In this document: positions 1 to 64,000 of the stretch, in pieces | How positions within the stretch are numbered: position 1 is the first letter of the stretch | Layout: each line of letters opens with the position of its first letter | NCBI GenBank assembly: GCA_019058445.1 | Contig: JAHPZA010000007.1 | Span: 1-64,000, forward strand | From: Promethearchaeota archaeon | GTDB taxonomy: Archaea; Asgardarchaeota; Lokiarchaeia; Sigyniarchaeales; SOKP01 | Length of the DNA: 64,000 bases | Reading direction: 5' to 3' | Made by a program: the position numbers and the translations under genes | Notes under the pieces: model-generated | Told to the model about the DNA's origin: nothing | Databases searched by the model: none | The model's input: the letters and a program-made list of their open reading frames with translations, nothing else

Positions 1-1020
1 TTCGGGGAGAACCAGCTATCACCGATCTAGATTAGCCTTTTGCTCCTATTCCCAGGTCATGTAAGCGAATTGCACGTCAGCACTACTGCAGACCTCCACC
101 ATCCTTTCGAACGGCTTCATCTTGCCCAGGAATAGATCGACCGGCTTCGGGTATTATAACAGAGACTTTTGGCCCTTTAAGACCATTCTTCTGATCTAAT
201 CCCTTAGAATGAATCACTAAACGTTTTTAGAGAGCAGAGCTCATCGTATAACGAATAGGTCATCATAATGTGATAATTAGGTTGCAAGAATATTGGTTTC
301 CCTAAGCCTCCGTGCCGCAAGACACTTAAGCTCGCCTCTACTATAAACTCCCTGGCCAATGATTCCAGACTGATGATGCAACCCTAGTCCTCTGTGCTCT
401 GATATTCCGTTACCGGAACACATTCGCTCAGAATCTCTCCTTTCAGGCTGCATCCCTATTAAGCTATTTGGTTTCAAGCACTTTTCACGACCCTTCCGGG
501 TTACTTTTCATCTTTCGCTCACGCTACTATTACGCTATCGGTCTTGGGACATATTTAGGTTTGCCAACATGTGTTTGGCACATTTGTACGAGAAAACCAT
601 CCCGCACTACTCAGGATACCTCAAATCAGCCTTCTAGGTTACCATTACGCGGCTATCACGCTCTATGGCACCACTTTCAAGAGGTTTTCACGTTCTCTAG
701 GGAGGCCGTATGAGGTCCATACACCACATCTCCGAGGGATTTTCTCCAACGGATTCGGTTTGACCTGTTCCGCTTTCGCTCGCCGTTACTCACGGAATCA
801 CTATTGTTTTCTTTTCCTCCTGGTACTAAAATGTTTTACTTCCCAGGGTTCCCCTTCCCTCACCTTTCGGTTATGGGAATCTTGTGGATTATTGGGCCAC
901 AAGAGGATGTCCTATTCGAGAATCTTGGGGTCTACGTCTACATGCGACTAACCCAAGCTTATCGCAGCTTGTCACGCTCTTCATCGGTGCCCAAGCCAAG
1001 ATATCCACCAAATAGCGGAG
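1..1020 (-). rRNA. rrl: 23S rRNA, 5' portion (continues beyond window start)
   Basis: Reverse complement has conserved LSU motifs (e.g. AGTACCAGGAGGAAAAGAAA, AGTAGCGTGAGCGAAAG, GATAGCTGGTTCTCCCCGAA). 5' end approximate. Confidence 0.97.
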
Positions 1021-1523
1021 GCGTCATGGCGTCTACTCAAGGAAAGGTTCAGATTACTCATGCTCAGGTATTAAGGGTGTGAAATGTAAAGCATATAAAA
1101 TATGGCATTGTTCGCGATTGTAAATCAAATCTCATATTTTGGGACATTTGATTTTACAATGGGGTATGTTCCTATGAGCATGATTTTCAATGCTTGGCAC
1201 GGTGTTCTCGTTTCCTGTGGCGCCACACTCCTCAGCTTTCCCAAGCAGCGCAGGGTACTCATCTCATGTGACGTACTTCCGCGAGGCCGATGCCATTATT
1301 GGCGTATATCATCCAATGGGATGAGATAATGTTCTCAACCAATAATTTGCGATGGTTAAAAGAATAAAATTTTGAAAAATTGATAATTAAACCATCGACG
1401 AAATATTAGAGTAATTATTGAGTTAAAAATTTTATGGTCTTAATTTATAAACTTTAAAAATGATTTGATAGGGTAATGATTTAAAATATTTAATCTTGTT
1501 ATTAGATTTTATTTTTTATGAAA

Positions 1524-2666
1524 TTAAAAACAGTGAAGATGTTTGAATGTTATATGCTTTTTGTAAAAGTTTTCTAATTTTTCTGTAGGGATTTGATTGT
1601 TATCGATATTAAAGCAGTATAGAAGTGGCAAATTTGATTCGTCTATCTCTTTTATATTATTATTCGCGAGATTTAGCGTTGATAATTGGTTAAGAGTAGT
1701 AAACCCACGGATTTCCGTTAGTTTATTGTCATTTAGGCGTAATACTCTCAAGCTATCTAAAGTTTCTAATCCTTTTATTGTTTTAATCATGTTATTGTTT
1801 AGGGCGAGGAGAAAAAGATTAGTTAAGGATGATAGATTAGTAATTTCAGTAATGTTATTATGGCTTAGGTATAGTGTATTGAGATTCTTATTATAGGTTA
1901 GACCTTCGATTTTAGTTATATTATTAGAATCAAGGTTCAGAAAGGTTAAGTTAATTAGATTATCCAGCCCGTCAATATTACTTATTTCATTGTTATTCAA
2001 ATATAATTGATTTAAATCTAAGAGAGTGTCTAGAGATTGTATTTGCGTAATATTATTTTTGGAAAGGTCTAAGACTTTCAATTTTGTAAGGTGTTCAAGC
2101 CCTTGAATTTCAGAAATTTTATTTCCTGAGAGAGATAATTCTGTTAGATTAGTGAGCTTTTCTAAGCCTTCTATTTCACTTATGCTGGTAATACCTAAAT
2201 TATTAAGATTTAGGATGTTATGTTTTACTAAATAAACTTTATTATGAACTGCTACATGTTCTTTCAGATTTAACAAGGTCATTAATTTAGGGTTTTCCGC
2301 ACGTCTTAAGTCTCTTAAAATAGAACATAATGCGATTTTAGGAGCGTTATTGATTGAATCCCAATCCACATTTTCAAGAGCCCATTGAATTGGGCTAAAT
2401 GCTCTATTAGGAAAGCTCTTGATAAGTAATTTCGTGGCATAGGTTTTGATACCATTATCTTCATCAGCAATTAAGAGATATTCTAAGATTTTGAAATAAA
2501 AATCAGATTTAAGACCCAATTTACCTAGAAACTTTAAGGCATCAAATCTCCTTCTGTCATTATCGCTTTTTTCGATTAGGGAAATAAAATAACTAATTAC
2601 TGAAGAATCATCAATTTTTCCAGATAAAAAATCATTATAAATCTCACTAGGTTCTGAAAGGGGCAT
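1524..2666 (-). CDS. Leucine-rich repeat protein (SDS22/internalin-like) with N-terminal HEAT-like domain
   Basis: About 9-10 LxxLxLxxNxIxxIxGL repeats of 22 aa. Confidence 0.9.
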   Translation of the reverse strand: MPLSEPSEIYNDFLSGKIDDSSVISYFISLIEKSDNDRRRFDALKFLGKLGLKSDFYFKILEYLLIADEDNGIKTYATKLLIKSFPNRAFSPIQWALENVDWDSINNAPKIALCSILRDLRRAENPKLMTLLNLKEHVAVHNKVYLVKHNILNLNNLGITSISEIEGLEKLTNLTELSLSGNKISEIQGLEHLTKLKVLDLSKNNITQIQSLDTLLDLNQLYLNNNEISNIDGLDNLINLTFLNLDSNNITKIEGLTYNKNLNTLYLSHNNITEITNLSSLTNLFLLALNNNMIKTIKGLETLDSLRVLRLNDNKLTEIRGFTTLNQLSTLNLANNNIKEIDESNLPLLYCFNIDNNQIPTEKLENFYKKHITFKHLHCF

Positions 2667-2772
2667 CTACATGTTTATTAAATGAGGTGGATATATAAAT
2701 ATTTAAGGTATGACTGCTGCTTTTATCAGATATTTGATATAAGTTTATATAAGTATCTTACTTAAGCAATGA

Positions 2773-3168
2773 GTGATGTCTAAGTTAAACCCATTTGATA
2801 TATTTCGCAAGCTTGAAAAGAAAGAGGTTGATATAGCGTCTGCTTTATATTATTTAAAGTCGATTTTAGAGCATACTGAAGACGTAACATTGAAACTTGA
2901 CACGATAGAAGTTATAAGTATCATCAAACCAGCTACTCAAGATTATTTCAATTTTTTGGAACATTTACTTATTACTGATAAGAATTACCAAGTAAGAGGC
3001 TTAATTGCTAAAGTAATAATTGAAAATTATCCTAAACTTTCATTTAAACCAATAAAATGGATATTAGAGAGAGAAGAAAGCAATATATGTTTAGGGCTAA
3101 TTAAAAATACTATTCTAAAAAGTACAGATTCTCATTTAAAATCACTTTTGGGTATAGATACTCATTGA
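2773..3168 (+). CDS. Stand-alone HEAT-like domain protein, homologous to the N-termini of the flanking LRR proteins
   Basis: Shares FLEHLLITD...IKWIL pattern with both neighbours. Confidence 0.75.
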   Translation: MMSKLNPFDIFRKLEKKEVDIASALYYLKSILEHTEDVTLKLDTIEVISIIKPATQDYFNFLEHLLITDKNYQVRGLIAKVIIENYPKLSFKPIKWILEREESNICLGLIKNTILKSTDSHLKSLLGIDTH

Positions 3169-3186
3169 TTTAATATGTGAACTAAA

Positions 3187-4329
3187 TCAGAAGTAATGGA
3201 AATATCTAAATTTTCGATGTTTTTTATAAAATTCTTTTAATTGTAGTTTAGGGATTTTATTATTGTCAAGGCTAAAGAAGTAGAGACTTGGCAAGTTTGG
3301 ATCTTTGAGTTCTCTAATCTTATTACCGTATAAATTTAAGTTGGTTAATTTTGTCAGATTTTGAATTCCTTTAATCTCCTGTATTTTATTTCCTGCAAGT
3401 TGTAAGATTCGTAGGTTACTTAAGGTATTGAGTCCTTTTATCTCGTCAATATTATTATTATTAAGTGCTAGGAAATATAATTCCCGTAGAGCTTCAAGGT
3501 TTTTAATTTCATTAATATCGTTATCATTGAGATATAGAGTGGTTAATTTAACATTATTTTGAAGATTTTTAATTTTGGTAAGATTATTTTTTTCAAGGTT
3601 TAAAAAATGTAAATTGACCAGATTGGTAAGACCTTTGATTTCTGTTATGGAATTATTATGGAGATATAACTGATTAAGCTTTTTAAGTGATTTTAGGCCT
3701 TTAATTTCTGTAATTTTATTCTCTGAAAGATTTAGTTTTTCTAAGCTTACTAGGTTTTCAAGATAATCAATTTCTATAATATTATTTCCCGAGAGGTTCA
3801 ATTCCTTAAGGTCTATAAGATTCGAAAGCCCTTTAATTTCATTTATTCTCTCAATATTCAAGCTTTTTAAATTTAGCACCCCATTATTTGGAAAAAAAAT
3901 TTCACCCTTATATGATACATGTTCTTTTAATTTAAGCAAGGACGTTAATTTTTCATCATTTACTCTTCTCAATTGCTTTAAAATAGAGCTTAAAGCAAGA
4001 TTTTTGTTCCCGTTAAATAAGGGCCATTCTAAATTTCTGAGTGCCCACATTAAGGGGGGATATGCTTTTTTAGGAAAATATATGATAAGATATTTAGCAG
4101 CATATGCTTTTAAATGATAATTTTCATCTGAAATTAATAGATTTTCCAAGAATTTAAAAATAAGCTCAGATTTTAATTGCAATTTACTTAAAATTTCAAG
4201 AGCTTCTAATCTTAATTGATCATCACTACTTTTTTCAATAAGAGAAATAATATAGCTTAAAAGAGAAGATTTATCCGTTTCACCAGCTAAATAGGTGTCA
4301 TAGATTTGTTTAAGCGTTAAGGAGGTCAT
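3187..4329 (-). CDS. Leucine-rich repeat protein, paralog of 1524..2666
   Basis: Same length (380 aa), colinear HEAT+LRR architecture and similar C-terminus. Confidence 0.9.
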   Translation of the reverse strand: MTSLTLKQIYDTYLAGETDKSSLLSYIISLIEKSSDDQLRLEALEILSKLQLKSELIFKFLENLLISDENYHLKAYAAKYLIIYFPKKAYPPLMWALRNLEWPLFNGNKNLALSSILKQLRRVNDEKLTSLLKLKEHVSYKGEIFFPNNGVLNLKSLNIERINEIKGLSNLIDLKELNLSGNNIIEIDYLENLVSLEKLNLSENKITEIKGLKSLKKLNQLYLHNNSITEIKGLTNLVNLHFLNLEKNNLTKIKNLQNNVKLTTLYLNDNDINEIKNLEALRELYFLALNNNNIDEIKGLNTLSNLRILQLAGNKIQEIKGIQNLTKLTNLNLYGNKIRELKDPNLPSLYFFSLDNNKIPKLQLKEFYKKHRKFRYFHYF

Positions 4330-4480
4330 TTCACATAAATTTAAAGGAACTTGACTATTTAAATATAATTCTTTTATGATTGGAGTATAAAAAACTCATT
4401 GGGGGGATATATATTTAATAGAGGAAATACTTTTCTTCTGGACGGAATTAAAAAAATCTGGAAGATTAGAAGAAAATAGG

Positions 4481-5344
4481 ATGAATAAAGTATTAATTGG
4501 TACCTCTGGATGGAGTTATGATGAGTGGGTTGGTCCCTTTTACCCTAAGAGCCTTACGAAAAAGGATTTTCTTATGTACTATTCGACGGTCTTTTACACA
4601 AATGAGATCAATACAACGTTTTATAATATCCCCTCAAAGTGGGTTGTAGAAAGTTGGACAAATCGCACACCATCTGACTTTTTATTTTCAGTGAAACTTC
4701 CTCAAACTATTACTCATAAAAATAAATTAGATATAAACCATTGTTTAGATGATTTATATTATTTCTTAGAGGTAATGAATCCTTTAATTGAGTCTAATAA
4801 ATTATTGGCTTTTTTGATACAATTGCCCCCTTCATTTCAAAAAACAAAACATTTTTGCAATTTAAAAGAATTTATTGCTAATTGGCCAAGTGATCGTGAA
4901 AAAGAGGGATATCAATTAGTTGTAGAATTTAGGAATAACTCATGGATGGATAATGAAGTATTTAATTATTTAAAGGCCAACTTACTTAGTTATTGTGCGG
5001 TAATTGAGCCTTTATTACCTCCTAGAATGGACATAACAAATTCTGAATTAGCATACATACGTTTTCATGGATATGGGAAGCAGATTTGGTTTGATTATAA
5101 TTTTAACGCGAAAGAGATTCAGAAATGGGCCATATCAATCCAAAAAGTAATTGAAAATTCCAAGAGAGTCGGGATTTATTTTAATAATCATTTTTCGGGA
5201 TATGCTGCTAAAAATTCATTAATGTTGATGAAAGAATTAGACATTCCACCTCGAAATGATCCAGCATCAATTCAAATTTTTGAGATCAAAAAAAAATCTG
5301 GCACTTATTCAAAAGGTCAAACGAGTTTAGAGAAGTTTTTTTAA
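4481..5344 (+). CDS. DUF72/YecE family protein
   Basis: IGTSGWSY, EINTTFY, QLPPSF, EFR, YIRFHG, YFNN motifs. Confidence 0.9.
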   Translation: MNKVLIGTSGWSYDEWVGPFYPKSLTKKDFLMYYSTVFYTNEINTTFYNIPSKWVVESWTNRTPSDFLFSVKLPQTITHKNKLDINHCLDDLYYFLEVMNPLIESNKLLAFLIQLPPSFQKTKHFCNLKEFIANWPSDREKEGYQLVVEFRNNSWMDNEVFNYLKANLLSYCAVIEPLLPPRMDITNSELAYIRFHGYGKQIWFDYNFNAKEIQKWAISIQKVIENSKRVGIYFNNHFSGYAAKNSLMLMKELDIPPRNDPASIQIFEIKKKSGTYSKGQTSLEKFF

Positions 5345-5386
5345 ATTTATTTAAGGAATACAACATAGAAGAAAAATTTAATTAAA

Positions 5387-6394
5387 ATGAGCAAAACTAT
5401 AATAAAAATAGGATTTATCGGAGCAGGATCTATTGGAACTTTGTTTGGAGGATATTTAGCATCAGTTAAATCAGAAAAATACTCAATTGAAGTGGTATTA
5501 TTTTGTAGAGAACAACATGCTAAGGCAATTAACAACGACGGATTAAATCTAACTGTGGATCAAAAGACCAAAGAGATTAGAAATATTAAGGCATTTGAAT
5601 CACCAGATAAATATATGGGAGCCACATTTCAGAAATCAGAGAATTCATTTGACTATTTATTTCTCACAACAAAAACCTATGATATTGAGGGAGCAATCAA
5701 CCAATATAAGAAATTAATTGATTTTTGTAAATGGTTTGTGGTGTTACAAAACGGAATTGGCAATGAAGATATTGTAAAAGAGCACTGTTCACCTGAAAAA
5801 ATCATTAGAGCAGTAACTTCAGTTGGAGCATTATTAATACAGCCTGGTAAGATTTTACATACTGGAAAAGGAATTACTAAAATAGGTTTTCCTTTTTTAT
5901 ATACGCTAGATTTAGATTCTAAAAGATTAGATCAAGTGCAAATTGGATTGGATTATTTAACAGAAATTTTAAATATTTCAGGATTAGAAACGATAAGTGT
6001 TAATGATATTAATAGAGATTGTTGGGAAAAGGTATTCGTCAATATCGGTATTAATGCTTTCGGTGCGTTAACTCGTTTAAAAAATGGTGAATTGTTACAA
6101 AACAGTAATTTAAAGCATTTAATGGGACATGTTGTAAGGGAAGCAATTAGAGTTGCGAAGCTTAAAAAAGTCAATCTTTCAGACTCAGATTATATAGGGA
6201 TAATGTATGATGTTGCAGAGAAGACCTCTGAAAACAAAAATAGCATGCTGCAGGATGTTTTAAAGGGAAAGAACACGGAAATTGATTTTATAAATGGTAG
6301 AATTGTAAAATATGCTCAAGAATTAGGTGTGGATGTACCGATTAATGAAACATTAACATACTTAATAAAAGGATTAGAGCGTTCATTAGATTAG
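5387..6394 (+). CDS. panE: Ketopantoate reductase
   Basis: GAGSIG, LQNG, WEKVFVN, SMLQD, TEIDFING. Confidence 0.92.
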   Translation: MSKTIIKIGFIGAGSIGTLFGGYLASVKSEKYSIEVVLFCREQHAKAINNDGLNLTVDQKTKEIRNIKAFESPDKYMGATFQKSENSFDYLFLTTKTYDIEGAINQYKKLIDFCKWFVVLQNGIGNEDIVKEHCSPEKIIRAVTSVGALLIQPGKILHTGKGITKIGFPFLYTLDLDSKRLDQVQIGLDYLTEILNISGLETISVNDINRDCWEKVFVNIGINAFGALTRLKNGELLQNSNLKHLMGHVVREAIRVAKLKKVNLSDSDYIGIMYDVAEKTSENKNSMLQDVLKGKNTEIDFINGRIVKYAQELGVDVPINETLTYLIKGLERSLD

Positions 6395-6930
6395 TCATGT
6401 TCGATTTTAAGAACCATAAAATACGCGTTTTCACCGTCTCGATAATATTTTTTTTTTATGCCTTCAGTCTTGAAATTAAATCCTTCGTAAAGGCTAATAG
6501 CACCGTAATTTGAAACTCGTACTTCTAACACATATTCACTGATACTGTGGCTTTTAATTTCAGGCATACTTGAGGATAACAATGCGCTGGCGATTCCTAA
6601 TCTTCTATACTCTTGACTTACAGCGATAGATACTAAATGTCCTTTATTCACTAATCTGAGGCTATTTTTGGAAGGCGTTCTTTCGATTCTCCACATGACA
6701 TATCCAATAATTTTGCTTGAATCCTCTTTAGGGTAGGCTACTAGGAAAGATTCCGGATAATTGTCGAGAATACTTTTATAAAAGAAAAAGGGATAATCTT
6801 CAGGGAGTTCTTTTTCATTAACTTCTTTTACTAATTCTAAATCTTCAAAGGTACATTTTCTAATAAGATATGCTTTTTTAGTAGTTCCATCTTTAAAAAT
6901 TCTCGTTTGAGTGTCTTTATCTGTACCCAT
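6391..6930 (-). CDS. N-terminal acetyltransferase (Ard1/RimI GNAT)
   Basis: LPEDY, GHLVSIAV, RRLGIA, LEVRVSN, YYRDGENA. Confidence 0.9.
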   Translation of the reverse strand: MGTDKDTQTRIFKDGTTKKAYLIRKCTFEDLELVKEVNEKELPEDYPFFFYKSILDNYPESFLVAYPKEDSSKIIGYVMWRIERTPSKNSLRLVNKGHLVSIAVSQEYRRLGIASALLSSSMPEIKSHSISEYVLEVRVSNYGAISLYEGFNFKTEGIKKKYYRDGENAYFMVLKIEHD

Positions 6931-7029
6931 GGTAATATAAGTTTGACTTTTAAATAAAAAGATATAATAAAACTATCTAATAAAAAATATTAAAAACATT
7001 TAATCTTTTTTGAAACAATAATTATTATA

Positions 7030-7833
7030 TTAGGTTTTTAATATCTTAAAAGCATCTTCTTTCTGAGTATCAATATAATCTTTAATTAGCTCTAGAGTAT
7101 CCTGAATATTCTTTTTATTATTAAAACTGTCTATGATTTCTTTTAATTGGGATTTATTTGTTTCTTTTAATCCATGTGCTAGGTTAACCATTTCTGGTAA
7201 AGCTCTCACAATATTGTCTACAATCGTTATATCGGCCCAGATAGCTGTTCTACTTATCGGATTTAAATCAATGGCAATAACTTTCTTGCCAATTTTTTTG
7301 AGAGCTTCAGTGCGATCTCCATCTTCTAATGGGACAAAAATACAATCCCCTTGATATATTCCAACAACATCGACAAAGCGCCGGTTACTCTCTAAATTAT
7401 CAAGACCAGTCATCTTTTCTTTATCAATTCCAAGAATATTTTTAGCGCCAGCATCTTCTAATACTTTTCTAATAGCATCAATCCGTCCTTTTTTTTGATA
7501 GAACAAATTGATTTCTAAAGGAGCATTAATTGCATCAGATAGTTTAACTAACTCTTCAGGTACCAAAGCTGCTGTATTCCCATTAACACTTATCACCGGT
7601 TTATTTGCGAGCAAAAGCATTGCGACTGCTGCGTTTATTGCTTTTTTAGCATAGATATTTGTTCTTTCACCTAGAATATAATCAAAACATTCACCTCTTC
7701 CATGCGCAATCAATCCTGCTTCTGCAACTACTAATTCTTTCACGCCCTCAATAATTTTATGACGATACTTTAAACTTTGATAACGAGGGTGAGTTTTTGG
7801 AAGGGCATGATTTTCATTCTCATTATTATTCAT
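7030..7833 (-). CDS. pps: Archaeal phosphopantothenate synthetase
   Basis: HPRYQSL, GLIAHGRGE, SVNGN, VPLEDGDR, IDLNPISRT. Confidence 0.92.
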   Translation of the reverse strand: MNNNENENHALPKTHPRYQSLKYRHKIIEGVKELVVAEAGLIAHGRGECFDYILGERTNIYAKKAINAAVAMLLLANKPVISVNGNTAALVPEELVKLSDAINAPLEINLFYQKKGRIDAIRKVLEDAGAKNILGIDKEKMTGLDNLESNRRFVDVVGIYQGDCIFVPLEDGDRTEALKKIGKKVIAIDLNPISRTAIWADITIVDNIVRALPEMVNLAHGLKETNKSQLKEIIDSFNNKKNIQDTLELIKDYIDTQKEDAFKILKT

Positions 7834-7930
7834 ATAATCTTAAATGCATAAGGTAGTTCTTTATATTATTGATTTAAAATAATGAAAAACTATTAATCTT
7901 TTGTATGTTTTAATGAAAGTGTAGATCTAT

Positions 7931-9205
7931 ATGAGTTCTGAGGTTAAAAAGAAAAGTAGCGATTTGGAAATTTATAGGACAAAAAAGTTATTGGAAAATC
8001 TGAGTAATAAGAAAGGATTTCATACTGAACTAATCTCATTATATATTCCTCATGATAGAAAGTTATCTGACGTTACAAATTATCTTAAAAACGAAGTAAG
8101 TGAAAGTCAAAATATTAAATCCAAACTTACCAGAAAGAATGTGTTAGATGGAATTTCAAGTCTCTTAGGGCAATTAAAAAATATTAATGAGGTTCCTGAA
8201 AACGGACTTGTTATGTTCTCAGGAGCTATACCCCAAAATAACACACCAGGGACTGAAAAGAACGAGTTATATATAATTCACCCACCAGATAAAGTGCAAA
8301 CCTTCCGATATCATTGTGCAAGTGAGTTTTTATTATGGCCATTAGAAGAGATGCTTCAACCAAAAGAAACATTTGGTTTAATTGTAATTGGAAGAAAGGA
8401 ATCTGCCGTCGGATATATAAGAGGAAGTAATGTGGAAGTAGTGAGAGAATTTACTTCTGGTATTCACGGTAAGCATAGGGCAGGAGGACAGTCACAAAAA
8501 CGATATGAAAGACTAATCGAAGAAGGTGAGAAACGTTTCTATCGGAGAATTTCCGAAGAAATGAACAAGATTTTTTTACCTATAGAGGATTTAAGTGGAT
8601 TATTTATAGGTGGACCAGGACCCTCAAAAGAAAAATTCGTAAATGATGAAAGTTTAGATTATAGATTACGTGAAAAAATCATCGATGTTGTTGATTTGGG
8701 ATATGGTGGGAGTGAGGGAATTAGAGCGCTAATTGAAAGGATTAAAGATAAAATTGAGAATGTTAAATACATTCGAGAAAAACAAATTATGCAGCGCTTT
8801 ATGAAAGAAATATCTAATGATACAGGGTTAGCTACTTATGGATTACAAGAGGTCCAAAAAGCCTTAAATTTTAGTGCCGTTGATACATTAATCCTTTCTG
8901 AGAGATTAGATTCATATAAAATTAGGTTAGAATGCTCTAATTGTGGTTATACAGAGGATCGAACTTCAAGAGAGGATCAATTAAACGCATTAGAGTTAAA
9001 AATCCAAGAAGAAAGCTGTCCTAAATGTAATTCAAATAATTTTAGTATAAGCGAAACAAAATCGATCATTGATGAACTTGGAGATATAGCTGAGACTACG
9101 GGGACTGATGTAGAGATACTTTCTGCTGAAACAGAGGATGGCGAGATGTTATACAGCACGTTTGGAGGAATTGTGGCAATTCTTCGATATAAGCTTAATT
9201 ATTAA
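7931..9205 (+). CDS. prf1: Peptide chain release factor aRF1
   Basis: NIKS, YxCxxxF and GGQS motifs. Confidence 0.97.
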   Translation: MSSEVKKKSSDLEIYRTKKLLENLSNKKGFHTELISLYIPHDRKLSDVTNYLKNEVSESQNIKSKLTRKNVLDGISSLLGQLKNINEVPENGLVMFSGAIPQNNTPGTEKNELYIIHPPDKVQTFRYHCASEFLLWPLEEMLQPKETFGLIVIGRKESAVGYIRGSNVEVVREFTSGIHGKHRAGGQSQKRYERLIEEGEKRFYRRISEEMNKIFLPIEDLSGLFIGGPGPSKEKFVNDESLDYRLREKIIDVVDLGYGGSEGIRALIERIKDKIENVKYIREKQIMQRFMKEISNDTGLATYGLQEVQKALNFSAVDTLILSERLDSYKIRLECSNCGYTEDRTSREDQLNALELKIQEESCPKCNSNNFSISETKSIIDELGDIAETTGTDVEILSAETEDGEMLYSTFGGIVAILRYKLNY

Positions 9206-9270
9206 AACTTATTATGTCAATTAGTTTTTAAAGTTGTTTCCTAATTATTTAGTAAAATAAGTGAAAAAAT

Positions 9271-10251
9271 ATGGAATTGAAAGAAATATTATTAAATTTA
9301 AAAATGGTTATGTTTGGTGGGAAGGGGGGTGTGGGCAAAACGACTTGTGCGGCAAGTTCAGCAATTTGGGCTGCTGAGCATGGGAAAAATACTTTAATTA
9401 TTAGTACCGACCCTGCTCACTCTTTAGGTGATAGTTTGGGGGTAGAGTTACCGCCTGGTGAGCCAACTCCTATTAAACAAATTAAAAATTTAACTGCCCT
9501 AGAAATTAATCCTAAGGCAAACATGACCGAATTCAAGGGATTAACCACCATGAATCCTATGGAAGATATGGGTATGGGGGGTATGATGGAAGGTTTGGGC
9601 ATGAGTGATATCCAAGAATTTGCTTCTATGAATCCTCCAGGGATTGATGAAGCATTAGCATTTGGAAAGGTTTTAGAATTTATTGAAACGGAACATGATT
9701 ATGATCTAATTATTTTTGATACCGCTCCAACTGGACATACTCTTAGATTCTTAAGTCTTCCAGAGACGTTATCAGGATGGATCGGGAAATTATTGAAATT
9801 AAGAATGAAAATTGGCAAATTTTTTGGAGTTTTCAAAAAAATGTTTGGAAAAGATGGAATGGAAGAGGATAATTCGCTAGAGCTTCTACAAAGACTTAAA
9901 AATTCTATCGTGAACGCTCGAGATGATCTTACAGATCCTTCTATAAATTCGTTTGTTGTGGTGACAATTCCCGAAGAGATGGCTATAGCTGAAACTGGCA
10001 GACTTTTAAATGAGTTGTTGAGATATAATATTCCAAATTCAGATATTATAATAAACCAATTATACCAAGATCCAACAGAATTATGTGATTTTTGTAAATC
10101 CCGGAGAGATATGCAGCAAAAAAATTTAAGCAAGATAAGAGAAATTTTTGGAGAAAAATTAAGTAAAAAATTAATAGAAATCCCACTTTTTAAGACTGAA
10201 ATAAGAGGGTATGAAAGATTAAAAGAAATAAGTGAGTTTTTAATTCAATAA
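9271..10251 (+). CDS. Get3/TRC40 (ArsA-family) ATPase
   Basis: GKGGVGKTT, STDPAHSL, DTAPTGHT, Met-rich insert, CxxC. Confidence 0.9.
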   Translation: MELKEILLNLKMVMFGGKGGVGKTTCAASSAIWAAEHGKNTLIISTDPAHSLGDSLGVELPPGEPTPIKQIKNLTALEINPKANMTEFKGLTTMNPMEDMGMGGMMEGLGMSDIQEFASMNPPGIDEALAFGKVLEFIETEHDYDLIIFDTAPTGHTLRFLSLPETLSGWIGKLLKLRMKIGKFFGVFKKMFGKDGMEEDNSLELLQRLKNSIVNARDDLTDPSINSFVVVTIPEEMAIAETGRLLNELLRYNIPNSDIIINQLYQDPTELCDFCKSRRDMQQKNLSKIREIFGEKLSKKLIEIPLFKTEIRGYERLKEISEFLIQ

Positions 10252-10253
10252 AA

Positions 10254-11213
10254 TTATGCTTTAAATTCTTTTTTATAAGTACAATACAAGCAAATTTTAG
10301 TATTACCACAGGGATATCCGCAAACTTCACAAGAATTATAATATTTTTGTTCATGCTGGTGATAAAGGAGTTCTGATATCTCTAAAAATCCATTGAAAAG
10401 ATTAAATTCAATTTCTGGACTGTATTTTTTACAATCTTGGATAAAATCTAACACTCTTTTTCGTAGTATCGGATCTTTTTCCCTGTATGGACAATGAGAA
10501 GGATAGTGATTAAGATTTTTCAAATTTGAATATAAAAAGATTTCCTCTTCGGGAATTCTCATCAATGGTGAAATTCTTTTTATAAAGAATTTGTGAACGT
10601 TATTATCTGCCCGTTTAAAGATGTATTGATTTGAAAGTAAGTGAAATCTTTTAAATAATATATTCATTAGAAAAGTTTCAGCAATATCGGTTAGATTGTG
10701 TCCCATAGCAAGAACATCAGCACCCAAGTCTTTAGCACCATCATTTAGTAGTCGCCTTCTCAGTGTAGCGCAATAATTACAGGCATTTTGGTAATTATCT
10801 GTATTCTTTTTGAGAGAGACAATCTCATCTAATGGTTTTCCTATTTTCTCCCTAAAAGTAATAATTTTATGCTTTACTCCATATTTTTTACAGAAATCAC
10901 GAGCAGATTTAATGCTTCTGTTTCTATAATTCGCTATTCCCTCATCGATAGATAAGGCTATGAGAGGTTTTGATTGATAGTTTTGTTCTTGTATTTTTAT
11001 AAGATTATAAAGGAGAGTTAAAGAATCTTTTCCCCCTGATATAGCAACAACAATGTTATCCCGGGGATTTAGCATTTGATATTTAGAGATGGTTTTATTG
11101 ATATTTTTCTCTATACTGTTAACAAAACAATCTTTACAGAGGAATTCACCTGAATATTTTCTATGTATCACTAATGCGTCTTTATGGCAATATGTACAGT
11201 TTCCAATCTGCAT
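10254..11213 (-). CDS. tRNA 2-thiolation protein (TtuA/Ncs6 family)
   Basis: SGGKDS PP-loop, central CxxC, N- and C-terminal zinc fingers; start moved to the ATG of MQIGNC. Confidence 0.88.
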   Translation of the reverse strand: MQIGNCTYCHKDALVIHRKYSGEFLCKDCFVNSIEKNINKTISKYQMLNPRDNIVVAISGGKDSLTLLYNLIKIQEQNYQSKPLIALSIDEGIANYRNRSIKSARDFCKKYGVKHKIITFREKIGKPLDEIVSLKKNTDNYQNACNYCATLRRRLLNDGAKDLGADVLAMGHNLTDIAETFLMNILFKRFHLLSNQYIFKRADNNVHKFFIKRISPLMRIPEEEIFLYSNLKNLNHYPSHCPYREKDPILRKRVLDFIQDCKKYSPEIEFNLFNGFLEISELLYHQHEQKYYNSCEVCGYPCGNTKICLYCTYKKEFKA

Positions 11214-11268
11214 ATACAAGTTATAGCCATAATTTATATCGTTAATACAAATCACATCATATTTTCTT

Positions 11269-13095
11269 TCAGATCCAAAAGGTAACAGCGCCTAATAAGA
11301 AAAACGATAAAATAAAATTCGCGGCAATTATAACCAGTGCAATAATTCGAATAGTATTTAAAATCATTTTTTTCTGTCGCTTCTTCTCATCGTGCAGATA
11401 TTCATATGATACTTCAATAAGGGAATTATCTGGCAAGGTTGTTTCTTCAGGAAAATCGAAAGCAACAGTTGACTTAAATCCATCTCCAATGGTATCTTTA
11501 AGGGAGTATTTATTTTCACTTACTTGAATTTCACTCTGACCTTCAATTCCCAATCTGGTTTTAGATTGATCTTTCATAATGATCTTTATAGAATCTACTT
11601 TTTCAACGCGATATTCTGATAAGGGATAATCATTTTCTCCTTTTTTATACCAAATTCTCTCTTTCTTTTTTCTTGTCTTTATATATTTTTCTCCTACACC
11701 CCACTTTACAAGTTCCTTCACAACGCGATCTCCATCGAAGATAGGAAGAGGCATCATATTAAAAATAGTAATACTAAAAGCTATTATCCATAACCATATG
11801 AGTTCTCTTATTAAAAAATCAGGAAAACTACCCCCAAGCAGTTTTGACAGATCATTTTTCGGCATCCAGTATAATTTTGTTAAAATTCCAATTCTAACTC
11901 CATCAAGCTCAACATCTAAATAATAGTTCTTTCCATCCTTTGAAGTCAGCTTCATTTTAGTTAAGTTGTAGTGTGTTAAATATTTTTCAAGAGTTTTTCC
12001 TTTTCCCACATTGATATAAGATCCGTTAATTTTTGTAATTATTAATCCTTCCTCCAATTTTTCATTGTAATTATTTCCACCCTCTTCTTTTGAATAAATA
12101 TAGGTAATTTTTAATTCTGTGTCAGATGCATATTCATATAAAAAACCTATGTTATAACGTGGTCCTAAATTGATATCTTTTTCTTCATATTTTCCTGTTC
12201 TTGGTCGATATATCTTTAAAGTCAACTCATCTCCAACTGAAACTTTTATTCGATGCGTATGATTTTCTAAAACTGTATTAAGTGTCCTATATCTATCAAA
12301 ATTATAAAAATCCTCGTGCGATCCTTTTTTCTTTACAGCCCTAATTACATCTCCGGGATCTAAATTTCCCTCATTAAAACCCCCCTGTTCCTCTGTTAAC
12401 ACAGTATCAACTTGATAGAGCTGTGGACCATAAAATGGAGAAATAAGAAAAGAAAAATTTAAGATTAATAAAAACGCGATTCCCGCTGTAGTTGCATTTA
12501 CAAAAGTACCGGCTGAAGCAATTCTTAAGCGGGTATTCCTATGAAATTTTGATGAGTTTAATTCTCTTTCATTAACTTCGACGAACGCACCTAATCCTAT
12601 CAAATAAAAAAATCCAGCTCCGAGTACTCCAGTCGATTTTACTTCTACTCCATCTGTACTTGCAGCGATTCCGTGTGCAAATTCATGTGTTGTCATGACA
12701 AATAAAATGGGTATGATAAGATACATAAATATTGGTAAACTTACCGTTACGCCGGGAATTAGAGGTGTAACCGCATTTTCTATTCTTGGATTTGTGATTA
12801 AGTTTATAAGATTAATAAAAAAGAAGAAAAATGCAAAAATTGTGAACCCAAAAGAGATGAATATTCCAATGGTCCAGAAAATTCGCCAAAATCTTGGCGC
12901 TTTTTTCGATATTTTTAAAATAAAATTATTTAATTTTTTAGTTTTAAATAAAGCTAATAAAGGGAAGAAAACAATAGCAGCATCTTTTTTCTTTCTTAAC
13001 AAATATGATGAAAGCCCCACAATTCCCCAAAAAACCATGGAAAGGAGAAACCACGGATTTAAAAAAATATCTATTATTAAATCAGATAAAGTCAT
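11269..13095 (-). CDS. Site-2 protease (M50) with PDZ-like insert
   Basis: HEFAH and NMMPLPIFDG motifs, multiple TM helices. Confidence 0.92.
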   Translation of the reverse strand: MTLSDLIIDIFLNPWFLLSMVFWGIVGLSSYLLRKKKDAAIVFFPLLALFKTKKLNNFILKISKKAPRFWRIFWTIGIFISFGFTIFAFFFFFINLINLITNPRIENAVTPLIPGVTVSLPIFMYLIIPILFVMTTHEFAHGIAASTDGVEVKSTGVLGAGFFYLIGLGAFVEVNERELNSSKFHRNTRLRIASAGTFVNATTAGIAFLLILNFSFLISPFYGPQLYQVDTVLTEEQGGFNEGNLDPGDVIRAVKKKGSHEDFYNFDRYRTLNTVLENHTHRIKVSVGDELTLKIYRPRTGKYEEKDINLGPRYNIGFLYEYASDTELKITYIYSKEEGGNNYNEKLEEGLIITKINGSYINVGKGKTLEKYLTHYNLTKMKLTSKDGKNYYLDVELDGVRIGILTKLYWMPKNDLSKLLGGSFPDFLIRELIWLWIIAFSITIFNMMPLPIFDGDRVVKELVKWGVGEKYIKTRKKKERIWYKKGENDYPLSEYRVEKVDSIKIIMKDQSKTRLGIEGQSEIQVSENKYSLKDTIGDGFKSTVAFDFPEETTLPDNSLIEVSYEYLHDEKKRQKKMILNTIRIIALVIIAANFILSFFLLGAVTFWI

Positions 13096-13210
13096 TGAGC
13101 AACTATTAATCTTATTTGGTAAGGGAAATTATGAATGAAAATTAAGGTTATCGATTTCAATATAAAATAGAGAGTAATTAAAACAATTGGTTTGGACTAG
13201 ATCACCATTA

Positions 13211-14017
13211 TCATGAAATGATTTTATTCCGCTTTAATACCCAATTATCGATTAAAAATTTCTGTGCCAAATTTTGCTTTGGAATATATGGACGATGAAT
13301 TGTTGATTTAGGAATCCAAATTTTCTTTCCACTATTAAAATCTATTAACAGAGCTTTATGCGTTTCTCCAGAAATAGTTCCATCAATGTTAATCACATCA
13401 TTTACTAAATTCGTATTAGAAGATGATTTTGGGTCAACAATATTATCTTGTTTAAGAGGAGGAGCGATCGTCTCTGCTACGGTGTTTTGTGGTTGACTGT
13501 TTTGATAAAGTGGATTATAGAATTCATCATAGTTTTTTCCATTATGGGAAAGATAATTGATATCTTTAGGAGTATGTGAATCAGTCTTTCCTTTACTCAC
13601 ATTTTCATGTGGAGAAGAAGTCGCATATTTAATTTTTTCATCTAAAATATGGGTTAACAACAGTCTTAATAGTTCTGCCTGAGGAGAATTTATCATCTTT
13701 GAATATTTATCAATTTTTATCCATAAAGTTTTAGCTTTTTCATCCTCCCATCCAAAAGAAATAGATGTTTTATTATCTTTATATGTATGAAAACTCTGCC
13801 AATTAAGCGTTTTACGGTTCAATACATTAAGAATCATTATTATCTCCTCTAAAGAACACTTAATCACTTTCCCTTCCCCCGCAGATGATTTTTCCCAGAT
13901 TCCATCACTTTTCCTTTTGATACATCTTATAAATAAAAAAGCATCTGATTTAGAGGAGCTATTTATGATTAATCCCGTATTTTGGCCAAAAAAACTCTGA
14001 GAATGCTGATCTGCCAT
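13211..14017 (-). CDS. Hypothetical protein, possibly nucleic-acid binding
   Basis: Long ORF; C-terminal ETHKALL...WIPKS domain after a low-complexity linker. Confidence 0.6.
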   Translation of the reverse strand: MADQHSQSFFGQNTGLIINSSSKSDAFLFIRCIKRKSDGIWEKSSAGEGKVIKCSLEEIIMILNVLNRKTLNWQSFHTYKDNKTSISFGWEDEKAKTLWIKIDKYSKMINSPQAELLRLLLTHILDEKIKYATSSPHENVSKGKTDSHTPKDINYLSHNGKNYDEFYNPLYQNSQPQNTVAETIAPPLKQDNIVDPKSSSNTNLVNDVINIDGTISGETHKALLIDFNSGKKIWIPKSTIHRPYIPKQNLAQKFLIDNWVLKRNKIIS

Positions 14018-14170
14018 TTTAGATATATACTCCCATTTTTTATTATTCTATACCCAATCTTTCTACATAAATTAATAAACGCCACTAAAAAAGGGAAAAC
14101 ATTAAATTATTGGAATATTATTATGATTCATAAATCATTATACTATCTCATTGGAACAAAATTTACCCTT

Positions 14171-14341
14171 AGCGGGGTGGGCTAGCCTGGTTTATGCCGC
14201 AGGGCTCATAAATGGAAAAAAAGATTTCCACTTAAGAAACCCTGAGATCGTTCGTTCAACATGGAAATACGGGACGGGATTTCCTGCTGGATAAAGTATC
14301 CGCTGAATTCCAGCGTTATGGATCTCGAACCCCCGCTACCA
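14171..14341 (+). tRNA. Initiator tRNA-Met(CAT) with two introns (37/38: 14211-14238; 59/60: 14261-14324), CCA encoded
   Basis: A1:U72, three G-C pairs in the anticodon stem, BHB-like junctions (TTCA/TGGA for the T-loop intron). Confidence 0.93.
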
Positions 14342-14473
14342 TTTTCCTTCTTTATTACAACTTTTTATTACTAGATACTAAATTATATGAGATAAAATAT
14401 GGAAAATAGATGGTATTTGTAGGTATTTATATCTTAATAGATAGTTCTATATTAATAAATATTTTATAAACAT

Positions 14474-15232
14474 ATGTTGATCTCTATGAATGAAATACAA
14501 AGTTTTAAAAGATTCCCCTCAGTGTGTTGTTGGATAAAACATATTTTAGAGGGACAATATGTAAGTAATGATAATTCATATGTAACGATATTTGGGAAAG
14601 TTAAAAGAGTACGGATTGTGGCAACCATTATAGACAAGCGAGAGATTATTAGTACTCAAGATAGGGAAGATACGGATTCATTAGAAGAAGAGGAAGATGT
14701 TAAATTAAATTTGGAATTTAAGTTAGATGATGGTACAGGTTTGATTCGGGCAATTCTGTTTCAGGTAAATCCAGATCAATATACTGATTTTGTTAAAGGA
14801 GATATTATAGATATTGTTGGAAGAATTGGAGAATGGAATGGGGTACCTCAAATTTATCCTGAAATCATTAAGAAAGTACGAGAACCGGATTTAATATTAT
14901 TAAGAAACGCAGAAATTTTAAAAGAGATTAAATTTGGAGAAACACAACAAATACCAGTAAAAATCAAGGAGGTTTCTGAGATTGATATATCTTCTGATGA
15001 AATTGATATAAATGAATTATTTGAAAATGAAAACGGTTCCGAGTCTGACGAGGTGAAAGAGAAAATCTATTCCATAATCAAAAAATATACTAAAGAGGGG
15101 AAGGGGATAAAGTTTGAAGAATTAAGAAACAGAGTAGAACTTTCTGAAGAAGAATTTAAGAATTATATTACAGATTTAGAGATGGAATCAAAAATTTATC
15201 AATCCGAAGAAGGGATTTATCAGAGTTATTAA
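14474..15232 (+). CDS. RPA32-like OB-fold plus winged-helix ssDNA-binding protein
   Basis: RVRIVA..., LDDGTG.I OB motif, C-terminal wHTH. Confidence 0.8.
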   Translation: MLISMNEIQSFKRFPSVCCWIKHILEGQYVSNDNSYVTIFGKVKRVRIVATIIDKREIISTQDREDTDSLEEEEDVKLNLEFKLDDGTGLIRAILFQVNPDQYTDFVKGDIIDIVGRIGEWNGVPQIYPEIIKKVREPDLILLRNAEILKEIKFGETQQIPVKIKEVSEIDISSDEIDINELFENENGSESDEVKEKIYSIIKKYTKEGKGIKFEELRNRVELSEEEFKNYITDLEMESKIYQSEEGIYQSY

Positions 15233-15332
15233 TTTCCCTCCTAAAATTTTTTCTTTAAAAATCGTAAAAATATTATTCTAAGGAAGCATTATTATTAACT
15301 AATATTATTAATTATAGAAAAAAAAGATATTC

Positions 15333-15746
15333 ATGGATTTACACGATTATAATAAGTTATTGGATAGAGCATACGAAAAAATACCTGAAAATGCCAAACA
15401 ATCTAGTAGATTTGAAATCCCAACAGTCCAATTAAGGATTGAAAGTAAAAATACGTTTATTACCAATTTTAACAAAATCATAAACACCCTTAATAGAGAT
15501 GCCCGACATTTTTTAGGGATTTTTCTAAAAACAGCTGGAACAATGGGTGAAATACGAGGACAACAATTATTCTTAAAAGGAATTTATAAAGAACAAGTCC
15601 TCAATCGGTTAATTGAAAGTTATACTAAAGCTTATGTTTTATGTGATGTGTGTAATAAACCTGATACTCAAATTCAAAGGGAAGCAAAGAAATTATTTCT
15701 TAAATGTGGAGCATGTGGTGCACGAAGAGTAATTAAAGAAAAATAG
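15333..15746 (+). CDS. eif2b: Translation initiation factor aIF2 beta
   Basis: YxxLLDRA, RFEIP, CxxCxxPDT...CxACGA. Confidence 0.95.
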   Translation: MDLHDYNKLLDRAYEKIPENAKQSSRFEIPTVQLRIESKNTFITNFNKIINTLNRDARHFLGIFLKTAGTMGEIRGQQLFLKGIYKEQVLNRLIESYTKAYVLCDVCNKPDTQIQREAKKLFLKCGACGARRVIKEK

Positions 15747-15779
15747 CTAATTCTTAACACGATAAATAGAAATTAAATT

Positions 15780-16076
15780 ATGAAAGTTTTCCTTAAGATT
15801 CATTATAAAAATGAAATTGAAACTGTAGCTTGTTGCGATGAAGGATTACTCGAACAAGTTTTTACCGAAGGTAATCTAAAGATTAAAATAACTAACCAGT
15901 TTTTTGGTGGGACGTTAATTAGCGTGGAGGAAGCAATTGAAATCTTAAAACAAGCATCCTATTTTAATATTGTGGGAAAAAATATTGTAAACAAAGCTGT
16001 TAGCTGCAAAATTCTCCCAATAGAAGGTGTGCGCTCTATCAATGGTGTTCCCATGGCAATGAAGATGATGTTTTAA
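15780..16076 (+). CDS. DUF424 family protein
   Basis: ACCD..LL, FFGG, NIVG, I.GVP; conserved position after aIF2b. Confidence 0.85.
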   Translation: MKVFLKIHYKNEIETVACCDEGLLEQVFTEGNLKIKITNQFFGGTLISVEEAIEILKQASYFNIVGKNIVNKAVSCKILPIEGVRSINGVPMAMKMMF

Positions 16077-16990
16077 TGTCTCGTAGGTTTTGTGCGATTT
16101 GTGGGAAAGATATCGATGATACCGCACCTCATGTTGGAATGTGCATGACCTGCTATGCAAAAGAGCATCCCTTGTTTGAATTACCAGAAAAATTTACAAT
16201 TAAAATCTGTATTGATTGTGGGAAGTATACCATAAAGGATGAGTGGGTAGAATCTCAAGAGAAAGAGATTTTTCTTATTGTTGAGAATGCCGTACGCAAG
16301 TTCTTATTAAAACCACATTCAAAAAATAACAAAATCAGATTTTCAATCACTTTTGATAAAAAGAGTCTCCTTTATTCATCAAAAGACTTGTTAAAATCAA
16401 TGACATTAGCAGTTGATGGTATGTTGATAGATAATGTAGCATTACAATACCAAAAGAAGATAAAAATAAATTTAGAATATGATTTATGTAAAAACTGTTC
16501 AAATATACGGGGTGGTACTTACTATTTATCAATAATTCAACTAAGGGTAAAAGATGAGACCCATTTTGATCTAATCGCGGAGGTTCTTGAAAACATACAT
16601 AATTACGTGGAGAAACTATTTGAGAAAGATCCTAGGCAATACATAACGAAAATTGAGGATCAAAAATATGGGGTTGATTTGTATTTGAGTACTAATGAGC
16701 TAATGAATTATATAATTACGCATCTACGGGCTAATTATCATTTTATATTAAAAAGATCAAAAAAATTAGTAGGGCGTGACTCTCAGAAAGGAAGAAACTT
16801 GTATAGATTTAAATCCTTGATTAAATTTTTACCGATCCATAAAAATGATATAATTCTCATTGGAAAAAAAAAGTATTATATTGAATCAATTTCAAAAAGT
16901 AAAGTCCTCTTAAAAACACACCAAGGAGATAAATTGATAAAAGAATATTCTTATTTTTTCAATGAAAAACTTACTATCAAAAGAGCATAG
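16076..16990 (+). CDS. nmd3: NMD3 ribosome biogenesis protein
   Basis: Four CxxC pairs, YY.SIIQLR, GVDLY. Confidence 0.9.
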   Translation: MSRRFCAICGKDIDDTAPHVGMCMTCYAKEHPLFELPEKFTIKICIDCGKYTIKDEWVESQEKEIFLIVENAVRKFLLKPHSKNNKIRFSITFDKKSLLYSSKDLLKSMTLAVDGMLIDNVALQYQKKIKINLEYDLCKNCSNIRGGTYYLSIIQLRVKDETHFDLIAEVLENIHNYVEKLFEKDPRQYITKIEDQKYGVDLYLSTNELMNYIITHLRANYHFILKRSKKLVGRDSQKGRNLYRFKSLIKFLPIHKNDIILIGKKKYYIESISKSKVLLKTHQGDKLIKEYSYFFNEKLTIKRA

Positions 16991-17001
16991 AGGTCCAAAA
17001 A

Positions 17002-17850
17002 ATGGTAAAAGAGATTAATGATGTAGATGAGGATTTAGATGAGGATTTTGAAAGCGCTATAGATGATAATATGAATTCAAGTATAGATGAGCTTGAAAAG
17101 AAAAGCATTGATTCAAAACGAATTAAAAAAATCGATCAATCGAAAAAACGAGCAGTCATAGAATCAGTTTTTGATGAGCGTACAGTCTTTTTATTAAATA
17201 AGTTACTAGTAAATGGTCCTTTAGAAAGAGTTGAGGGGGTAATTTCAGCGGGGAAAGAAGCAAATGTCTATCTTGCATATGATCATAATGGTAACGAGGT
17301 AGCGATTAAAATATATAAAATTGATAGTAATACTTCAAAATGGATGAGAAACTATATTATTGGAGATCCACGATTTAAAAAAATTCCCCATAATGTTTCA
17401 AAAATCATATTTTTATGGGCCAGTAAAGAATTTAAAAATCTTCAGAGAGCTTATAAAGCGGGTTTAAGAGTACCAAAACCAATATATATTAAAAATAACC
17501 TTCTCTTGATGGAATATATCGGATTTGGGCCTATTCCCGCCCCATTATTGAAGGATATAAAAGACCCAGTTAATCTTGAGGAGATATATAATGAAATATT
17601 GCAATTTATCAAGATATTATATCAAAGGGCGAAATTAGTACATGGGGATCTTTCAGAATTTAATATTTTATATCATAACCAAAGACCCGTAGTAATTGAT
17701 ATTTCTCAAGCAGTTTCCACTCAACATCCTAAAGCAGAAATTTATTTAACGAGAGATATTAAAAATATTTTTCATTATTTTGAGAAACAAGGAGTTTCTA
17801 TTTTAGACCCAAAAACATTTTATTATGATGTTATAGAATTGGATAAATAA
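17002..17850 (+). CDS. rio1: RIO1 kinase
   Basis: SAGKEANVY, AIKIY, LVHGDLSEFN, IDISQ. Confidence 0.95.
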   Translation: MVKEINDVDEDLDEDFESAIDDNMNSSIDELEKKSIDSKRIKKIDQSKKRAVIESVFDERTVFLLNKLLVNGPLERVEGVISAGKEANVYLAYDHNGNEVAIKIYKIDSNTSKWMRNYIIGDPRFKKIPHNVSKIIFLWASKEFKNLQRAYKAGLRVPKPIYIKNNLLLMEYIGFGPIPAPLLKDIKDPVNLEEIYNEILQFIKILYQRAKLVHGDLSEFNILYHNQRPVVIDISQAVSTQHPKAEIYLTRDIKNIFHYFEKQGVSILDPKTFYYDVIELDK

Positions 17851-17898
17851 AAAAACAACCAATCATTAATGAATATACTCATAATTTAGGTTAAACTT

Positions 17899-18456
17899 AT
17901 GAAAATTTCTAAAGCGCGTATAGCAGTAGTGATTGGGAAGGGAGGAGAGATAAAAAGAGATATTGAACAGAAATTAGGCGTGAAAATTAATTTAGACAGT
18001 AATACGGGCGATTGTGAGATACAGCTAGAGCAAAGTAGTGCAGAAAACAATCCTTTAAATGTTTTTATCGCCGAAAAAATAGTGAATGCGATTAATAGGG
18101 GATTTAACCCAAATAAAGCATTGAAGCTAGTGGAAGAAACATACGATCTTGAGATTTTTAATCTTTTATCCATTTTAGGTAAATCTGAAAAGAGAATAAA
18201 ACATGTAAAGGGCCGAATTATTGGGAGAAACGGAGAGATGCGTAAAGCGATAGAGAAGTATGCTGAGTCCTTTATTTCAGTGTATGGAAAAACCATATCT
18301 ATTATTGCAGAATTTTCCAACTTACAAATCGCAAGAAAAGCTGTAAGCATGTTAATCAATGGCATGCCACATCATGTAGTATTAAAATTTTTAGAAAACA
18401 AATATAATCAAAAGAAAAAGGAAGAATTTCGCAAATTATATAAACCAGAATTTTAA
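17899..18456 (+). CDS. Dim2/Pno1 KH-domain rRNA processing protein
   Basis: VIGKGG and GRIIGRNG KH motifs; follows rio1. Confidence 0.9.
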   Translation: MKISKARIAVVIGKGGEIKRDIEQKLGVKINLDSNTGDCEIQLEQSSAENNPLNVFIAEKIVNAINRGFNPNKALKLVEETYDLEIFNLLSILGKSEKRIKHVKGRIIGRNGEMRKAIEKYAESFISVYGKTISIIAEFSNLQIARKAVSMLINGMPHHVVLKFLENKYNQKKKEEFRKLYKPEF

Positions 18457-18459
18457 ACC

Positions 18460-18828
18460 TTATTTTGAACCTTTTTTAAAATAGTTTTCTGAAGTATATC
18501 TCATAATATCCTTACCATAAATGATATCTTTTAATTCTTTAATTAATTTCTCGATGGTATCAAGATTTTTAACAGAATACAATTCATTAATTTCTTCCTT
18601 TTGATTATACTTCAAATTTACTTCAAAGCTTTTAATAGAGAAAAAGTCAGACTCATATGATTTAAAAATTACAATCCTTCGAGGATAGAGATTTTTTTCA
18701 TCTAAGTATATTGCAAAACCCTCAATAAAATACTCAACACTTATCGAAAAAAGCTCGTTAAAAGTATGAATCTTTGTTAAAACGGCCTCAATTTCGGCCT
18801 GAGTTTTGGGAGAATACTTATGTTCCAT
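18460..18828 (-). CDS. Hypothetical protein
   Basis: ATG-started ORF in a gap, plausible composition. Confidence 0.65.
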   Translation of the reverse strand: MEHKYSPKTQAEIEAVLTKIHTFNELFSISVEYFIEGFAIYLDEKNLYPRRIVIFKSYESDFFSIKSFEVNLKYNQKEEINELYSVKNLDTIEKLIKELKDIIYGKDIMRYTSENYFKKGSK

Positions 18829-19167
18829 ATATGTTTATTGAAAAAAGGTATATTAAAAGGGCTAAAATTTTTGATTATTTAAAGATCATTTCTTCAATCT
18901 TAAATATAATGCTCCTTCCTCTGGAAACCCTTCAAATTCTGCATTTCATATCCATAAAATATTTTATTTTTCTTTTATTGATATGTTCGATTTTTTTTTG
19001 GTACTCTTGTAATGTTGGATGCTTCTAAAGGTTTAAAGTTCTTATGTAATAATAACCTAGTTTATAGTTCATAAAAAAGATTTTAAAAATAAAATAAAAA
19101 GATTATAGTTTATAAAATTAGAGTTAAAAATAATAGTAATTAACCTTTATTTACAAAGTGCTCGATT

Positions 19168-20001
19168 ATGGAAAAAAAAACTTCTTATAAATTGGTTATT
19201 ATTGGTCTAACTATTTTTGGTGTAACCTCTCTATTATCGTTATTTATCTATTATATGCCATATTTTATGAAAACATTCGAAATTGAGTTTGCAGAGATTT
19301 TATTTATGCTGTTTATTTTTACTATTTGCATCATGTCTTTGATGGCCGTCTATACGTTTAGACAATGGTTCAAACAAGAAGAGGTGTTTATTTCAGACAT
19401 CCCCTCACGGTTCGGTTTCCTTTTTCTATTCTTTACGTTCGGTAAAGCTTTTGACCTCCTATGGTATTACGTTTATTTTGAACTCAATAAAGTGGAATTA
19501 TTAATCTTGTTGAAAATAAGATTCTATATCATAATTTTTATGATCCTACCTATAATTTCTCTTAGTATTGAGTTAATTTTATATTATTTATCTCTTAAAG
19601 AGAATTTTAGTGAAAGATTAGGAAATAGAAAGCACAGAGAAAAATTAGGATATAGAATTACGTTTGTTATTACTGCCGTTGAAGTTTTCGTGGTAACTAT
19701 TACTCCCGACACACTAACATTATCATCTATCGTATTACCTATTTTAGGATTTGTATCGCTCACTATTATAATCTGGATGTTTTATTTTGCTTATAAACAA
19801 AAAGCATTAAAGAACGCTGATCCGTTGATACTCACAATCGGGTTTATCGGGCTTCTGGCAGCTCAAATCATTAGGGGTGTTGGAAGGGTACTTATCGGAG
19901 AATGGGCAACCGCATCACAGGGAATGCTATATGGTATTATTATGGAAACGATTAGTCTGATTGTGTTCATAGTAATTTTCATTGGATTTGTGAAAAAATA
20001 G
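19168..20001 (+). CDS. Polytopic membrane protein (about 7-8 TM)
   Basis: Alternating hydrophobic segments. Confidence 0.75.
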   Translation: MEKKTSYKLVIIGLTIFGVTSLLSLFIYYMPYFMKTFEIEFAEILFMLFIFTICIMSLMAVYTFRQWFKQEEVFISDIPSRFGFLFLFFTFGKAFDLLWYYVYFELNKVELLILLKIRFYIIIFMILPIISLSIELILYYLSLKENFSERLGNRKHREKLGYRITFVITAVEVFVVTITPDTLTLSSIVLPILGFVSLTIIIWMFYFAYKQKALKNADPLILTIGFIGLLAAQIIRGVGRVLIGEWATASQGMLYGIIMETISLIVFIVIFIGFVKK

Positions 20002-20163
20002 AATCAATAATGATTAAATCTCCAATTTTTTTTATTAATCTTTATAGGATTTAGACAAAAAATGCTTAAATAAGATTAGAGGATTATTTAGTTGTTGGTA
20101 TTCTAAAACTTTTTTCTTTAAATAAAAATGTAATAGGAGACTTATTAAAAATATAAAATAACG

Positions 20164-21531
20164 ATGAAAAGAGCAATCGAAGAAGACTTAATTTTAAGAG
20201 AAATTGATGAAAGTATACAAGATTACATTAAGTTTTTGAAATTAATGATAAAAACTGATTCATGCAATCCCCCTGGAGAGGAGGGAAAGATAGCTTCAAT
20301 AATAAAGAATTATTTAGATGAGCAAGGCATCAAATGTAATATTTTTCCGTTTAATCAAAGCCGGGCTAATTTATTAGCATATTTAAGTGATAATTTCGAT
20401 GGCAAAATATTGCTTCTGAACGGACATATGGATACTGTTCCCTTTTCATCTGAAGATAAATGGAAATACCATCCATTGTCAGGTAAAGTAGAGGATAATA
20501 AATATATATACGGAAGGGGTACGGCAGATATGAAGGCTGGTTTAGCTGCTATGGTTATTACTTTAAAAATTTTAAAAAAATATCGGAAGAAATTCAATGG
20601 TAATATTATCTTAAACGCGGTTGCCGATGAAGAACAGGGAGGTGATTTAGGAACGAAATGGTGTGTTGACAATGTATTAAAAAATATTAAATGTGATTTT
20701 GCAATTATAGGAGAATATTCAGGATTCAATCCATTTCCTAAGTCTGTAATAATTGGTGAAAAAGGAAGAACTCATGTAAAAATTACAACTCACGGGATTT
20801 CTTGCCATGCATCTACACCTTTTCTCGGAAAAAATGCTGCATATATGATGACAGATATTATTCAAAATATAGATAAGATCATTAAATATATCCCCGATAT
20901 AGATCCTCCGTTAACAGAATCTAAGTTAAAAGAATTTATTTCTCAAAGTTACTCAAACCCAGAAGAATTTAATAAAATTTTAAGGGACAATCCTCATCTT
21001 AACAATCTATTTACATCTGTGACTCAATTTTCAAAAGCTTTAACAATATTAAATTGTGGAATTAAAGAGAATATTATTCCCGATAAATGCGAAGCAGTTA
21101 TAGATTTTAGATTATTACCTGGACAAGATTCAAAAATGATTGTTAATGGGCTTGAGAGGTTGATAACTGATTTAGGCTATTTGATCGCCAAGAATAGTAC
21201 AAAGAAGGGAATCAGTGAATGTGTGGATGTAAAAGTTATAAGTGATAATAAAGCTTCTTTTATTCATAAATGGAGATCTTCTACAAATCTCTCCTCATTT
21301 TTTAAGATTGTCGAGTTAATTTATAAGAAAAAACCTTTTCCATTTATAACCCCCGCTACTACTGATGCTGAATTTTTGAGAACAAATGGATTTTGTCCTG
21401 AAACCATTATATTCGGTCCTGGAAGTTTTGAAAACATACATGCAGCTAATGAACATATCGAAATTCAAGACTTTATTAATTGTATTAAAGTTTATTCTTT
21501 ATTTGCATTCAAATTATTGAGTTCACTTTAA
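20164..21531 (+). CDS. M20 metallopeptidase (ArgE/DapE/LysK family deacylase)
   Basis: GHMDTVP, GRGTADMK, DEE, H..NE motifs. Confidence 0.9.
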   Translation: MKRAIEEDLILREIDESIQDYIKFLKLMIKTDSCNPPGEEGKIASIIKNYLDEQGIKCNIFPFNQSRANLLAYLSDNFDGKILLLNGHMDTVPFSSEDKWKYHPLSGKVEDNKYIYGRGTADMKAGLAAMVITLKILKKYRKKFNGNIILNAVADEEQGGDLGTKWCVDNVLKNIKCDFAIIGEYSGFNPFPKSVIIGEKGRTHVKITTHGISCHASTPFLGKNAAYMMTDIIQNIDKIIKYIPDIDPPLTESKLKEFISQSYSNPEEFNKILRDNPHLNNLFTSVTQFSKALTILNCGIKENIIPDKCEAVIDFRLLPGQDSKMIVNGLERLITDLGYLIAKNSTKKGISECVDVKVISDNKASFIHKWRSSTNLSSFFKIVELIYKKKPFPFITPATTDAEFLRTNGFCPETIIFGPGSFENIHAANEHIEIQDFINCIKVYSLFAFKLLSSL

Positions 21532-21574
21532 ATTTCAAAAATAAAATACTAAATTTAAAGAAAAAAAAATTTAC

Positions 21575-21817
21575 CTATTTTCCAAACAAAGGACCATCAT
21601 TTAGGTTTTTGAGAAATTTTTCCCGTTCTTTTTCGGGAGTTCTTAGCCAATCGATTAATCCTCTAAAAAACCATCTACCTTCTTCTTTTTTCGCAAATTC
21701 GACAAGAAAATCTTGCTCATTTTGGATTAAATCTTCTGCAGAATCCCATTTTAACAAACGATTGACTTTCTCTATAGTTTTTTCCAATTCCTTATCAGAA
21801 AACTTCATTTTTACCAT
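21575..21817 (-). CDS. Small hypothetical protein
   Basis: ATG ORF downstream of ftsZ. Confidence 0.6.
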   Translation of the reverse strand: MVKMKFSDKELEKTIEKVNRLLKWDSAEDLIQNEQDFLVEFAKKEEGRWFFRGLIDWLRTPEKEREKFLKNLNDGPLFGK

Positions 21818-21936
21818 TCTTAAAGTATGACCTTTAAATAAAATTTTCTCAAATTCGGTTTGAATTTAAGTAGAATACGTATTTTCTATATAGATTAAAT
21901 TAAAAAAAGGAATATTAAAAGGGCTAAAATTTTTAA

Positions 21937-23043
21937 TTATTCAAATGTAATTTCCCCAATATCAAAAATATCATCCCCTAATCCAATCTTTGATTTAGGG
22001 ATCTTCGACTCATAAGAGAGTGGATCATCTGAGGGAGATTTTCCGAAGATTTGGGGTGATGTTATTCCTGTTATTAATAGCATTACTCTTAAATACCCAT
22101 TAAATTCATCAGAAACTCTTGCGCCCCAAATTACCATTGAATCATTGATATCCATTTTATCATATATTTTCTGAGCAACTGAGTTAGCCTCGGCAAGGGT
22201 CATATCATTTCCTCCGCACACATGAATTAAGGCCCCTTTCGCACCATCAATAGTAACATCAAGCAAAGGCAAGTTAAGCGCATCGTTGATCGCTTCTTCT
22301 ACACGATGTTCCTTCCCATTTGATTCTCCAACTCCAACTATTGCCACCCCTCCTGTACTCAATATTGTTCGCACATCTGCAAAATCTAGATTAATTAATG
22401 AGGGTAATGAAATAGTTTCCGTAATACCCTTTACCATACTAGCTAAAACTTCATCAGCAACACTAAATGCTTCGATAATAGGCAAATTTGGAGCAATTTC
22501 TAATAACCGGTTGTTATCTATTACCACTAAAGTATCCGCATATTGTTTTAAAAGGTTTAATCCCTCTTTCGCCTTTTCAATACGTCCAATTTCTGTATTA
22601 AATGGAATTGTCACCACTCCAACGACAATTGCACCTTCAAGTTTTGCTATTTCAGCTACGATTGGTGCACTTCCTGTTCCAGTGCCTCCACCTTCACCAC
22701 AAGTAATAAATACTAAATCGGAGTCTCTTAATACTTTAGTTAAATCTTCTCTAGATTCTTCTGCTGCAGCTCTCCCAATCTCCGGATTACCCCCTGCTCC
22801 TAAACCTCTTGTTAGATTTTTCCCTATTAAAACTTTTATGTGAGCATCTCTCATATCAAGATGCTGACGATCCGTATTTATCGAAACACATTTGGCACCT
22901 CTAATCCCTATTTTCATTAATCTATCAACAGTATTATTCCCCGCACCACCACAACCCATAATTTTAATATTAGCATACCCAATTTTATCTTGTCTAGATT
23001 GAATGATATTCCTTTTTTTAGCATTTCGAATAAAAGATTCCAT
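21937..23043 (-). CDS. ftsZ: Cell division protein FtsZ
   Basis: GGAGNN, GLGAGG, GGGTGTG, INLDFAD. Confidence 0.97.
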   Translation of the reverse strand: MESFIRNAKKRNIIQSRQDKIGYANIKIMGCGGAGNNTVDRLMKIGIRGAKCVSINTDRQHLDMRDAHIKVLIGKNLTRGLGAGGNPEIGRAAAEESREDLTKVLRDSDLVFITCGEGGGTGTGSAPIVAEIAKLEGAIVVGVVTIPFNTEIGRIEKAKEGLNLLKQYADTLVVIDNNRLLEIAPNLPIIEAFSVADEVLASMVKGITETISLPSLINLDFADVRTILSTGGVAIVGVGESNGKEHRVEEAINDALNLPLLDVTIDGAKGALIHVCGGNDMTLAEANSVAQKIYDKMDINDSMVIWGARVSDEFNGYLRVMLLITGITSPQIFGKSPSDDPLSYESKIPKSKIGLGDDIFDIGEITFE

Positions 23044-23220
23044 ATCTTATTTTTCACACTATTTATTTCTTTTAAGGATAAAGAAAAAGATTTTAAAAAA
23101 AAATTAGAATTTATATAATATCCAGATGTTACTTCAGATGATACAGGGAAAAGTTCTTAGTAATATAATAAATAGAAGTAGAAAATTAAATCAAAGTGGC
23201 TAATTGTACAAAATGACCAT

Positions 23221-24441
23221 TTAGTTGAGAGTAAAATCATGATTTATTGACGGGCTGAAAATTGGGGTAATATCGTGATCCTTAATAAGAAAAATATGAG
23301 GTAAAGCATATGGAAAACGATTAGAAAATGTAAGAGTATAAGCACCTACATTTGTAACAATAACGACATCTCCTTCTTTTAATTTTTCAGTGAAAAAGTA
23401 ATCTTTTGCTAAAACATCTTGATCAGAAGGAATAATCCCAGCTATATTTGTTTTGTATTTATGTACTTTATCAATCTGAGTTGCATTATAAAATCTTAAG
23501 GAACATCTGGCAAATTTAGGACAGATATGGTTTCCTATATTTAAGAAGATCCATCTGTCATCAATTATATTAATAACTTCAGTAATAAATAATCCCGCAT
23601 CTCCAACAAAATATCTACCAGGTTCAAAATAGATTTTCTCATAATCAATATGGAGATTTTCTAGAGTAGTTTTTAATCCCAAAGCTAACTTCCTTAATTG
23701 CTTTTGAGGCATTATGGTTGCCTCAGGAAATCCTCCTCCCAAGTTTATATTCTTAATGTTAATTCCAATCTGAGTTAGCTTCTTTAAAGCATCTCCAACG
23801 GTAATTATATTTTTTTTGAATTGTTCCATGTTGTTCATTTGAGTTGTGTAATGAGATAAAATGGATACAATATTGATATGATGCAATTTATTTGTTTTTT
23901 CATCCAATCTCAATAATATTTTATCATCTAGAATAATTCCTAATTTACTAGCATATTTTTGGGAGTTGATCCTTAAACAAATATTCTGGACAATATTTTT
24001 TTCTTTTGCAACAGCATTAATCTTATCTAAGTCATTTAAATTGTAGACAATTATTTCCCTAACCTTATTTTTGACACTTTCTTTTATAAGTTCATATGGT
24101 AAATAGGGGCCTCCAACCAAAATTTTGTTTTCAGGAAAGCCTATTTTTAACGCTAATTTAAGTTCAGGCAATCCAATTATTTCAGCACCGATTTCTTGTG
24201 AACATATAATTTTACAAATCTCAGGAAGAAAATTAGCCTTAAAGGAATAGAATCCCTCGAAATTTTCGAATACTTCTCCAAACACGCTCTTAAATGAATT
24301 CACATTATCTCTAATTCTATTTTCTAAAAAGATCATAATTGGTGTTTTTGAAAGGTTTAAGATCTCATCAATGGGTATTAGATCTAATAAAACTTTTTTG
24401 TTATCTCTTTTTATATAAGGATTTCCAGACAATATTTTCAT
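23221..24441 (-). CDS. PLP-dependent decarboxylase, diaminopimelate/ornithine decarboxylase family
   Basis: YSFKAN, NLGGGF, EPGRYFV, GAYT. Confidence 0.85.
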   Translation of the reverse strand: MKILSGNPYIKRDNKKVLLDLIPIDEILNLSKTPIMIFLENRIRDNVNSFKSVFGEVFENFEGFYSFKANFLPEICKIICSQEIGAEIIGLPELKLALKIGFPENKILVGGPYLPYELIKESVKNKVREIIVYNLNDLDKINAVAKEKNIVQNICLRINSQKYASKLGIILDDKILLRLDEKTNKLHHINIVSILSHYTTQMNNMEQFKKNIITVGDALKKLTQIGINIKNINLGGGFPEATIMPQKQLRKLALGLKTTLENLHIDYEKIYFEPGRYFVGDAGLFITEVINIIDDRWIFLNIGNHICPKFARCSLRFYNATQIDKVHKYKTNIAGIIPSDQDVLAKDYFFTEKLKEGDVVIVTNVGAYTLTFSNRFPYALPHIFLIKDHDITPIFSPSINHDFTLN

Positions 24442-24459
24442 TTTTTCTTCACCAATCTC

Positions 24460-25764
24460 TCATCTAGGGGTGTTTTCTATTAATTCATGATATAGGACAT
24501 GAGTCTTCTTGGCAACGATCTCCCATGTATAATGTTGAGAAACTTTAATTTTGCCAGCTTCACCAAAACGTTTCCTCAATCTCTTTTTCTTCAATAGTGT
24601 TATTACTTTTTCAGCGATATCATGGGAATTATCATATTCCACTAAATACCCATCAACATTATTATTTATAACTTCGGGCGTCGCGCCAATATTAGCACCA
24701 ATAACCGGTTTCCCAGCGGCCCATGCCTCTAAAAAAGCTATTCCAAAAGCATCACTTCTACTTGGCATACAATAGAGATCGGTTTCCTTAAATGCGGCTA
24801 ACTTTTTTTTATCATAATACCCTGTCAAATTATCAGGTGTAAAGTTAATAATCCTAACATTTTTATTTTTTACGATTTTAGATAATTCTCGATTATAAGC
24901 TTGAGTTGAGGGTCCTATAAACACAAAATAGACCTTTTTTATTTTATCTAGAATTAGTGGGATTGATTTTAATAGAGAAATAGCTCCCTTCTCATAATTC
25001 TTATAACCGCAAAATAATACCATTTTATAGTTCTTTTCTTTTTTTTTAAAAAATTTCTCTTTAAATGTAGAGGTTAGTGATTTAGGTTTGGTTACAACCT
25101 CAAATTTTTCCATATCAACTCCCATTGGAATAACTTTAACACATCTTTCGTCAATTTTGCAGTGTGTAATTAAAAACTTCTTTTCCAGAAAAGTACATGC
25201 AATTAACAAATCAAATTTTCTTAAAACTTCCATTAAACTTTCATTTAAATATCTAGGATTAGAAAAATGGAAAAAAGGAGTACATACAGTAGGGATTTTA
25301 TATCGCTTTCCAAGAATTAAAGTGATGATAAGATTAAAATAAGGAAAAAAAACAGTATGAACTAAGTTATAATTCTCATTCTTAGAATTTAAACCATAAT
25401 TAATTAACTCTGGTAAATATGGCCCGTTATTTAAAACCAATTTTAGACAATCATCAGACAAAATTAATGCTTCATATTCAGGGATGCTCTTGATATGTGA
25501 TATTTTTTCTTCTAGAGTAAGTTCACTTTCAATAGGAAATCTCTGAATTTTTAAATTGTTTACGTTGTCGAAAAATTTATCATTTTCTCCTATTATTTTT
25601 CCTTGCCTGCTTCTCAAAGCTTTAAAATCAATTGCATTTGATGTATAAACATCGGTATGATAGTTATATTTAGTAGATAATAGTTCTGCAATTCTTTGTA
25701 TATAAAATTCTGCTCCAGAAATGGAGGGAAAATATCGCGTTGGAAGGTATAATATTTTTTTCAA
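24460..25764 (-). CDS. Glycosyltransferase family 4
   Basis: PSRSDAFGIAFLEAWAAGKPVI. Confidence 0.92.
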   Translation of the reverse strand: MKKILYLPTRYFPSISGAEFYIQRIAELLSTKYNYHTDVYTSNAIDFKALRSRQGKIIGENDKFFDNVNNLKIQRFPIESELTLEEKISHIKSIPEYEALILSDDCLKLVLNNGPYLPELINYGLNSKNENYNLVHTVFFPYFNLIITLILGKRYKIPTVCTPFFHFSNPRYLNESLMEVLRKFDLLIACTFLEKKFLITHCKIDERCVKVIPMGVDMEKFEVVTKPKSLTSTFKEKFFKKKEKNYKMVLFCGYKNYEKGAISLLKSIPLILDKIKKVYFVFIGPSTQAYNRELSKIVKNKNVRIINFTPDNLTGYYDKKKLAAFKETDLYCMPSRSDAFGIAFLEAWAAGKPVIGANIGATPEVINNNVDGYLVEYDNSHDIAEKVITLLKKKRLRKRFGEAGKIKVSQHYTWEIVAKKTHVLYHELIENTPR

Positions 25765-25807
25765 ATTAATGATCCTTTTTATATATCTATAATAATATTA
25801 TAATTGA

Positions 25808-26206
25808 ATGCAATCGTCAAAAGATTTTTTATCAGAAATATACTTAAAAACAAAAGAAAAAGGAGATATTGATGATGAATTTGTAAATTATTTGGAATCG
25901 ATATATCCAGACAAATCTTCAGAAATCCTACAAACATTAAAAAGAGGTATTACCAAGTATGTTTTTAAACCGTCTAATAGAATCATTTGGACCGCAATAG
26001 GAGAAAATGATGAATATTTGATTTATCCAAAAATTTACTGTAGCTGCATAGATTTTTATAATAGAGTGGTAATAAAAAGAAAAAAAGTTGTGTGTAAACA
26101 CCTGATTGCTCAGGCCATCTCTGATGCCTTGAATGAGTTTAAAGAACAAGAATTGGATGATAAAAGTTTTACAGAGTTTATTAAGGAGTTAGAACTAAAG
26201 GAATAA
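25808..26206 (+). CDS. SWIM zinc-finger protein
   Basis: CSCxDF...CKH. Confidence 0.85.
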   Translation: MQSSKDFLSEIYLKTKEKGDIDDEFVNYLESIYPDKSSEILQTLKRGITKYVFKPSNRIIWTAIGENDEYLIYPKIYCSCIDFYNRVVIKRKKVVCKHLIAQAISDALNEFKEQELDDKSFTEFIKELELKE

Positions 26207-26830
26207 AATTTCTGACCTTTTTATTGAGGAAATTATAAGATTATTAATATCCATTTTCGTTTCTTCTGCATTGATTTCTTTAAGTTTGGCGTTAGTTTCA
26301 GGATATTGAGGATTGAATTGGCAAGATGCTGATTTTTTTGAGCATATCTCATATAGACCTATATCTCTATTAAGTTGTATCACATCATTTTTGTTAAATC
26401 CTATTAAAGGGCGAAGGATAGTTATTTCTTTAGCTAAATCATTATACGCATATAAATTACTGAGAGTCTGGCTTGCTTGTTCTCCTAATATGTCTCCAGT
26501 GACTATTAATGCTGTGTTTTCATTCTTAGCTATATGTATAGCGATTCTGATCATTAATCTTTTACATAAAATGCATGTTAACTTTCTTTCACAGTCATTT
26601 TTAAAGAGTTCCAAATTAGAATCATGGTCAATCAAATATAATTTAACTTTAGAATGGGTATACATTGACAATTTTTCAATGATCTTTATTATTTTGTTGC
26701 GCATTGAATGAAAATTATCATCGGAAGTTAAAAAAGAGAGAAAAATCGGTTGAAATCCTTTTTTAATCATTAAATATGCTGCAACGGGACTATCTAATCC
26801 TCCAGAAAGCAATGAAATGAAGTTGGTCAA
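26195..26830 (-). CDS. ThiI-like PP-loop protein lacking THUMP
   Basis: SGGLDS, CxxCKR, TGDxLGEQASQT, RPLIG; TTG start overlaps the upstream stop. Confidence 0.85.
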   Translation of the reverse strand: MTNFISLLSGGLDSPVAAYLMIKKGFQPIFLSFLTSDDNFHSMRNKIIKIIEKLSMYTHSKVKLYLIDHDSNLELFKNDCERKLTCILCKRLMIRIAIHIAKNENTALIVTGDILGEQASQTLSNLYAYNDLAKEITILRPLIGFNKNDVIQLNRDIGLYEICSKKSASCQFNPQYPETNAKLKEINAEETKMDINNLIISSIKRSEILFL

Positions 26831-27426
26831 ATTATAATATCCTCTCTTTCCCATTCTTTCAAAAACGTATTATAATTGTTTATTTCAATCTCTCTTGGAA
26901 TTTTTATCTTATTTTCCACTTCCAATCTTCTGATTTCAAATTGGAGATTTTTATTTTTACGGTAAAATTTTTCAGCTTTCGGATATTCGTCTTCAAAAAT
27001 TATTTTTAGTTTTTCTAAATCAATATTTTTCAGTTCTTCATAACGTTCTATAACAAAATTACAGAGAGGGTCAATAGAAAGCTCAAACCGAAAAGCATCT
27101 ATGCGTTTTAAGGCTAAGGGATATGCTTGACACGCAAGGGGTTTTTCATTGTGGATTATACAGCCAACCTTCTTTTTATAAAAAGGACAACATTGATTTT
27201 CATTATCTAAAATAATTCTATAAGTTAAAACTAAGATCTTCTGATTTAAGATATCTGGAAAAACTAAGTCTTCGATAACATTGAACTTTAAATCATATTT
27301 CTCTGCTAACTTTATTAATTCGTTAACTTCTTCAGGGTATAAAGGGATTCTTTTTTTTCCGAGGCTTCCATGAACCTCAAAACAGCATGTACCACACTTC
27401 ATACATTTATATTTTATGTTGTTCAT
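26827..27426 (-). CDS. YkgJ-family CxxCxxCC Fe-S/Zn cluster protein
   Basis: CMKCGTCC, CPF, C.IH..KP..C..YP. Confidence 0.88.
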   Translation of the reverse strand: MNNIKYKCMKCGTCCFEVHGSLGKKRIPLYPEEVNELIKLAEKYDLKFNVIEDLVFPDILNQKILVLTYRIILDNENQCCPFYKKKVGCIIHNEKPLACQAYPLALKRIDAFRFELSIDPLCNFVIERYEELKNIDLEKLKIIFEDEYPKAEKFYRKNKNLQFEIRRLEVENKIKIPREIEINNYNTFLKEWEREDIII

Positions 27427-27645
27427 TATTTAAGATATTTTATCTGATTTAATTTGCTTTTTACATTGTTTTTTAGTGATTTTAAGTATTTATATCAAAA
27501 ATAATTATACTCGATATTATCTAAATATACCTCTTAAAATTAATATTACAATAAATCATCAGTCTATCTAGATAATATTTCATTTTATAGACAGTAAAAT
27601 CGATTATAATTTAACACAAAACGATTTATAAAGTTGTAAAACAAT

Positions 27646-28458
27646 ATGATGGATTCATTTAAAATAATTGAACATCTTAACTTTTCTAAAAACGAGTTGG
27701 TTAACCCAATTTGTATAATCGGAATGCCAGGGATCGCCGATGTTGGAAAGTTTGCATTAGATTCTTTAGTAGGTCAGTTAAAGGCTCAAAATTATATGGA
27801 TATTATCTTTGATGAGTATCCAGCAGGTGCCATTGTTGATGACAGTTTATTAGCTGCACCTAAAGCCGAGATTTTAATTTGGAAGGATCCCGAGAACATT
27901 AGAGACATCATGTTAATCACTGCCGATGCTCAAAGTCTTACTCCTAAAGGGATATATAAAATATCTAATTTTCTCACAGAAATCATCGCTCAATGTGACA
28001 TACAATTGATAATTGCTCTAGGAGCATATCCAATTAATAGTCAAAATCTTCAATCTAAAATTCCAAAAATATATGCAACCTCAACAAACCGAGAAATTTT
28101 AGAAAAATATTTAACCGAGAATCATTGCGAGAAAATTTTAAAAGGAGTCATTATTGGTGCAAATGGATTAATTCCAACTTTGGCAAAGGCTCGATTTAAT
28201 ATTGATGGTTTAGTTTTACTTGCGGAAACAGATAATATTGCAATGGTAAATGAAGATATTACAGATTTAAAGGCATCTTTATCTCTTTTGGATATGATTA
28301 AAAAATCATTTACTTTACCGATTAAGAAAAAATATTCTTTAGAAAATATCGATGATATTACGAAGAATTTACAGGAAAAAAGAGATAAATTAGAAAAAGA
28401 TCTCGATACATTTAATATTGTAGATACTGATGAAAAACGTAAATCTTTATATATTTGA
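27646..28458 (+). CDS. PAC2-family proteasome assembly chaperone
   Basis: GMPGIADVG, IIALGA, I.GANGL, LLAET. Confidence 0.82.
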   Translation: MMDSFKIIEHLNFSKNELVNPICIIGMPGIADVGKFALDSLVGQLKAQNYMDIIFDEYPAGAIVDDSLLAAPKAEILIWKDPENIRDIMLITADAQSLTPKGIYKISNFLTEIIAQCDIQLIIALGAYPINSQNLQSKIPKIYATSTNREILEKYLTENHCEKILKGVIIGANGLIPTLAKARFNIDGLVLLAETDNIAMVNEDITDLKASLSLLDMIKKSFTLPIKKKYSLENIDDITKNLQEKRDKLEKDLDTFNIVDTDEKRKSLYI

Positions 28459-28557
28459 TATATTAATCTTTTTTTATTTTACTTGTACTAAATTAAATTA
28501 GTTTAAATGAGTTTTTCAAAGGTTGTTTATAAAATCAGCTTTTTAAAAAAAAACAAA

Positions 28558-28707
28558 TTAACGGACTTTAATCCTTTTAATCACGTCGGGACGCTTCTTA
28601 TAGAGAATTCTAAAACCGCAATGCGAGCATTTGATCCCTGGCAAAGCGCTTAGTTCCTTCTTGCTTACTTCTTTGCCACAGTTTTTACGTGCGCATACGT
28701 ATTTAAT
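28558..28707 (-). CDS. rpo12: RNA polymerase subunit Rpo12 (P); absent from the ORF track, apparent ATT start
   Basis: Translates (M)KYVCARKNCGKEV...IKCSHCGFRILYKKRPDVIKRIKVR. Confidence 0.9.
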   Translation of the reverse strand: MKYVCARKNCGKEVSKKELSALPGIKCSHCGFRILYKKRPDVIKRIKVR

Positions 28708-28872
28708 TTTTGATCACATCAAAAGATTTTATTTTATAATATCTTGAATAATTAACAAGAATTAAATTTTTCGCTTTTATTCAAGGTCTTGTTGAAGCAA
28801 AAATAATCATTTATCTTTAGGAATCGTTATTAAATAAAGGATTGTTTAAAATTTAGAAGATTGATTTGAGAG

Positions 28873-29799
28873 TCATGAAAAGATCTCATTTTGTATCTTT
28901 AAGTGGTTGATAAGTTCTTTATAACGATTGCGAATAGTGGCCTCAGTTACACCTGCCGCCAAAGAAATTTCTCTTTGTGTCCTACGTTCTCCTTCCTGCA
29001 TAGCAGCAACATATAAAGCAGCGCCCGCAAGACCCGTAGGCGCTTTTCCTGCAGTGATACGAAATTTTTTCGCTAATTTTAATATTTCTGCTGCCCTATT
29101 TTGGGTACTTCCAGACAGGTTTAATTCTGCGCAAAATCGAGGTATAAAATTTATGGGAGAAGATACTTTGATGCTTATTCTTAGCTCATTTATAATCAAT
29201 CTATAACAGCGAGCAATCTTTTTTTTATCAACTGAAGCAAATTCAATAAAATCATCGAGCGTTTTAGGAATACTATTTATCCGGCAAGCGGCATATATAG
29301 AGGCAATTAGCATTGCTTCAATTGATCTGCCTCTTATAAGATTTTTATTAGCCATTTTTCGATAAATATGTGCTGAAGATTCTTTTATATCCTTAGATAA
29401 ATTTAATTGAGAGGCAAATCTATCTAATTCATTCATCGCATAAGCTAAGTTTCGATCAATAGACTTATTAGTTCTAGTTCTTACGTGCCATTTTCTTAAT
29501 CGATATACTTCGGCTTTCATTTTAGGACTAATAGATTTTCCAAAAGCATCCTTGTTTTTCCAACCTATCATAGTTGACAATCCTTTATCATGTAATGTGA
29601 GAGTTGTAGGGGCTCCGACTCTCACCTTATTATTAGCCTCTTCTGCTGAAAATGCCCTCCATTCGGGACCGGAGTCAATGATCTTTTGAGTTAACACCAA
29701 ACCACAGTCGTTACATATGATTTCGGCTCGTGAATTATCTAAAATTAAATTATTATTACCACATTCCGGACACAAATTTGTTATATCTTCCGACGTAAT
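28873..29799 (-). CDS. tfb: Transcription initiation factor TFB (start ATT at 29799 or TTG at 29775)
   Basis: CPEC...CxxCG zinc ribbon, GPEWRAF B-reader, two cyclin repeats, TQxEI...VTEATIRNRYKEL. Confidence 0.95.
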   Translation of the reverse strand: MTSEDITNLCPECGNNNLILDNSRAEIICNDCGLVLTQKIIDSGPEWRAFSAEEANNKVRVGAPTTLTLHDKGLSTMIGWKNKDAFGKSISPKMKAEVYRLRKWHVRTRTNKSIDRNLAYAMNELDRFASQLNLSKDIKESSAHIYRKMANKNLIRGRSIEAMLIASIYAACRINSIPKTLDDFIEFASVDKKKIARCYRLIINELRISIKVSSPINFIPRFCAELNLSGSTQNRAAEILKLAKKFRITAGKAPTGLAGAALYVAAMQEGERRTQREISLAAGVTEATIRNRYKELINHLKIQNEIFS

Positions 29800-30119
29800 T
29801 TAACCAACCCTTTAAAATATCTTATCTCTAAGTTCTATAATTTTTTTTACATTTTTAAATGTTTGCGTTTTAACAATTGTTTGGTTAATAATGATATTAA
29901 TTTTTTTTATTCCGTTTTCTATAAAATTTTAACTCTTTGATAGAATATTTTTGTCGGCTAATATAAGAAAAATTAAAAATTTTTATTCAACAGGTAGATT
30001 TTGAAAATTAAACCGATAAATTGATTTTTAAAAGCCTAATCTAAAATTCGTTGAATTTTTAAAGATATTAGAAAAGTTAATCGAAATATTTTAATAGGGG
30101 GTTTTTTTCATTTTAATTA

Positions 30120-30587
30120 ATGCGACAAATTTATAAGTCACATGGAAAACACTGTTATCTCCGTTCTTTTAAGACTTCTTGTCCACGTTGTGGAGATGAT
30201 GTTTTGTACTGGGAATGTACCCATGGATGTAAGGTATTTTTCCAATATCCTCCATATGGGAGATTAATAAGACATATTTGTAAAAGATATGAAGGGAAGA
30301 GTCAAGCTTCTGGGAATAAATACCCGGTAATTGTAAAAAAACCAAAGGGTTTACTAGGAAAAGCCTCGCCTAGTTGTCCCGCTTGTGGAAAAATATTTAA
30401 AACAGAAGTGAATTTAAGGGAACATTTAAAACAACTAAAGAAATCTGATTATTTACATAAACTCTATTTTGGACAAGAGATAGTAATTGAAAATGAGAAT
30501 GAGGTAAAAAATAAGATCCCAAATGAAAAAATAAGAATTCATTATAGACCTATTTTTGGGAGAATTAATGTAAAGAAGAAAAACTAA
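30120..30587 (+). CDS. Multi-zinc-finger protein
   Basis: CPRC, CxHxC and C2H2-like CPAC...H...H. Confidence 0.7.
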   Translation: MRQIYKSHGKHCYLRSFKTSCPRCGDDVLYWECTHGCKVFFQYPPYGRLIRHICKRYEGKSQASGNKYPVIVKKPKGLLGKASPSCPACGKIFKTEVNLREHLKQLKKSDYLHKLYFGQEIVIENENEVKNKIPNEKIRIHYRPIFGRINVKKKN

Positions 30588-30715
30588 GTGTTTTTAAAAC
30601 TATTGCTATCCATAAATTTTTATTAAAATTTTTATAATTATATTTATAAAAAAGTTTAAATCTAAGATTTTTATTATTATTGATGTATAAAAATCGAAAA
30701 TAAGGAAATGAAAAA

Positions 30716-31321
30716 ATGCCAGTAGATCCCGCAACTGCTGTTTATAATTTAATGCAAGCAGATCCTCATATTATTGCCGCAACGGTTATTTCAGGCTCAA
30801 ATGAAATAATTTATACAACAGATAACTGGGATATAAGTGCGGATATAGGCAGAGTCATTTCAAGTTGGGTTGCTCAGAATGCTCAATTTATAATGGTCTC
30901 TGGAGTAAAGTATTCTATGCTACAATGTGAACCGGAAAGACTCGTTGCTACCTCTATCCGTGGTGAGGGAAGTATTGTAGCTGCAAAAGATGATGAGCAT
31001 AAATTAATTGCTTATCTTGAACCGGATGGATATGCCCCTGGAGCTGCTATGGATGTACAGAGAACGATTACTTCAATGAGTTCTAGATCGCACTATATGG
31101 GAGATGATGCTCAATTAGGTAAAAGTATGCCTGCTGCAGCTTCGGCATCTCCAAGCATAGATCCTCAATTAAAAGGGGAAATTGAAGCATTTTTAGAATG
31201 GATCAAAGATACTGATGGACTTTCGGGCTATATAAATTATTATTTGCAGCAAAATAATGCCCAAATAATATCTGAGCTCTCAAAAATTTATAGTGAGTTA
31301 AGGCAGATTTTTGGAGTTTAA
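30716..31321 (+). CDS. Asgard profilin with C-terminal helical extension
   Basis: TDNWDI...GVKY.....ERLVATS..GEG pattern typical of lokiarchaeal profilins. Confidence 0.8.
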   Translation: MPVDPATAVYNLMQADPHIIAATVISGSNEIIYTTDNWDISADIGRVISSWVAQNAQFIMVSGVKYSMLQCEPERLVATSIRGEGSIVAAKDDEHKLIAYLEPDGYAPGAAMDVQRTITSMSSRSHYMGDDAQLGKSMPAAASASPSIDPQLKGEIEAFLEWIKDTDGLSGYINYYLQQNNAQIISELSKIYSELRQIFGV

Positions 31322-31567
31322 CTTTTTTCTTAATTTTATGAAGTTGATATCAATTTAAGACTAGTGTAATTTTGAAGAACCAATGATATATAAGTTCAAT
31401 TAAGCTTTTAATTCCTCTTTGTTAATAGGTAATGCTGTTAGGATTCAAATATTTTATTCATTACTTTGATGCCCGAAAATAACAATTATTAAATAAAATT
31501 TTTTCATTTTTTATTAAATCTTCAATTATATCGATAAGTTTAAAATTTTATTAGCATTTTTGACCAT

Positions 31568-32644
31568 ATGGAAGTTGGCGTTATAGCTGCAAGTGGTTAT
31601 GCCGGTGGAGAGGCTGTTAGGTTACTAAGTTATCATCCTAATGTGGACTTAACATACATAACCTCTCGGAAACTAATCTCTAAATATTTTCATTCAATTT
31701 ATCCAAATTTTCGAAAAATCTCTAATCTGAAATTTGAGGAATATAATGTTGAAAAGGCAAAAGAAAAATGTGATATTGTATTTTTAGCGGTTCCTCATGG
31801 AGTTTCACAAGATATGGTTCCTGGATTATTAGAAGCAGGGTTAAAAGTAATAGATTTAAGTGCGGATTTTCGCTTAAAAGATAAAACAATTTATCAACAC
31901 TATTATAAAAAGGAACATTCTCATCCTGAACTCTTAGATAACGCAGTCTATGGCTTACCTGAATTACATCGTGAAGAGATTAAAAATGCAAATTTAATAG
32001 CAGTGGCAGGATGTCATGCTTCAAGCGCTATTTATGGTCTATATCCCTTAGTTAATGAGAATTTAATTGAAGTAAGTAATATTATAGTTGATTCGAAAAC
32101 CGGATCTTCTGGCTCTGGCGCAGGCTTTAATGAATCAACTCACCATCCGATTAGAGCTAATAGCATTCGACCATATAAGATGACCGGCCATAGACATACT
32201 GCAGAAATAGAACAAGAATTAACATGTATTCTTCAAAAAAATAAAAAACTAAATCAACAAGTTAAAGTGGGATTTTCTGCACATGGCGTCAATTTAGTAC
32301 GAGGAATCTTGTCTACGTCCCATGTTTTTTTTAATGAAACACAAGAAATTGATGAGAAAATATTATTTAAAGCATATAGGATGGCGTATGATAAAGAACC
32401 ATTTATACGATTAATTAATCAAAAAATAGGAACTTTTAGATTACCCGATCCAAAACTAATTAGCGGAACGAACTATTCAGATGTAGGGTTCCAAATTGAT
32501 AAGAGAATGAATCGAATAGTAGTTTTATGTACACTTGATAATTTAGTTAAAGGAACTGCTGGAAATGCTGTTCAATGCATGAATATAATGTGTGGGTTCC
32601 CCGAACGTTCCGGACTTGAATTTCCGGGATTTTTCCCGTTATAA
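31568..32644 (+). CDS. argC: N-acetyl-gamma-glutamyl-phosphate reductase (ArgC/LysY)
   Basis: SGYAG, IDLSADFR, YGLPE, HRHxxEI, DNLVKGTAG. Confidence 0.92.
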   Translation: MEVGVIAASGYAGGEAVRLLSYHPNVDLTYITSRKLISKYFHSIYPNFRKISNLKFEEYNVEKAKEKCDIVFLAVPHGVSQDMVPGLLEAGLKVIDLSADFRLKDKTIYQHYYKKEHSHPELLDNAVYGLPELHREEIKNANLIAVAGCHASSAIYGLYPLVNENLIEVSNIIVDSKTGSSGSGAGFNESTHHPIRANSIRPYKMTGHRHTAEIEQELTCILQKNKKLNQQVKVGFSAHGVNLVRGILSTSHVFFNETQEIDEKILFKAYRMAYDKEPFIRLINQKIGTFRLPDPKLISGTNYSDVGFQIDKRMNRIVVLCTLDNLVKGTAGNAVQCMNIMCGFPERSGLEFPGFFPL

Positions 32645-32712
32645 CTGTTAAAGTTATTCTTATCTTCCCTTAATGTTAACCCTTAAATTTTATATCATTG
32701 AAGTAAGATCCC

Positions 32713-32931
32713 TTACGAGAGAAAAAAGCTCATCAGTATAACAATTAATATTGGAATTAGACATAACAAACCAACACATCCCACGAAACTATTTCTCCAT
32801 TTTACATAATGATTTGGGTCCAAAATTATACCACAATTAGGACATTGCTTGAGTGTAGGATTATTAATTTCTGTATTGCAATTATAACATTCAAAGATAT
32901 CACTTTGATCATTAGGTTTTAGATTTGACAT
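32713..32931 (-). CDS. Zinc-ribbon membrane-anchored small protein
   Basis: CYNC...CPNC plus C-terminal TM helix. Confidence 0.7.
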   Translation of the reverse strand: MSNLKPNDQSDIFECYNCNTEINNPTLKQCPNCGIILDPNHYVKWRNSFVGCVGLLCLIPILIVILMSFFLS

Positions 32932-33039
32932 ATAACAAGAATTCCTAAACTTGATATTTTGGAGTTTATTATTATACTATAATACTTAAATAAAATATAA
33001 TTTTAAAAGAATTGCTAAAAATAGGTATGAAAATTTAAA

Positions 33040-33843
33040 ATGTCCGGATACATCGGTAAAAGTATTAGAATGGAAAGAATTATGAATAGGGAAAACGGAA
33101 AAGCAATTATCATCCCAATGGATCATGGATTAACCGTTGGACCCATCAAGGGAATTGAAAATAATTTGGGGGAATTAGTGAATAAGGTTGCCTTAGGTGG
33201 GGCGAATGCTGTATTAGGTCATATAGGAATTCCATTATATGCGCACAGAGGGTATGGTCCTGATATCGGGTTGATATTACATCTCTCAGGATCAACCTCA
33301 TTAAGTCCAATGTCAAATTATAAAGTGTTAGTAAATAATGTATTAGAGGCCGTTAAATTAGGGGCTGATGGAGTTTCGCTCCATATTAACATAGGGACTC
33401 AAGCTGATCCAGAGATGCTTGAAACTCTAGGCAGCGTTTCAAGAGAATGCAGGGAATATGGAATGCCTCTCTTGGCGATGATGTATCCTAGAGGCGAAAA
33501 TATAAAGGATGAATATGATGTTCAAGTTGTAAAGATTGCTGCGAGGGTTGCTGCCGAATTAGGTGCCGATATTGTAAAAACAAATTGGACGGGAGATCCA
33601 GATTCCTTTAAAGAGGTGGTTAAGGGATGCATGGCTCCGGTTATCATCGCAGGAGGAGAAAAGGCAGGAATAAGAGGGATATTAGAAATCACAAAGCAAT
33701 CAATAGAAGTAGGTGGTGCTGGCGTAGCGTATGGCAGAAACGTTTTTCAAGCCGAAGATCCTACAAAAGTGGTAAAAGCCTTGTATTTAATTGTAAATAA
33801 AAATTATGAGGTAGATGAGGCCTATAGAGAAGCAAAGCTTTAA
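33040..33843 (+). CDS. 2-amino-3,7-dideoxy-D-threo-hept-6-ulosonate synthase / DhnA-type class I aldolase
   Basis: PMDHG, AMMYPRG, GADIVKT, AGG, GRNVFQ. Confidence 0.9.
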
Positions 33844-33889
33844 TTTTTTTTTTAGTTTAGTTAATTAAATAAAAAATCTCATCAGAATA

Positions 33890-34252
33890 ATGATACCCCT
33901 AGTAAAAAAAGATATTTTAATTGAGAATTTAAAAATTTATCTGGTCTTATTTAAGTTACATAATAGTTTCCTCTTGTTAATTTCTGATCAAAAAGAGATG
34001 GGCCTTGGAAATGTGACTCTGGGAAGCCCTCCATTGACCGAGGGATTAAAATCAATTTCAGCATCTTATAACTTATTCGGTGTTGATAAAAAATTATTAA
34101 GTACCATAATTTCTGAGAAAGCGTCTCATATTTTGAAAAAACCCGTTTTATTACTCCTTTTCTTAAGAGATAAAATAAAAGAGGAAGAAATTGCAAAATC
34201 CCTTTTGAATTTTTTAATTGAAATTTTGACAGAAATAGTTGAAAAAGATTAA
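33890..34252 (+). CDS. Probable PAC3/PAC4-like proteasome assembly chaperone
   Basis: Size and LGxxxxxxP...L.G...LKKPVLL pattern. Confidence 0.55.
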   Translation: MIPLVKKDILIENLKIYLVLFKLHNSFLLLISDQKEMGLGNVTLGSPPLTEGLKSISASYNLFGVDKKLLSTIISEKASHILKKPVLLLLFLRDKIKEEEIAKSLLNFLIEILTEIVEKD

Positions 34253-34320
34253 AATTAGAGAATTATTATATAAACATATAATATTCCGAGATCGCTGGTT
34301 AATAGTTAAAATCTCTTCAA

Positions 34321-34480
34321 GCAGGGATAACCAAGCCTGGTCAACGGTGCCGGACTCTATTGAGATTTATTCTCATAAGCTGGACTCAAGATCTTTAAAA
34401 ATTAATTTCCGTTGATATACCAACTCTGATGAGATATCCGGTCTCATAGGAGTACGTGGGTTCGAATCCCACTCCCTGCA
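34321..34480 (+). tRNA. tRNA-Leu(CAA) with two introns (32/33: 34356-34385; 37/38: 34391-34435)
   Basis: Long variable arm; BHB central helices CCGG/CTGG and CTCA/TGAG. Confidence 0.9.
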
Positions 34481-34486
34481 TCTAAT

Positions 34487-34604
34487 GCGGGAATTGCCAA
34501 GTCTGGTTAATGGTGTTTTCGAGCTTTTTCGAAAGCCGACTTGAGGCGCTGGACTTAGAATCCAGTCTTGTAGAAGTTCGGGGGTTCAAATCCCTCTTCC
34601 CGCA
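34487..34604 (+). tRNA. tRNA-Leu(TAG) with D-loop intron (21/22: 34511-34543)
   Basis: Cloverleaf after excision; central helix GGTT/GACT with 3-nt bulges. Confidence 0.92.
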
Positions 34605-34776
34605 TAAAAATATTAAAAATGATGAGGGTAATTATTTTCTTGTTTGAAACTCATAATGGAAAATTTTTAATTTCTTAATTGATTTAAACATCTACCTAGC
34701 AAACTAGTTAATTATGATTTTTTTAAAGGAAAAACCTTAGTTAACTATCATTCTAAAATTTGCTGGTATTTACACA

Positions 34777-34881
34777 GCTCTCGTAGTGTAGCTCGGCCAA
34801 AGTCTCCTTGATTCCAAAGGTGACAGCGAGGCATGCTAGGCTTTCACCCTGGTGACCCGGGTTCAAATCCCGGCGAGAGCA
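34777..34881 (+). tRNA. tRNA-Glu(TTC) with D-loop intron (about 34801-34830)
   Basis: Cloverleaf after excision; BHB imperfect so junction approximate. Confidence 0.9.
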
Positions 34882-34917
34882 TCCAACGCTTTATGCGTTT
34901 ATGCATTGGAAAACCAA

Positions 34918-35084
34918 GCCTCCGTAGCTCAGTTAGGTAGAGCACTGAGTATTAATCATGCTCAGCCCGCCCAAAGCACCCGGCTTTCATAATTGATTAC
35001 CAGTATGACCGGAAGTTAACCGGGCGGTCGCATGTTCGATCCATTAGTGATTCGAATTCCGATTCGCTGGATAAGCCGGGGGCG
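34918..35084 (+). tRNA. tRNA-Asn(GTT) with three introns (22/23: 34941-34974; 33/34: 34986-35014; 63/64: 35045-35074)
   Basis: Excision restores a full cloverleaf with G73; central helices CCGG/CCGG and ATCC/GGAT perfect. Confidence 0.9.
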
Positions 35085-35256
35085 TACTTTATTCCCTATT
35101 GCTTTTTATTTTAAAAATTTGATCTTTCCTGCACGACCATCATTTTTTCTTTATATATTTTCAAAATATTCAACAATAAATTTTCTACTTAAAAATAGCA
35201 TAATAACCATTTCAATCGTAAATTTAGAGATTAATTCGATATTAATAGGTGATTCA

Positions 35257-35595
35257 ATGGAAGGAGGAAAGAAAGGATATATAGTACTCTGGATATTCAT
35301 GGGAATAATTTTATTTATAACTATACTTTATCCCATTTTTGGCATAAATTTAAAATATCAGATTGGAACTGCTATAAGCACAACGCTTATAAAATTAGGA
35401 AGCATTTTGATTATGGTAGGGACTATAATCCTTATTTTAGGCTTTATTATGTTATTTATCTCTGGGACAGGTTCAGGAGCGTTAAAACCAATGTTAATCG
35501 GGTTCTTTTTAATAGTTCTGGGAGTAATACTTATTGATCCGATGGGTACAAGCTATTTCACTCAAGGCAGAGAGGCCCCGAAAGGATATCATTAA
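35257..35595 (+). CDS. Small 3-TM membrane protein
   Basis: ATG after GGTGA SD; the longer ORF from 35032 overlaps the tRNA. Confidence 0.75.
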   Translation: MEGGKKGYIVLWIFMGIILFITILYPIFGINLKYQIGTAISTTLIKLGSILIMVGTIILILGFIMLFISGTGSGALKPMLIGFFLIVLGVILIDPMGTSYFTQGREAPKGYH

Positions 35596-35692
35596 TATTA
35601 ATTAGAATTATGTTAATTCTGCCTTGAATAAAAAATAACATAGTGTTTTTTAGAGATAAAAGTCAAATTCCCACATAAAAAATTCAACAAAT

Positions 35693-35926
35693 TCATACTC
35701 TAAAATATCTTAAACCGGTATATAATCCTGTCATCCACACAAGCATTATACCCGAAACAATAAGTAAAACAGCGTAGCGTTTTGCAAAACGTCCTCCAAT
35801 AATCAACAATACAAATCCAGCAATAAGGCCCAAAAAACCTAATAGTGAAGCAAAAGCAATTAAAAATTGAATTGCATCCGCTACTCTTGAAAAATACCCT
35901 GTGTAAATCATTTTAAATTTCCTCAT
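35693..35926 (-). CDS. Small 2-TM membrane protein (VirB2/CedA1 pilin-sized)
   Basis: Two Gly-rich hydrophobic helices joined by a basic loop. Confidence 0.65.
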   Translation of the reverse strand: MRKFKMIYTGYFSRVADAIQFLIAFASLLGFLGLIAGFVLLIIGGRFAKRYAVLLIVSGIMLVWMTGLYTGLRYFRV

Positions 35927-36030
35927 ATTTTAGGGACGCGAAGTATTGTACTTAAGAAGAAGTTAAGTTGAATATATTTAAAAGAAAAATATTGATCTCT
36001 TTTAAGTGATATTTCAAACTAATCTGCTAT

Positions 36031-36828
36031 CTAGTAATATTCGGATAACTTATTATTAACTTTCTCATGAATTTCTCTACAAATATCGGTTTTAATTTCA
36101 TCTGGCACATATTGCATATAAGATTCTACTGTGTGGTTAATAATGGGCTTAATACTGGCCATAAATTTTTCAATTTTGACTTCCTTTGCGAGATATAGTT
36201 TTTCGTAAGTATTTATATAGGACCTATTTAATGTTTTTAGCCAAGTCTGCCCTATAGATTCCAGATTTTTTCTAATTTGAATTGATTTTTTATCATTATA
36301 ATTTTCAAACACCCAATCATATTTTTCAAAAACCTCACTAAAATGATCTAAAATGTAGTCCTGAATTCTTAAACTCAAATCGGTATTCGCATTCAAAAAG
36401 ACGATAATCATGTAATTTTTATCTTGAAAAAATATTTTTATTTTTATGTTAGTACCGCCAATTCCAACATGCCGCAGATTTTCAATTTTTACATTTTCAG
36501 CAAATCCAATCAACGAGCTAAGATACATTGAGATAAAATCTGAAAGATCATCCTGATCTTGATTTAAATATTTTTCAATTGGACCAAATCTATTTCTACT
36601 ATTTCCATCATATTCATATGTTAGTATTGAGATTCCAGCTTTATTAGATAGTATAATACCGATAATTGGGGGGATTTGATTAAAGTTAAATAAAGATAAA
36701 AATGCTCTCCTTGAATTGAGTTCACTTCCAATAAGAAATTTGTCGTAATCATAAGGAATATTAGAACTATTATCAATAACTGGCAAGTTATTTAGAGGTT
36801 TTTCAAACTTATGATCTAATGCTCTCAT
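36031..36828 (-). CDS. Longin/roadblock-like domain protein
   Basis: IIGIILSNKAG.SIL beta-hairpin, helix DFISMYLSSL, three-strand pattern. Confidence 0.6.
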   Translation of the reverse strand: MRALDHKFEKPLNNLPVIDNSSNIPYDYDKFLIGSELNSRRAFLSLFNFNQIPPIIGIILSNKAGISILTYEYDGNSRNRFGPIEKYLNQDQDDLSDFISMYLSSLIGFAENVKIENLRHVGIGGTNIKIKIFFQDKNYMIIVFLNANTDLSLRIQDYILDHFSEVFEKYDWVFENYNDKKSIQIRKNLESIGQTWLKTLNRSYINTYEKLYLAKEVKIEKFMASIKPIINHTVESYMQYVPDEIKTDICREIHEKVNNKLSEYY

Positions 36829-36936
36829 TGTTGATTAATATAAAATACAAAATTCGCTTATAAGAAGAATAGACAGAAAGTTTTGTAATTTGAAAATCCT
36901 ATAATTTTTTCGTGAAATGCGGGTTTCATGAAGATT

Positions 36937-36952
36937 TATATATATCCCGATA
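36937..36952 (-). promoter_or_regulatory. TCG-type BRE/TATA promoter of 36031..36828
   Basis: TATCGGGATATATATA. Confidence 0.5.
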
Positions 36953-37021
36953 TTACCAATTTAAATTATTTTTGTATGAAGAGTCTTTTTTTTTTAAATA
37001 TCTTGGATTTAACAATGATTA

Positions 37022-38557
37022 ATGAGAGCACGTAATAAAACTGTAGTTATGTCAAAGGTTGAAAATTGGATTCAGAAAGGATCAAAATATGTCGAATTAG
37101 GTGATTTCAAAAGTGCTATTGAAATTTTTCAAAAAGGATTAAAAGATGAGCCAGAGAATGAGAAACTTTTACTCAATCTTGGGAATTTATATGATGATAT
37201 AGGGGATTATAATAAAGCAATTGACGTATATAAAAAAATTTTAGGGATGGATGATCAAAATAAAACTGTTTGGTATAATTTAGGAAATTCCTTAAGGAAA
37301 AATAAAGAATTTTACTCTGCTATTAAAGCGTATAAAAGAGTTATTGAAATAGACGTTTACCAATTGAATGCATGGAATAATCTAGGTTGTGTTTATTACG
37401 AGATTGGAGAAAAAGAAAATGCTATTGATATACTCAAAAAAACTTTAAATGTAGATTCAAATTACAAATTAGCCTGGTATAACCTTGCTTGTATATATTC
37501 CCAAATGCGAGAGTATGATAAATCTATTCAAATTTTTAAAAAAGCAATAGAAATTGATCCAGGATACAAAAAGGCATGGGATAAGCTAGAGATTGTTTAT
37601 AAGAGAAAAAATGAATTCACATTTGATTTAAAAAATATAAAAATTCTTAGGGGTGGAGATTGGAAAGTTGAAGGAGATAACAGTATTTTTTATTTTAAAG
37701 TAAAAATAATAAATAACTCACAATATCTTCTTTCTAATATCCAAATAATACTCACTTCAAAACCTAAAGGATTGAAAATAAAACGTGATAGAATTCAAAT
37801 CGAATCACTTAATCCTCATTCATTTATTGCTCCAAGATTTAAATTTAAGGCGAAAGAAAGCTGTGTAGGAGAAATAATAAAGGGAATGACATTATTTATT
37901 GATTATCTTGGAAATAGTCATACAATTGAAATTAAACCATTTAGAATAAAGTATGTATGCAATTTGCTTGTCAAGAAAAAAGTTACCAAAGATGTTTTCT
38001 ATGAAAAAGTATCGAAGATGGATGGCAATAGGATATTATTTGATTGTAAAGGCCAAATTGAAGATATAAATAATATAATTTCAGATATTTTAAAAAAAAA
38101 TAATTTTTATTTATTAAAACAATTACCAGATTATCAAAAAGGAGGTTATAGAAAATTAGAGGGTTTTGCGCAGGGAAAATATGATAATAAAGAGGTAGCA
38201 CTAGCGGTTTATTTAGAACAGAAGTTAAATGAACATACTCAACTAATAATTGATGCAATGAGTGAAGATAAAGCCAAAACAATCGATATTTTAAGAGATA
38301 TAAGCTCGCAATGTAATGAGATAAAGATTAGTACAGAATTAATTAAGGAATACACATCGAAAATAGAGGAAATATTTGAAAGGGTTGACGATCTCGAGTC
38401 TTTTCTGATTAAAAATCTCGGTTCAGATTGGACAAAAGTGAGATATGCTTGGCAAGAATATAAAGAAGGTATAATAGACAAAAAACAATTAATTAAAGAA
38501 TTTATTAAAGTATTAGGCAAAAAATTCATTCTAGCTTTAGTTAAGAAGTTTATCTAG
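37022..38557 (+). CDS. TPR protein with C-terminal beta-sandwich plus alpha/beta platform-like domains
   Basis: About 5 TPRs (W.NLG..Y...A), then a beta-rich region. Confidence 0.8.
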   Translation: MRARNKTVVMSKVENWIQKGSKYVELGDFKSAIEIFQKGLKDEPENEKLLLNLGNLYDDIGDYNKAIDVYKKILGMDDQNKTVWYNLGNSLRKNKEFYSAIKAYKRVIEIDVYQLNAWNNLGCVYYEIGEKENAIDILKKTLNVDSNYKLAWYNLACIYSQMREYDKSIQIFKKAIEIDPGYKKAWDKLEIVYKRKNEFTFDLKNIKILRGGDWKVEGDNSIFYFKVKIINNSQYLLSNIQIILTSKPKGLKIKRDRIQIESLNPHSFIAPRFKFKAKESCVGEIIKGMTLFIDYLGNSHTIEIKPFRIKYVCNLLVKKKVTKDVFYEKVSKMDGNRILFDCKGQIEDINNIISDILKKNNFYLLKQLPDYQKGGYRKLEGFAQGKYDNKEVALAVYLEQKLNEHTQLIIDAMSEDKAKTIDILRDISSQCNEIKISTELIKEYTSKIEEIFERVDDLESFLIKNLGSDWTKVRYAWQEYKEGIIDKKQLIKEFIKVLGKKFILALVKKFI

Positions 38558-38686
38558 ATTTTTTTTTCACTTATATTTTGCCTATTATAGTTTATTTTTA
38601 ATTTAAAGGATAAATCTTCAATCTAATTTTTACTAAACTTAGAACTGAAATTTTTAATGTAGATATTATTCTTTATCTAATACGGA

Positions 38687-38705
38687 TTTTGTCGGAGTTT
38701 TTATA
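38687..38705 (+). promoter_or_regulatory. TCG-type BRE/TATA promoter of the ATPase operon
   Basis: TTTTGTCGGAGTTTTTATA. Confidence 0.55.
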
Positions 38706-38742
38706 TTTAATTCTAAATTATTTTATAAAATTTAGCAGATTA

Positions 38743-41571
38743 ATGATTTTTTTTTCTAAATATCTTATAATTCTCTTAGGTTTTTTAGTATTTTTTCTTC
38801 TCCTAACACCATTCTATTTAAGAATTAAGGAAAAGAGGGAGAAAACAAGAGCTTATGAACTATATTATTTGTTTCTAGGTATTTTGATATACATTTTTTC
38901 TTTTTTAGAAACAGTTATATATCCACTTTCGGATAATTCACCCTTTCTATTAATAATTGAATTAGAAATGGTTTTCATTTTATTTCTTTTCAACATACTG
39001 TATTATTTTAGTCAACAAAACGCTCAAGATGAATGGACTACTATTTTATATCTAAGTATTATCATTTTACTTTCTCACATAGTTATTTGTGGAATTTATT
39101 TATCATTTTTAGTAGGAACTATTATTTCTCTTTTCATTGCATTGTTAAGTTTTACTATCATAATTCCATATAATAAGGACTGGAAATTAAGAGGTAATCT
39201 CATTATTTTTTCCTTATTAATTTATTATTCACTTATAGAAAATATACTCTTTATCTCAATTATTTCATTTTGTATCACTATAACACTTGTTTCCCTTGTA
39301 CACGATGAGATCCGCTTAAGAATTGTAGCTGTATATCCGGGATTGATAATAATTCTTAAGCGTATAATCTTTAGACCTAAAATCCTTATGAATAAATTTA
39401 GCATTATTTCAGATATAGAAAAACCTAAGAATTTAAATACAAATAAAAAAGTTAAGTTTTTCCAAGTAAAAGTTAAAATAATCCAGAGAAAACTTGAACA
39501 AGAACAAGATCCGTTAAATCTATATCAATTGAATGAAAGAAGTTTTTTAATTGATCTTCTCCCAGTAAAAGCCACTTATGTTCTTGAAATTATATCTCAT
39601 AAAAAATTTTCCTTATCATTTATAACAAAACATAGGAATAAAGAAAAAGCTCACGAACAAGGTTTAACGATATTAACTAAATTAAAAAGTCTTTATGAGG
39701 GAATTGATGGGGAAATAAGCGTTATTAAAATCTCTAGCAAGGAAATCTACAAAAAGGATCGATATTGGGAAATTAAAATCCCCAAACCACCATTCATAGA
39801 GAAAATGACGTTTATTAGGGATATTATAAATCTTTTTGATTTAAATGAAGAAAAAATAGAGATTTATATCATGTGGAAGCGAGTCTCATCATTAAACCAA
39901 TTTAGAATAAAAAAAATACGAGAGGATGTAAGAAATATAAAATTTAATGATGCAGATGAGAAGGAGAATTTCTTAGAAATGTGGCAAGGAGATCTTTATA
40001 AATTGAGAATTTTTTTCACTTTCAAAGTCTTTGAAAAAGATGTCAGATTAAGAAATCAAAAAATCCGAGAAATTGAAGCCATGCTAAAGACTCTCGCTAT
40101 GTCAAGTAGAAATGAGACTAAGATAGCTAAAATTAAAAAAGCTTCACCTTTTGCAAATGCAAACATCATAAGTAATAGATTATATGGAGGTCGCTATATA
40201 ACATCTAAAAGCTTGGACTTTGATGTTCTTCATGGAATTCCTTTACCTCGATCTTACGCATTGGAAGATGAGAATATTATTAATTTGGATGTAGAAGACC
40301 ATGATTTAAATTATATTTTAATTGGAAATTATATTAGAAATGGACGGGTTTCAGAAAAAAAGATTCCAATTCATAAAAATATATTTAGTCAATCAGTTTT
40401 AATAGGTGGGCAACCGGGTTCAGGAAAGACTTACCTTTTGAGCCAAATTACAAAAGAATTTTATACCAAATGTCCAGATATTGGGATAATGATTATTAAT
40501 TTAGGAAAAGGGAATCAAGAATTACTTTACAAATTTGATAAAATTTATAAATATGGGAAATCAAATTTAAGAGTTCCTTATTTTATCAGGGGAAAATTTC
40601 CAAGAAGGAGTTTACAAGAAACTGCTAAGTATTTAGTTGCTGCGGTTGGGTTAAAAAACATTGTTGAGATAAATATGTTTAATGTAATGCAATTATTTGA
40701 ACAAAAAAGGGGACAGCCCAAAACTGCTAAAGTACTTTTTAATAATTTATTAAAATACTTTGAATTTCGACCATATCATTCCAAATTTCAAACAAATATC
40801 ATAAGAGCGATAGAAAATCGAGTTCTGAGTATGTTATCAGATATGAGACTAGAAAAAACATTAGAATTATATAATAATCCCTATAAAATGCCATCATGGT
40901 TTGAGGAATGGCGAAAGGGTAAAAAAGTATATATTGATTTATCTAGTTGCACAATCTATGAAAAAAGACTATTATGTAATGCAATTTTTCAAATTGTTCG
41001 ATCTTGTGTACCAGATAAGGAGGAAGGTAATCTAAAAAACATCATTCTTCTAGATGAAGCACATCAAATCTTAGAAAAGCCTTCTTTACCTGCTGATCCT
41101 GACGATGATGATTATATTAGCAGACAATCGTTAAAGGATATTTTTAATGAATTATTAAGGGAATTTCGTTCTAAGGGCGTTTCATTTATAATATCAGACC
41201 AAACACCATATACTTTATTCGATTGTGCGACAATATTGCCCAGTTTAAAATTTCTTTTCAGATTAGGACATTTATCGGCGTCTATTATGGGTTCAAATGA
41301 AAAAGAAGAAGCTCTTTTACCAGAACAAGAAAATAGACATTTTATCGTAGTAAACGGTGTAACTGGCGAAAAATATAGAGGAAAAACTCTTGATTTGCCC
41401 ATTCCAACAAGATTATATAATAAAAGGAAGCAATTTGAAAGGGAATATGAAAATACAAACAAATTTTGTCAATTTTGTCATCAGATCATAGATATTGATG
41501 CTGTTTTCTGTCATAGATGTGGGAGCAAATTAATTTATGATACCTTTATAAATTCAAATTCAAAATTATAG
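38743..41571 (+). CDS. Polytopic membrane-anchored HerA/FtsK/VirB4-superfamily ATPase with C-terminal zinc ribbon
   Basis: About 6-7 N-terminal TMs, GQPGSGKT, ILLDEAH, REFRSKG, SDQ, CxxC-CxxC; ATG 38743 preferred because the TTG at 38689 lies within the promoter. Confidence 0.85.
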   Translation: MIFFSKYLIILLGFLVFFLLLTPFYLRIKEKREKTRAYELYYLFLGILIYIFSFLETVIYPLSDNSPFLLIIELEMVFILFLFNILYYFSQQNAQDEWTTILYLSIIILLSHIVICGIYLSFLVGTIISLFIALLSFTIIIPYNKDWKLRGNLIIFSLLIYYSLIENILFISIISFCITITLVSLVHDEIRLRIVAVYPGLIIILKRIIFRPKILMNKFSIISDIEKPKNLNTNKKVKFFQVKVKIIQRKLEQEQDPLNLYQLNERSFLIDLLPVKATYVLEIISHKKFSLSFITKHRNKEKAHEQGLTILTKLKSLYEGIDGEISVIKISSKEIYKKDRYWEIKIPKPPFIEKMTFIRDIINLFDLNEEKIEIYIMWKRVSSLNQFRIKKIREDVRNIKFNDADEKENFLEMWQGDLYKLRIFFTFKVFEKDVRLRNQKIREIEAMLKTLAMSSRNETKIAKIKKASPFANANIISNRLYGGRYITSKSLDFDVLHGIPLPRSYALEDENIINLDVEDHDLNYILIGNYIRNGRVSEKKIPIHKNIFSQSVLIGGQPGSGKTYLLSQITKEFYTKCPDIGIMIINLGKGNQELLYKFDKIYKYGKSNLRVPYFIRGKFPRRSLQETAKYLVAAVGLKNIVEINMFNVMQLFEQKRGQPKTAKVLFNNLLKYFEFRPYHSKFQTNIIRAIENRVLSMLSDMRLEKTLELYNNPYKMPSWFEEWRKGKKVYIDLSSCTIYEKRLLCNAIFQIVRSCVPDKEEGNLKNIILLDEAHQILEKPSLPADPDDDDYISRQSLKDIFNELLREFRSKGVSFIISDQTPYTLFDCATILPSLKFLFRLGHLSASIMGSNEKEEALLPEQENRHFIVVNGVTGEKYRGKTLDLPIPTRLYNKRKQFEREYENTNKFCQFCHQIIDIDAVFCHRCGSKLIYDTFINSNSKL

Positions 41572-41584
41572 TAGGTAATATATT

Positions 41585-42271
41585 ATGAGTGAAATAAATA
41601 GTGATGAATATGAGGAATACGAGGAATATGAAGGAGAGCAAGATGAATCAGAAGAAAATGAACAAAATAAAGAACTTCAAGTGGATTATGGATATGATCA
41701 AGAAAAAGAACAAGAAGATAAACTTAAAGTAGATTATGGATACGATCAAGAAAAAGAACAAGAAGATAAGCTCCAAGTAGATTATGGATGCGATCAACAA
41801 GAAGAACAAAAAAAAAAAGATCATATTGATAAAAAAAATAATGAAATAAGATCAGAAGAAGATAAATTCAAATCAGAAAAAGGAGCTTTATTTGGAGGAG
41901 AAAAATCGAAGGAGAATTTATACAAGACTAATAATAATATTACAGAAAAGGATAAAATTAAGGATTTAGAAGAAAAAAAAAATGAGTCAGAAAACAAAAT
42001 AAAAAACCAGAAAAAACAAAGTTCTAAAGATAAAAGGGGTAAAAGAGGTAAAAGAGGCAGAAGAGGCAAGCGTGGACGTCGAGGGAAGAGTGGTAAGTCT
42101 AAAGGAGGTATGTTAGATTTTAGAACATTAAAAAAAGAGAAAAAGGAAGAGAAGAAAAAACGAGGAGTATTTAAGAAAACAGAGGAAGAAATAAAAGAAG
42201 AAATTAGAAAAGAAATATATAAACAACTTCAAGATGAACAAATTAAGAGAAAGGCAGGTATATTAAGATGA
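41585..42271 (+). CDS. Low-complexity bipolar protein (acidic N-terminus, basic C-terminus)
   Basis: SD AGGT; E/D-rich then K/R-rich; stop overlaps the next start (ATGA). Confidence 0.75.
   Translation: MSEINSDEYEEYEEYEGEQDESEENEQNKELQVDYGYDQEKEQEDKLKVDYGYDQEKEQEDKLQVDYGCDQQEEQKKKDHIDKKNNEIRSEEDKFKSEKGALFGGEKSKENLYKTNNNITEKDKIKDLEEKKNESENKIKNQKKQSSKDKRGKRGKRGRRGKRGRRGKSGKSKGGMLDFRTLKKEKKEEKKKRGVFKKTEEEIKEEIRKEIYKQLQDEQIKRKAGILR
41670..41810 (+). repeat. Three tandem 48-bp (16-aa) coding repeats
   Basis: LQVDYGYDQEKEQEDK-like unit x3. Confidence 0.85.
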
Positions 42272-43173
42272 AAAGAGGTCAATCTGTTTCAGAGGGATTA
42301 AAGCAATACAAAAAAACGATGTCAGAAAAATTTAGTGATTGGAAAGAAGATTCTTATGGGCCTTGGAAAGAAGAGACCTATAAGCCATGGAAAAAAGAAT
42401 TTTCTAAGAATGTGAAACGATTTAATAAACAATTCAAAAAGATGCTTGTCCGTTGGAAGAGGAATATGTTAGAAAAATATAAGCAATGGCGTAAGAATAA
42501 GGTAAAAAGAGAAGCAGGGTTGCAGATAAAAATAAAAAACATAGAAAAGGTGGAAATAGGGAATAAAAAGATCAATTACCATAATCATCTCAATTATTTC
42601 CCTTCAAATGAGGGGCCTACAGAATTTGAGTATCAGAATATTCGAGAGAGAAATACGTTTCCTGTAAGAAATCAATATCCGGAAATTGAAGATCGATATT
42701 ATTATGAGAAAACTGCATACAATTTGGATGAAGATATTAGATCACAGAAATATTTAGGATATGATCGAGGAAAGGGAATTCAAAAAAATGTTGATTTTAA
42801 TAGTTTATTTCGGGATTTTGCCCTAATTCAGGATTTACTGAGAACGAAATCACATCAAGAAATTTTTATTAAATGTCGTTATTTAATTGAGTCTTTTCTC
42901 GAGAAAATTGCGGATATGATTGGAATTCAATATAGAAATGTCCAACATTTCTTAGCAAGCTTAACAAATATGAATCTTAAGAGAAAATTCATATTCTATG
43001 ATGAGATTATTGGGTATACTAAGTTTTTAAATGCAAATCTACATAATGTAGATAGGTTCATGGCTCACTCAATTTATATCCTTACGAAAAGAATTATTAA
43101 CAAATTAGAAAGCATTTTGAGTAGAAAATCGAATAATAATTTTTATTCAGAATATGGAGAAATCTTTCATTAA
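42268..43173 (+). CDS. Hypothetical protein; Trp/Lys-rich N-terminus, possible degenerate HEPN (DUF4145-like) C-terminus
   Basis: CRYLIESFL and LNANLH resemble the R..LE and RNxxxH motifs. Confidence 0.55.
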   Translation: MKRGQSVSEGLKQYKKTMSEKFSDWKEDSYGPWKEETYKPWKKEFSKNVKRFNKQFKKMLVRWKRNMLEKYKQWRKNKVKREAGLQIKIKNIEKVEIGNKKINYHNHLNYFPSNEGPTEFEYQNIRERNTFPVRNQYPEIEDRYYYEKTAYNLDEDIRSQKYLGYDRGKGIQKNVDFNSLFRDFALIQDLLRTKSHQEIFIKCRYLIESFLEKIADMIGIQYRNVQHFLASLTNMNLKRKFIFYDEIIGYTKFLNANLHNVDRFMAHSIYILTKRIINKLESILSRKSNNNFYSEYGEIFH

Positions 43174-43288
43174 TACTCAACTGATTCAATTCAATTTTTT
43201 TTATTACTTATCTTTAAAGCTTGTTGTAGTTTAAATAATTTAAATCCAAATATAGAGTATATTATTTAGCTAAAATTATCAGATTATT

Positions 43289-43624
43289 ATGACTCAAGAA
43301 TATAAAAATTGTCCTCGTTGCAATGGGAAGAAGATTGTAGATTTAGATAACAAAATAAAATGTTTAGATTGTAAGTTAACGTTTGATAAAAAAATCATTA
43401 AGTTAATTGAAGATAAAGCATATATCTTGGCAAATGAGGAAAATGAGGAAATTCTTAAGGAAATATTAGATTCTAAAAATATTAATGAATTTATAGATTT
43501 GTTAAATGAAGTTGATGGAAATTTTTCACACTGCCCCTATTGTTTTGGAAAAATAGAAAAACAGCTTAAAATTTGTCCCTCTTGCGGAATTTTCTTAGAA
43601 GATTATGCAAAAATTAAGAATTAG
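43289..43624 (+). CDS. Double zinc-ribbon protein
   Basis: Four CxxC pairs. Confidence 0.75.
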   Translation: MTQEYKNCPRCNGKKIVDLDNKIKCLDCKLTFDKKIIKLIEDKAYILANEENEEILKEILDSKNINEFIDLLNEVDGNFSHCPYCFGKIEKQLKICPSCGIFLEDYAKIKN

Positions 43625-43685
43625 CAAAATTATGATAATTTATACTAATTTAGAATTTTAAATTTTCTTTCCAATGTAACACTAG

Positions 43686-43704
43686 TTTTGTCGGGATTTT
43701 TATA
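43686..43704 (+). promoter_or_regulatory. TCG-type BRE/TATA promoter, probably leaderless
   Basis: TTTTGTCGGGATTTTTATA ending 21 nt before the ATG at 43726. Confidence 0.6.
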
Positions 43705-43725
43705 GCTATATTTAGAACTAAATCG

Positions 43726-44340
43726 ATGATATCTCAGGAAAATTCAGATTCTTCGGACCCATTTTCCGTTTTTCAATCGGTAAATGACGCCATAGTGGGA
43801 ATATTAGTCCCATTTAACGAGATTTGTATCAATATTTTTCGTTTTGGAAACTGGATTTTATTTCTTATTTTTATATTTTTAGGAGTAAATCTATTAATGA
43901 GTGCCCATGAAAAAGAAACTGAAGAAAGAATTCACGGAAAAAACTTAGAGTATATTCAAAAAAGAGGTCGTATTGGATCTTTTATTTTAATTTTAATAGC
44001 CATTGGTTTCTTATTCAAAGGACTAACGATACTAACGATAATTAGCTTTAGTTCATTTTCAGCTCCGCCCGTTTTTCGATGGCTAAAATGTCAATATCTA
44101 TATAATAATATAAGTACGTTAGAGGACCTGAAAAAGTATGATGTCTTTGAAGTAAGTTTATTTCTATTTATTAGTTTAGTGTCTTTCATTTCAATAATTC
44201 TAATTAGTTTTGGTATTTATCTTCTTCTTTTTAATAAGAGAATTCTTAGAACACATTATAAAGCTTGTTCATTCATTGTTATTGGAGTTATTTTAGCTTG
44301 TATCTTTGGGATTACTCCAGGATTACTCCTAACTTTGTGA
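43726..44340 (+). CDS. 4-TM membrane protein, paralog of 47812..48429
   Basis: Four hydrophobic helices; shared AIG..F...PP.F..L and FG..P motifs. Confidence 0.75.
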   Translation: MISQENSDSSDPFSVFQSVNDAIVGILVPFNEICINIFRFGNWILFLIFIFLGVNLLMSAHEKETEERIHGKNLEYIQKRGRIGSFILILIAIGFLFKGLTILTIISFSSFSAPPVFRWLKCQYLYNNISTLEDLKKYDVFEVSLFLFISLVSFISIILISFGIYLLLFNKRILRTHYKACSFIVIGVILACIFGITPGLLLTL

Positions 44341-44379
44341 GATGTTCATAAAGGAATTATGATTTAAAGCTTAATATAA

Positions 44380-44904
44380 TTATGATTTTAATTGTTTTTC
44401 ATATAAATCTTTGATATATTCATTTAATTCTTTAAATTTCATTTCATTAATCGTCGTTAATTTATCTTCTTCCCAGTTAAAGGTAGTCATACTCTTATCT
44501 GGTTTATGGTTGAATTCTAAATCTTCATACTTAGGTACAAAATCCTCATTAAAATCCTCTTGATCCTTAAATTCATCATCTTCTTCTATAGTGTTATCAA
44601 TTGCCTCATATTCACTAAAAGATAACCTTTTTAGAAAAAAATATACTAAAATACAAAGAAAGATAAACACAAGATTACTTGGAATTACTGTTTCTGAGGT
44701 TAAAATTACATCTGTTTTATTATACAAATTAGGAAGTGAATTTAGGATATAAAAACTCACTGATAACAATATTAACACAGTTATTACGAGCTTTAATCTG
44801 TGAAATGTAGGTTGATAAGCTTGAACTTTATAGAAAACGGCTATTGAAATAGCTAAAGCTGTAGTTAAAATAACAAATGTTAAAAATAATTCGAATGTGA
44901 CCAT
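44380..44904 (-). CDS. 3-TM membrane protein with acidic tail
   Basis: Hydropathy pattern. Confidence 0.7.
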   Translation of the reverse strand: MVTFELFLTFVILTTALAISIAVFYKVQAYQPTFHRLKLVITVLILLSVSFYILNSLPNLYNKTDVILTSETVIPSNLVFIFLCILVYFFLKRLSFSEYEAIDNTIEEDDEFKDQEDFNEDFVPKYEDLEFNHKPDKSMTTFNWEEDKLTTINEMKFKELNEYIKDLYEKQLKS

Positions 44905-44972
44905 CTCTATCTTTTTCTCTTTATGATCCTATAAATCGCCTTATCGATATCAATTAATTATTTAAAATTAAG

Positions 44973-44988
44973 TATAAAAAGTTCGAGA
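44973..44988 (-). promoter_or_regulatory. TCG-type BRE/TATA promoter of 44380..44904
   Basis: TCTCGAACTTTTTATA on the minus strand. Confidence 0.5.
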
Positions 44989-45190
44989 TTTATCCATGGC
45001 AGTTATAAAAAGTAAGTAAATTTACTAAACCAGTTTTTTTTTTAAATTGAGAAATTTATATTTTTATAAGATTAGACTAATTAGATCTTTTTGTCGATAA
45101 TACTTCGATTTTATAATTTTCATTTTATTATTTTACAAATGAGCTAACAGTGAGATTAAATAGATTACATAGTTTTAAGTAATAAGCAAA

Positions 45191-46717
45191 TTAATCTTTA
45201 AAATAATTAAAAATAACTTTAAGAATTAAGTCTTTAAAACATTTTAACACTTTTTCCCCTTCTAACGCGCATACTGGATACACTACTAAAGAACCATCAG
45301 GATATTTAATTTCGTTAGGTAGATTTAAGATTCTTTTAAATATATCTAATGAAATCGCATTATCTAAATCTCTCTTATTTAGTTGCACGTTTATAGGGAC
45401 TCTGAGATGTCCAATGGTATTTATTAGTTCCTGAAAGCTTTGTTTGTTTTGTTCCATCTTGGAAGGATCAGAATCACCTATAAAAATCACTCCGTCAGCG
45501 CCCTCAAGGATCCGCCTGCGAGCTACCGAAAAATTTTCAAGGGCAGGAACAGTTACAATTTGAATAATTACCCCATATTTAGTATCCTCAATTTCAAACT
45601 TTAATAAAATATACTGAGAATCATGCCACAGTGTTGAACCGTTAGTGGTTTCAATGGAATATCCTTTGGTTAAATTCATAGATGAAAATTTTTTTTGTAG
45701 TAACTTAAAATTAGAGGTTTTTCCGGATTTAGAAGGGCCCCAAAAAATTATTCTAAATTGTAGGATTTCATCACAATTTTTTAAGCTTCGATTATCTTTA
45801 GCTTTTTCAATTTCATGATCTATATACTTAGTTAATTCTTTATATCGTTTCCTAATCGTAGCTTCGGTTACTCCAGCTGCTAAAGAAATTTCTTTTTGGG
45901 TTCTTCGTTCTCCCTCCTGTAGCGCAGCAAAATAGAGTGCCCCCCCAGCAAGCCCAGCAGGAGTTTTTCCGGCGGTGAGTCGATACTTTTTTGCTAAATT
46001 TAATATTTTCGTGGCACGATTTTTCGTATTTTCTGAGAGATTAAGATTAGCTGCAAATTTGGGAATATAACTTAAAGGTGAACTTGCATTAAGATTTAGC
46101 TTTAATTCTCTGAAGACAAGTCTATAACACCGGGCTAGTTTTTTTTTCTCAATAGCAGTAAATTCCAAAAAGTCTTCAATAATTTTGGGGACATTATTAA
46201 TTTTGCATGCTGTATAAATTGAAGCTATCACAATGGCCTCAATGGATCGACCTTTAGCAAGATGCATTACTTTTCTATAAATATGAGCTGAAGATTCCTT
46301 TAGATATTTTGGCAAATTCATTTGAGATGAGATTCTGTCTAATTGAGTCATTGCTTCCGCTAAGTTTTTCTCTTTAGGCGTATAAATCATCGATCTTTTA
46401 TTCCAAGTTCTTAGCCTTTTGATTTCTCCAATCATTTTCGGACTAATTTTGTTCCCTTTAGCATCTCGATTCGATTTTCCAATGACCGTGTTTAAACCTT
46501 TATCATATTGCATTAAATTCGTTGGAGCTCCGATTCTAACTTTTTTTGCCTTATCTTCTGAGTTAAAAGCACGCCAATCAACCCCAGAATTAATAAGATG
46601 TTGCTTAATTACCAATCCACATGCGTTACAAATGATTTCGCCGCGAAAAGCATCATTTATTAATATTTCATTCCCACATTCAGGACATATATCTGAAACT
46701 TTTTCTGCGACATTCAT
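45191..46717 (-). CDS. TFB paralog fused to a C-terminal MglA-like small GTPase
   Basis: Complete TFB (aa 1-300), then GPSKSGKT, GADGVIF, NKRD, CAL. Confidence 0.92.
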   Translation of the reverse strand: MNVAEKVSDICPECGNEILINDAFRGEIICNACGLVIKQHLINSGVDWRAFNSEDKAKKVRIGAPTNLMQYDKGLNTVIGKSNRDAKGNKISPKMIGEIKRLRTWNKRSMIYTPKEKNLAEAMTQLDRISSQMNLPKYLKESSAHIYRKVMHLAKGRSIEAIVIASIYTACKINNVPKIIEDFLEFTAIEKKKLARCYRLVFRELKLNLNASSPLSYIPKFAANLNLSENTKNRATKILNLAKKYRLTAGKTPAGLAGGALYFAALQEGERRTQKEISLAAGVTEATIRKRYKELTKYIDHEIEKAKDNRSLKNCDEILQFRIIFWGPSKSGKTSNFKLLQKKFSSMNLTKGYSIETTNGSTLWHDSQYILLKFEIEDTKYGVIIQIVTVPALENFSVARRRILEGADGVIFIGDSDPSKMEQNKQSFQELINTIGHLRVPINVQLNKRDLDNAISLDIFKRILNLPNEIKYPDGSLVVYPVCALEGEKVLKCFKDLILKVIFNYFKD

Positions 46718-46881
46718 TATAACTAACTTTTAACATCATATAAAATAGAAATTATAAAAAATACACGAAAATAGGTTAGACATCCAGGCTTTATTAAATT
46801 CAAGAAAATGTTTGTATAAAAACAAGTCACTAGAAAAAGTTTAAAATTTTTTCTTTAAATAGGCTTAAAATACAGAAGGAT

Positions 46882-47289
46882 ATGATTAAGACTGAAATAA
46901 GATATGAAAAATCGCTTGGAAGACTGAAATGTGATATTTGTGACACTAGATTTCGAGAAAACGCAAGGATTTATAAAGTTAATAATGACATAGGGTATGT
47001 TTGCCAACAATGCAATGATAATTTTTCTAAGGAAGATATATATCTGATTATAGACTTGTTTAAATCTTATGGCGGGTATTTTGGGAAATTCGATGATATA
47101 AAATTATCCTTAGATAATATTTTAACGGAATTTTATGATAGAATTTCGGCTGACGGTAATTTAAAAAACACTTTCGAATATAATAGGAAATTATGTCATA
47201 AAGCACTGCTAAATGGCTATACCCCTAAACAGCTTATTCAAAAAATGAAAGTTCCAAAAAATTATAAACTTAAAAAACGCACCATTTAG
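46882..47289 (+). CDS. Zinc-finger hypothetical protein
   Basis: CDIC...CQQC; divergent from the TFB fusion. Confidence 0.7.
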   Translation: MIKTEIRYEKSLGRLKCDICDTRFRENARIYKVNNDIGYVCQQCNDNFSKEDIYLIIDLFKSYGGYFGKFDDIKLSLDNILTEFYDRISADGNLKNTFEYNRKLCHKALLNGYTPKQLIQKMKVPKNYKLKKRTI

Positions 47290-47462
47290 ATAGATATTGC
47301 TTGCTTAAATCACTAGACCTGTGAACTCATATAAATTAAATTACCAATAAAATTTGGTTTGATACCCCTTTTGACAGAAATATTTGAGTTTAAATAATCA
47401 TCAAAACAAATATTGATAGTTTAAATTAGATTTGAATATTTAAAAGTTCAAATTTAACTTTT

Positions 47463-47727
47463 ATGGTGGGAGAATATCTCAAAATCAATCAATTTTCATG
47501 ACTTAATTGAATCAGAAAAGATCTTACCTCCAATACAATTTAAATTGATTAAAGCCTTAATATTTAAAGGACCATTAACGAGAAAAGAATTATCAATTGA
47601 GCTCAATATTCCTCGGAGTACCATTTACGACAATTTAAAGAAACTTGAAAAGCGGAACGTTGTTATAAAATACATATTAATAGAAGGTAAACAAGGGCGT
47701 CCTCCTGTCTTTTGGCAAATCAAATGA
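47463..47727 (+). CDS. TrmB-like winged-HTH regulator, paralog of 56530..56784, with a disrupted 5' reading frame
   Basis: PIQ..LIKAL..GP.TR.EL...LN.PR.TIYDNL.KL; the ATG at 47463 is out of frame with the body. Confidence 0.7.
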
Positions 47728-47811
47728 ACTCAAAATTAGTTTTAACTAATTATCTTTTATTTTTTTTTAGTTTAAATAATTACTTTACAAATTAAAAATG
47801 AGGTATTTAAT

Positions 47812-48429
47812 TTGCCAAAAGATCTATTAGTGTTTAAAATTTTTGAGATTGGTGATTCTGATGATATCTTCTTCATAATTAATCAGGGAATACTTATGTT
47901 CTTTTTCTTTTTGAAATATATATTTATTTTCATCCTCTTAATGATATCTTTACTAACATTAACAAAATTAAGAGGAATTTATCTGCATGAAAGATATAAT
48001 AAATTAGAGGAGAGTGAAAACAAATTGCTGAAACCCCGATTAATTTTGGGTATAACATATCTTTTTCTGGCAATTGGTATCGCTTTTAATTTTCTGATTT
48101 ATTTTTTAATATGGATATCATATTTTCTTCCACCGCCATTAATTTTCCAGCTTCTGGATGTTATTGATCCGGGATTCTATGATCCTAATAGGATTCGCGA
48201 TCCCAATAAGAATAAATATGAATTCGAGCGATTTATTTATCTTCTATTTGCATTAGCATCTTTTGAAGCATGCCTGCATTTAATCTTGACAATATGGTAT
48301 TTAATAAATAATAATAGAAATATTAGCAATCCTAGAGTAGTTATTCATAATTTAATTTGGTCTCTTTCTGTTTCAATTGTTTTTGGATTCTTAACCTTCG
48401 CACCATACTTTTTGCGGGCAACTTGGTGA
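47812..48429 (+). CDS. 4-TM membrane protein, paralog of 43726..44340
   Basis: GAGGT SD, TTG start, four TMs. Confidence 0.75.
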   Translation: MPKDLLVFKIFEIGDSDDIFFIINQGILMFFFFLKYIFIFILLMISLLTLTKLRGIYLHERYNKLEESENKLLKPRLILGITYLFLAIGIAFNFLIYFLIWISYFLPPPLIFQLLDVIDPGFYDPNRIRDPNKNKYEFERFIYLLFALASFEACLHLILTIWYLINNNRNISNPRVVIHNLIWSLSVSIVFGFLTFAPYFLRATW

Positions 48430-48519
48430 TGTTTGTTAAGCTAATCATGCTTTTCAGAAAAATCATTTATAAAAAACGTTAATATTAAATAATTGTATTT
48501 AGAATATTTTAAGATTTAA

Positions 48520-49926
48520 ATGACTGAAAGCAAAGGAAGTAAAGATCCATCTAATTTTAAAAATATAGAGCAAGAAGTCTTGAGGTTTCTTGATTCCAGA
48601 GGGTCAATTCGTGCAGCTCTTCTGCACAAGATCGAGAAACATTTTTGCGGTCAGAAATCCATTATAAATCTTCGTAAAGAGTTTTTATTATCATGTCTTT
48701 GGCAGATAGCTAAGGATAAGAAGATAGAAATAATTATCCCTGAGCTATTCCGCGTTAAATGGAGTCAAAAAAAGCTAACAAATTTAAAATATTTAAAGGA
48801 TGGGATTTATCTATGTAGAAAGTTTCCGATGATTCGAAATAAACTTCTTAAATCTATTTTAAATAATTATTACTTTGATTCAAGAAAGAGAAGTTTTAGT
48901 GAATTAGATCAAGGAATAGAATATCTTAAATTAATTTTAGAGAAGGTAAGAAATTTTAACAAAAAGATAATCATATATAACCCTTTAGGCAGCAATCCAT
49001 TGGATATTTATGAAGAGAAGGCTCAATTTAATTATAAATTACAAAAAGCTAATTTTCAAATAAAACAAGATAACATGATTAAGGAAAAGTTAGATATTCC
49101 TTCAGAAGACCGGGCAGAGGCCTTGGCAGTAGTTCAAGGATATAGAAGTAGATATATGTGCTTTTATATTCCTTTAATTGAATCTATTTTAAAGACTATA
49201 GAGTATATTCAAGTACATAAGGAAGATCTTTCAGATTATGAAAAAGTTTTACAAGACTACACGGAAAAATTTGCCTATAATTGTATAGAATTTGTTAAGT
49301 CTGATTATATTGAAATAGAGCCAAATCCTTTAAGATGGGAAAGCATCTTCAACTATTTAGATCTTCCTATAAAAATTCTTGAGTATGATTTTAAATATAT
49401 TAAATTTCATGGAAGAACATGGGAAAATTATCAAATACTTAAAATTTGTATATATATTGAAAAACAAAAATCGAGTATTATAAAAAAATTGAAGAAATTA
49501 GGCTATGAAGAATTTCCTGAGGAAAATTATGATGATCTTATTGCTATTGGTTTAAATATAGAGATCTATTATCCTTGCTCTACAATCGAGCATATCTATT
49601 TTTTAAGTAAATTTATATGCTTCTATTATTTGTTTCTGTTATTTTATCACTCTTTTGAATACATCAAGGAAGTAAAACCGAAGATTCGCTTTACAAAGAA
49701 GGAGAAGAGTTTATATACAAAATTTTTACCAGTGCTTACAAAGTTATTTAATTTAAATGAAAGTGAAAGTAAAGTTTCAAGGAAACTAGTTTTTAAATAT
49801 TATACCCTTGATCCTGATGAACTGGAAATAATTTTTAATCACTTTTTAATTAAAAGACTTAAAGAGATTGAAAAAAAATTGTTTTATTGGTGGAGATATA
49901 AAACAACTCTACTTAAACCGGCTTAA
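48520..49926 (+). CDS. Hypothetical protein
   Basis: 468-aa ORF with no recognised motif. Confidence 0.7.
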   Translation: MTESKGSKDPSNFKNIEQEVLRFLDSRGSIRAALLHKIEKHFCGQKSIINLRKEFLLSCLWQIAKDKKIEIIIPELFRVKWSQKKLTNLKYLKDGIYLCRKFPMIRNKLLKSILNNYYFDSRKRSFSELDQGIEYLKLILEKVRNFNKKIIIYNPLGSNPLDIYEEKAQFNYKLQKANFQIKQDNMIKEKLDIPSEDRAEALAVVQGYRSRYMCFYIPLIESILKTIEYIQVHKEDLSDYEKVLQDYTEKFAYNCIEFVKSDYIEIEPNPLRWESIFNYLDLPIKILEYDFKYIKFHGRTWENYQILKICIYIEKQKSSIIKKLKKLGYEEFPEENYDDLIAIGLNIEIYYPCSTIEHIYFLSKFICFYYLFLLFYHSFEYIKEVKPKIRFTKKEKSLYTKFLPVLTKLFNLNESESKVSRKLVFKYYTLDPDELEIIFNHFLIKRLKEIEKKLFYWWRYKTTLLKPA

Positions 49927-49932
49927 GCTTGG

Positions 49933-50568
49933 TTAACAAAACTTATATTTAAATGGATTATATTTCTTTTCTTCTCCTATTGTGGTAATTCCTAAATGTC
50001 CCGCTAAAATTAAAAAGTCCTCACTTAATTTTGGATTATAAATCAGTTTATTTCTAATGTTTGAACAGAGTAATTCTTCATTTCCTCCTGTGAGATCAGA
50101 TCTTCCTTTATCTCTTCGAAAAATTAAGTCTCCCGTAAAAACTAATCCATCATATTCTCTGTTTTTGAAAAGCGTAATATCTTTACTGTACAAACTAATA
50201 TTACCTGGAGAATGCCCTGCGGTTTCCATGATATGTAAATTAATACCGTTGATATTTAAGACATCCTCCTCTCTCAGCCAATTATCTGCTCTCATCCATT
50301 TAAAAATTTTAAAATATTATAATTCCTTTTTATTATACCATAAGGGTACGTTATATCGCTGCATTAACGGTTTCAAAGTTTTTGTATGATCTGGGTGTGT
50401 ATGAGTTAATATTATTCCAATTGGCTTATATTGTAAAAGATCCAATTTATTAATAATTCTATTTGCCTCTCCGCCAGGTTCTATGATATAGACTTCTTTT
50501 TTCTTTGCAGATCCAATGATATAGCAATTTGTTTCATATGGCCCTACTACAAGTTTTTCTAAAATCAT
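49933..50568 (-). pseudogene. MBL-fold hydrolase (glyoxalase II-like) interrupted by an in-frame TAA
   Basis: THTHPDH in the 5' part; GHSPG, TGD and GH in the 3' part; same frame, stop at 50317-50319. Confidence 0.85.
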
Positions 50569-50722
50569 AAATGAGGATGAATATGTTATTTAGAAAGATA
50601 ATTTTTAGCTCTTTTATCTTAATTATACTTATTTTTATTAGTTTTATTTAAAGAAAAAATCAATAATCAAGTCAAAAAAATGAAAAGAAAAAAACTAAAA
50701 TACAATGATTTCAAAAAGTTGC

Positions 50723-52348
50723 CTAAGTTATTTTCAATGGTATTGTTTTATAAGGAGTTTTCGCTTTTACCGATTTATTTAATGTTTTGTCATATAAGTT
50801 GAGTAATTTAGAAAACGTTCTTCTATACCAAATGTGCTTTGTAATGGAATAAAAGGGATTTTTGAATTCCTTCTGTGCTTTAAAGATGGAATCTACTATT
50901 GAAAAAATTTCTTGTATTGATTTGGAAAAGGATAAATGCTTACTTGGTCTTATTACAGCACAATAAAGATACTGTTCTTTATTAAATATCTTCCACCACT
51001 GTTTGTAATAATATTTGGCTCCAAACATTGCTTCTCCTTTATCATAAATTGTACTCCCAATTAATAAGCCGTATATGCCTATATGTAAATTAACCTTATA
51101 TCTTTCCATAATTCCTTGTCCATCATAATTTTTATCAAAAAAGAAACTCCGGCTCTCTTTGAAAGTATTTATATCGGCACCAGGTAATCCTAACATATAA
51201 AAGAATATAACAGGGGTATCAATTTCATTAGCATATTCGATAATTTTTAATACTTTTTCTAAAAATGTTAATGCTCCTTTATTGATATCTGCTGAAGTTC
51301 TTCCCAGATTCTTACCAATCCTTGAGAGCAGCTTTTTTGATGTTGTTTCTAACCCTATTCCTGGAATTATATTAAACTTTTTAAACTTTTTCAGATCAGA
51401 TATGGAGCAAGTCTCCACTCGTTCAAATATATAAGTTTTGAATGAAATCTTATGATAAATCTTCTCCAATTCTTTAAAAAACTGATCCTTTACATTTCTA
51501 GAGAAAAAGATAGGGTCAACAATAAATAAATTTTCAAAATTTAACCACTTTGTATCTAAAATAATATTTAGTTCTTTAATACAATTCTCTAATGATTTAT
51601 ATCTGACTCTTCTATAACTAGGCATATAGTTTTCAGAAGGCGGGCAAAATTTACACCTGAATTGGCAGCCCCTTCTCCATTGAATATAAAAATCACCAAT
51701 CTCTCGAATTCTTTCTTTATACTTCTCGAATAAACTCAAATCTATGATAGGGACTTCATTTAAATTTTCTAATATTTCCCTTTGTAAAATGACTGGATTT
51801 TCATAGACTCCATTTCTCATCTGATTAGTTCCATTTGATATTCGTTGAACTAAATGATAAAAAGGGATTTCACCTTCATCAAGTATAATGTAATCGACTG
51901 GTGTTGTATTTTGAGGATAGAATTCATCAAAATAATGCGGTATATTTTCAATAAAAAGGTCTTCTGGACATACTGAAGCATGATAGCCTCCAAAGACAAT
52001 ATAACAAGAGGAATCTATTAAGTGCTTTATCATTTTAGCGATCTCAATGGAATTAAGATAGCAAAATGAAGTATAGCACGATATCGCTGCAATATCGAAC
52101 TTAAACCTCTTATAAATCTTTTTCAATAAGTTTCTCAATGCATCTCGATATTCTCCAATCTCTTCTGGCCAGTAATGAGGTAACCCTTCTATTCTTAAAT
52201 CAACATACTCCTCTTCGATCTCTCCGTTAATTTTATGCTTTTTAGAGTTTAGATAATTACTAATACGTATAAAGGGTTCTGTACAAAAGTGAGCTTTTCC
52301 CCAGGATTCAAATGGTTGTAGATAAAGTATTCTTATTTTTTTACTCAT
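50723..52348 (-). CDS. B12-binding radical SAM protein
   Basis: GGYHAS, GEIP, RGCQFRCKFC, GLET. Confidence 0.9.
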   Translation of the reverse strand: MSKKIRILYLQPFESWGKAHFCTEPFIRISNYLNSKKHKINGEIEEEYVDLRIEGLPHYWPEEIGEYRDALRNLLKKIYKRFKFDIAAISCYTSFCYLNSIEIAKMIKHLIDSSCYIVFGGYHASVCPEDLFIENIPHYFDEFYPQNTTPVDYIILDEGEIPFYHLVQRISNGTNQMRNGVYENPVILQREILENLNEVPIIDLSLFEKYKERIREIGDFYIQWRRGCQFRCKFCPPSENYMPSYRRVRYKSLENCIKELNIILDTKWLNFENLFIVDPIFFSRNVKDQFFKELEKIYHKISFKTYIFERVETCSISDLKKFKKFNIIPGIGLETTSKKLLSRIGKNLGRTSADINKGALTFLEKVLKIIEYANEIDTPVIFFYMLGLPGADINTFKESRSFFFDKNYDGQGIMERYKVNLHIGIYGLLIGSTIYDKGEAMFGAKYYYKQWWKIFNKEQYLYCAVIRPSKHLSFSKSIQEIFSIVDSIFKAQKEFKNPFYSITKHIWYRRTFSKLLNLYDKTLNKSVKAKTPYKTIPLKIT

Positions 52349-52488
52349 TTTACTTCTTTTTTTTATTTTTTGTATGAATATATCTAACGACTCACATATT
52401 TTATTTAGCTAAGTATATAAACAACATCAAAAGCCAAAAAAAATAAAACATTTTATAGGAGGATTGCTAAGGAAAGCAATCTCATTAA

Positions 52489-54033
52489 TTAATAATCACC
52501 TATAGTAGTTGTTAATCTTGGTAACGGAACTTTAGGTGTAGCGATTTTCAAAAAATTGTGTTTTTCAAGAAATTCTATTAATTCTTTTTTTTGTTTTTTA
52601 ATTATTTTTATAGCTTGCAGTAAGGGTAAATAGCCCCACTCTTTATTTCTATATTTTAATTTGTCAAGTTTTATGTGATTATCTGTAAAAATTTCGATGC
52701 TATCTATCAAAGATAATTCTCGCGAAGGTTTTATTGCAAATGCGCCCATTTTTAAAGTACTCATATTTTTCCACCACTCTTTAAAATAAGCTATAGTCCC
52801 ATAATTCTTGTTTAAGAGACGCAAATTGTCATAATTGGCGGTTTTTGGGAAGAGATGATATAGAGTAGGACTGATATTAGCTTCCTCATTTTTAGCAATC
52901 CGATTTAAATTTGCAAAAGTTTCTTGATAACTTTCTCGAGATTCCCCTGGATGATTACAGAGAATACCAATTGTATAATCATATCTTAATTTTTTATGAA
53001 TTTTAAAAATTTTGTTTACCGCTCGCAAATATCCTACAGGATCATACGTTTTGTTCATTATCCTTAGCATTTTTTTAGAAAAACTCTCAACACCATAGAA
53101 TAAAAACATTTTTTTTTTCTTAAGCAGGCGCAATACCTTCTTATTTAAAATATCTACACGTGTTTCTAGAAAGTGGTTAATTATCTGCTCGTTTACCTTA
53201 TATTTTTTTAAAAACTGCTTTAACCAATCAATATTATAACCGAATACACAGTCGTAGAAACCAAAGACGCCTTGAAATCCGTGTTCTATTCCATAATTCA
53301 CCATTGTATTAACCTCCTGTACGGCTCTCTTAGGACTATAGGCTCTCCATCTTTTAATACCTCTATTAACTAGTTTTTTTTCTATACAGAAGTTACACTG
53401 ACTCGGACAGCTTCTGGAAAGACTAATACTAAGCCCCCTAGCCTTATCTCTGAGCATATTTATATACTTATCTAATATTGAAAAATCTAAGGAAGGTAAA
53501 TCATCTAGATTACCAATGGGGTTGTTTTTAAGGACTATAGGTGTTTCTTGCTTCTTAAAACCATTATTTACAATAAAATGGAGATTTAATTCACCTTCAC
53601 CTATGTTAATATAATCTACCGGAGAATTTGGACAGATAAAATCATCAGGACAGCTTGTAGCATGATACCCACCGACAACTACTATTGCAGTTGGGAAAAA
53701 GCTCTGAAAATATTCAGCAATCAATTTAACAGCTTGATAATCGAAAGATGTAGGTGACCCAATGCAAATATAACTATTTTCGGGAGTAAAATCTAATTGC
53801 GAAATTGATTCATCTAAGATTGAGTAAAGCGTATTTATGTCTTCACGTCTCAAAGGACCATCAAATTTTGGTTCAAAGTTAGTTTCGGCAGGTAAATAGA
53901 TTAAATCACTCACTATATTATTTACTTTTGACTTTATAAAGTTATCGAGATAAATACTCCATGGTAGAATTTCAGAAGACAGTTTTTTTTTTACAAATTG
54001 GAATGGATTGATATATAAAACTTTTTTTTTCAT
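52489..54033 (-). CDS. B12-binding radical SAM protein (paralog)
   Basis: GGYHAT, GEGE, RSCPSQCNFC, GVES. Confidence 0.9.
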   Translation of the reverse strand: MKKKVLYINPFQFVKKKLSSEILPWSIYLDNFIKSKVNNIVSDLIYLPAETNFEPKFDGPLRREDINTLYSILDESISQLDFTPENSYICIGSPTSFDYQAVKLIAEYFQSFFPTAIVVVGGYHATSCPDDFICPNSPVDYINIGEGELNLHFIVNNGFKKQETPIVLKNNPIGNLDDLPSLDFSILDKYINMLRDKARGLSISLSRSCPSQCNFCIEKKLVNRGIKRWRAYSPKRAVQEVNTMVNYGIEHGFQGVFGFYDCVFGYNIDWLKQFLKKYKVNEQIINHFLETRVDILNKKVLRLLKKKKMFLFYGVESFSKKMLRIMNKTYDPVGYLRAVNKIFKIHKKLRYDYTIGILCNHPGESRESYQETFANLNRIAKNEEANISPTLYHLFPKTANYDNLRLLNKNYGTIAYFKEWWKNMSTLKMGAFAIKPSRELSLIDSIEIFTDNHIKLDKLKYRNKEWGYLPLLQAIKIIKKQKKELIEFLEKHNFLKIATPKVPLPRLTTTIGDY

Positions 54034-54204
54034 TTTTTCAAGAAAAAAGGAATTTTTATACTTTTTTAAAGAAAAAATAATTTAAACCCCATTTTTCTTC
54101 AGTTTTCCTCGTGAGCAATATTAATCATTTACTATTAAATATTATTTATTTCTATTAAGCTAAAAACTACAAAAAATGAAATATTTTTAAGATAAATCAG
54201 TGAT

Positions 54205-55017
54205 TTAATAAAGGTTTACATGATTAGGTGATTCATATAAGAATACTTCATCATTAGGAAATTCCAAACTTAACATATTTGATAATCGTTTCATAGCTTT
54301 GATTTCACAATTATAATGGGGAACTCTAATTAAAGACAATCCCGTGTCCCTAGCAAATATCGCATCTTCATAATTAAAGTCGCATGAAATAAGACAATTG
54401 CATCCCTGTGTAATGATTTGCTCTAAAAACATATTATTTGGAAGCTTACCACCAATTATGCAAATTTTCTTTATTTCTGTATTCAATCCTCCCACATATA
54501 GTAGTTTGTCTACTTCTAAATTAACTTTTATTCGTTTCAATAGATCTTCTAATTTCAATGATTCAATTTGATTAGGATAATATTTTGGTAAACATAATCG
54601 TCCAATTGGAATAGCAACATTATTTTTATTCATAATGTCAACAGTTTTATCAAGAATTAAATAAATTGTATCTACTATAGTATCAGATATTCCCCCCTCC
54701 GCTGCTATAAAAGAAGAATTTAATACAAAAATAGAAATTGGATATTTAGAGAGTAAAGATAATTTATTTACTAAAATTTGATTGAAATTTTCAATAGGCT
54801 TACTTATTAATCCTCGGTAAGTAATGATAAGATTTACCTTGTTAAGAGTAGCATAATGAATTGCTTCTAAAGTCAAGTCTAGTGTTAGCATAATTTTTTT
54901 AATAACACTATTAGAGCTTCTGGATCCATATTCAAGGCCATAATTCTCATTTTCTAATTTATACTCTTCAGGAGATAATTTATCTCTCAGTAATGAATTA
55001 ATTTCTTTAAAATGCAT
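54205..55017 (-). CDS. Nif3/DUF34-like protein with degenerate metal ligands
   Basis: ENYGL..G, LDLT, HY..E; HH replaced by YR. Confidence 0.8.
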   Translation of the reverse strand: MHFKEINSLLRDKLSPEEYKLENENYGLEYGSRSSNSVIKKIMLTLDLTLEAIHYATLNKVNLIITYRGLISKPIENFNQILVNKLSLLSKYPISIFVLNSSFIAAEGGISDTIVDTIYLILDKTVDIMNKNNVAIPIGRLCLPKYYPNQIESLKLEDLLKRIKVNLEVDKLLYVGGLNTEIKKICIIGGKLPNNMFLEQIITQGCNCLISCDFNYEDAIFARDTGLSLIRVPHYNCEIKAMKRLSNMLSLEFPNDEVFLYESPNHVNLY

Positions 55018-55177
55018 TGATTTTAATAACAGTTATTTTAAGTATTAAAAGAAATTTCTATATATAAAATAATAAAGAGTCTGTGGAAATTTTTTAAATT
55101 TTAAATAGGAGTTTTGAACTAAATTGAATTATAGAACCATATAAAAGATTAGAAAAGTTTATAGAAGTGAAGTTATT

Positions 55178-55597
55178 ATGGTTGATAGTGATTGTATATT
55201 TTGCCAGATTGTTGAAAAAAAGATTCCCTCAAAAGTTTTATATGAAGATGAGAAAAATTTAGCATTTTTAGATATTTTTCCTATATATAAAGGTCATACA
55301 ATTGTTATACCTAAGAGACATTATCACAATTTAGAAGAAATTCCGGAATCTGAACTCATAGAAACATATAGAGTAGTTAAAGAATTAGCAACATTAATCC
55401 ATCATAAACTTAACATAGACGGATATAACATTCTTCAAAATAATTTCGAGGCTGCGGGTCAAGTGATCCAGCATTTTCATGTGCATATTATTCCTAGAAG
55501 TAAGAATGATGGAAGATTCAATATTAAAATCCCAAGAGAACAGGCTAATGACGAAGAACTTAATAAAATTCTAGATATTTTACAAAAAAAAGAGTAA
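55178..55597 (+). CDS. HIT family hydrolase
   Basis: CIFC, GQVIQHFHVHIIPR. Confidence 0.95.
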   Translation: MVDSDCIFCQIVEKKIPSKVLYEDEKNLAFLDIFPIYKGHTIVIPKRHYHNLEEIPESELIETYRVVKELATLIHHKLNIDGYNILQNNFEAAGQVIQHFHVHIIPRSKNDGRFNIKIPREQANDEELNKILDILQKKE

Positions 55598-55660
55598 ATG
55601 GCTTTGGATTCTTAGAGGAAAAATAGACTACTTTAAAAATATAGCTTAAAAAAATAGTTT

Positions 55661-55882
55661 ATGACATTAAAAGATTTGTTAAAGAACGCACCAAAGAAGA
55701 TCAAAAACAAAGTTAAAGAATTTTTTTATGATGAATTCGGGGGAAATTTAGTTGAATATGCTCTTCTGATTGGATTTGGGTTGTTTATATTCTTTCTTTT
55801 AGCAAGTATAGTGCTATCTATGATGGATTGGACTGCTGGTCAATCAAGTGAATTTTATGAAACAGCTGAAGGATTCGAATAA
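55661..55882 (+). CDS. Flp-like type IV prepilin
   Basis: Basic leader, FFYDEFG|GNLVEYALL, hydrophobic helix. Confidence 0.7.
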   Translation: MTLKDLLKNAPKKIKNKVKEFFYDEFGGNLVEYALLIGFGLFIFFLLASIVLSMMDWTAGQSSEFYETAEGFE

Positions 55883-55939
55883 AAATATTAAATATATTTT
55901 TTGATAGAAACTTAATTCTAAAATTTTTGTAGAATAAAA

Positions 55940-56332
55940 TTAGTTCATTTTCAAAATAATACCCTCTTCATATGTGAAATTATATTTTATTTTCCACTCA
56001 GGAAGCATATCATAAAAAAAGTTTAAATCAATATTTAAATAATTTAGAAATTCATTTATGGGTATTTTATTTGCTCCTGAAAGTACATTTTTAATTCTTT
56101 TTTCATATACTTCAGGCTGTTTAGCCATTTCTTTTGCTATAGCTTCCTCTTCAAGTAATTTTTCTAGGTCTAATTGTTGTAAGTAATTAAAGTATTCTGC
56201 ACTATCTAAAAAATTTTCAACAATTTTGCTTATCACTTGAGCTCTTGTCGTAGCGTATTTTCCAACAAGATTTTCAATTCTTTTCATATATCTTTCCGTT
56301 AATGTTACCGTTGTTCTGGCAGTGTCTGTCAT
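55940..56332 (-). CDS. Ribbon-helix-helix regulator
   Basis: RTTVTL...I..LV......RAQVI. Confidence 0.75.
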   Translation of the reverse strand: MTDTARTTVTLTERYMKRIENLVGKYATTRAQVISKIVENFLDSAEYFNYLQQLDLEKLLEEEAIAKEMAKQPEVYEKRIKNVLSGANKIPINEFLNYLNIDLNFFYDMLPEWKIKYNFTYEEGIILKMN

Positions 56333-56395
56333 TTATAAACCATTATATTTCTCTAATAAGATAATATTGAAATTACTATTTATATGTTATGTTAA

Positions 56396-56416
56396 TTTAT
56401 GATAATATGTCATAAA
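56396..56416. promoter_or_regulatory. Inverted repeat, candidate operator between divergent regulators
   Basis: TTTATGA-N7-TCATAAA. Confidence 0.45.
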
Positions 56417-56529
56417 TAAGCACACTTATATATTAATTCTACTTTATGAGTAATAAGAATCAAATTTTAAGATTCAATAATTAAAAAGTCGAAAATATGT
56501 CGAACTAAAACTAATGGAGGATTAATTTT

Positions 56530-56784
56530 ATGGCAAATAAAATGATGATTAAAGAATATTTTGAACTCAAAGAATTTATAACCCCGATTCAAAATAACTT
56601 AATAAAAGCATTACAACAAATAGGGCCCTCTACTAGAAGAGAGTTGGTTAGTTATCTAAATACTCCTAGGACGACAATCTATGATAATTTATTGAAATTA
56701 CAAAAAAGAAAAGTTGTAGAAAAATTTACACGAAATAATGGGAAAAGAGGGCGTCCAGTAGTTTTTTGGAAATTTGCAGGTTAA
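56530..56784 (+). CDS. TrmB-like winged-HTH regulator
   Basis: GGAGG SD; PRTTIYDNL.KL...GRP. Confidence 0.85.
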   Translation: MANKMMIKEYFELKEFITPIQNNLIKALQQIGPSTRRELVSYLNTPRTTIYDNLLKLQKRKVVEKFTRNNGKRGRPVVFWKFAG

Positions 56785-56882
56785 TTTTTTTTTATATTTT
56801 TTTTTTTTTCAACTTTTTTTTAAAAAATAAGATAAATAGGTTTTACTATTGATTTAATTTTCTATTCATAAAAATATTATAT

Positions 56883-57079
56883 AGTCCTAAATTTCCATTG
56901 CAAATTTATATAATTAAATGTGAAAATGATAAAGTCTATAAATAACTAATTAAATGGACCCCATTGAAAATATCTTTCGTAATATTTAAATTTAGTTATT
57001 ACCTCTTTAATTTTCATCAATTTTCATGATATTACTTCAAAAGACAAGAATATAAAATTTGCAATGGAAATTATGGAGT
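56883..57079. mobile_element. MITE-like element or IS remnant
   Basis: Perfect 18-bp inverted repeat AATTTCCATTGCAAATTT at 56890-56907 and 57055-57072; no ORF between. Confidence 0.55.
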
Positions 57080-57160
57080 GTCAATAAAATTTTGCATTTA
57101 TAGTATGAATTAAATTTTTCTAAATTTTATATAATATAAAATAAAATAGTTTTGATAAAA

Positions 57161-58144
57161 ATGGTTTCATTTAAGGAATTAGGTCTTAGTAATACAAAAA
57201 GAATGTTTGAAATTGCATTAGAAAGAAAATTTGCTGTGCCTGGTTATAATATAAATAATTTAGAACAATTACAAGCAATTATTATAGGTTGTGGTGAAAG
57301 CGAATCTCCTGTTATTATTCAAATTAGTCAAGGTGCTAGGAATTACGCGAATCAGACGATGCTTAGATATTTGGGACAGGGTGGAGTTGAAATGGCAAAA
57401 GAGTTAGGTTTCAACTTTCCAATTGCTCTACATTTAGATCATGGCAACTCGTTTGAACTCGCAAAATCATGCATTGACAATGGATTTTCAAGTGTGATGT
57501 TTGATGGCAGTCATTTAAGCTATGAAGAAAACATTAAAATTACTCAGCAAGTAGTTGAATATGCTCATGAGAGGGATGTAAGTGTTGAAGCGGAATTAGG
57601 GGTTTTGGCAGGAATAGAAGAGCATGTAAAATCAGATGTACATCACTTTACGGATCCTGAGCAAGTCGAAGATTTTGTGACCAGGACTGGATGCGATTCT
57701 TTGGCCATAGCAATAGGCACTTCGCATGGAGCATATAAATTCAAAGTTGAAAAAGAAGAAGACATACCTGAATTACGCTTTGACATACTTAAAGAGGTCA
57801 GGAAGCGCTTAGATAAGTTTCCTATTGTCCTGCACGGTTCGTCTTCCGTATTGAGTCATTATGTTCAAATGATAAATCAATTTGGTGGAGCACTGGAAAA
57901 AGCGTTTGGTATACCCGAAGAACAGTTGAGAAAAGCCACTCAATATGGCGTTAGTAAAATTAATATCGACACAGATGGTCGCCTTGTAGTCACAGCTATA
58001 GTAAGAAAAATATTGGCCGAAAACCCAAGAGAATTTGATCCAAGAAAGTATCTTGGTCCCGCTCGTGAAGAATTGATTCTAATGATAAAAAGAAAAAATA
58101 AAGAAGTCTTAGGCTCTGCAGGTCAAGCGAAATACATTGTTTAG
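57161..58144 (+). CDS. fba: Class II fructose-1,6-bisphosphate aldolase (bacterial type)
   Basis: HLDHG, SVMFDGS, EAELG, GTSHG, VLHGSS, KINIDTD. Confidence 0.95.
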   Translation: MVSFKELGLSNTKRMFEIALERKFAVPGYNINNLEQLQAIIIGCGESESPVIIQISQGARNYANQTMLRYLGQGGVEMAKELGFNFPIALHLDHGNSFELAKSCIDNGFSSVMFDGSHLSYEENIKITQQVVEYAHERDVSVEAELGVLAGIEEHVKSDVHHFTDPEQVEDFVTRTGCDSLAIAIGTSHGAYKFKVEKEEDIPELRFDILKEVRKRLDKFPIVLHGSSSVLSHYVQMINQFGGALEKAFGIPEEQLRKATQYGVSKINIDTDGRLVVTAIVRKILAENPREFDPRKYLGPAREELILMIKRKNKEVLGSAGQAKYIV

Positions 58145-58183
58145 CGATTTAATTTTTAATTCGAGTGCCTTTTAGAATTTAAA

Positions 58184-60004
58184 TTATTTGGGGATGTAAT
58201 AATATTCATTAATTCGTTTCTGGTACGCGTCTTTATTACTTCCTAATTTATTTACTCGAGGTCTTTTAGTTATCGTATCCCTACGAAAAGTAATACCCAT
58301 CATTTTTAAAAATAAATTAAAACCATCTCTTAGATTTTGAGGGGGTAGGGCATTCCCTTCCAAACCGGGTATACCTTCAAATACTAAGATTGAATCAGCA
58401 ATGAAGTCTTGCGTAATAATATCATGTTCGACAACAAAAGCGGCTTTTTTCAATTCTTCGATTGATTTTCTTAATAATTGAGCTACCTGCAATCTCATTT
58501 CTACATCTAAAAAAGCGGAGGGCTCATCCAATAAATATATATCTGCTTCAGAAGAGAGGCATTTCGCAATTGAAACTCTTTGTAACTCGCCACCACTTAA
58601 TTCAGACATATATCTCTCACTAATATTATCTAAATCCAAATTATTAATTAACCGTTTTTTATAAGATTGACTTAGATAGGGAGCAAGTTTAATATTCCTG
58701 ATAAGCTCAGATACTAAATTATCCTCTTCTACTTTAATATATTGAGGCTTAATGGCAACCTTTAGTTCTACTGATTTCTCCTCATCTTCAGCTGAATTAT
58801 CAATAATATCAGATTCAATTTTATTTGCAATTAAGTTAATGAAAGTAGATTTGCCAATACCATTAGGTCCTAAAATTCCAATTATTTCTCCAGCATGAAT
58901 TTCACTGCCAGAAACTTGTAAATGAAAATTCCCTAATGTTTTTTCTAAATCATTGTAATCAAAAATTACATCTCCAACATCAAATAATGATTCTTGTGGT
59001 GGACGTTCATGAAATTGAATTGGAACTTCTCTTATTCTAACATTTTCATCTTTTATATATCCATTCAGATATATATTGATTCCAACTCTAACACCTTGAG
59101 GATGAGAGATAATCCCATAAACTCCAGGCACCCCATAGAAAACAGAAACATAATCACTTAAATAGTCGAGAATGGCAAGGTCATGTTCAACCACAACAAT
59201 GGTTTTACCATCTTCTGTAAGGGATCTGACTAATTTTGCCATATTAATCCTCTCACTAACATCTAAATAAGAGCTAGGCTCATCTATAAGATAGACATCA
59301 CCATCCTTTAAATAGGCAGCCGCAATTGCCACACGTTGTAATTCTCCACCAGATAACACAGATATGGAACGATCTAAAATTTCATTTAAATTTAATTTCT
59401 CAGCAATAATATCCAATTTGTCAGCAACATCATTCTTTTTGAGTAATTCATATACTTTACCGGATACGAATTTGGGAATTTGAGTAATATTTTGTGGTTT
59501 ATGAATGATATTTAACTTTTCTTCCTTTAAATCTAAAAAATATTGTTGAAGTTCAGAACCCTTGAAAAAATTTATTATTTCATTATCATCCGGCGCATTA
59601 TTCTCAAAACGCCCGAGATTCATTTTTAAATCTCCAGATAAGATTTTTAACATAGTACTTTTCCCAATTCCATTTTGCCCTATTAATCCCAATACTTTTC
59701 CTTTTTTAGGAATGGCCATTCTGAATAATGAAAATTGATCTGAACCATATCTATATGTAATTTGATCACTCATCGGATCAGGTAAGTTTACTATACTAAT
59801 CGCTTTAAATGGACACTTTTTTATACAAATCCCAGTACCTGAACATAAACTCTCAGTAATAGTTACACTTTTTCCATCTGGATTTAAAACAATTGTGTTA
59901 TCTCCCGTTCTAACTCTGGGACAGTATTTTATGCAAGGTTTTTCACCAAATGGACTACATTTATCTGGTTTACACCGATCTTTATTTAATACAGCGATTC
60001 TCAT
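58184..60004 (-). CDS. Ribosome recycling factor ABCE1/RLI
   Basis: MRIAV start, Fe-S domain, two ABC domains with LSGGELQR. Confidence 0.97.
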   Translation of the reverse strand: MRIAVLNKDRCKPDKCSPFGEKPCIKYCPRVRTGDNTIVLNPDGKSVTITESLCSGTGICIKKCPFKAISIVNLPDPMSDQITYRYGSDQFSLFRMAIPKKGKVLGLIGQNGIGKSTMLKILSGDLKMNLGRFENNAPDDNEIINFFKGSELQQYFLDLKEEKLNIIHKPQNITQIPKFVSGKVYELLKKNDVADKLDIIAEKLNLNEILDRSISVLSGGELQRVAIAAAYLKDGDVYLIDEPSSYLDVSERINMAKLVRSLTEDGKTIVVVEHDLAILDYLSDYVSVFYGVPGVYGIISHPQGVRVGINIYLNGYIKDENVRIREVPIQFHERPPQESLFDVGDVIFDYNDLEKTLGNFHLQVSGSEIHAGEIIGILGPNGIGKSTFINLIANKIESDIIDNSAEDEEKSVELKVAIKPQYIKVEEDNLVSELIRNIKLAPYLSQSYKKRLINNLDLDNISERYMSELSGGELQRVSIAKCLSSEADIYLLDEPSAFLDVEMRLQVAQLLRKSIEELKKAAFVVEHDIITQDFIADSILVFEGIPGLEGNALPPQNLRDGFNLFLKMMGITFRRDTITKRPRVNKLGSNKDAYQKRINEYYYIPK

Positions 60005-60094
60005 AATTTTCTCACTATTTAATAAAATAATAAATGATAAATAATTTTTTTCATTTATACTTATAATAATTTCAGCTAAATTAATGAAAAGATA

Positions 60095-61804
60095 ATGAAC
60101 AAAAAATTTCCAGCTCATTGGTTAGAAGAAATCGTAGATAAGATATCAGAGCGAAATGTTAAAAAGATCACTTTATCTACGGGTAAAACTCCATCAGGAC
60201 ATATTCATATCGGAATTTTAAGAGAGATTCTAATCTGTGATGCTTTACGAAGAGTATTTGAATCTAGGGGATATAAGGTTGATTCCTTTCTATTTATGGA
60301 TGATCTTGATGCTGCAAAAAGATTTCCAGAATATATTGAAAAGGATTTTCAGAAAGAACATTTAGGGAAACCTTTCGCTTATATGCCTTGCCCATTTAAA
60401 GAATGTGGATGTGAAAGTTATGGCCATCATTTTGGATATGAATTAATTTCTACTTTTGAAAGTTTTGGTATTAAAACTAAAGCTATATGGACCCATGAAT
60501 TATATAGAGAAAAAAAGATGCAGGAGAAAATTAAAATTGCCCTTGAAAATACAGATTTAATTAAAGAAATATTGAAAAAATATATTATACCCACATTAGA
60601 TAAAAATAAAAAAGAACTCTTTCTTGATATGCTCCAAAATTGGATGCCTGTTATGGCAATATGCGAAAAATGTAGCAAAATTCAATATAGAGATAATGAT
60701 GGTGCAATTAAACCTAATAGAGTCCTTAAATATGATGAAAAAAAAGAAATCGTAGCATATAAATGCTCTGCTTGTGGAAATTATAACGAAATTTCCGTTT
60801 ACAGTGGGATCCTTAAGTTAAACTGGCGTGTAGATTGGCCAACCAAATGGGCCCTGTTCCAAACTACCTGCGAACCCGCAGGAAAAGATCATTGTGTTAA
60901 AGGAGGATCATACGACACAGGTTTAGAGTTATGTCAGAGAGTTTTTAATTATAAAGGACCTGTTAAAGTGGCCTATGAATGGTTGCGATTAGGAGACCGT
61001 GACATGAAAACTTCAAAGGGTATTGTTTTTACCCCGAAAAAATATTTAGAGATTGCCGATCCAGAGTTGTATAGAATGTTAATTTTAAGGACTAATCCGA
61101 TGAAGCACATTTCTCTTAGAATTGAGGAAATACCACAATACTATGATTATTATGAAAGAATGGAAGATATTTATTATAGCTCAGGAAAAATAGAACCAGA
61201 AGAGGAACAAGAATTCATTCGTTATACTTATCCATTAACAAAAATTGATGAATTTTTAGATAAAAAGCCTAAAAGGATACCTTTGAAACTTCTAATTTTT
61301 CTTTCACAAATTCAAAATATATTAAATATAGAGGACTCATATGAAAAAGCTAAGTCAGTCACAGGAATAGAAGATCTCGAAAAATCTATTTCTATTAAAG
61401 ATTTTGGGATTCTCCTTAAACGAACAAAAAAATGGGTTGAAGAAGTTAAAAAATTAATTGAAAATGAAACTGATAGTCAGTTAAAGAAAAGTATAATGCA
61501 GAAAATCTCTCTATTTGAAATTCCAGATAAACATGATGAAGATATTCTTAAAAGTTTAGATAAAAATCAAATAAATGGTATTAAACTTTTACGAAATTTC
61601 ATATTAGAAAATGATGCAGTAGATGCAGACATTATCCAAAATAAAATATTTACTATTGCCAAAGAAGATTTAAAGATGAAACCTAAAAAAATGTTTGAGG
61701 CTATCTATCAAGTAATTTTAGGCAAAAAACATGGTCCTAGATTAGGATCTTTTTTATCATTACTAGATAAAAACTGGTTGTTAGAGAGATTAAATCTCGA
61801 ATAA
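60095..61804 (+). CDS. lysS: Class I lysyl-tRNA synthetase
   Basis: PSGHIHIG, WRVDWP, EPAGKDH, MKTSKG, GPRLG. Confidence 0.95.
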   Translation: MNKKFPAHWLEEIVDKISERNVKKITLSTGKTPSGHIHIGILREILICDALRRVFESRGYKVDSFLFMDDLDAAKRFPEYIEKDFQKEHLGKPFAYMPCPFKECGCESYGHHFGYELISTFESFGIKTKAIWTHELYREKKMQEKIKIALENTDLIKEILKKYIIPTLDKNKKELFLDMLQNWMPVMAICEKCSKIQYRDNDGAIKPNRVLKYDEKKEIVAYKCSACGNYNEISVYSGILKLNWRVDWPTKWALFQTTCEPAGKDHCVKGGSYDTGLELCQRVFNYKGPVKVAYEWLRLGDRDMKTSKGIVFTPKKYLEIADPELYRMLILRTNPMKHISLRIEEIPQYYDYYERMEDIYYSSGKIEPEEEQEFIRYTYPLTKIDEFLDKKPKRIPLKLLIFLSQIQNILNIEDSYEKAKSVTGIEDLEKSISIKDFGILLKRTKKWVEEVKKLIENETDSQLKKSIMQKISLFEIPDKHDEDILKSLDKNQINGIKLLRNFILENDAVDADIIQNKIFTIAKEDLKMKPKKMFEAIYQVILGKKHGPRLGSFLSLLDKNWLLERLNLE

Positions 61805-61844
61805 TCTAAATGTAAAATGAATTAGAATTAGTTAAAAAGATTCT

Positions 61845-62039
61845 TTAGCTCTCCTTGTTTTTTTTTGATTCAGATTTATCTTTTTTTTTCTTTTTGCTTT
61901 TTTTCTCTTTTATTTTTTTATAGCAATCAGGACAATATGTTAAAGATTCTTCAATCATTTGCCCACATGTTTTGCAATGTTTATGGGGATATACATAATA
62001 AGATTCTCCCTTTTTTTGATATCTTTCGAATTTGCTCAA
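61845..62039 (-). CDS. DUF2116-like zinc-ribbon protein
   Basis: PHKHCxxCG...YCPDC. Confidence 0.7.
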   Translation of the reverse strand: MSKFERYQKKGESYYVYPHKHCKTCGQMIEESLTYCPDCYKKIKEKKSKKKKKDKSESKKNKES

Positions 62040-62103
62040 AATTAAAACTCCTACTTGTTTTTTTCTATAAATGATTATAATTGAATATTCCTTTTGTACT
62101 TAA

Positions 62104-63339
62104 TCAATTTTTTTCAATAATAGAAACACCTTGAGAGCAGATTTTAATCCTGTAAAATTCAGCATTATTTAATTGAGACCTTATATTTGGTGGGTAATTT
62201 GGAAAAGTCTTTTTAAATAGATCCTCATCATTTATTAAATCACGCAAACTTTCCTTCCAAGTTAATAAAACACTTTCTATCTTATTTGGATTTACCAGAG
62301 CAAAAACAGATCCTCCACCTCCGGCCCCAGTTAACTTCGCAGCATAAACATCTGGATGATCTTCAATTAACTTAATCAAGATATTATTTGCTAAACCAAT
62401 CCCATATTCAAAACCAGCATTTTTCATTATAAGATTCATAATTTCGGTGTTTAATTTGAAATATTCACCTAAATGCTTCCAATCTTTTTTCATTAATGCA
62501 AATCTAGCTTTCCATGCGATTTTTGATAATTTTTTGTAATTTTTTAGAATTTTAGCCTCTTTCTGTATATATATTTCCCTTAGTTTGTCATGAACACTTC
62601 CGCTTTCATGTGTTACACCAGAATAACACAATATGATTGGTAATTCATTAATATTATAAACTTCTCCAATATTGTCATAAACTGCTAATGGTTCTTTAGA
62701 GATCTCTTCATGAAATAATTTTCCAACGTAAGAACAAAAACTTAATCCTCCTCGACTGATAACATATCGATCTGAGTAACCTGCAGTAATTTTTAAATCC
62801 TCATCCTCAACTTTCGTGGCCATTTCAGCAATAATATCTTTGTTTATAGGAAACTCATTTTCCCCTAAAGGTGATAAATTATTAAAAAGATCAAAGTAAT
62901 GAGATAGTCCATAAAGGATTGATATAATTATAGAAGCACTGCCTCCTAACCCACTCTGGCGTGGGATTGTATTAATCAACCCAAATTCAATATTCTGTTC
63001 TTTAAATTTTTCCCAAAAATTAGCGCTTGTTTTAATCAACCTATATATACTAGCATAAACTAAACCACATTCGCCTAAACAATTTTCTTTTAAATCTCTT
63101 ATATTTTTACTGAGTTCTTCTTCGATATCAATTTCAAAAGTGAATTTATTAGTATTTTTAATTATTTTATAGATGCGAAACCGGCTTGAGCTATTTGTTT
63201 TTTTGATATATAAAAATACAGATAATGGGTTTTCTATTCCGTTAATTGCAACTGCGGGCATCCAAAAATCAGCTTCCACAGCATCTAGCGGATTTATTAA
63301 ATTAATTCTCGACGGAGCTTGAACAATTATTTCTGGCAT
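62104..63339 (-). CDS. GHMP kinase family protein
   Basis: APSRIN, PRQSGLGGSAS, AKLTGAGGGG; ATG start at MPEII. Confidence 0.88.
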   Translation of the reverse strand: MPEIIVQAPSRINLINPLDAVEADFWMPAVAINGIENPLSVFLYIKKTNSSSRFRIYKIIKNTNKFTFEIDIEEELSKNIRDLKENCLGECGLVYASIYRLIKTSANFWEKFKEQNIEFGLINTIPRQSGLGGSASIIISILYGLSHYFDLFNNLSPLGENEFPINKDIIAEMATKVEDEDLKITAGYSDRYVISRGGLSFCSYVGKLFHEEISKEPLAVYDNIGEVYNINELPIILCYSGVTHESGSVHDKLREIYIQKEAKILKNYKKLSKIAWKARFALMKKDWKHLGEYFKLNTEIMNLIMKNAGFEYGIGLANNILIKLIEDHPDVYAAKLTGAGGGGSVFALVNPNKIESVLLTWKESLRDLINDEDLFKKTFPNYPPNIRSQLNNAEFYRIKICSQGVSIIEKN

Positions 63340-63453
63340 TAAACTTTTAAGAAAATTAACAATAGAATTTAACAATTTAAAAACCTAAGGCTAGTTTATA
63401 TTAAATTTATTAAAATTCTTGGTATTTATAAGTTTTATTTTAAATAATTCTAT

Positions 63454-64000
63454 GTGCCGAAGAAAAAAAAACCAAAAAGCAATAGTAAGTTTTTGATTAT
63501 CCTATCCATCTGTTTAATCCTAATTTTATTACCCTTCATTCTTTTTAGGGATAGATTATTTGTAATAACGAGTAATTCCATGGAACCTACCTTAAATGTA
63601 GGAGATCTTGTCATCCGTGGAGATAAAGATCCAGAAGATATTAAAACAGGGGAGGAAGATGGAGATATTTTGATATTAAGAGGACCTGATTATTATTATG
63701 ATAAAGGATTTGATCCAATATTCTGGGGAAATTTAGAGGATGGAACACCAATAATCCATAGAGCCATTGATAAGAAAAAAATTGGTGATAAATGGTATTT
63801 TAAGACAAAGGGCGACAACAATAAAGTCGCTGACGGGGGATATAAGTTTATTAATAAGACGGATGAATATGATTATGTTGTAATTGAATATAATGAATCT
63901 GAAGTAATATATATTTCTGAAACTGAAGTCTTAGGGATAGTTATTTTTAAAATCCCCTATATTGGATATATAAAAATTTATTTTCCAGTAATTTTTGCAT
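63454..64000 (+). CDS. Signal peptidase I (Sec11 type), truncated by window end
   Basis: GTG start, TM, SNSMEPTL..GD, IIHR, KTKGDNN. Confidence 0.9.
   Translation, partial: MPKKKKPKSNSKFLIILSICLILILLPFILFRDRLFVITSNSMEPTLNVGDLVIRGDKDPEDIKTGEEDGDILILRGPDYYYDKGFDPIFWGNLEDGTPIIHRAIDKKKIGDKWYFKTKGDNNKVADGGYKFINKTDEYDYVVIEYNESEVIYISETEVLGIVIFKIPYIGYIKIYFPVIFA

Follow-up and report, generated by a model that had tools for sequence, protein, structure and literature searches.

A tRNA-Asn(GUU) gene with three introns outside the canonical site in an uncultured Loki-type Asgard archaeon

Results

Structure of the interrupted tRNA-Asn gene

A tRNA-Asn(GUU) gene composed of four exons (23, 11, 30 and 10 nt) and three introns lies on the forward strand at positions 34918-35084 of the 64,000-nucleotide stretch of DNA analysed here (the window), and it is highly probable that this is a functional and apparently sole gene for its tRNA, with lineage-specific introns that are spliced by EndA and RtcB and have no demonstrated function of their own. 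The bases of this reading are the exon structure, the splice motifs, their compensatory conservation and the presence of the enzyme genes, from which we infer splicing, its order and the recognition of intron 1. The source genome (G000) amounts to 4.61 Mb in 10 contigs, with a G+C content of about 31% and a completeness of 92.6%; the genomes that neighbour it are MAGs deposited as Promethearchaeota/Promethearchaeia, and it belongs to the Asgard archaea.

When the four exons were joined, the resulting 74 nt were called as tRNA-Asn(gtt) by ARAGORN, with all stems intact. The spliced molecule has an acceptor stem of 7 bp (one of them G.U), a D stem of 4 bp, and anticodon and T stems of 5 bp each; it carries G18G19, an additional nucleotide 17a in the D loop, the T-loop TTCGATC and the discriminator G73, and its GUU anticodon sits inside a 7-nt loop together with C32, U33, A37 and A38. 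CCA is not encoded. The preliminary description of this DNA had read a triple-intron tRNA-Asn(GTT) with no intron at the canonical site and a last exon of only 10 nt, and the flawless joined cloverleaf bears out that reading in both respects. In the unspliced window, by comparison, no Asn gene was reported by ARAGORN (default and -i) or by the Rfam tRNA model at its gathering threshold.

In Sprinzl numbering the introns interrupt the tRNA at 22/23 (34 nt), 33/34 (29 nt) and 63/64 (30 nt); the canonical 37/38 site is uninterrupted, all three introns being elsewhere. Exon 1 (34918-34940) comprises nt 1-22, 23 nt with 17a, and supplies the acceptor 5' strand, the D-stem 5' strand, the D loop and G22. 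It is followed by intron 1 (34941-34974), which has a relaxed motif, an internal hairpin of 7-8 bp and the 3' tail CCGCCC. Exon 2 (34975-34985; 11 nt, nt 23-33) contributes the remainder of the D stem, A26, the anticodon-stem 5' strand, C32 and U33, and is separated by intron 2 (34986-35014) from exon 3 (35015-35044; 30 nt, nt 34-63), which begins with the anticodon GUU and continues through the anticodon-stem 3' strand, the variable loop, the T-stem 5' strand, the T loop and C61-U63. Intron 3 (35045-35074) lies within the T-stem 3' strand, and exon 4 (35075-35084; nt 64-73) provides G64, C65, the acceptor 3' strand and the discriminator. From its sequence, a candidate archaeal TATA element, consisting of two overlapping TTTATGC boxes, may be placed 14-28 nt upstream of the gene (34890-34904, forward strand).

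Canonical splice motifs in introns 2 and 3

Because the cloverleaf fixes the exon boundaries, the splice motif provides an independent test of the gene structure. At the exact splice sites of introns 2 and 3 we found two 3-nt bulges, a 4-bp central helix and a flanking helix. Intron 2 has the central helix CCGG/CCGG (4 of 4 pairs), the 5-bp inner helix UCAUA/UAUGA and the bulges CU|U and AA|G; intron 3 has the central helix AUCC/GGAU (likewise 4 of 4), the 5-bp inner helix AGUGA/UCGCU and the bulges AU|U and AA|G. The central helices are formed by exon nucleotides, CCGG at nt 28-31 for intron 2 and AUCC at nt 58-61 for intron 3, paired with the intron bases that precede the 3' bulge. Two perfect 4-bp central helices with AA|G 3' bulges had been noted previously, and it is to introns 2 and 3 that this observation applies.

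Each intron was then shuffled 100,000 times with its boundaries held fixed, and the shuffles were scored for a 4/4 central helix together with an inner helix of at least 4 bp; the motif arose at frequencies of 1.4e-4 for intron 2 and 1.9e-4 for intron 3. When the full precursor was folded with RNAfold, the central helix of intron 2 had a pair probability of 1.00 and that of intron 3 one of about 0.8, and the minimum-energy fold of the whole precursor contained the motifs of both introns. The mirror topology of the motif was considered as an alternative and rejected, as it fitted none of the three introns.

Compensatory changes in the splice helices

To follow the helices across orthologues (8-13 sequences), we used pair tables anchored on the splice sites, since MAFFT alignments put gaps inside helices. 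Of the cells in these tables, 79% were paired for intron 1, 95% for intron 2 and 80% for intron 3, against 23-46% in a control in which the partner strand was slid by 1-3 nt. Pair 1 of the intron 3 inner helix occurs as AT, TA or CG and pair 3 as five types; pair 2 of its central helix is U-A, U.G or G-C. In G043 and G077 the change is in the exon itself, a U59>G substitution in the T loop that is matched by an intron base C, where the other orthologues have A or G. For intron 2, pairs 1-3 flip between helices of the TA/CG/AT type and the AT/GC/GC type. Such double-sided changes are frequent, and we therefore consider the splice motifs to be conserved and under selection, and not the product of random insertion.

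Intron 1 and the case for a decayed gene

The position of intron 1 is not fixed by sequence alone: with AGCA present at each end, the cut may be drawn at any point in the range 22/23 to 27/28. We chose the register 22/23, which gives the relatives with a short-type intron 1 a canonical motif. In this register the intron of the window has three of four central pairs (AGGU/GCCC), with an A.C mismatch beside the 3' bulge, and its inner helix is interrupted, with 1 bp and a 2x2 loop preceding the 7-8 bp hairpin. RNAfold assigned the central helix of intron 1 a probability near 0 in every splicing state; it goes unpredicted since the intron supplies an AGC of its own on which the D stem can close. 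A long-type intron 1 of this kind is present in G000, G001/G005, G007 and G008 and also in G024, which belongs to another genus.

The weakness of this motif bears on whether the gene is still in use. It could be supposed that the gene is a decaying pseudogene, or that intron 1 is unspliceable, and that Asn is decoded by a gene missing from the assembly; intron 1 does lack a canonical motif, the assembly is 92.6% complete, and the congener bin G007 contains two tRNA-Asn genes. The exons, however, are intact and form a perfect cloverleaf identical or nearly identical to intronless orthologues, the long-type intron 1 with its hairpin is conserved in at least five genomes of two genera, and several searches yielded no second Asn gene. 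We consider decay or failure to splice intron 1 extremely improbable, and retain the reading of a functional gene.

The searches for another copy took several forms. No second Asn gene was found in the assembly when the mature sequence and the sister family's intronless type served as blastn-short queries, nor in a scan for contiguous GUU anticodon arms or in the ARAGORN list; candidate Asn anticodon arms on contigs 10 and 6 were rejected as ordinary non-tRNA sequence. The Rfam tRNA model gave 26 matches at E<=1, which are untyped by isotype and do not include the tRNA-Asn of the window. As no other Asn gene was found, the decoding of Asn codons appears to rest wholly on three splicing events, although with the assembly at 92.6% completeness a second gene could lie in unassembled DNA.

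Splicing enzymes and a proposed route to mature tRNA-Asn

Genes for both splicing enzymes were identified in the assembly. An EndA homologue with both domains is encoded on contig 9 at 770313-770918 (PF01974, 2.9e-18, plus PF02778), and RtcB on contig 1 at 114713-116020 (2.6e-172). Asgard archaea have been described as possessing a broad-specificity (alpha-beta)2 EndA with an L1 loop, so that two paralogues are expected (PMC5829648); no second (beta) EndA paralogue was found in G000, relaxed Pfam searches included. An ORF on contig 3 with an E value of 0.05 was rejected as an EndA subunit, since, on inspection, its DLGCGNG motif suggests a SAM-methyltransferase.

We propose that a 167-nt precursor would be transcribed from the tRNA-Asn gene and that EndA would cut it in the bulges of three motifs of the bulge-helix-bulge type. 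Introns 2 and 3 would offer canonical HBh' motifs built partly of exon sequence (nt 28-31 and nt 58-61, respectively), and intron 1 would offer a relaxed motif only. RtcB would then join the four exons, and CCA would be added later.

Predicted pairing between intron 1 and the anticodon stem

The 3' end of the long-type intron 1, CCGCCC, is complementary to exon nt 41-46 (GGGCGG). Pairing of this tail with G41-G46 would occupy the partner strand of the anticodon stem and would thereby leave nt 28-31 free for the central helix of intron 2; the long-type intron 1 might in this way help or order the splicing of intron 2, a suggestion that we make tentatively and hold to be rather unlikely. The predicted minimum-energy fold of the precursor has a 6-bp clamp enclosing the intron 2 motif, and the predicted probability of the intron 2 central helix was 1.00 with intron 1, 0.56 when intron 1 was removed and 0.29 for intron 2 alone; the same was predicted for G001 (0.99-1.00). 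In G024 the tail reads CCACCC and the exon GGGUGG, a double change that retains all six pairs. This is, however, a single compensatory event, and its G>A change also improves a pair of the intron 1 central helix (from U20.G to U20-A). Moreover, intron 2 is also present in relatives with a short-type, tail-less intron 1 (G006, G004, G019, G010 and G012), and the basis of the proposal is thermodynamic prediction throughout. That long-type D-arm introns would serve as folding helpers for the anticodon-loop intron, with exon and intron co-evolving as in G024, is in our judgement unlikely.

Zero to four introns in orthologous tRNA-Asn genes

We aligned the mature tRNA-Asn, allowing for splicing, to about 50 orthologous loci. 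Several closed genomes are known in the order, and in the sister family, which includes closed genomes, tRNA-Asn is uninterrupted and its acceptor stem differs. The number of introns in the orthologous gene ranges from 0 to 4 within the family of the window. It is intronless in G018, G013 and G071, and the mature sequence of the window's tRNA-Asn is also found in intronless orthologues (L014 and L015). The 63/64 intron occurs alone in G022, G043, G056, G059 and G077, and an intron at 59/60 or 57/58 alone in several genomes. The combination 22/23, 33/34 and 63/64 is shared by G000 and G006, and that of the canonical 37/38 site with 63/64 is seen in G003 and on contig 85 of G007. Four introns (22/23, 33/34, 59/60 and 63/64), which set apart a 4-nt exon CCAT, are present in G012 (L012, minus strand) and G024 (L009, 1501-1698).

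Position 63/64 had been described as unusual; the survey contradicts this, as introns were found there in at least 14 genomes of 4 genera, and within the family no other T-arm site of tRNA-Asn is interrupted as often. The 63/64 introns have the loop TCGATTTCC in common and for that reason look homologous; a related form is found at 59/60, and the loop was seen only within tRNA-Asn.

Several further observations were made on the orthologues. In G012 and G024 the 63/64 motif draws on bases of the adjacent 59/60 intron, a hint that the two are cut in order or simultaneously. In G008, G001 and G005 (L003, L004 and L005, respectively) the insert at 63/64 is 60 nt long and resembles a directly adjoining pair of units, each about 30 nt in length, of which the first ends in GGGAAA like the single 63/64 introns and the second contains a CCCC/GGGG hairpin of its own; these inserts may be tandem introns at one site. 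The two tRNA-Asn genes of the G007 bin differ in their introns, which lie at 22/23, 33/34 and 57/58 in L002 (contig 210) and at 37/38 and 63/64 in L153 (contig 85). The 5' part of the window's gene is 97% identical to L002 and its 3' part 98% identical to L153, and an origin of the window's gene by recombination between the two G007 alleles was considered. Outside the gene, the G007 contigs have only about 75% identity to each other and to the window; they are separate loci or separate populations within the bin, and the two-part match of the window's gene may stem from paralogy, mixed populations or recombination.

A variable block downstream of tRNA-Asn

The similarity of the window to its congeners ends at the last base of tRNA-Asn, and the arrangement upstream is syntenic. 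The gene had been said to border an accessory region, and tRNA-Asn is indeed the last conserved feature before a variable block. In the congener G003, about 170 nt separate tRNA-Asn from homologues of window positions 47812-48429 and 48520-49926 and of the radical SAM gene; since the G003 gene thus adjoins homologues of the window from 47812 onward, about 12.7 kb (35085 to about 47800, the right edge being approximate) are extra in the window and missing at this site in G003. In G001, G005, G006 and G008, the place after tRNA-Asn is taken by other genes, whose homologues in G000 are located on contig 6. The extra block has a lower G+C content (0.25-0.29), and its 960-aa P-loop ATPase has homologues in 13 of 41 relatives, at no more than 44% identity.

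This neighbourhood bears on the idea, put forward by Randau and Söll in 2008 (cited in PMC4090602 and PMC4033280), that an intron is kept because, by breaking attB, it protects the gene from tRNA-targeting integrases; the preliminary description had likewise inferred that an intron in the 3' part would destroy the usual attB. The 63/64 intron does leave only 10 nt of contiguous tRNA sequence on its 3' side, the flank is variable among congeners and carries patchily distributed genes, integration beside tRNA genes has been documented in Asgard archaea (PMC8813620), and the hypothesis itself has been published (PMC4090602 and PMC4033280). Against these points, none of the 16 ORFs scanned within 35257-47289 matched an integrase or recombinase in Pfam or PHROGs, although several had no match at all and a novel recombinase may be among them. 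Neither in its spliced nor in its unspliced form did the tRNA 3' end recur anywhere in the window at up to 3 mismatches; the sole shared word of at least 12 nt is an AT-rich 12-mer. Congeners that all have an intron or introns at 63/64 show three different downstream neighbourhoods, so this intron has not kept the flank stable: the flank has changed despite the intron, or else in a way independent of attB. In addition, mobile elements were not found to be enriched around gained Asgard tRNA introns in a 2026 preprint (Goswami et al.), and the attP of an element could carry the intron too. With the block devoid of an integrase or recombinase match, the window devoid of an att-like copy of the gene's 3' end, and the flank varying in spite of the intron, the inference of attB destruction is unsupported, and we regard protection from integrases as the reason for the intron's retention as very unlikely. 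We therefore keep to the reading of lineage-specific introns with no demonstrated function of their own.

The 960-aa P-loop protein of the extra block (38689-41571, forward strand) matches HerA/AAA weakly at about residues 556-600 and has a zinc ribbon at its C terminus; the protein is multi-copy in G019, and a 32%-identical relative with one in-frame stop is found on contig 6 of G000. A 508-aa ORF (45191-46717, reverse strand) combines a complete TFIIB, with zinc ribbon and two cyclin-like repeats, and a small GTPase of the Arf family (Pfam).

Neighbouring genes in the window

The tRNA-Asn gene is the last of four interrupted tRNA genes, which form a Leu-Leu-Glu-Asn cluster at 34321-35084; housekeeping genes, for aspartate-semialdehyde dehydrogenase and a DeoC-type aldolase, are likewise found upstream of tRNA-Asn. 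A class II tRNA body occupies 34321-34480 and was earlier read as Leu(CAA) with two introns. It is followed by Leu(UAG) at 34486-34606 and by Glu(UUC) at 34776-34882, each interrupted by about 30 nt, which in Leu(UAG) come after the D arm and in Glu(UUC) fall within the D loop. The three genes are mistaken by ARAGORN -i for Trp, Lys and Val, and ARAGORN deletion scans favour Leu(tag) and Glu(ttc) among them.

Elsewhere in the window, a 201-aa ORF at 30716-31321 (forward strand) has a weak match to profilin (PF00235, E 2.7e-4, below the curated cut-off) and may encode an Asgard profilin. B12-binding and radical SAM domains occur in two adjacent paralogous ORFs at 50723-54033 (reverse strand), 541 and 514 aa in length, and an archaeal 23S rRNA gene is represented by its 5' third at the start of the window and contig (1-1032, reverse strand).

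Discussion

Heavily interrupted tRNA genes have been published for Asgard archaea. Interruption of over 90% of the tRNA genes of a genome, in many cases multiple and at non-canonical sites, was described in 2024 (PMC11291895), and Goswami et al. (2026, bioRxiv 10.64898/2026.10.13.758758) reported up to five inserts per gene, repeated gains, D-arm inserts that are missed by software and T-arm inserts with strong motifs, the gained introns being unassociated with mobile elements. The tRNA-Asn of the window resembles these multi-intron tRNAs (PMC11291895; bioRxiv 10.64898/2026.10.13.758758) in having several non-canonical introns of about 20-35 nt in one gene, in the weaker motifs of its D-arm introns, which annotators miss, and in the strong canonical motifs of its T-arm introns; gains and losses likewise recur among relatives, and no link to mobile elements was found. 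Those studies centre on Atabeyarchaeia and Jordiarchaeia/Freyarchaeia, whereas the gene described here belongs to an uncultured Loki-type family.

Outside the Asgard archaea, multi-intron tRNA genes were described in the Thermoproteales in 2007-2008, with 22/23 as one of the listed sites (PMC4090602). These are also multi-intron tRNA genes spliced by proteins (Sugahara 2007, 2008; reviewed in PMC4090602, PMC4033280, PMC8450103), in which as many as three introns interrupt one gene, for example at 22/23, 53/54, 56/57 and 59/60; their relaxed motifs are cut by a broad-specificity EndA, and some of the introns need ordered removal. Position 63/64 is absent from the sites listed in the reviews consulted (PMC4090602, PMC4033280, PMC8450103). 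The Thermoproteales belong to a different phylum, and their intron families have transposed between tRNA types, whereas here similar introns were seen only within tRNA-Asn. With integration of the SSV type, as treated in the Randau and Söll hypothesis, the present case shares the argument that attB within a tRNA gene is disrupted when the gene is split or contains an intron; in contrast to such integration, no integrase, att site or provirus was detectable, and only the premise of a variable flank applies.

The tRNA-Asn of the window thus fits the published Asgard picture in every respect tested, and both the phenomenon and the attB idea have been published. The value of the finding lies in annotation and in a comparative intron series, and it brings no new mechanism and no new question. 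For annotation, an essential tRNA was missed entirely by ARAGORN and by the Rfam tRNA model; because such standard tools miss the gene, annotations of G000 would wrongly lack tRNA-Asn.

Within the family itself, an uncultured one of a Loki-type order (Promethearchaeales), the introns would be inherited and subject to turnover, and would persist where the surrounding tRNA sequence permits a splice motif. A series from zero to four introns in one orthologous gene, which includes a 4-nt micro-exon and a compensatory change between exon and intron, could be useful for the study of how tRNA introns are gained and lost and how spliceability is kept in the Asgard archaea, the closest prokaryotic relatives of eukaryotes.

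Follow-up and report, generated by a model that had tools for sequence, protein, structure and literature searches.

The DNA between 35.09 and 47.8 kb of the window (the whole 64,000-nucleotide stretch of contig JAHPZA010000007.1 analysed here) is a 12.7-kb accessory genomic island adjoining a tRNA cluster in a Lokiarchaeia-type Asgard archaeon, and we propose that its core encodes a T4SS/Ced-like membrane translocase. This core would comprise the ATPase E, its neighbour F (perhaps with G) and the small membrane proteins A, B, I and J, with K, L and a winged-helix gene as island-borne regulators; we put the probability of this reading at roughly one half. A translocase module of this kind is plausible and undescribed. 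The original prediction was wider, namely an Asgard Ced-like machine for translocation or DNA uptake under the control of its own TFB. What stands of it is the VirB4/CedB/CedD-like ATPase and the recurrent membrane proteins, but C, G, H and N proved unlinked to the ATPase, M and N belong to the chromosomal backbone, and K and L form a separately conserved pair. The most conserved partner of the ATPase, an acidic-leader protein (F in this island), was absent from that prediction. ORFs A to N are all real genes at the positions predicted, and the features concerned are the following.

34320–35090, plus strand: intron-rich tRNA gene cluster, left border of the island, read directly from the sequence
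35257–35595, plus strand: A, 112 aa, 3–4 TM helices, conserved C-terminal GYH; homologues in L063 and L064
35693–35926, minus strand: B, 77 aa, two-helix hairpin with a basic loop, pilin-like in topology only
36031–36828, minus strand: C, 265 aa, soluble, of a widespread Lokiarchaeial family with homologues in 107 of 135 family genomes
36937–36950, minus strand: TCGGGATATATATA, promoter-like site in the divergent intergenic region of C and D
37022–38557, plus strand: D, 511 aa, N-terminal TPR repeats (Pfam TPR_1, 5e-35), C-terminal half without assignment
38690–38705, plus strand: TGTCGGAGTTTTTATA, BRE/TATA-like element, 38 nt ahead of the start ATG of E
38743–41571, plus strand: E, membrane ATPase, 942 aa, with ~8 TM helices, VirB4-type N-domain, motor and zinc ribbon
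41585–42271, plus strand: F, 228 aa, acidic-aromatic repeat leader and (KRG)n basic tail
42268–43173, plus strand: G, 301 aa, basic, overlapping F by 4 nt, with a weak C-terminal sigma70-r4-like HTH
43289–43624, plus strand: H, 111 aa, double zinc-ribbon (weak DZR match)
43689–43704, plus strand: TGTCGGGATTTTTATA, promoter element, 22 nt ahead of the start ATG of I
43726–44340, plus strand: I, 204 aa, 4 TM helices; homologue near the L015 ATPase
44380–44904, minus strand: J, 174 aa, 3 TM helices and an acidic tail; orthologue in L079
44973–44986: TCGAACTTTTTATA, promoter-like site at J, its motif retained in L079
45191–46717, minus strand: K, 508 aa, complete TFB (1–305) and MglA/Arf-like G domain (315–508), by Pfam and NCBIfam
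46882–47289, plus strand: L, 135 aa, zinc ribbon, divergent partner of K, in the same position in L079 and L080
47458–47727, plus strand: winged-helix TrmB/ArsR-type regulator (TrmB, 3.5e-8), last island gene, start codon uncertain
47812–48429, plus strand: M, 205 aa, 4 TM helices, right-flank backbone gene outside the island, kept in G279 and G138

The extent of the island follows from a same-genus genome without it (G279), in which the tRNA cluster is separated from M by ~320 bp and nucleotide synteny extends to 35084. Since that genome retains M and N but nothing from A to the HTH gene, both lie outside the island; N is a backbone gene just past position 48429. Within the tRNA cluster ARAGORN called no tRNA, and Rfam returned a single sub-threshold one at 34532–34597. 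Neither flanking att repeats nor a credible excision joint were found for the island; read depth is uniform and equal to that of the chromosome, and one contig covers 35016–51000. As originally predicted, integrase, relaxase and NurA (the last as half of a HerA-NurA pair) have no match among the 22 window proteins scanned, and no capsid gene, replication gene or PHROG assignment was found for the window proteins.

E is, as had been claimed, a membrane-bound HerA/VirB4-type P-loop ATPase with 7–8 predicted N-terminal TM helices. It starts at the ATG at 38743 (942 aa, as in P0001) and not at the TTG at 38689. The TM helices (residues 1–217) are followed by an N-domain (~239–500), the motor (~505–900) and a C-terminal zinc ribbon. 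The motor, of HerA/VirB4/DptH type within the FtsK/HerA superfamily, has its Walker A (GQPGSGKT), Walker B (DEAH) and arginine residues all intact. In the full structure model (pLDDT 85), the N-domain has the VirB4/TrwK N-domain as its top structural match, and against the Atlas it matches the DUF8128 N-domains of bacterial DUF87/TrwB/T4SS-DNA_transf ATPases (TM 0.59–0.69 over 214–259 residues); HerA chains align to the full model from residue ~320, so the N-domain may in part resemble a HAS-barrel. By sequence, none of the 33 members of the ATPase family matches the curated VirB4/TrbE/CagE or T4SS-DNA_transf families at E 0.01, DUF87 matches 18 of the 33, and TrwB_AAD_bind and FtsK match two each. 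The structure model supports a VirB4/CedB/CedD-like order of TM helices, VirB4-type N-domain and HerA/VirB4-type motor, but homology to VirB6/CedA or VirB2/CedA1 was not demonstrated. The family itself is small, patchy, multi-copy and almost wholly Lokiarchaeial: among 68 genomes in the taxonomic family 26 have it, with at most five copies per genome. Such a distribution suits a cellular machine and mobile or defence modules equally well.

The neighbourhoods of these ATPases vary with subtype. Across ~20 loci, the F-class partner and membrane proteins resembling A, B, I, J and M recur, but C, G, H and N do not. An acidic N-terminus is found in 12 of the 22 same-strand genes directly downstream of family ATPases, against 1 of 249 other genes. 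All these partners carry aromatic-acidic tandem repeats and many are mutually homologous; their C-terminal ends vary between LAGLIDADG (four loci), Hint, a sigma70-r4 HTH, a TFIIB repeat and a basic tail. The Hint domain of the L048 and L049 partners lies before the extreme C-terminus, and in L047 the acidic-leader gene is followed by a separate gene for a tandem-HNH protein. F, which lies directly 3' of E, has a leader of three copies of VDYGYDQEKEQEDKL encoded by 48-nt DNA repeats; it resembles the class in composition, repeats and position only, neither F nor G having significant sequence similarity to partner-class proteins. Such a class points to export of protein or protein-DNA as much as to uptake of DNA.

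Genes like A, B, I, J and M adjoin family ATPases in L012, L015, L050, L063, L064 and the same-genus genome G333. The hydrophobic proteins A and B, singled out earlier, are products of real genes and have homologues elsewhere: those of A lie 3–5 kb from the ATPases of L063 and L064 (E 1e-15 and 6e-13), and those of B, which has a conserved C-terminal G(L/I)(R/K)YFR, occur in L063 and directly upstream of the L050 ATPase. A has no Pfam match and no PDB match by sequence, and its profile likewise found nothing relevant. With two hydrophobic helices and a basic loop, B is a VirB2-like pilin candidate, although its profile found no PDB chain, pilins included. The VirB6-like pore candidates are I and the 8-TM domain of E, for which the Atlas gave no usable match (residues 1–225). 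Homology of A, B or I to CedA1 or CedA was not demonstrated (for A and B, by profiles against PDB). A homologue of I (E 9e-33) lies 2 kb upstream of the long-form ATPase of L015. J, a 3-TM protein as predicted, weakly matches (2e-6) a 113-aa TM protein of the paralogous own-genome locus L012. The supposed paralogous pair of I and M fared less well: both have 4 TM helices, but their paralogy is marginal (phmmer E 0.03 directly; 1.3e-3 for I against an M-like protein). M itself falls outside the island, its orthologues being kept in two genomes without the island, G279 (72%) and G138 (52%). Relatives of M are often neighbours of family ATPases: one stands beside the paralogous ATPase of L012 (41%), and another is oriented divergently to the E orthologue in G333.

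Homologues of C lie mostly far from the ATPase and, in contrast to the patchy E, occur almost universally across the taxonomic family; the G333 orthologue (62%) has an unrelated gene context. C has no Pfam match and is at most tentatively longin-like, on one Atlas feature match (0.83, rank 35) to a Roadblock/Fuz_longin cluster. TPR proteins like D flank the ATPase also in L012 and in L052, a weak link because TPR genes are common. G matches TIGR02937 below the cut-off (E 4e-4); its C-terminal 120 aa recur in proteins of 770–935 aa that are not beside ATPases, two of which were examined and both start with hydrophobic TM-like segments. No homologue of H was found in the ATPase loci. The HTH regulator of the original prediction is the TrmB/wHTH gene at 47458–47727, with an orthologue in L079 and a backbone paralogue at 56515–56784.

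K is indeed the fusion of a complete TFB with an Arf/MglA-like G domain that had been predicted (Pfam TFIIB 2.9e-36, 123.8 bits in two stretches; Zn_Ribbon_TF 2.4e-13, 49.8 bits; Arf 2.9e-09; NCBIfam TFIIB 354 bits, the cut-off being 384). No TFB element is missing from the set of zinc ribbon, linker, two cyclin repeats and BRE-reading C-terminal HTH, and in alignment with the housekeeping TFB (GVTEATIRKRYKEL) the BRE-reading helix is identical. The G domain, ~53% identical to a stand-alone MglA-like GTPase found in 92 of 134 family genomes, keeps G1 (GPSKSGKT), G4 (NKRD) and G5 (ALEG), but EGRTLW has become NGSTLW and TCTGQER has become TVPALEN, with loss of the intrinsic Arg and of the G3 Gly-Gln. 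In K and the four other fused sequences the catalytic Arg and Gln are lost throughout (5/5) and the G3 Gly in 3/5; from these residues the GTPase would appear to be catalytically dead or switched off. The fusion occurs in 2 of 400 Asgard genomes searched, that of the window (G000) and G333, both of this genus, and our literature search found no description of one. L accompanies K divergently in L079 (72% identity) and L080 (43%), in the latter amid different neighbours (a Dam-type methylase and a MoxR-type AAA protein), and the L-side TATA block CCTATTTAAAGAAAAAATT is invariant.

The shared promoter motif held in part. The degenerate form TCGRRNTWTWTATA, fitted to its own four sites, occurs four times in the window, all within 36937–44986, and the whole 4.6-Mb genome contains 13 copies, but genome-wide in relatives it is no commoner than its reversed control; the longer form TGTCGGRRTTTTTATA alone is specific. 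The 17-mer before E is identical at the G333 orthologue despite 41% protein identity, and the 16-mer pattern has two copies in G000, two in G333 and six in the other 133 genomes, being doubled only in the two K genomes, both of which carry E or its orthologue preceded by TGTCGGAGTTTTTATA. As for control by the island's own TFB, the element before E is kept in the only other K genome, and at further loci of the family (L063/L064, L066) a TFB-like gene or domain lies near the ATPase; against this, the BRE helix of K is that of the housekeeping factor and the K promoter has no conserved TCG.

The translocase reading would work as follows. In E a single chain unites the polytopic membrane domain, the VirB4-type N-domain and a motor of the hexameric HerA/VirB4 type; seated in the membrane, E would spend ATP on moving polyanionic cargo to a membrane channel or through it. 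The hairpin proteins A, B, I and J may form the membrane-embedded or surface part of the module. F, perhaps with G, would be the partner-class protein, the class being defined by an acidic-aromatic repeat leader and an end that varies and may bind or cut DNA, and the cargo may be that protein, DNA or a protein-DNA complex. Element TGTCGGRRTTTTTATA would drive E and I, and K, L and the wHTH protein would act as island-borne regulators. One can go further and imagine that Lokiarchaeia own a minimal, mobile T4SS-like machine whose single-chain pore/VirB4 ATPase reads acidic-aromatic repeat leaders and carries nucleases or DNA-binding proteins, either alone or together with DNA, from cell to cell. 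In this lineage a TFB under the gating of a small GTPase that senses nucleotides but no longer hydrolyses them would switch the machine on, acting at the TGTCGG-TATA promoters specific to the island; in this full form we consider the scheme improbable.

Other explanations deserve weighing. Insertions beside the tRNA cluster could have built a mosaic in which E with F (and some membrane proteins) and K with L are independent modules and the rest unrelated cargo. The different neighbours of K and L in L080, the unrelated context of the near-universal C, the lack of linkage of G, H and N and the subtype dependence of ATPase neighbourhoods all fit this, yet E, K, L and the C-like gene all occur at raised identity in the same-genus pair G000 and G333, the promoter 16-mer shared by E and I is doubled only there, and TFB-like modules recur near family ATPases; we find a mere mosaic somewhat unlikely. 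Less likely still, in our estimation, is export of effectors in the manner of polymorphic toxins, the ATPase reading the leader and sending the partner into the medium or a neighbouring cell, where its variable end would act, with DNA no cargo at all. A constant leader type with swappable C-termini, the tandem-HNH protein of L047, the position of Hint in L048 and L049 and the patchy, multi-copy, island-borne distribution would all be expected from it; F, however, has no nuclease, only a basic tail, and LAGLIDADG and Hint modules can equally be selfish insertions.

A role in defence against viruses seems to us rather doubtful; here a HerA/DptH-like ATPase would pair with a protein serving as sensor or effector, in the way of Sir2-HerA, DUF4297-HerA or Dnd/Pbe systems, and the island would be a defence island. 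The family profile does match defence HerA in PDB, the paralogue in the same genome has an OLD-type ATPase and a UvrD-type helicase as immediate neighbours (Gabija-like by eye from the translations), and nuclease-tipped partners and a patchy multi-copy distribution would suit defence. PADLOC gives weak matches to mad8 (7e-10, 36.9 bits) and HerA (4e-8, 30.5 bits), but these are at superfamily level only, and none of its effector models matched among eight island proteins; Sir2, DUF4297, Dnd and other known effectors are absent from the window. Moreover, the N-domain matches VirB4/DUF8128 conjugation ATPases, and an 8-TM anchor with recurrent small membrane proteins is unusual among HerA defence systems. 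Very unlikely is the remnant of an integrated virus or plasmid, with E its genome-packaging or conjugative ATPase: the tRNA-adjacent position and the HNH, GIY-YIG and LAGLIDADG genes around family members would agree with it, but no window protein matched a capsid, integrase, replication or relaxase family or received a PHROG assignment, and the island shows chromosome-level depth, no att repeats and no credible excision joint.

Our literature search found no conjugation-like or Ced-like transfer apparatus described for Asgard archaea, a group in which exchange of genes and contact between cells are of direct relevance to how eukaryogenesis is modelled; the VirB4-type ATPases and their conserved acidic-leader partner class are a concrete, testable candidate for macromolecule transfer in Lokiarchaeia. 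A complete TFB joined to a catalytically dead MglA/Arf-like GTPase would tie small-GTPase signalling straight to the start of transcription, and this in the archaea whose small GTPases have expanded most.

Among known systems, E shares with VirB4 (TrwK) of T4SS, including VirB3-VirB4 fusions and the DUF8128-DUF87 proteins of monoderms and Patescibacteria, a VirB4-type alpha/beta N-domain followed by an FtsK/HerA-superfamily motor, as well as membrane attachment and small membrane proteins encoded alongside. It differs in having no VirB4 Pfam sequence match, in its ~8 fused TM helices in place of a separate VirB3 and in its C-terminal zinc ribbon, and the island has no recognisable VirB6, VirB8, VirB2, VirD4 or relaxase. 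We know of no T4SS counterpart of the acidic-leader partner. The factor that induces Ced, TFB3, is a TFB in truncated form; K, by contrast, is a complete one and carries a G domain. The genes of Ced are also chromosomal and conserved across orders and come without an acidic-leader partner, whereas the island module is patchy, multi-copy and island-borne. The likeness to the crenarchaeal Ced and Ted systems (CedB/CedD/TedB, the CedA/TedA pore and the CedA1/TedC pilin) lies in a minimal TM-anchored VirB4/HerA-like ATPase with two-helix and polytopic small membrane proteins (PMC11868833, PMC9905601). CedD in particular consists of TM, NTD and HerA/VirB4 ATPase, an order that E shares, and about half of CedB/CedD/VirB4 proteins bear TM helices (PMC11868833); the Ced and Ted pilins have no recognisable sequence similarity to each other (PMC9905601). 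From the HerA systems of defence and DNA modification (Sir2-HerA, DUF4297-HerA, DndH/DptH), E is set apart by its VirB4-type N-domain and membrane anchor, and the island by having no known effector family. K, finally, has every element of the archaeal TFB paralogues and an MglA-like G domain, but unlike either kind of protein it carries both in one chain, with the catalytic Arg and Gln lost.

The 12.7 kb from gene A to the wHTH gene are missing from G279, a genome of the same genus that is collinear with the window from a housekeeping TFB (28.9 kb) as far as 35084, where the last tRNA ends, and then continues, after ~320 bp, with M, N and a radical-SAM gene. Because G279 keeps M and N without the island, both are backbone genes, and M, which the original prediction had counted in, lies outside the island. 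The order J-K-L-HTH-M is kept in L079, a close relative from a metagenome, whose K is 90% identical. In the source metagenome, island depth equals flank depth and one contig covers 35016-51000; reads of four DNA runs gave uniform depth with no sign of excision (only short-sided joints, regarded as noise), and the search for att-like direct repeats at the borders returned only chance matches of at most 13 nt. At 34320-35090, four or five tRNA genes can be seen, each interrupted by several introns, despite which ARAGORN called no tRNA over the window; Rfam at the gathering threshold found none in that segment, with one sub-threshold match at 34532-34597.

The window is contig C7 of an Asgard genome of 4.6 Mb (10 contigs, ~29% GC), and related proteins carry the labels Lokiarchaeota, Promethearchaeota or Hermodarchaeota. 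There are 15 genes within 35.2-49.9 kb.

Genes within 35.2-49.9 kb of the window (TM, transmembrane).
35257-35595, +, A: 112 aa, 3-4 TM
35693-35926, -, B: 77 aa, 2 TM
36031-36828, -, C: 265 aa
37022-38557, +, D: TPR protein
38743-41571, +, E: ATPase
41585-42271, +, F: acidic part, then basic
42268-43173, +, G
43289-43624, +, H: zinc ribbons
43726-44340, +, I: 4 TM
44380-44904, -, J: 3 TM
45191-46717, -, K: TFB-GTPase fusion
46882-47289, +, L: zinc ribbon
47458-47727, +, wHTH gene
47812-48429, +, M: 4 TM
48520-49926, +, N

Pfam, NCBIfam, PADLOC and PHROGs gave confident names only to D (TPR), the wHTH protein and K (TFIIB repeats, TFIIB zinc ribbon, Arf-like G domain), the PHROGs search yielding no informative family; as had been claimed, no integrase, relaxase or NurA was found in family scans of 22 window proteins. 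The island wHTH copy, which lacks a canonical start codon ahead of its first helix, has a backbone paralogue 9 kb downstream (56515-56784, 45% identical). Elsewhere in the window, the minus strand carries an archaeal 23S rRNA gene of which the window start leaves only the 5' part (1-1032; model positions 1-941), a 120-aa ORF matching a metallo-beta-lactamase fold in its C-terminal part only, probably a gene fragment (49933-50295), and two adjacent B12-binding/radical-SAM paralogues, ~27% identical (50723-52348 and 52489-54081), a pair kept in another genome, G138.

We place the start of E at ATG 38743, since a promoter-like element (38690-38705) sits 38 nt upstream; the protein is annotated at 942 aa elsewhere (P0001). 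Its AlphaFold model, built with 33 homologues as input (pLDDT 85), starts with ~8 TM helices (1-217); an alpha/beta N-domain spans 239-500 and a RecA-type motor 505-900, and a zinc ribbon ends the chain. Full-length TrwK/VirB4 of R388 was its top Foldseek match (E 9e-15), followed by HerA-NurA, Sir2-HerA, DndH-C and the VirB4 CTD. When the N-domain was folded separately (pLDDT 87, pTM 0.86), its best 14 Foldseek matches were all TrwK (E ~2e-6; next 5e-4), and its nearest neighbors in the ESM Atlas were DUF8128 N-domains (TM 0.59-0.69) belonging to DUF87/TrwB_AAD_bind/T4SS-DNA_transf ATPases of the bacterial groups Actinomycetota, Bacillota and Patescibacteria. On these structural matches, the modeled E has a VirB4-type two-domain architecture with a membrane anchor of its own. 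An Atlas feature search with the TM domain gave no usable matches. The predicted HerA/VirB4-type membrane ATPase holds at the level of fold (TrwK as top match, TM helices); by sequence, the E family matched DUF87 alone (18/33 members) and none of the VirB4 Pfam families. Among PDB sequences, its profile retrieved chains of HerA and of B204, the packaging ATPase of STIV (E 4e-6 to 2e-4).

The E family comprises 193 cluster representatives at E ≤1e-3 among 1.84 billion proteins and, across 301 Asgard genomes searched, is nearly restricted to the taxonomic family of the window (26 of 68 genomes of that taxon, with at most 5 copies in a genome, and one of four genomes of the same genus). Long forms (~900-1280 aa) have an extension preceding the VirB4-like N-domain, with 3-7 predicted TM helices in seven members examined, and short forms (~650-720 aa) are without it and are often preceded by a separately encoded 4-5-TM protein. 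Since the TM domain of E showed no similarity to the separate membrane proteins c4 and c7, a fusion or fission link between them is not supported. Directly upstream of short-form ATPases in L064 (8183-8941), L063 and L059 lies a 230-252-aa protein that has 4-5 TM helices, a HELSH motif and no match in Pfam; it may be a membrane metalloprotease-like partner. A thermosome (Cpn60/TCP-1) gene precedes one ATPase subtype (L053, L054, L056, L061), as does, in all of these loci except L054, a 612-691-aa protein with a GIY-YIG (SegE-like) N-terminus.

When the ORFs in the 20-kb surroundings of about 20 family members were clustered, most ATPase neighbors varied with subtype and two features recurred. 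A strongly acidic N-terminus was found in 12 of 22 directly downstream same-strand genes versus 1 of 249 other genes of the same loci, a count made on loci related to each other and with a threshold set after inspection, which makes its p-value indicative at most. These N-termini consist of tandem acidic-aromatic repeats (DDYEP/NDFEP, EDFEP, EYDPFSL, WDEIDW), and many of the partners are mutually homologous. Their C-termini differ: LAGLIDADG in four loci, among them the paralogous locus of the window's own genome; Hint plus LAGLIDADG; a sigma70-r4 HTH (34 bits); a basic tail; and a TFIIB repeat (E 2e-19) together with an HTH. In L047, the closest orthologous locus, the acidic-leader gene is followed by a separate tandem-HNH protein. 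F, with VDYGYDQEKEQEDKL three times, matches this class in its position, composition and repeats, and resembles the 193-aa partner of L047, although no significant sequence similarity was found between F and any of the partners. The complex prediction for E(228-942) with F scored 0.01 and bears on binding in neither direction. In the partners of L048 (6632-9298) and L049 (11017-13143), Hint (intein-splicing) and LAGLIDADG together make up a module that extends nearly to the C-terminus. This may be an intein or else a releasing/nuclease module; for the L048 partner, its extent makes the latter as good a reading as an ordinary intein.

The claim that the island genes form one set survives in part. 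A-like genes adjoin family ATPases in L063 and L064, B-like genes occur in L063 and in L050 (there just ahead of the ATPase), an I-like gene (E 9e-33) lies near the ATPase in L015, the own-genome paralogous locus has M-like (41%) and weakly J-like genes, and in G333, the other genome of this genus with K, an M-like gene and the E orthologue lie in divergent orientation. In contrast, C, G, H and N were not found beside family ATPases; by phmmer and BLAST, nothing significant linked F, G, H, C, N or L to ATPase-neighbor proteins. The family of C is represented in 107 of 135 genomes, mostly elsewhere in the genome, and the C-terminal domain of G recurs in unrelated 770-935-aa proteins, two of which, when examined, start with hydrophobic, TM-like segments. 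Profiles of A and B had no useful matches among PDB sequences. At the paralogous locus (L012, G000:C6:512000-531999; 4083-16549), a soluble 646-aa ATPase has as neighbors a TPR protein (988 aa), a 4-TM protein like M, a TM protein (113 aa) and a LAGLIDADG protein with an acidic leader (664 aa), and, on the other side, OLD-family ATPase-like (597 aa) and UvrD helicase-like (618 aa) proteins, a Gabija-like pair read by eye from translations.

K carries a full TFB (zinc ribbon, linker and two cyclin repeats). The helix with which it reads the BRE, GVTEATIRKRYKEL, is all but identical to GVTEATIRNRYKEL in the neighboring housekeeping TFB. This probable housekeeping TFB (28873-29775, minus strand) shares 98% identity with its counterpart in G279 and 60% with the TFB portion of K; TFB paralogues number about 13 in the genome. 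The G domain is ~53% identical to a stand-alone MglA-like GTPase of 92/134 family genomes. Since all five fused sequences have lost the intrinsic Arg (EGRTLW to NGSTLW) and the G3 Gln (TCTGQER to TVPALEN), and three of them the G3 Gly, while G1, G4 and G5 are retained, the fused domain is likely, judging from its motifs, a nucleotide-binding, hydrolysis-poor switch. The fusion is present in two of 400 Asgard genomes searched, the window's own (G000) and G333, both of this genus. L, the conserved partner encoded divergently from K, is 72% identical in L079 and 43% in L080, another locus with a K relative; as the pair is kept in L080 among otherwise unrelated neighbors, K and L form a module of their own.

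TCGRRNTWTWTATA, the degenerate motif on which a regulon had been proposed, was fitted to its own four sites. A search upstream of ATPase orthologues from other genera did not find it, and in related genomes it is no commoner than a reversed control. The E and I promoters do have TTTTGTCGGrrTTTTTATA in common, and the same 17-mer precedes the E orthologue of G333, a protein with only 41% identity over its N-terminal 300 residues. G000 and G333 have two copies each of the 16-mer TGTCGGRRTTTTTATA, against six in the other 133 genomes taken together (control count five), and the two genomes with the doubled 16-mer are exactly those with K. The second exact TGTCGGAGTTTTTATA copy of G333 (L113, C268, 2036-2051) is followed only by a 27-codon hydrophobic ORF. 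A divergent TFB-like gene lies two genes upstream of a family ATPase in L063/L064 (pairwise E 2e-4), and in L066 a TFIIB repeat is found within the ATPase partner protein. This element and these neighbors are suggestive, and K may read the E and I promoters. The proposed TFB regulon retains an element kept in both K genomes, against which stand the canonical helix of K and the unconserved TCG in K's own promoter.

Taken together, the best-supported reading is that of an accessory island in which a T4SS/Ced-like translocase core, consisting of E, F and some of A, B, I and J, would be joined to the island-borne regulatory pair K and L and the wHTH protein. The original prediction had offered DNA uptake, exchange or cell contact; because the conserved acidic-leader partners bear DNA-targeting ends, export of protein or protein-DNA is at least as likely as uptake. 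A role in defence is conceivable, in that the motor of E resembles DndH and defence HerA and that a paralogue adjoins the putative OLD-family ATPase and UvrD helicase, and part of the island may be unrelated cargo. The domain order of E (TM-NTD-ATPase) is also that reported for CedD (PMC11868833), and TM helices have been reported in about half of CedB/CedD/VirB4 proteins (PMC11868833).

Follow-up and report, generated by a model that had tools for sequence, protein, structure and literature searches.

Why a general transcription factor of an Asgard archaeon should end in a small GTPase was the question raised by one gene on contig JAHPZA010000007.1 of a Promethearchaeota archaeon, of which the first 64,000 nucleotides were analyzed (hereafter, the window). 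In archaea and eukaryotes alike, RNA polymerase is recruited to promoters by TFB/TFIIB, and small Ras-like GTPases are signalling modules whose expansion in Asgard archaea has been linked to eukaryote-like cell organisation. A sequence-only reading of the window had described a full TFB, closely related to a second copy at 28.9 kb, joined in one uninterrupted frame to an MglA-like G domain, and had proposed that guanine-nucleotide state or membrane recruitment directly gates the formation of the pre-initiation complex. The coordinates of the gene, its parts, and its surroundings are listed in Table 1.

Table 1. Features of the fusion gene and its surroundings in the window (residue numbers refer to the fusion protein)
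Feature	Coordinates	Strand	Basis or remark
TFB-G fusion gene	45191..46717	-	508 codons plus stop; orthologues P0002, P0003, P0004, and G008/P0156
TFIIB-type Zn ribbon, residues 10-51	46565..46690	-	PF08271, 49.8 bits; Cys11, 14, 30, and 33
B-reader/B-linker region, residues 46-115	46373..46582	-	Motifs invariant with housekeeping TFBs
Two cyclin-like TFIIB repeats and C-terminal BRE-recognition helix-turn-helix, residues 116-298	45824..46372	-	PF00382 twice, 123.8 bits
Conserved linker, residues 299-320	45758..45823	-	E-I-x-K-A-K-D-N-R-S-L-K/R-N-C-D/E-E-I
MglA-family G domain, residues 321-508	45194..45757	-	PDB profile search; AF2 superposition; omega ~0.18
G1 P-loop GPSKSGKT, residues 327-334	45716..45739	-	Alignment of fused proteins
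Ser361 at the MglA Arg53 position (intrinsic arginine finger)	45635..45637	-	Alignment to MglA; G2 Thr362 kept
Degenerate G3/switch II start T389-V-P-A392-L393 (MglA T78-V-P-G81-Q82)	45539..45553	-	Alignment
G4 NKRD, residues 447-450, guanine-specificity motif	45368..45379	-	N, K, and D invariant in 13/13 aligned (5 fused and 8 stand-alone)
Housekeeping TFB paralogue	28873..29775	-	The fused TFB half derives from the clade of this paralogue
TATA-like box TTTTTATAA	46752..46760	-	~35-43 nt upstream of the fusion ATG; invariant in 4/4 loci including G008
Second invariant intergenic block CTATTTAAAGAAAAAATT (- strand letters)	46845..46862		TATA-like for the divergent neighbour gene
135-aa Zn-finger and helical protein, divergent from the fusion	46882..47289	+	Conserved beside the fusion in 4/4 loci with sufficient flank
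Small TrmB-like winged-helix protein	47545..47727	+	PF01978, E 2.4e-8; also beside the P0002 fusion
Variable island holding the fusion, ~12.7-13.5 kb	35100..47800		On the left, directly adjoins a tRNA cluster at the cluster's 3' end

The frame is free of stops throughout its 508 codons, as the earlier reading had it. Pfam profiles were matched for the zinc ribbon (Zn_Ribbon_TF, 49.8 bits against a cut-off of 29), the TFIIB repeat (two copies, 123.8 bits), and Arf (37.1 bits against a cut-off of 22.3), and the product is a complete TFB (Zn ribbon, B-reader, two cyclin repeats, and BRE-binding helix-turn-helix) followed by an MglA-family G domain. As no methionine occurs between residues 299 and 345, a separate start of the G domain is impossible. 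The GC composition around the gene is 27-31%, at which stop codons were estimated to make up ~8% of random codons; thus, the estimated chance of an open 200-codon extension is ~1e-8.

The same unbroken architecture was found in four further independent assemblies (ENA ERZ27256772, JGI 3300035125, ENA ERZ27283517, and the NCBI metagenome-assembled genome G008), and these four copies are 53-90% identical to the fusion in the window. An assembly artefact or a stop codon lost in a single genome, which would have undone the original description, has a negligible probability, as the same junction recurs in five assemblies made independently, with different pipelines, from different samples, in diverged lineages under purifying selection, and the linker is highly conserved. 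The fusion is neither an artefact nor a one-off, and it is maintained by selection in a few related lineages. A TFB of the genome G014 that seemed to be read across stops into G-like sequence was rejected as a spurious read-on from an ordinary housekeeping TFB locus.

The sequence features of TFB/TFIIB are present in the fusion (C4 zinc ribbon, B-reader/B-linker motifs, two cyclin-like repeats, and BRE helix-turn-helix), and the expected kinship with the copy at 28.9 kb was borne out by 61% identity over 292 residues. The four zinc-ribbon cysteines are invariant across the fused and housekeeping TFBs. W48-R49-A50, R61/G63/P65, and D72-K73-G74-L75/T77 are invariant between the fusions and 10 housekeeping TFBs, as are the BRE helix-turn-helix residues G282, V283, E285, T287, I288, R289, Y292, and K293 with the housekeeping TFBs. 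Substitutions specific to the fusion clade are densest in the B-reader/B-linker region (11 of 70 positions). Foldseek matched this part to the TFB core of P. woesei (1d3u_B; E 5e-15, 42% identity) and also to 1ais_B. The host genome, of a Lokiarchaeial-type Asgard archaeon, encodes approximately 13 TFB paralogues and three TBPs, a number that fits the specialisation of these factors.

The linker between the two halves is nearly invariant among the four fused proteins aligned (omega 0.03-0.12) and ranks among the best-conserved segments of the fusion. In the AF2 model of the full-length protein, the last TFB helix spans residues 285-310 and is connected to strand beta1 of the G domain by a loop of 6 residues. 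The domains were well folded, but their mutual orientation was undefined (pTM 0.43), and thus, the model carries no structural claim on autoinhibition. A complex prediction pairing the TFB part with the linker and G domain, run without controls, scored 0.00 and has no bearing either way.

When a profile built from the G domain and related sequences was searched against the PDB, MglA was matched with an E-value of 3e-30, compared with 1.8e-9 for the best Arf-like chain, and the AF2 model of the domain superposed on MglA (6izw_A and 6h17) with TM-scores of 0.79-0.80 and an rmsd of ~3 Å; the MglA-like assignment was therefore upheld. An Arf-family identity was rejected: PF00025 passes its cut-off, yet MglA matches 20 orders of magnitude better, and G3 reads T-V-P-A-L rather than the DxxGQ of Arf proteins. 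As the N-terminus of the G domain is taken up by TFB, an Arf-like amphipathic helix is impossible, and a lipidation motif is absent from the C-terminus of the fusion (…NYFKD). Membrane recruitment, one of the two routes proposed earlier, is thus unsupported. The isoelectric points were non-discriminating as a hint of DNA contact (8.8-9.7 for fused and 5.9-9.5 for stand-alone G domains).

The motifs for nucleotide binding are kept. G327, P328, S331, G332, K333, and T334 of the P-loop are invariant in the four aligned fused proteins, and the G008 P-loop (GPPGSGKT) retains GxxxxGKT. The threonine that replaces aspartate in G3 (TxxGQ), described for the MglA family (PMC3000849), is present in 4 of 5 fused proteins and is serine in P0003. 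The catalytic residues are gone. MglB positions Arg53 of MglA to build the catalytic site (PMC13408092; PMC10933270), and the MglA variant Q82L binds GTP, shows no hydrolysis, and does not respond to the GAP MglB (PMC2907295). The Arg53 position holds serine in four fused proteins and lysine in G008, compared with arginine in all eight stand-alone paralogues; the Gln82 position holds L, F, F, N, and I in the five fused proteins, compared with glutamine in 8/8 stand-alone paralogues. The G3 glycine, which senses the gamma-phosphate in Ras-like switches, is alanine in three of the five, including the fusion in the window, which also has leucine at the Gln82 position; P0004 and G008, the most basal fused members, retain the glycine. 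Switch II is near-invariant in the stand-alone proteins (entropy 0.20) but variable in the fusions (0.86), where 12 of 19 consensus positions are altered. At the sequence level, the fused G domains fit the class of pseudoGTPase or constitutively nucleotide-bound domains, with nucleotide-binding motifs kept and catalytic residues lost.

Two stand-alone MglA-like paralogues (G000 C9:394378-395025 and C9:567872-568510) are 53-55% identical to the fused G domain. At 37 loci, the gene upstream of such paralogues always encodes a 183-aa protein with weak similarity to Roadblock (profile E 0.016) and no match in Pfam; it can be considered, as a borderline case, Roadblock-like rather than Roadblock. 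Among the neighbours of the fusion, no gene of this kind and no Roadblock or MglB-type gene was found. A divergent TFB-like paralogue lies head-to-head with an Arf-like GTPase gene and adjoins an MglA-like/Roadblock cluster, an arrangement conserved in 14 of the 14 family loci examined.

The fusion is rare: it was recovered in 2 of the 400 genomes searched within the phylum, and it accounts for a single cluster, at 50% identity, out of 1.84 billion representatives. Among proteins of more than 455 aa, those bearing this TFB part were the members of the fusion clade and an unrelated TFB of 645 aa. Searches for further fused loci yielded none in genome contigs queried with a single protein, only stand-alone G genes among the best 80 matches of a G-domain profile to genome contigs, no relative on viral contigs (IMG/VR), and only ordinary TFBs in a scan of metagenome contigs keyed on Zn-ribbon patterns. 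The narrow, patchy distribution, with an empty syntenic site in the close relative G003, indicates that the function is dispensable. In phylogenetic trees, the five fused proteins formed one clade in both the TFB half (support 94/96) and the G half (99/94), and the inner topology of this clade was identical in the two trees; thus, a single fusion event accounts for both halves. The TFB half nests in the host family's own TFB clade, and the G half nests in its stand-alone G clade. Both halves are under purifying selection. Omega was 0.06-0.09 for the TFB half (0.01-0.08 for housekeeping TFBs) and 0.17-0.18 for the fused G domain (0.07-0.10 for stand-alone G domains), and the approximately twofold faster evolution of the fused G domain than of its stand-alone relatives also fits partial relaxation.

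The divergent 135-aa neighbour belongs to an Asgard-only family consisting entirely of hypothetical proteins. It matched no Pfam family and one PHROG, whose function is unknown (E 7e-5); its AF2 model is confident (pLDDT 87), and the best PDB match (E 0.29) reflected generic zinc-finger similarity only. At the position equivalent to the TrmB-like gene, the locus L001 has an 82-aa helix-turn-helix gene. The surrounding island is missing from the syntenic site of G003, where homology stops at the 3' end of a tRNA, and most of its genes are ORFans. No integrase, capsid, replication, or other mobile-element hallmark was found in the island using Pfam and PHROGs. The GC content is uniform across it, and direct repeats flanking it reach 19 nt at best, a length for which ~0.5 pairs would be expected by chance (an estimate). 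The G008 fusion adjoins a Dam-like methyltransferase, and the remaining contigs with a fusion span only 1.7-5.6 kb.

On balance, the gene probably encodes a specialised, lineage-restricted alternative TFB bearing a permanently nucleotide-bound docking or regulatory G domain rather than a switch that cycles. It would go back to one event in which two duplicated genes were joined, one for the family's housekeeping TFB and the other for a stand-alone GTPase of the MglA type. With all elements for binding RNA polymerase, TBP, and BRE/TATA DNA, the TFB part most likely seeds pre-initiation complexes. The G domain, judged from its residues, would no longer cycle and would stay bound to nucleotide in a GTP-locked-like state, acting as a docking or regulatory module. 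The domain is attached where the BRE-recognition helix ends, on the upstream side of the complex. From there it could bring in a partner or be captured by one, and such contact may confine the TFB to a subset of promoters or conditions, probably belonging to the accessory island that carries the gene. The original proposal that a GTP/GDP cycle directly gates the assembly of the pre-initiation complex is unlikely, since both MglA GTPase residues are replaced in every fused copy, the fusion in the window has alanine for the G3 glycine (as in three of the five copies) and a leucine that corresponds to the GTP-locked Q82L, and the altered switch II differs from copy to copy; the fusion is also unaccompanied by a gene for a Roadblock-like GAP. 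A true switch would require unconventional hydrolysis or a partner acting in trans, and the fused G domain may hydrolyse GTP via a residue supplied in trans or by a different mechanism. The P-loop, G2 threonine, and NKxD retained under purifying selection, the G3 glycine of the most basal members P0004 and G008, and a short, strongly conserved linker suited to conformational coupling all speak for such a switch.

Two further explanations concern the reason for which the gene is kept. The fusion might be cargo of a mobile element that redirects host RNA polymerase to its own genes and spreads horizontally rather than by descent. The island of ~13 kb, largely made up of ORFans and absent from the syntenic site of G003, with homology ending at a tRNA 3' end, the methyltransferase beside the G008 copy, and the short contigs of the other copies are consistent with this, and TFB genes have been reported in Asgard viruses and mobile genetic elements (bioRxiv 10.1101/2021.07.29.453957). 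It is nevertheless quite unlikely, given the lack of any hallmark gene in Pfam or PHROGs, the flat GC, the lack of a convincing flanking repeat or an IMG/VR relative, and the nesting of both halves within the host family's clades. A near-neutral accident, in which an ordinary TFB paralogue drags along a decaying, functionless G domain, would explain the lost catalytic residues, the variable switch II, the doubled omega, and the narrow distribution. This is highly improbable, as omega of the G domain is far below 1 across lineages with near-saturated synonymous sites, the 190-codon frame is intact in 5/5 copies, and the nucleotide-binding motifs and linker are invariant.

The specialised alternative TFB that we favour was compared with known systems. 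In haloarchaea, multiple TFBs serve as alternative initiation factors. The Sulfolobus paralogue TFB2 is likewise an alternative initiation factor (bioRxiv 10.64898/2026.09.06.749720). The fusion resembles these alternative TFBs in having full TFB parts and in being one of many paralogues in a genome with several TBPs, but no TFB described so far has a G domain or another large, enzyme-like C-terminal domain. Some bacterial ECF sigma factors carry fused C-terminal regulatory extensions, and they share with the fusion a promoter-selectivity factor with a regulatory domain in cis; this is an analogy of logic only, between unrelated proteins from different domains of life.

MglA of Myxococcus xanthus and Thermus thermophilus (6h17, 6izw, and 3t12) was the best match of the G domain in sequence and structure. 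The P-loop, G2 threonine, and NKxD are shared, as is the G3 threonine in four of the five fused proteins, and the leucine of the fusion is a natural counterpart of Q82L. Unlike MglA, the G domain of the fusion lacks equivalents of Arg53 and Gln82, has a remodelled switch II, has lost the G3 glycine in three of five copies, lacks an MglB/Roadblock gene beside it, and shares one polypeptide with a transcription factor instead of standing free. The stand-alone Asgard MglA-like proteins are its direct evolutionary source, and their N-terminal tail (…C-D-x-I-I-Q) resembles the fusion linker; however, they keep the arginine, glutamine, G3 glycine, switch II, and an operon with a Roadblock-like gene. 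Rnd proteins (PMC3690454), Rbj with its extra DnaJ domain (PMC6776491), and the pseudoGTPase domains of p190RhoGAP (PMC5593906) are atypical GTP-bound or pseudoGTPase G domains that likewise combine a Ras-like fold and conserved nucleotide motifs with absent catalytic residues. Members of this class act as fixed interaction modules, at times joined to another functional domain, but they are eukaryotic, belong to other subfamilies, and are unconnected with basal transcription, and GTP binding by the fusion is a prediction. Asgard small GTPases with several domains combine the G domain with Roadblock, longin, or unknown domains (PMC10933270); they share with the fusion the lineage and a Ras-superfamily G domain combined with other domains, but a TFB/TFIIB partner is unmentioned in that work.

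A literature search found no published TFB-GTPase fusion, in agreement with the earlier statement that no characterised one was known, and this architecture, selectively maintained, appeared in no paper on searching. The importance of the gene is limited by its being rare and accessory, with target promoters that are only inferred. In a Rosetta-stone reading, MglA/Roadblock-type GTPase modules would communicate directly with the machinery of basal transcription in this Asgard lineage, which we consider possible but rather doubtful; a second, independent association, namely the head-to-head pair of TFB-like and Arf-like GTPase genes, points the same way. If this were true, the promoter access of a TFB would be set by guanine-nucleotide occupancy or by partners in a GTPase network, and the fusion would be the first case of a general transcription factor that contains its own G-protein module. 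The data suggest that promoter selection can be coupled to an interaction module of the G-protein type in at least one Lokiarchaeial lineage, and the fusion ties small-GTPase modules to transcription initiation in a way that can be tested.

The fusion gene is read in one frame of 508 codons, uninterrupted across the junction between its TFB and G parts. Its first 300 residues shared 61% identity with the stand-alone TFB at 28.9 kb, and together with the frame and the Pfam domains (table), this confirmed the proposal of the sequence-only reading that a full TFB related to that copy is joined to a G domain. As methionine is absent between the TFB end and residue 346, the G domain is not separately translatable. 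The host is a Lokiarchaeial-type Asgard archaeon, and its genome (G000; 4.6 Mb, 10 contigs) is 92.6% complete. The genome is rich in basal factors: TFB-family ORFs number about 13, and TBP is encoded by three genes.

A word-indexed search of the G-domain region against 5.8 billion proteins returned three more proteins of 508–512 aa (P0002, P0003, and P0004) in which all three Pfam families recur; they originated from three separate metagenome assemblies and showed G-domain identities of 84, 71, and 60%. A fifth copy (513 aa, 53% identity, stop-free) was retrieved by a whole-genome search of 40 relatives in G008, a MAG of another species of the same genus, and was labeled in NCBI merely as 'TFIIB-type zinc ribbon-containing protein'. 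When the linker and G domain were searched exhaustively with HMMER against 1.84 billion cluster representatives, P0004 was the one fused representative returned; in all other top matches, the G domain was N-terminal or nearly so (start at or before residue 114). Among all proteins longer than 455 aa, the TFB-part search yielded the fusion clade, one unrelated long TFB, and nothing else. For 400 genomes of the phylum, 134 of them from the same family, a junction-spanning query matched across the junction in G000 and G008 only. A third candidate among these genomes, G014, was a spurious match. From these searches, the TFB–G architecture is real and recurrent but restricted to a small clade. No TFB–GTPase fusion was found in the literature searched, in line with the earlier statement that no characterized one was known, and a survey of Asgard small-GTPase architectures named Roadblock, longin, and unknown domains as fusion partners, with TFB not listed (PMC10933270).

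The five fused TFB halves formed one clade (support 94/96), nested with long branches in the housekeeping-TFB clade of the family. The five fused G domains likewise formed one clade (support 99/94), nested in a well-supported Asgard clade of stand-alone proteins of ~215 aa, two of which are present in G000 with 53–55% identity to the fused G domain. As both halves are monophyletic with the same inner topology, (P0004, G008, (P0003, (G000, P0002))), the trees indicate that two host-derived duplicates fused once and then descended together. The fusion linker was similar to the N-terminal tail of the stand-alone G proteins. Omega values (Nei–Gojobori, unsaturated pairs) were 0.06–0.09 for the TFB half, 0.03–0.12 for the 22-residue linker, and 0.17–0.18 for the G domain, compared with same-genus baselines of 0.01–0.08 for the housekeeping TFB and 0.07–0.10 for the stand-alone G gene. 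By this comparison, constraint on each fused half is relaxed about twofold from that on its parent, yet purifying selection clearly acts on both.

The fusions and ten housekeeping TFBs share, without variation, all four cysteines of the zinc ribbon, the motifs of the B-reader and B-linker, and the residues of the C-terminal helix-turn-helix that reads the BRE. Substitutions specific to the fusion clade reached their highest density in the B-reader/linker region, with 11 over 70 positions, and were absent from the ribbon. Judged by sequence, the fused protein counts as a TFB in every membership test. In the AF2 model of the fusion (28-row alignment), which best matched 1d3u_B, the cyclin and G domains were well folded (block pLDDT about 80–90); the pTM was 0.43, and the mutual orientation of the two halves is therefore undefined. 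The last TFB helix, bearing the BRE-recognition residues, was predicted to span residues 285–310, and six residues separate its end from strand beta1 of the G domain. The geometry of the solved TFB–TBP–DNA complexes is established, and because of this helix and the short link, reading the model on that geometry would put the G domain on the BRE side of the initiation complex, at its upstream edge.

The G half is a member of the MglA family, as had been proposed: the profile of fused and stand-alone proteins matched solved MglA at E 3e-30 (vs. 1.8e-9 for the best Arf-like chain), and the AF2 model of the G domain superposed on MglA with a TM of 0.79–0.80. HMMER aligned the two catalytic residues of M. 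xanthus MglA, Arg53 (…T-D-R-T-L-F-F…) and Gln82 (T-V-P-G-Q), to Arg (…E-G-R-T-L-W…) and T-C-T-G-Q of the stand-alone proteins, all eight of which kept both equivalents. Both were replaced in all five fused proteins, Arg53 by Ser (four) or Lys (one) and Gln82 by Leu, Phe, Phe, Asn, and Ile, with Leu in the window's copy. Ala replaced the G3 glycine in three of these proteins, the window's copy among them. Switch II, near-invariant among the stand-alone proteins (mean column entropy 0.20), was variable in the fusions (0.86), with 12 of 19 consensus positions changed, while the P-loop GKT, switch-I Thr, and NKxD were retained. MglA Q82L binds GTP without hydrolysis and is insensitive to its GAP MglB (PMC2907295), which acts by placing Arg53 in the active site (PMC13408092; PMC10933270). 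Because both catalytic residues are replaced, with Leu at the Gln82 position, and given the published behavior of Q82L, the fused domain is predicted to bind nucleotide and to be unable to run the MglA GTPase cycle.

A 183-aa gene lies upstream of the stand-alone G gene in each of the 37 Asgard loci for which the upstream gene was recovered, as in two paralogous operons of G000. The 183-aa gene had no match in the Pfam search, and its profile matched the solved Roadblock/LC7 protein 9jue_D at a borderline E of 0.016; its product looks like an MglB-like partner. Among the neighboring genes of the fusion, none of this kind was found. The fused domain resembles MglA in overall similarity, P-loop, and NKxD, and the G3 Thr of MglA is present in four of the five fused proteins (Ser in P0003), but the domain lacks both catalytic residues and an adjacent Roadblock partner; its most fitting description is an MglA-derived pseudoGTPase-like domain. 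The constitutively GTP-bound atypical G proteins Rnd and Rbj may be its functional analogues.

Four loci had enough flanking sequence, and in each the fusion gene was adjoined by a divergent gene for a zinc-finger/helical protein of ~130 aa (42% identity for the G008 copy). The intergenic region between them contains two blocks that do not vary among the four loci and resemble the TATA boxes of the two genes. This Asgard-only family combines a CxxC…CxxC zinc finger with a four-helix domain and has several copies per genome in this archaeal family; its AF2 model was confident (pLDDT 87, pTM 0.80), with no significant match in the PDB. Just past the G008 copy lies a Dam-type methyltransferase-like gene, in a context unlike that of the window. 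The close relative G003, whose housekeeping TFB is 99% identical (dS 0.69), is collinear with G000 on either side of an island of ~13 kb that includes the fusion and is absent from the syntenic site in G003 (locus L119). The fusion gene therefore belongs to the flexible genome.

Homology between G003 and G000 breaks off at the 3' end of the last of four clustered tRNA-like genes that carry long introns; the cluster itself is also present in G003. Neither default ARAGORN nor Rfam at the gathering threshold called anything in this cluster; with introns allowed, ARAGORN called Trp-cca (63-nt intron), 'Lys-ctt' (45-nt intron), and Val-gac. The fourth gene, with no ARAGORN call, begins GCCTCCGTAGCTCAG and ends CCGGGGGCG, and probably carries two or more introns; a 187-aa ORF overlaps its 3' end.

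Features of the window and of related loci (window positions unless a contig, locus, or residue range is named)
Feature	Location	Strand	Remarks
LSU rRNA gene	1-1032	-	Archaeal; 5' part, truncated by window start
Stand-alone TFB	28873-29775		
tRNA-like cluster	34290-35095	+	Four genes
Fourth tRNA-like gene	about 34.9-35.09 kb		
187-aa ORF	35032-35595		
Island	~35100-47800		Also holds a 960-aa ORFan, several small ORFans, membrane proteins, TrmB-like HTH
TPR protein	37022-38557		Island
Tandem repeats	41652-41843	+	Four 48-nt repeats, 65-100% identity, encoding a repeated acidic/Lys-rich 16-residue unit; in 228-aa ORF 41585-42271
Fusion gene	45191-46717	-	Island
TFIIB zinc ribbon	fusion residues 10-51		Pfam
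Two TFIIB cyclin repeats	fusion, to about residue 297		Pfam
Arf-family G domain	fusion C-terminus		Pfam, above curated cut-off
Zinc-finger neighbor	46882-47289	+	Island; paralogues G000 C4:234447-234800, C9:551029-551358
Methyltransferase-like gene	L005 36-872 (G008:C271)		DNA adenine methyltransferase-like, 278 aa, …DPPY motif
TBP genes	G000 C4:14572-15090, C4:298489-299010, C3:97069-97602		
183-aa gene then MglA-like gene	G000 C9:393809-395025		Operon, L105
183-aa gene then MglA-like gene	G000 C9:567298-569728		Operon, L106; also carries a conserved 401-aa gene of no known family
TFB-like/GTPase neighborhood	G000 C7:78250-83741		L113; window's contig, past window end; Cdc6/Orc1 and autoantigen-p27-type Zn-ribbon genes nearby

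We favor, at slightly better than even confidence, a specialized alternative TFB competent for initiation. The fused protein would be able to nucleate initiation complexes, its G domain would be a permanently nucleotide-bound, hydrolysis-dead module serving docking or regulation at their upstream edge, and its targets would probably be the accessory island's own genes. A true GTP/GDP switch, proposed in the sequence-only reading with nucleotide state gating the pre-initiation complex, is harder to sustain now that both catalytic residues, the G3 glycine, and the switch II consensus are seen to be lost, and we consider it unlikely; the membrane recruitment offered beside it is unsupported.

A mobile-element origin of the island and the fusion gene is possible. 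No integrase or viral gene was recognizable in the island, no convincing flanking repeats were found, its GC was uniform, and no relatives were found on IMG/VR contigs; that the protein itself is a mobile-element factor seems quite improbable. A neutral passenger role is contradicted by the omega values and motif conservation and is very unlikely; the fused G domain is not a decaying passenger. An assembly artifact is scarcely credible, as the frame reads through the junction and the architecture search found the same architecture in separate assemblies, which also disposes of the one-off that had been raised as a concern.

Besides the favored alternative TFB, a second association of TFB-family and small-GTPase genes was found. 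On the same contig but past the end of the window (L113, table), the genes for a divergent TFB-like protein of 341 aa (PF00382, E 1e-7) and for a 229-aa Arf-like GTPase are arranged head-to-head. Next to this pair are genes for an MglA-like protein (203 aa), a 298-aa protein, and a Roadblock/LC7-domain protein (333 aa). The TFB-like/Arf-like pair was kept in 14 of 14 family loci examined, and in a more distant family, the TFB-like gene was ~2 kb from the MglA-like/298-aa pair in four of nine loci. As the genomes compared are kin, this may be plain synteny. As a second gene link between the two families, it keeps alive the tentative and rather doubtful Rosetta stone reading, in which MglA/Roadblock-type small-GTPase modules would talk directly to the basal transcription machinery in this lineage.
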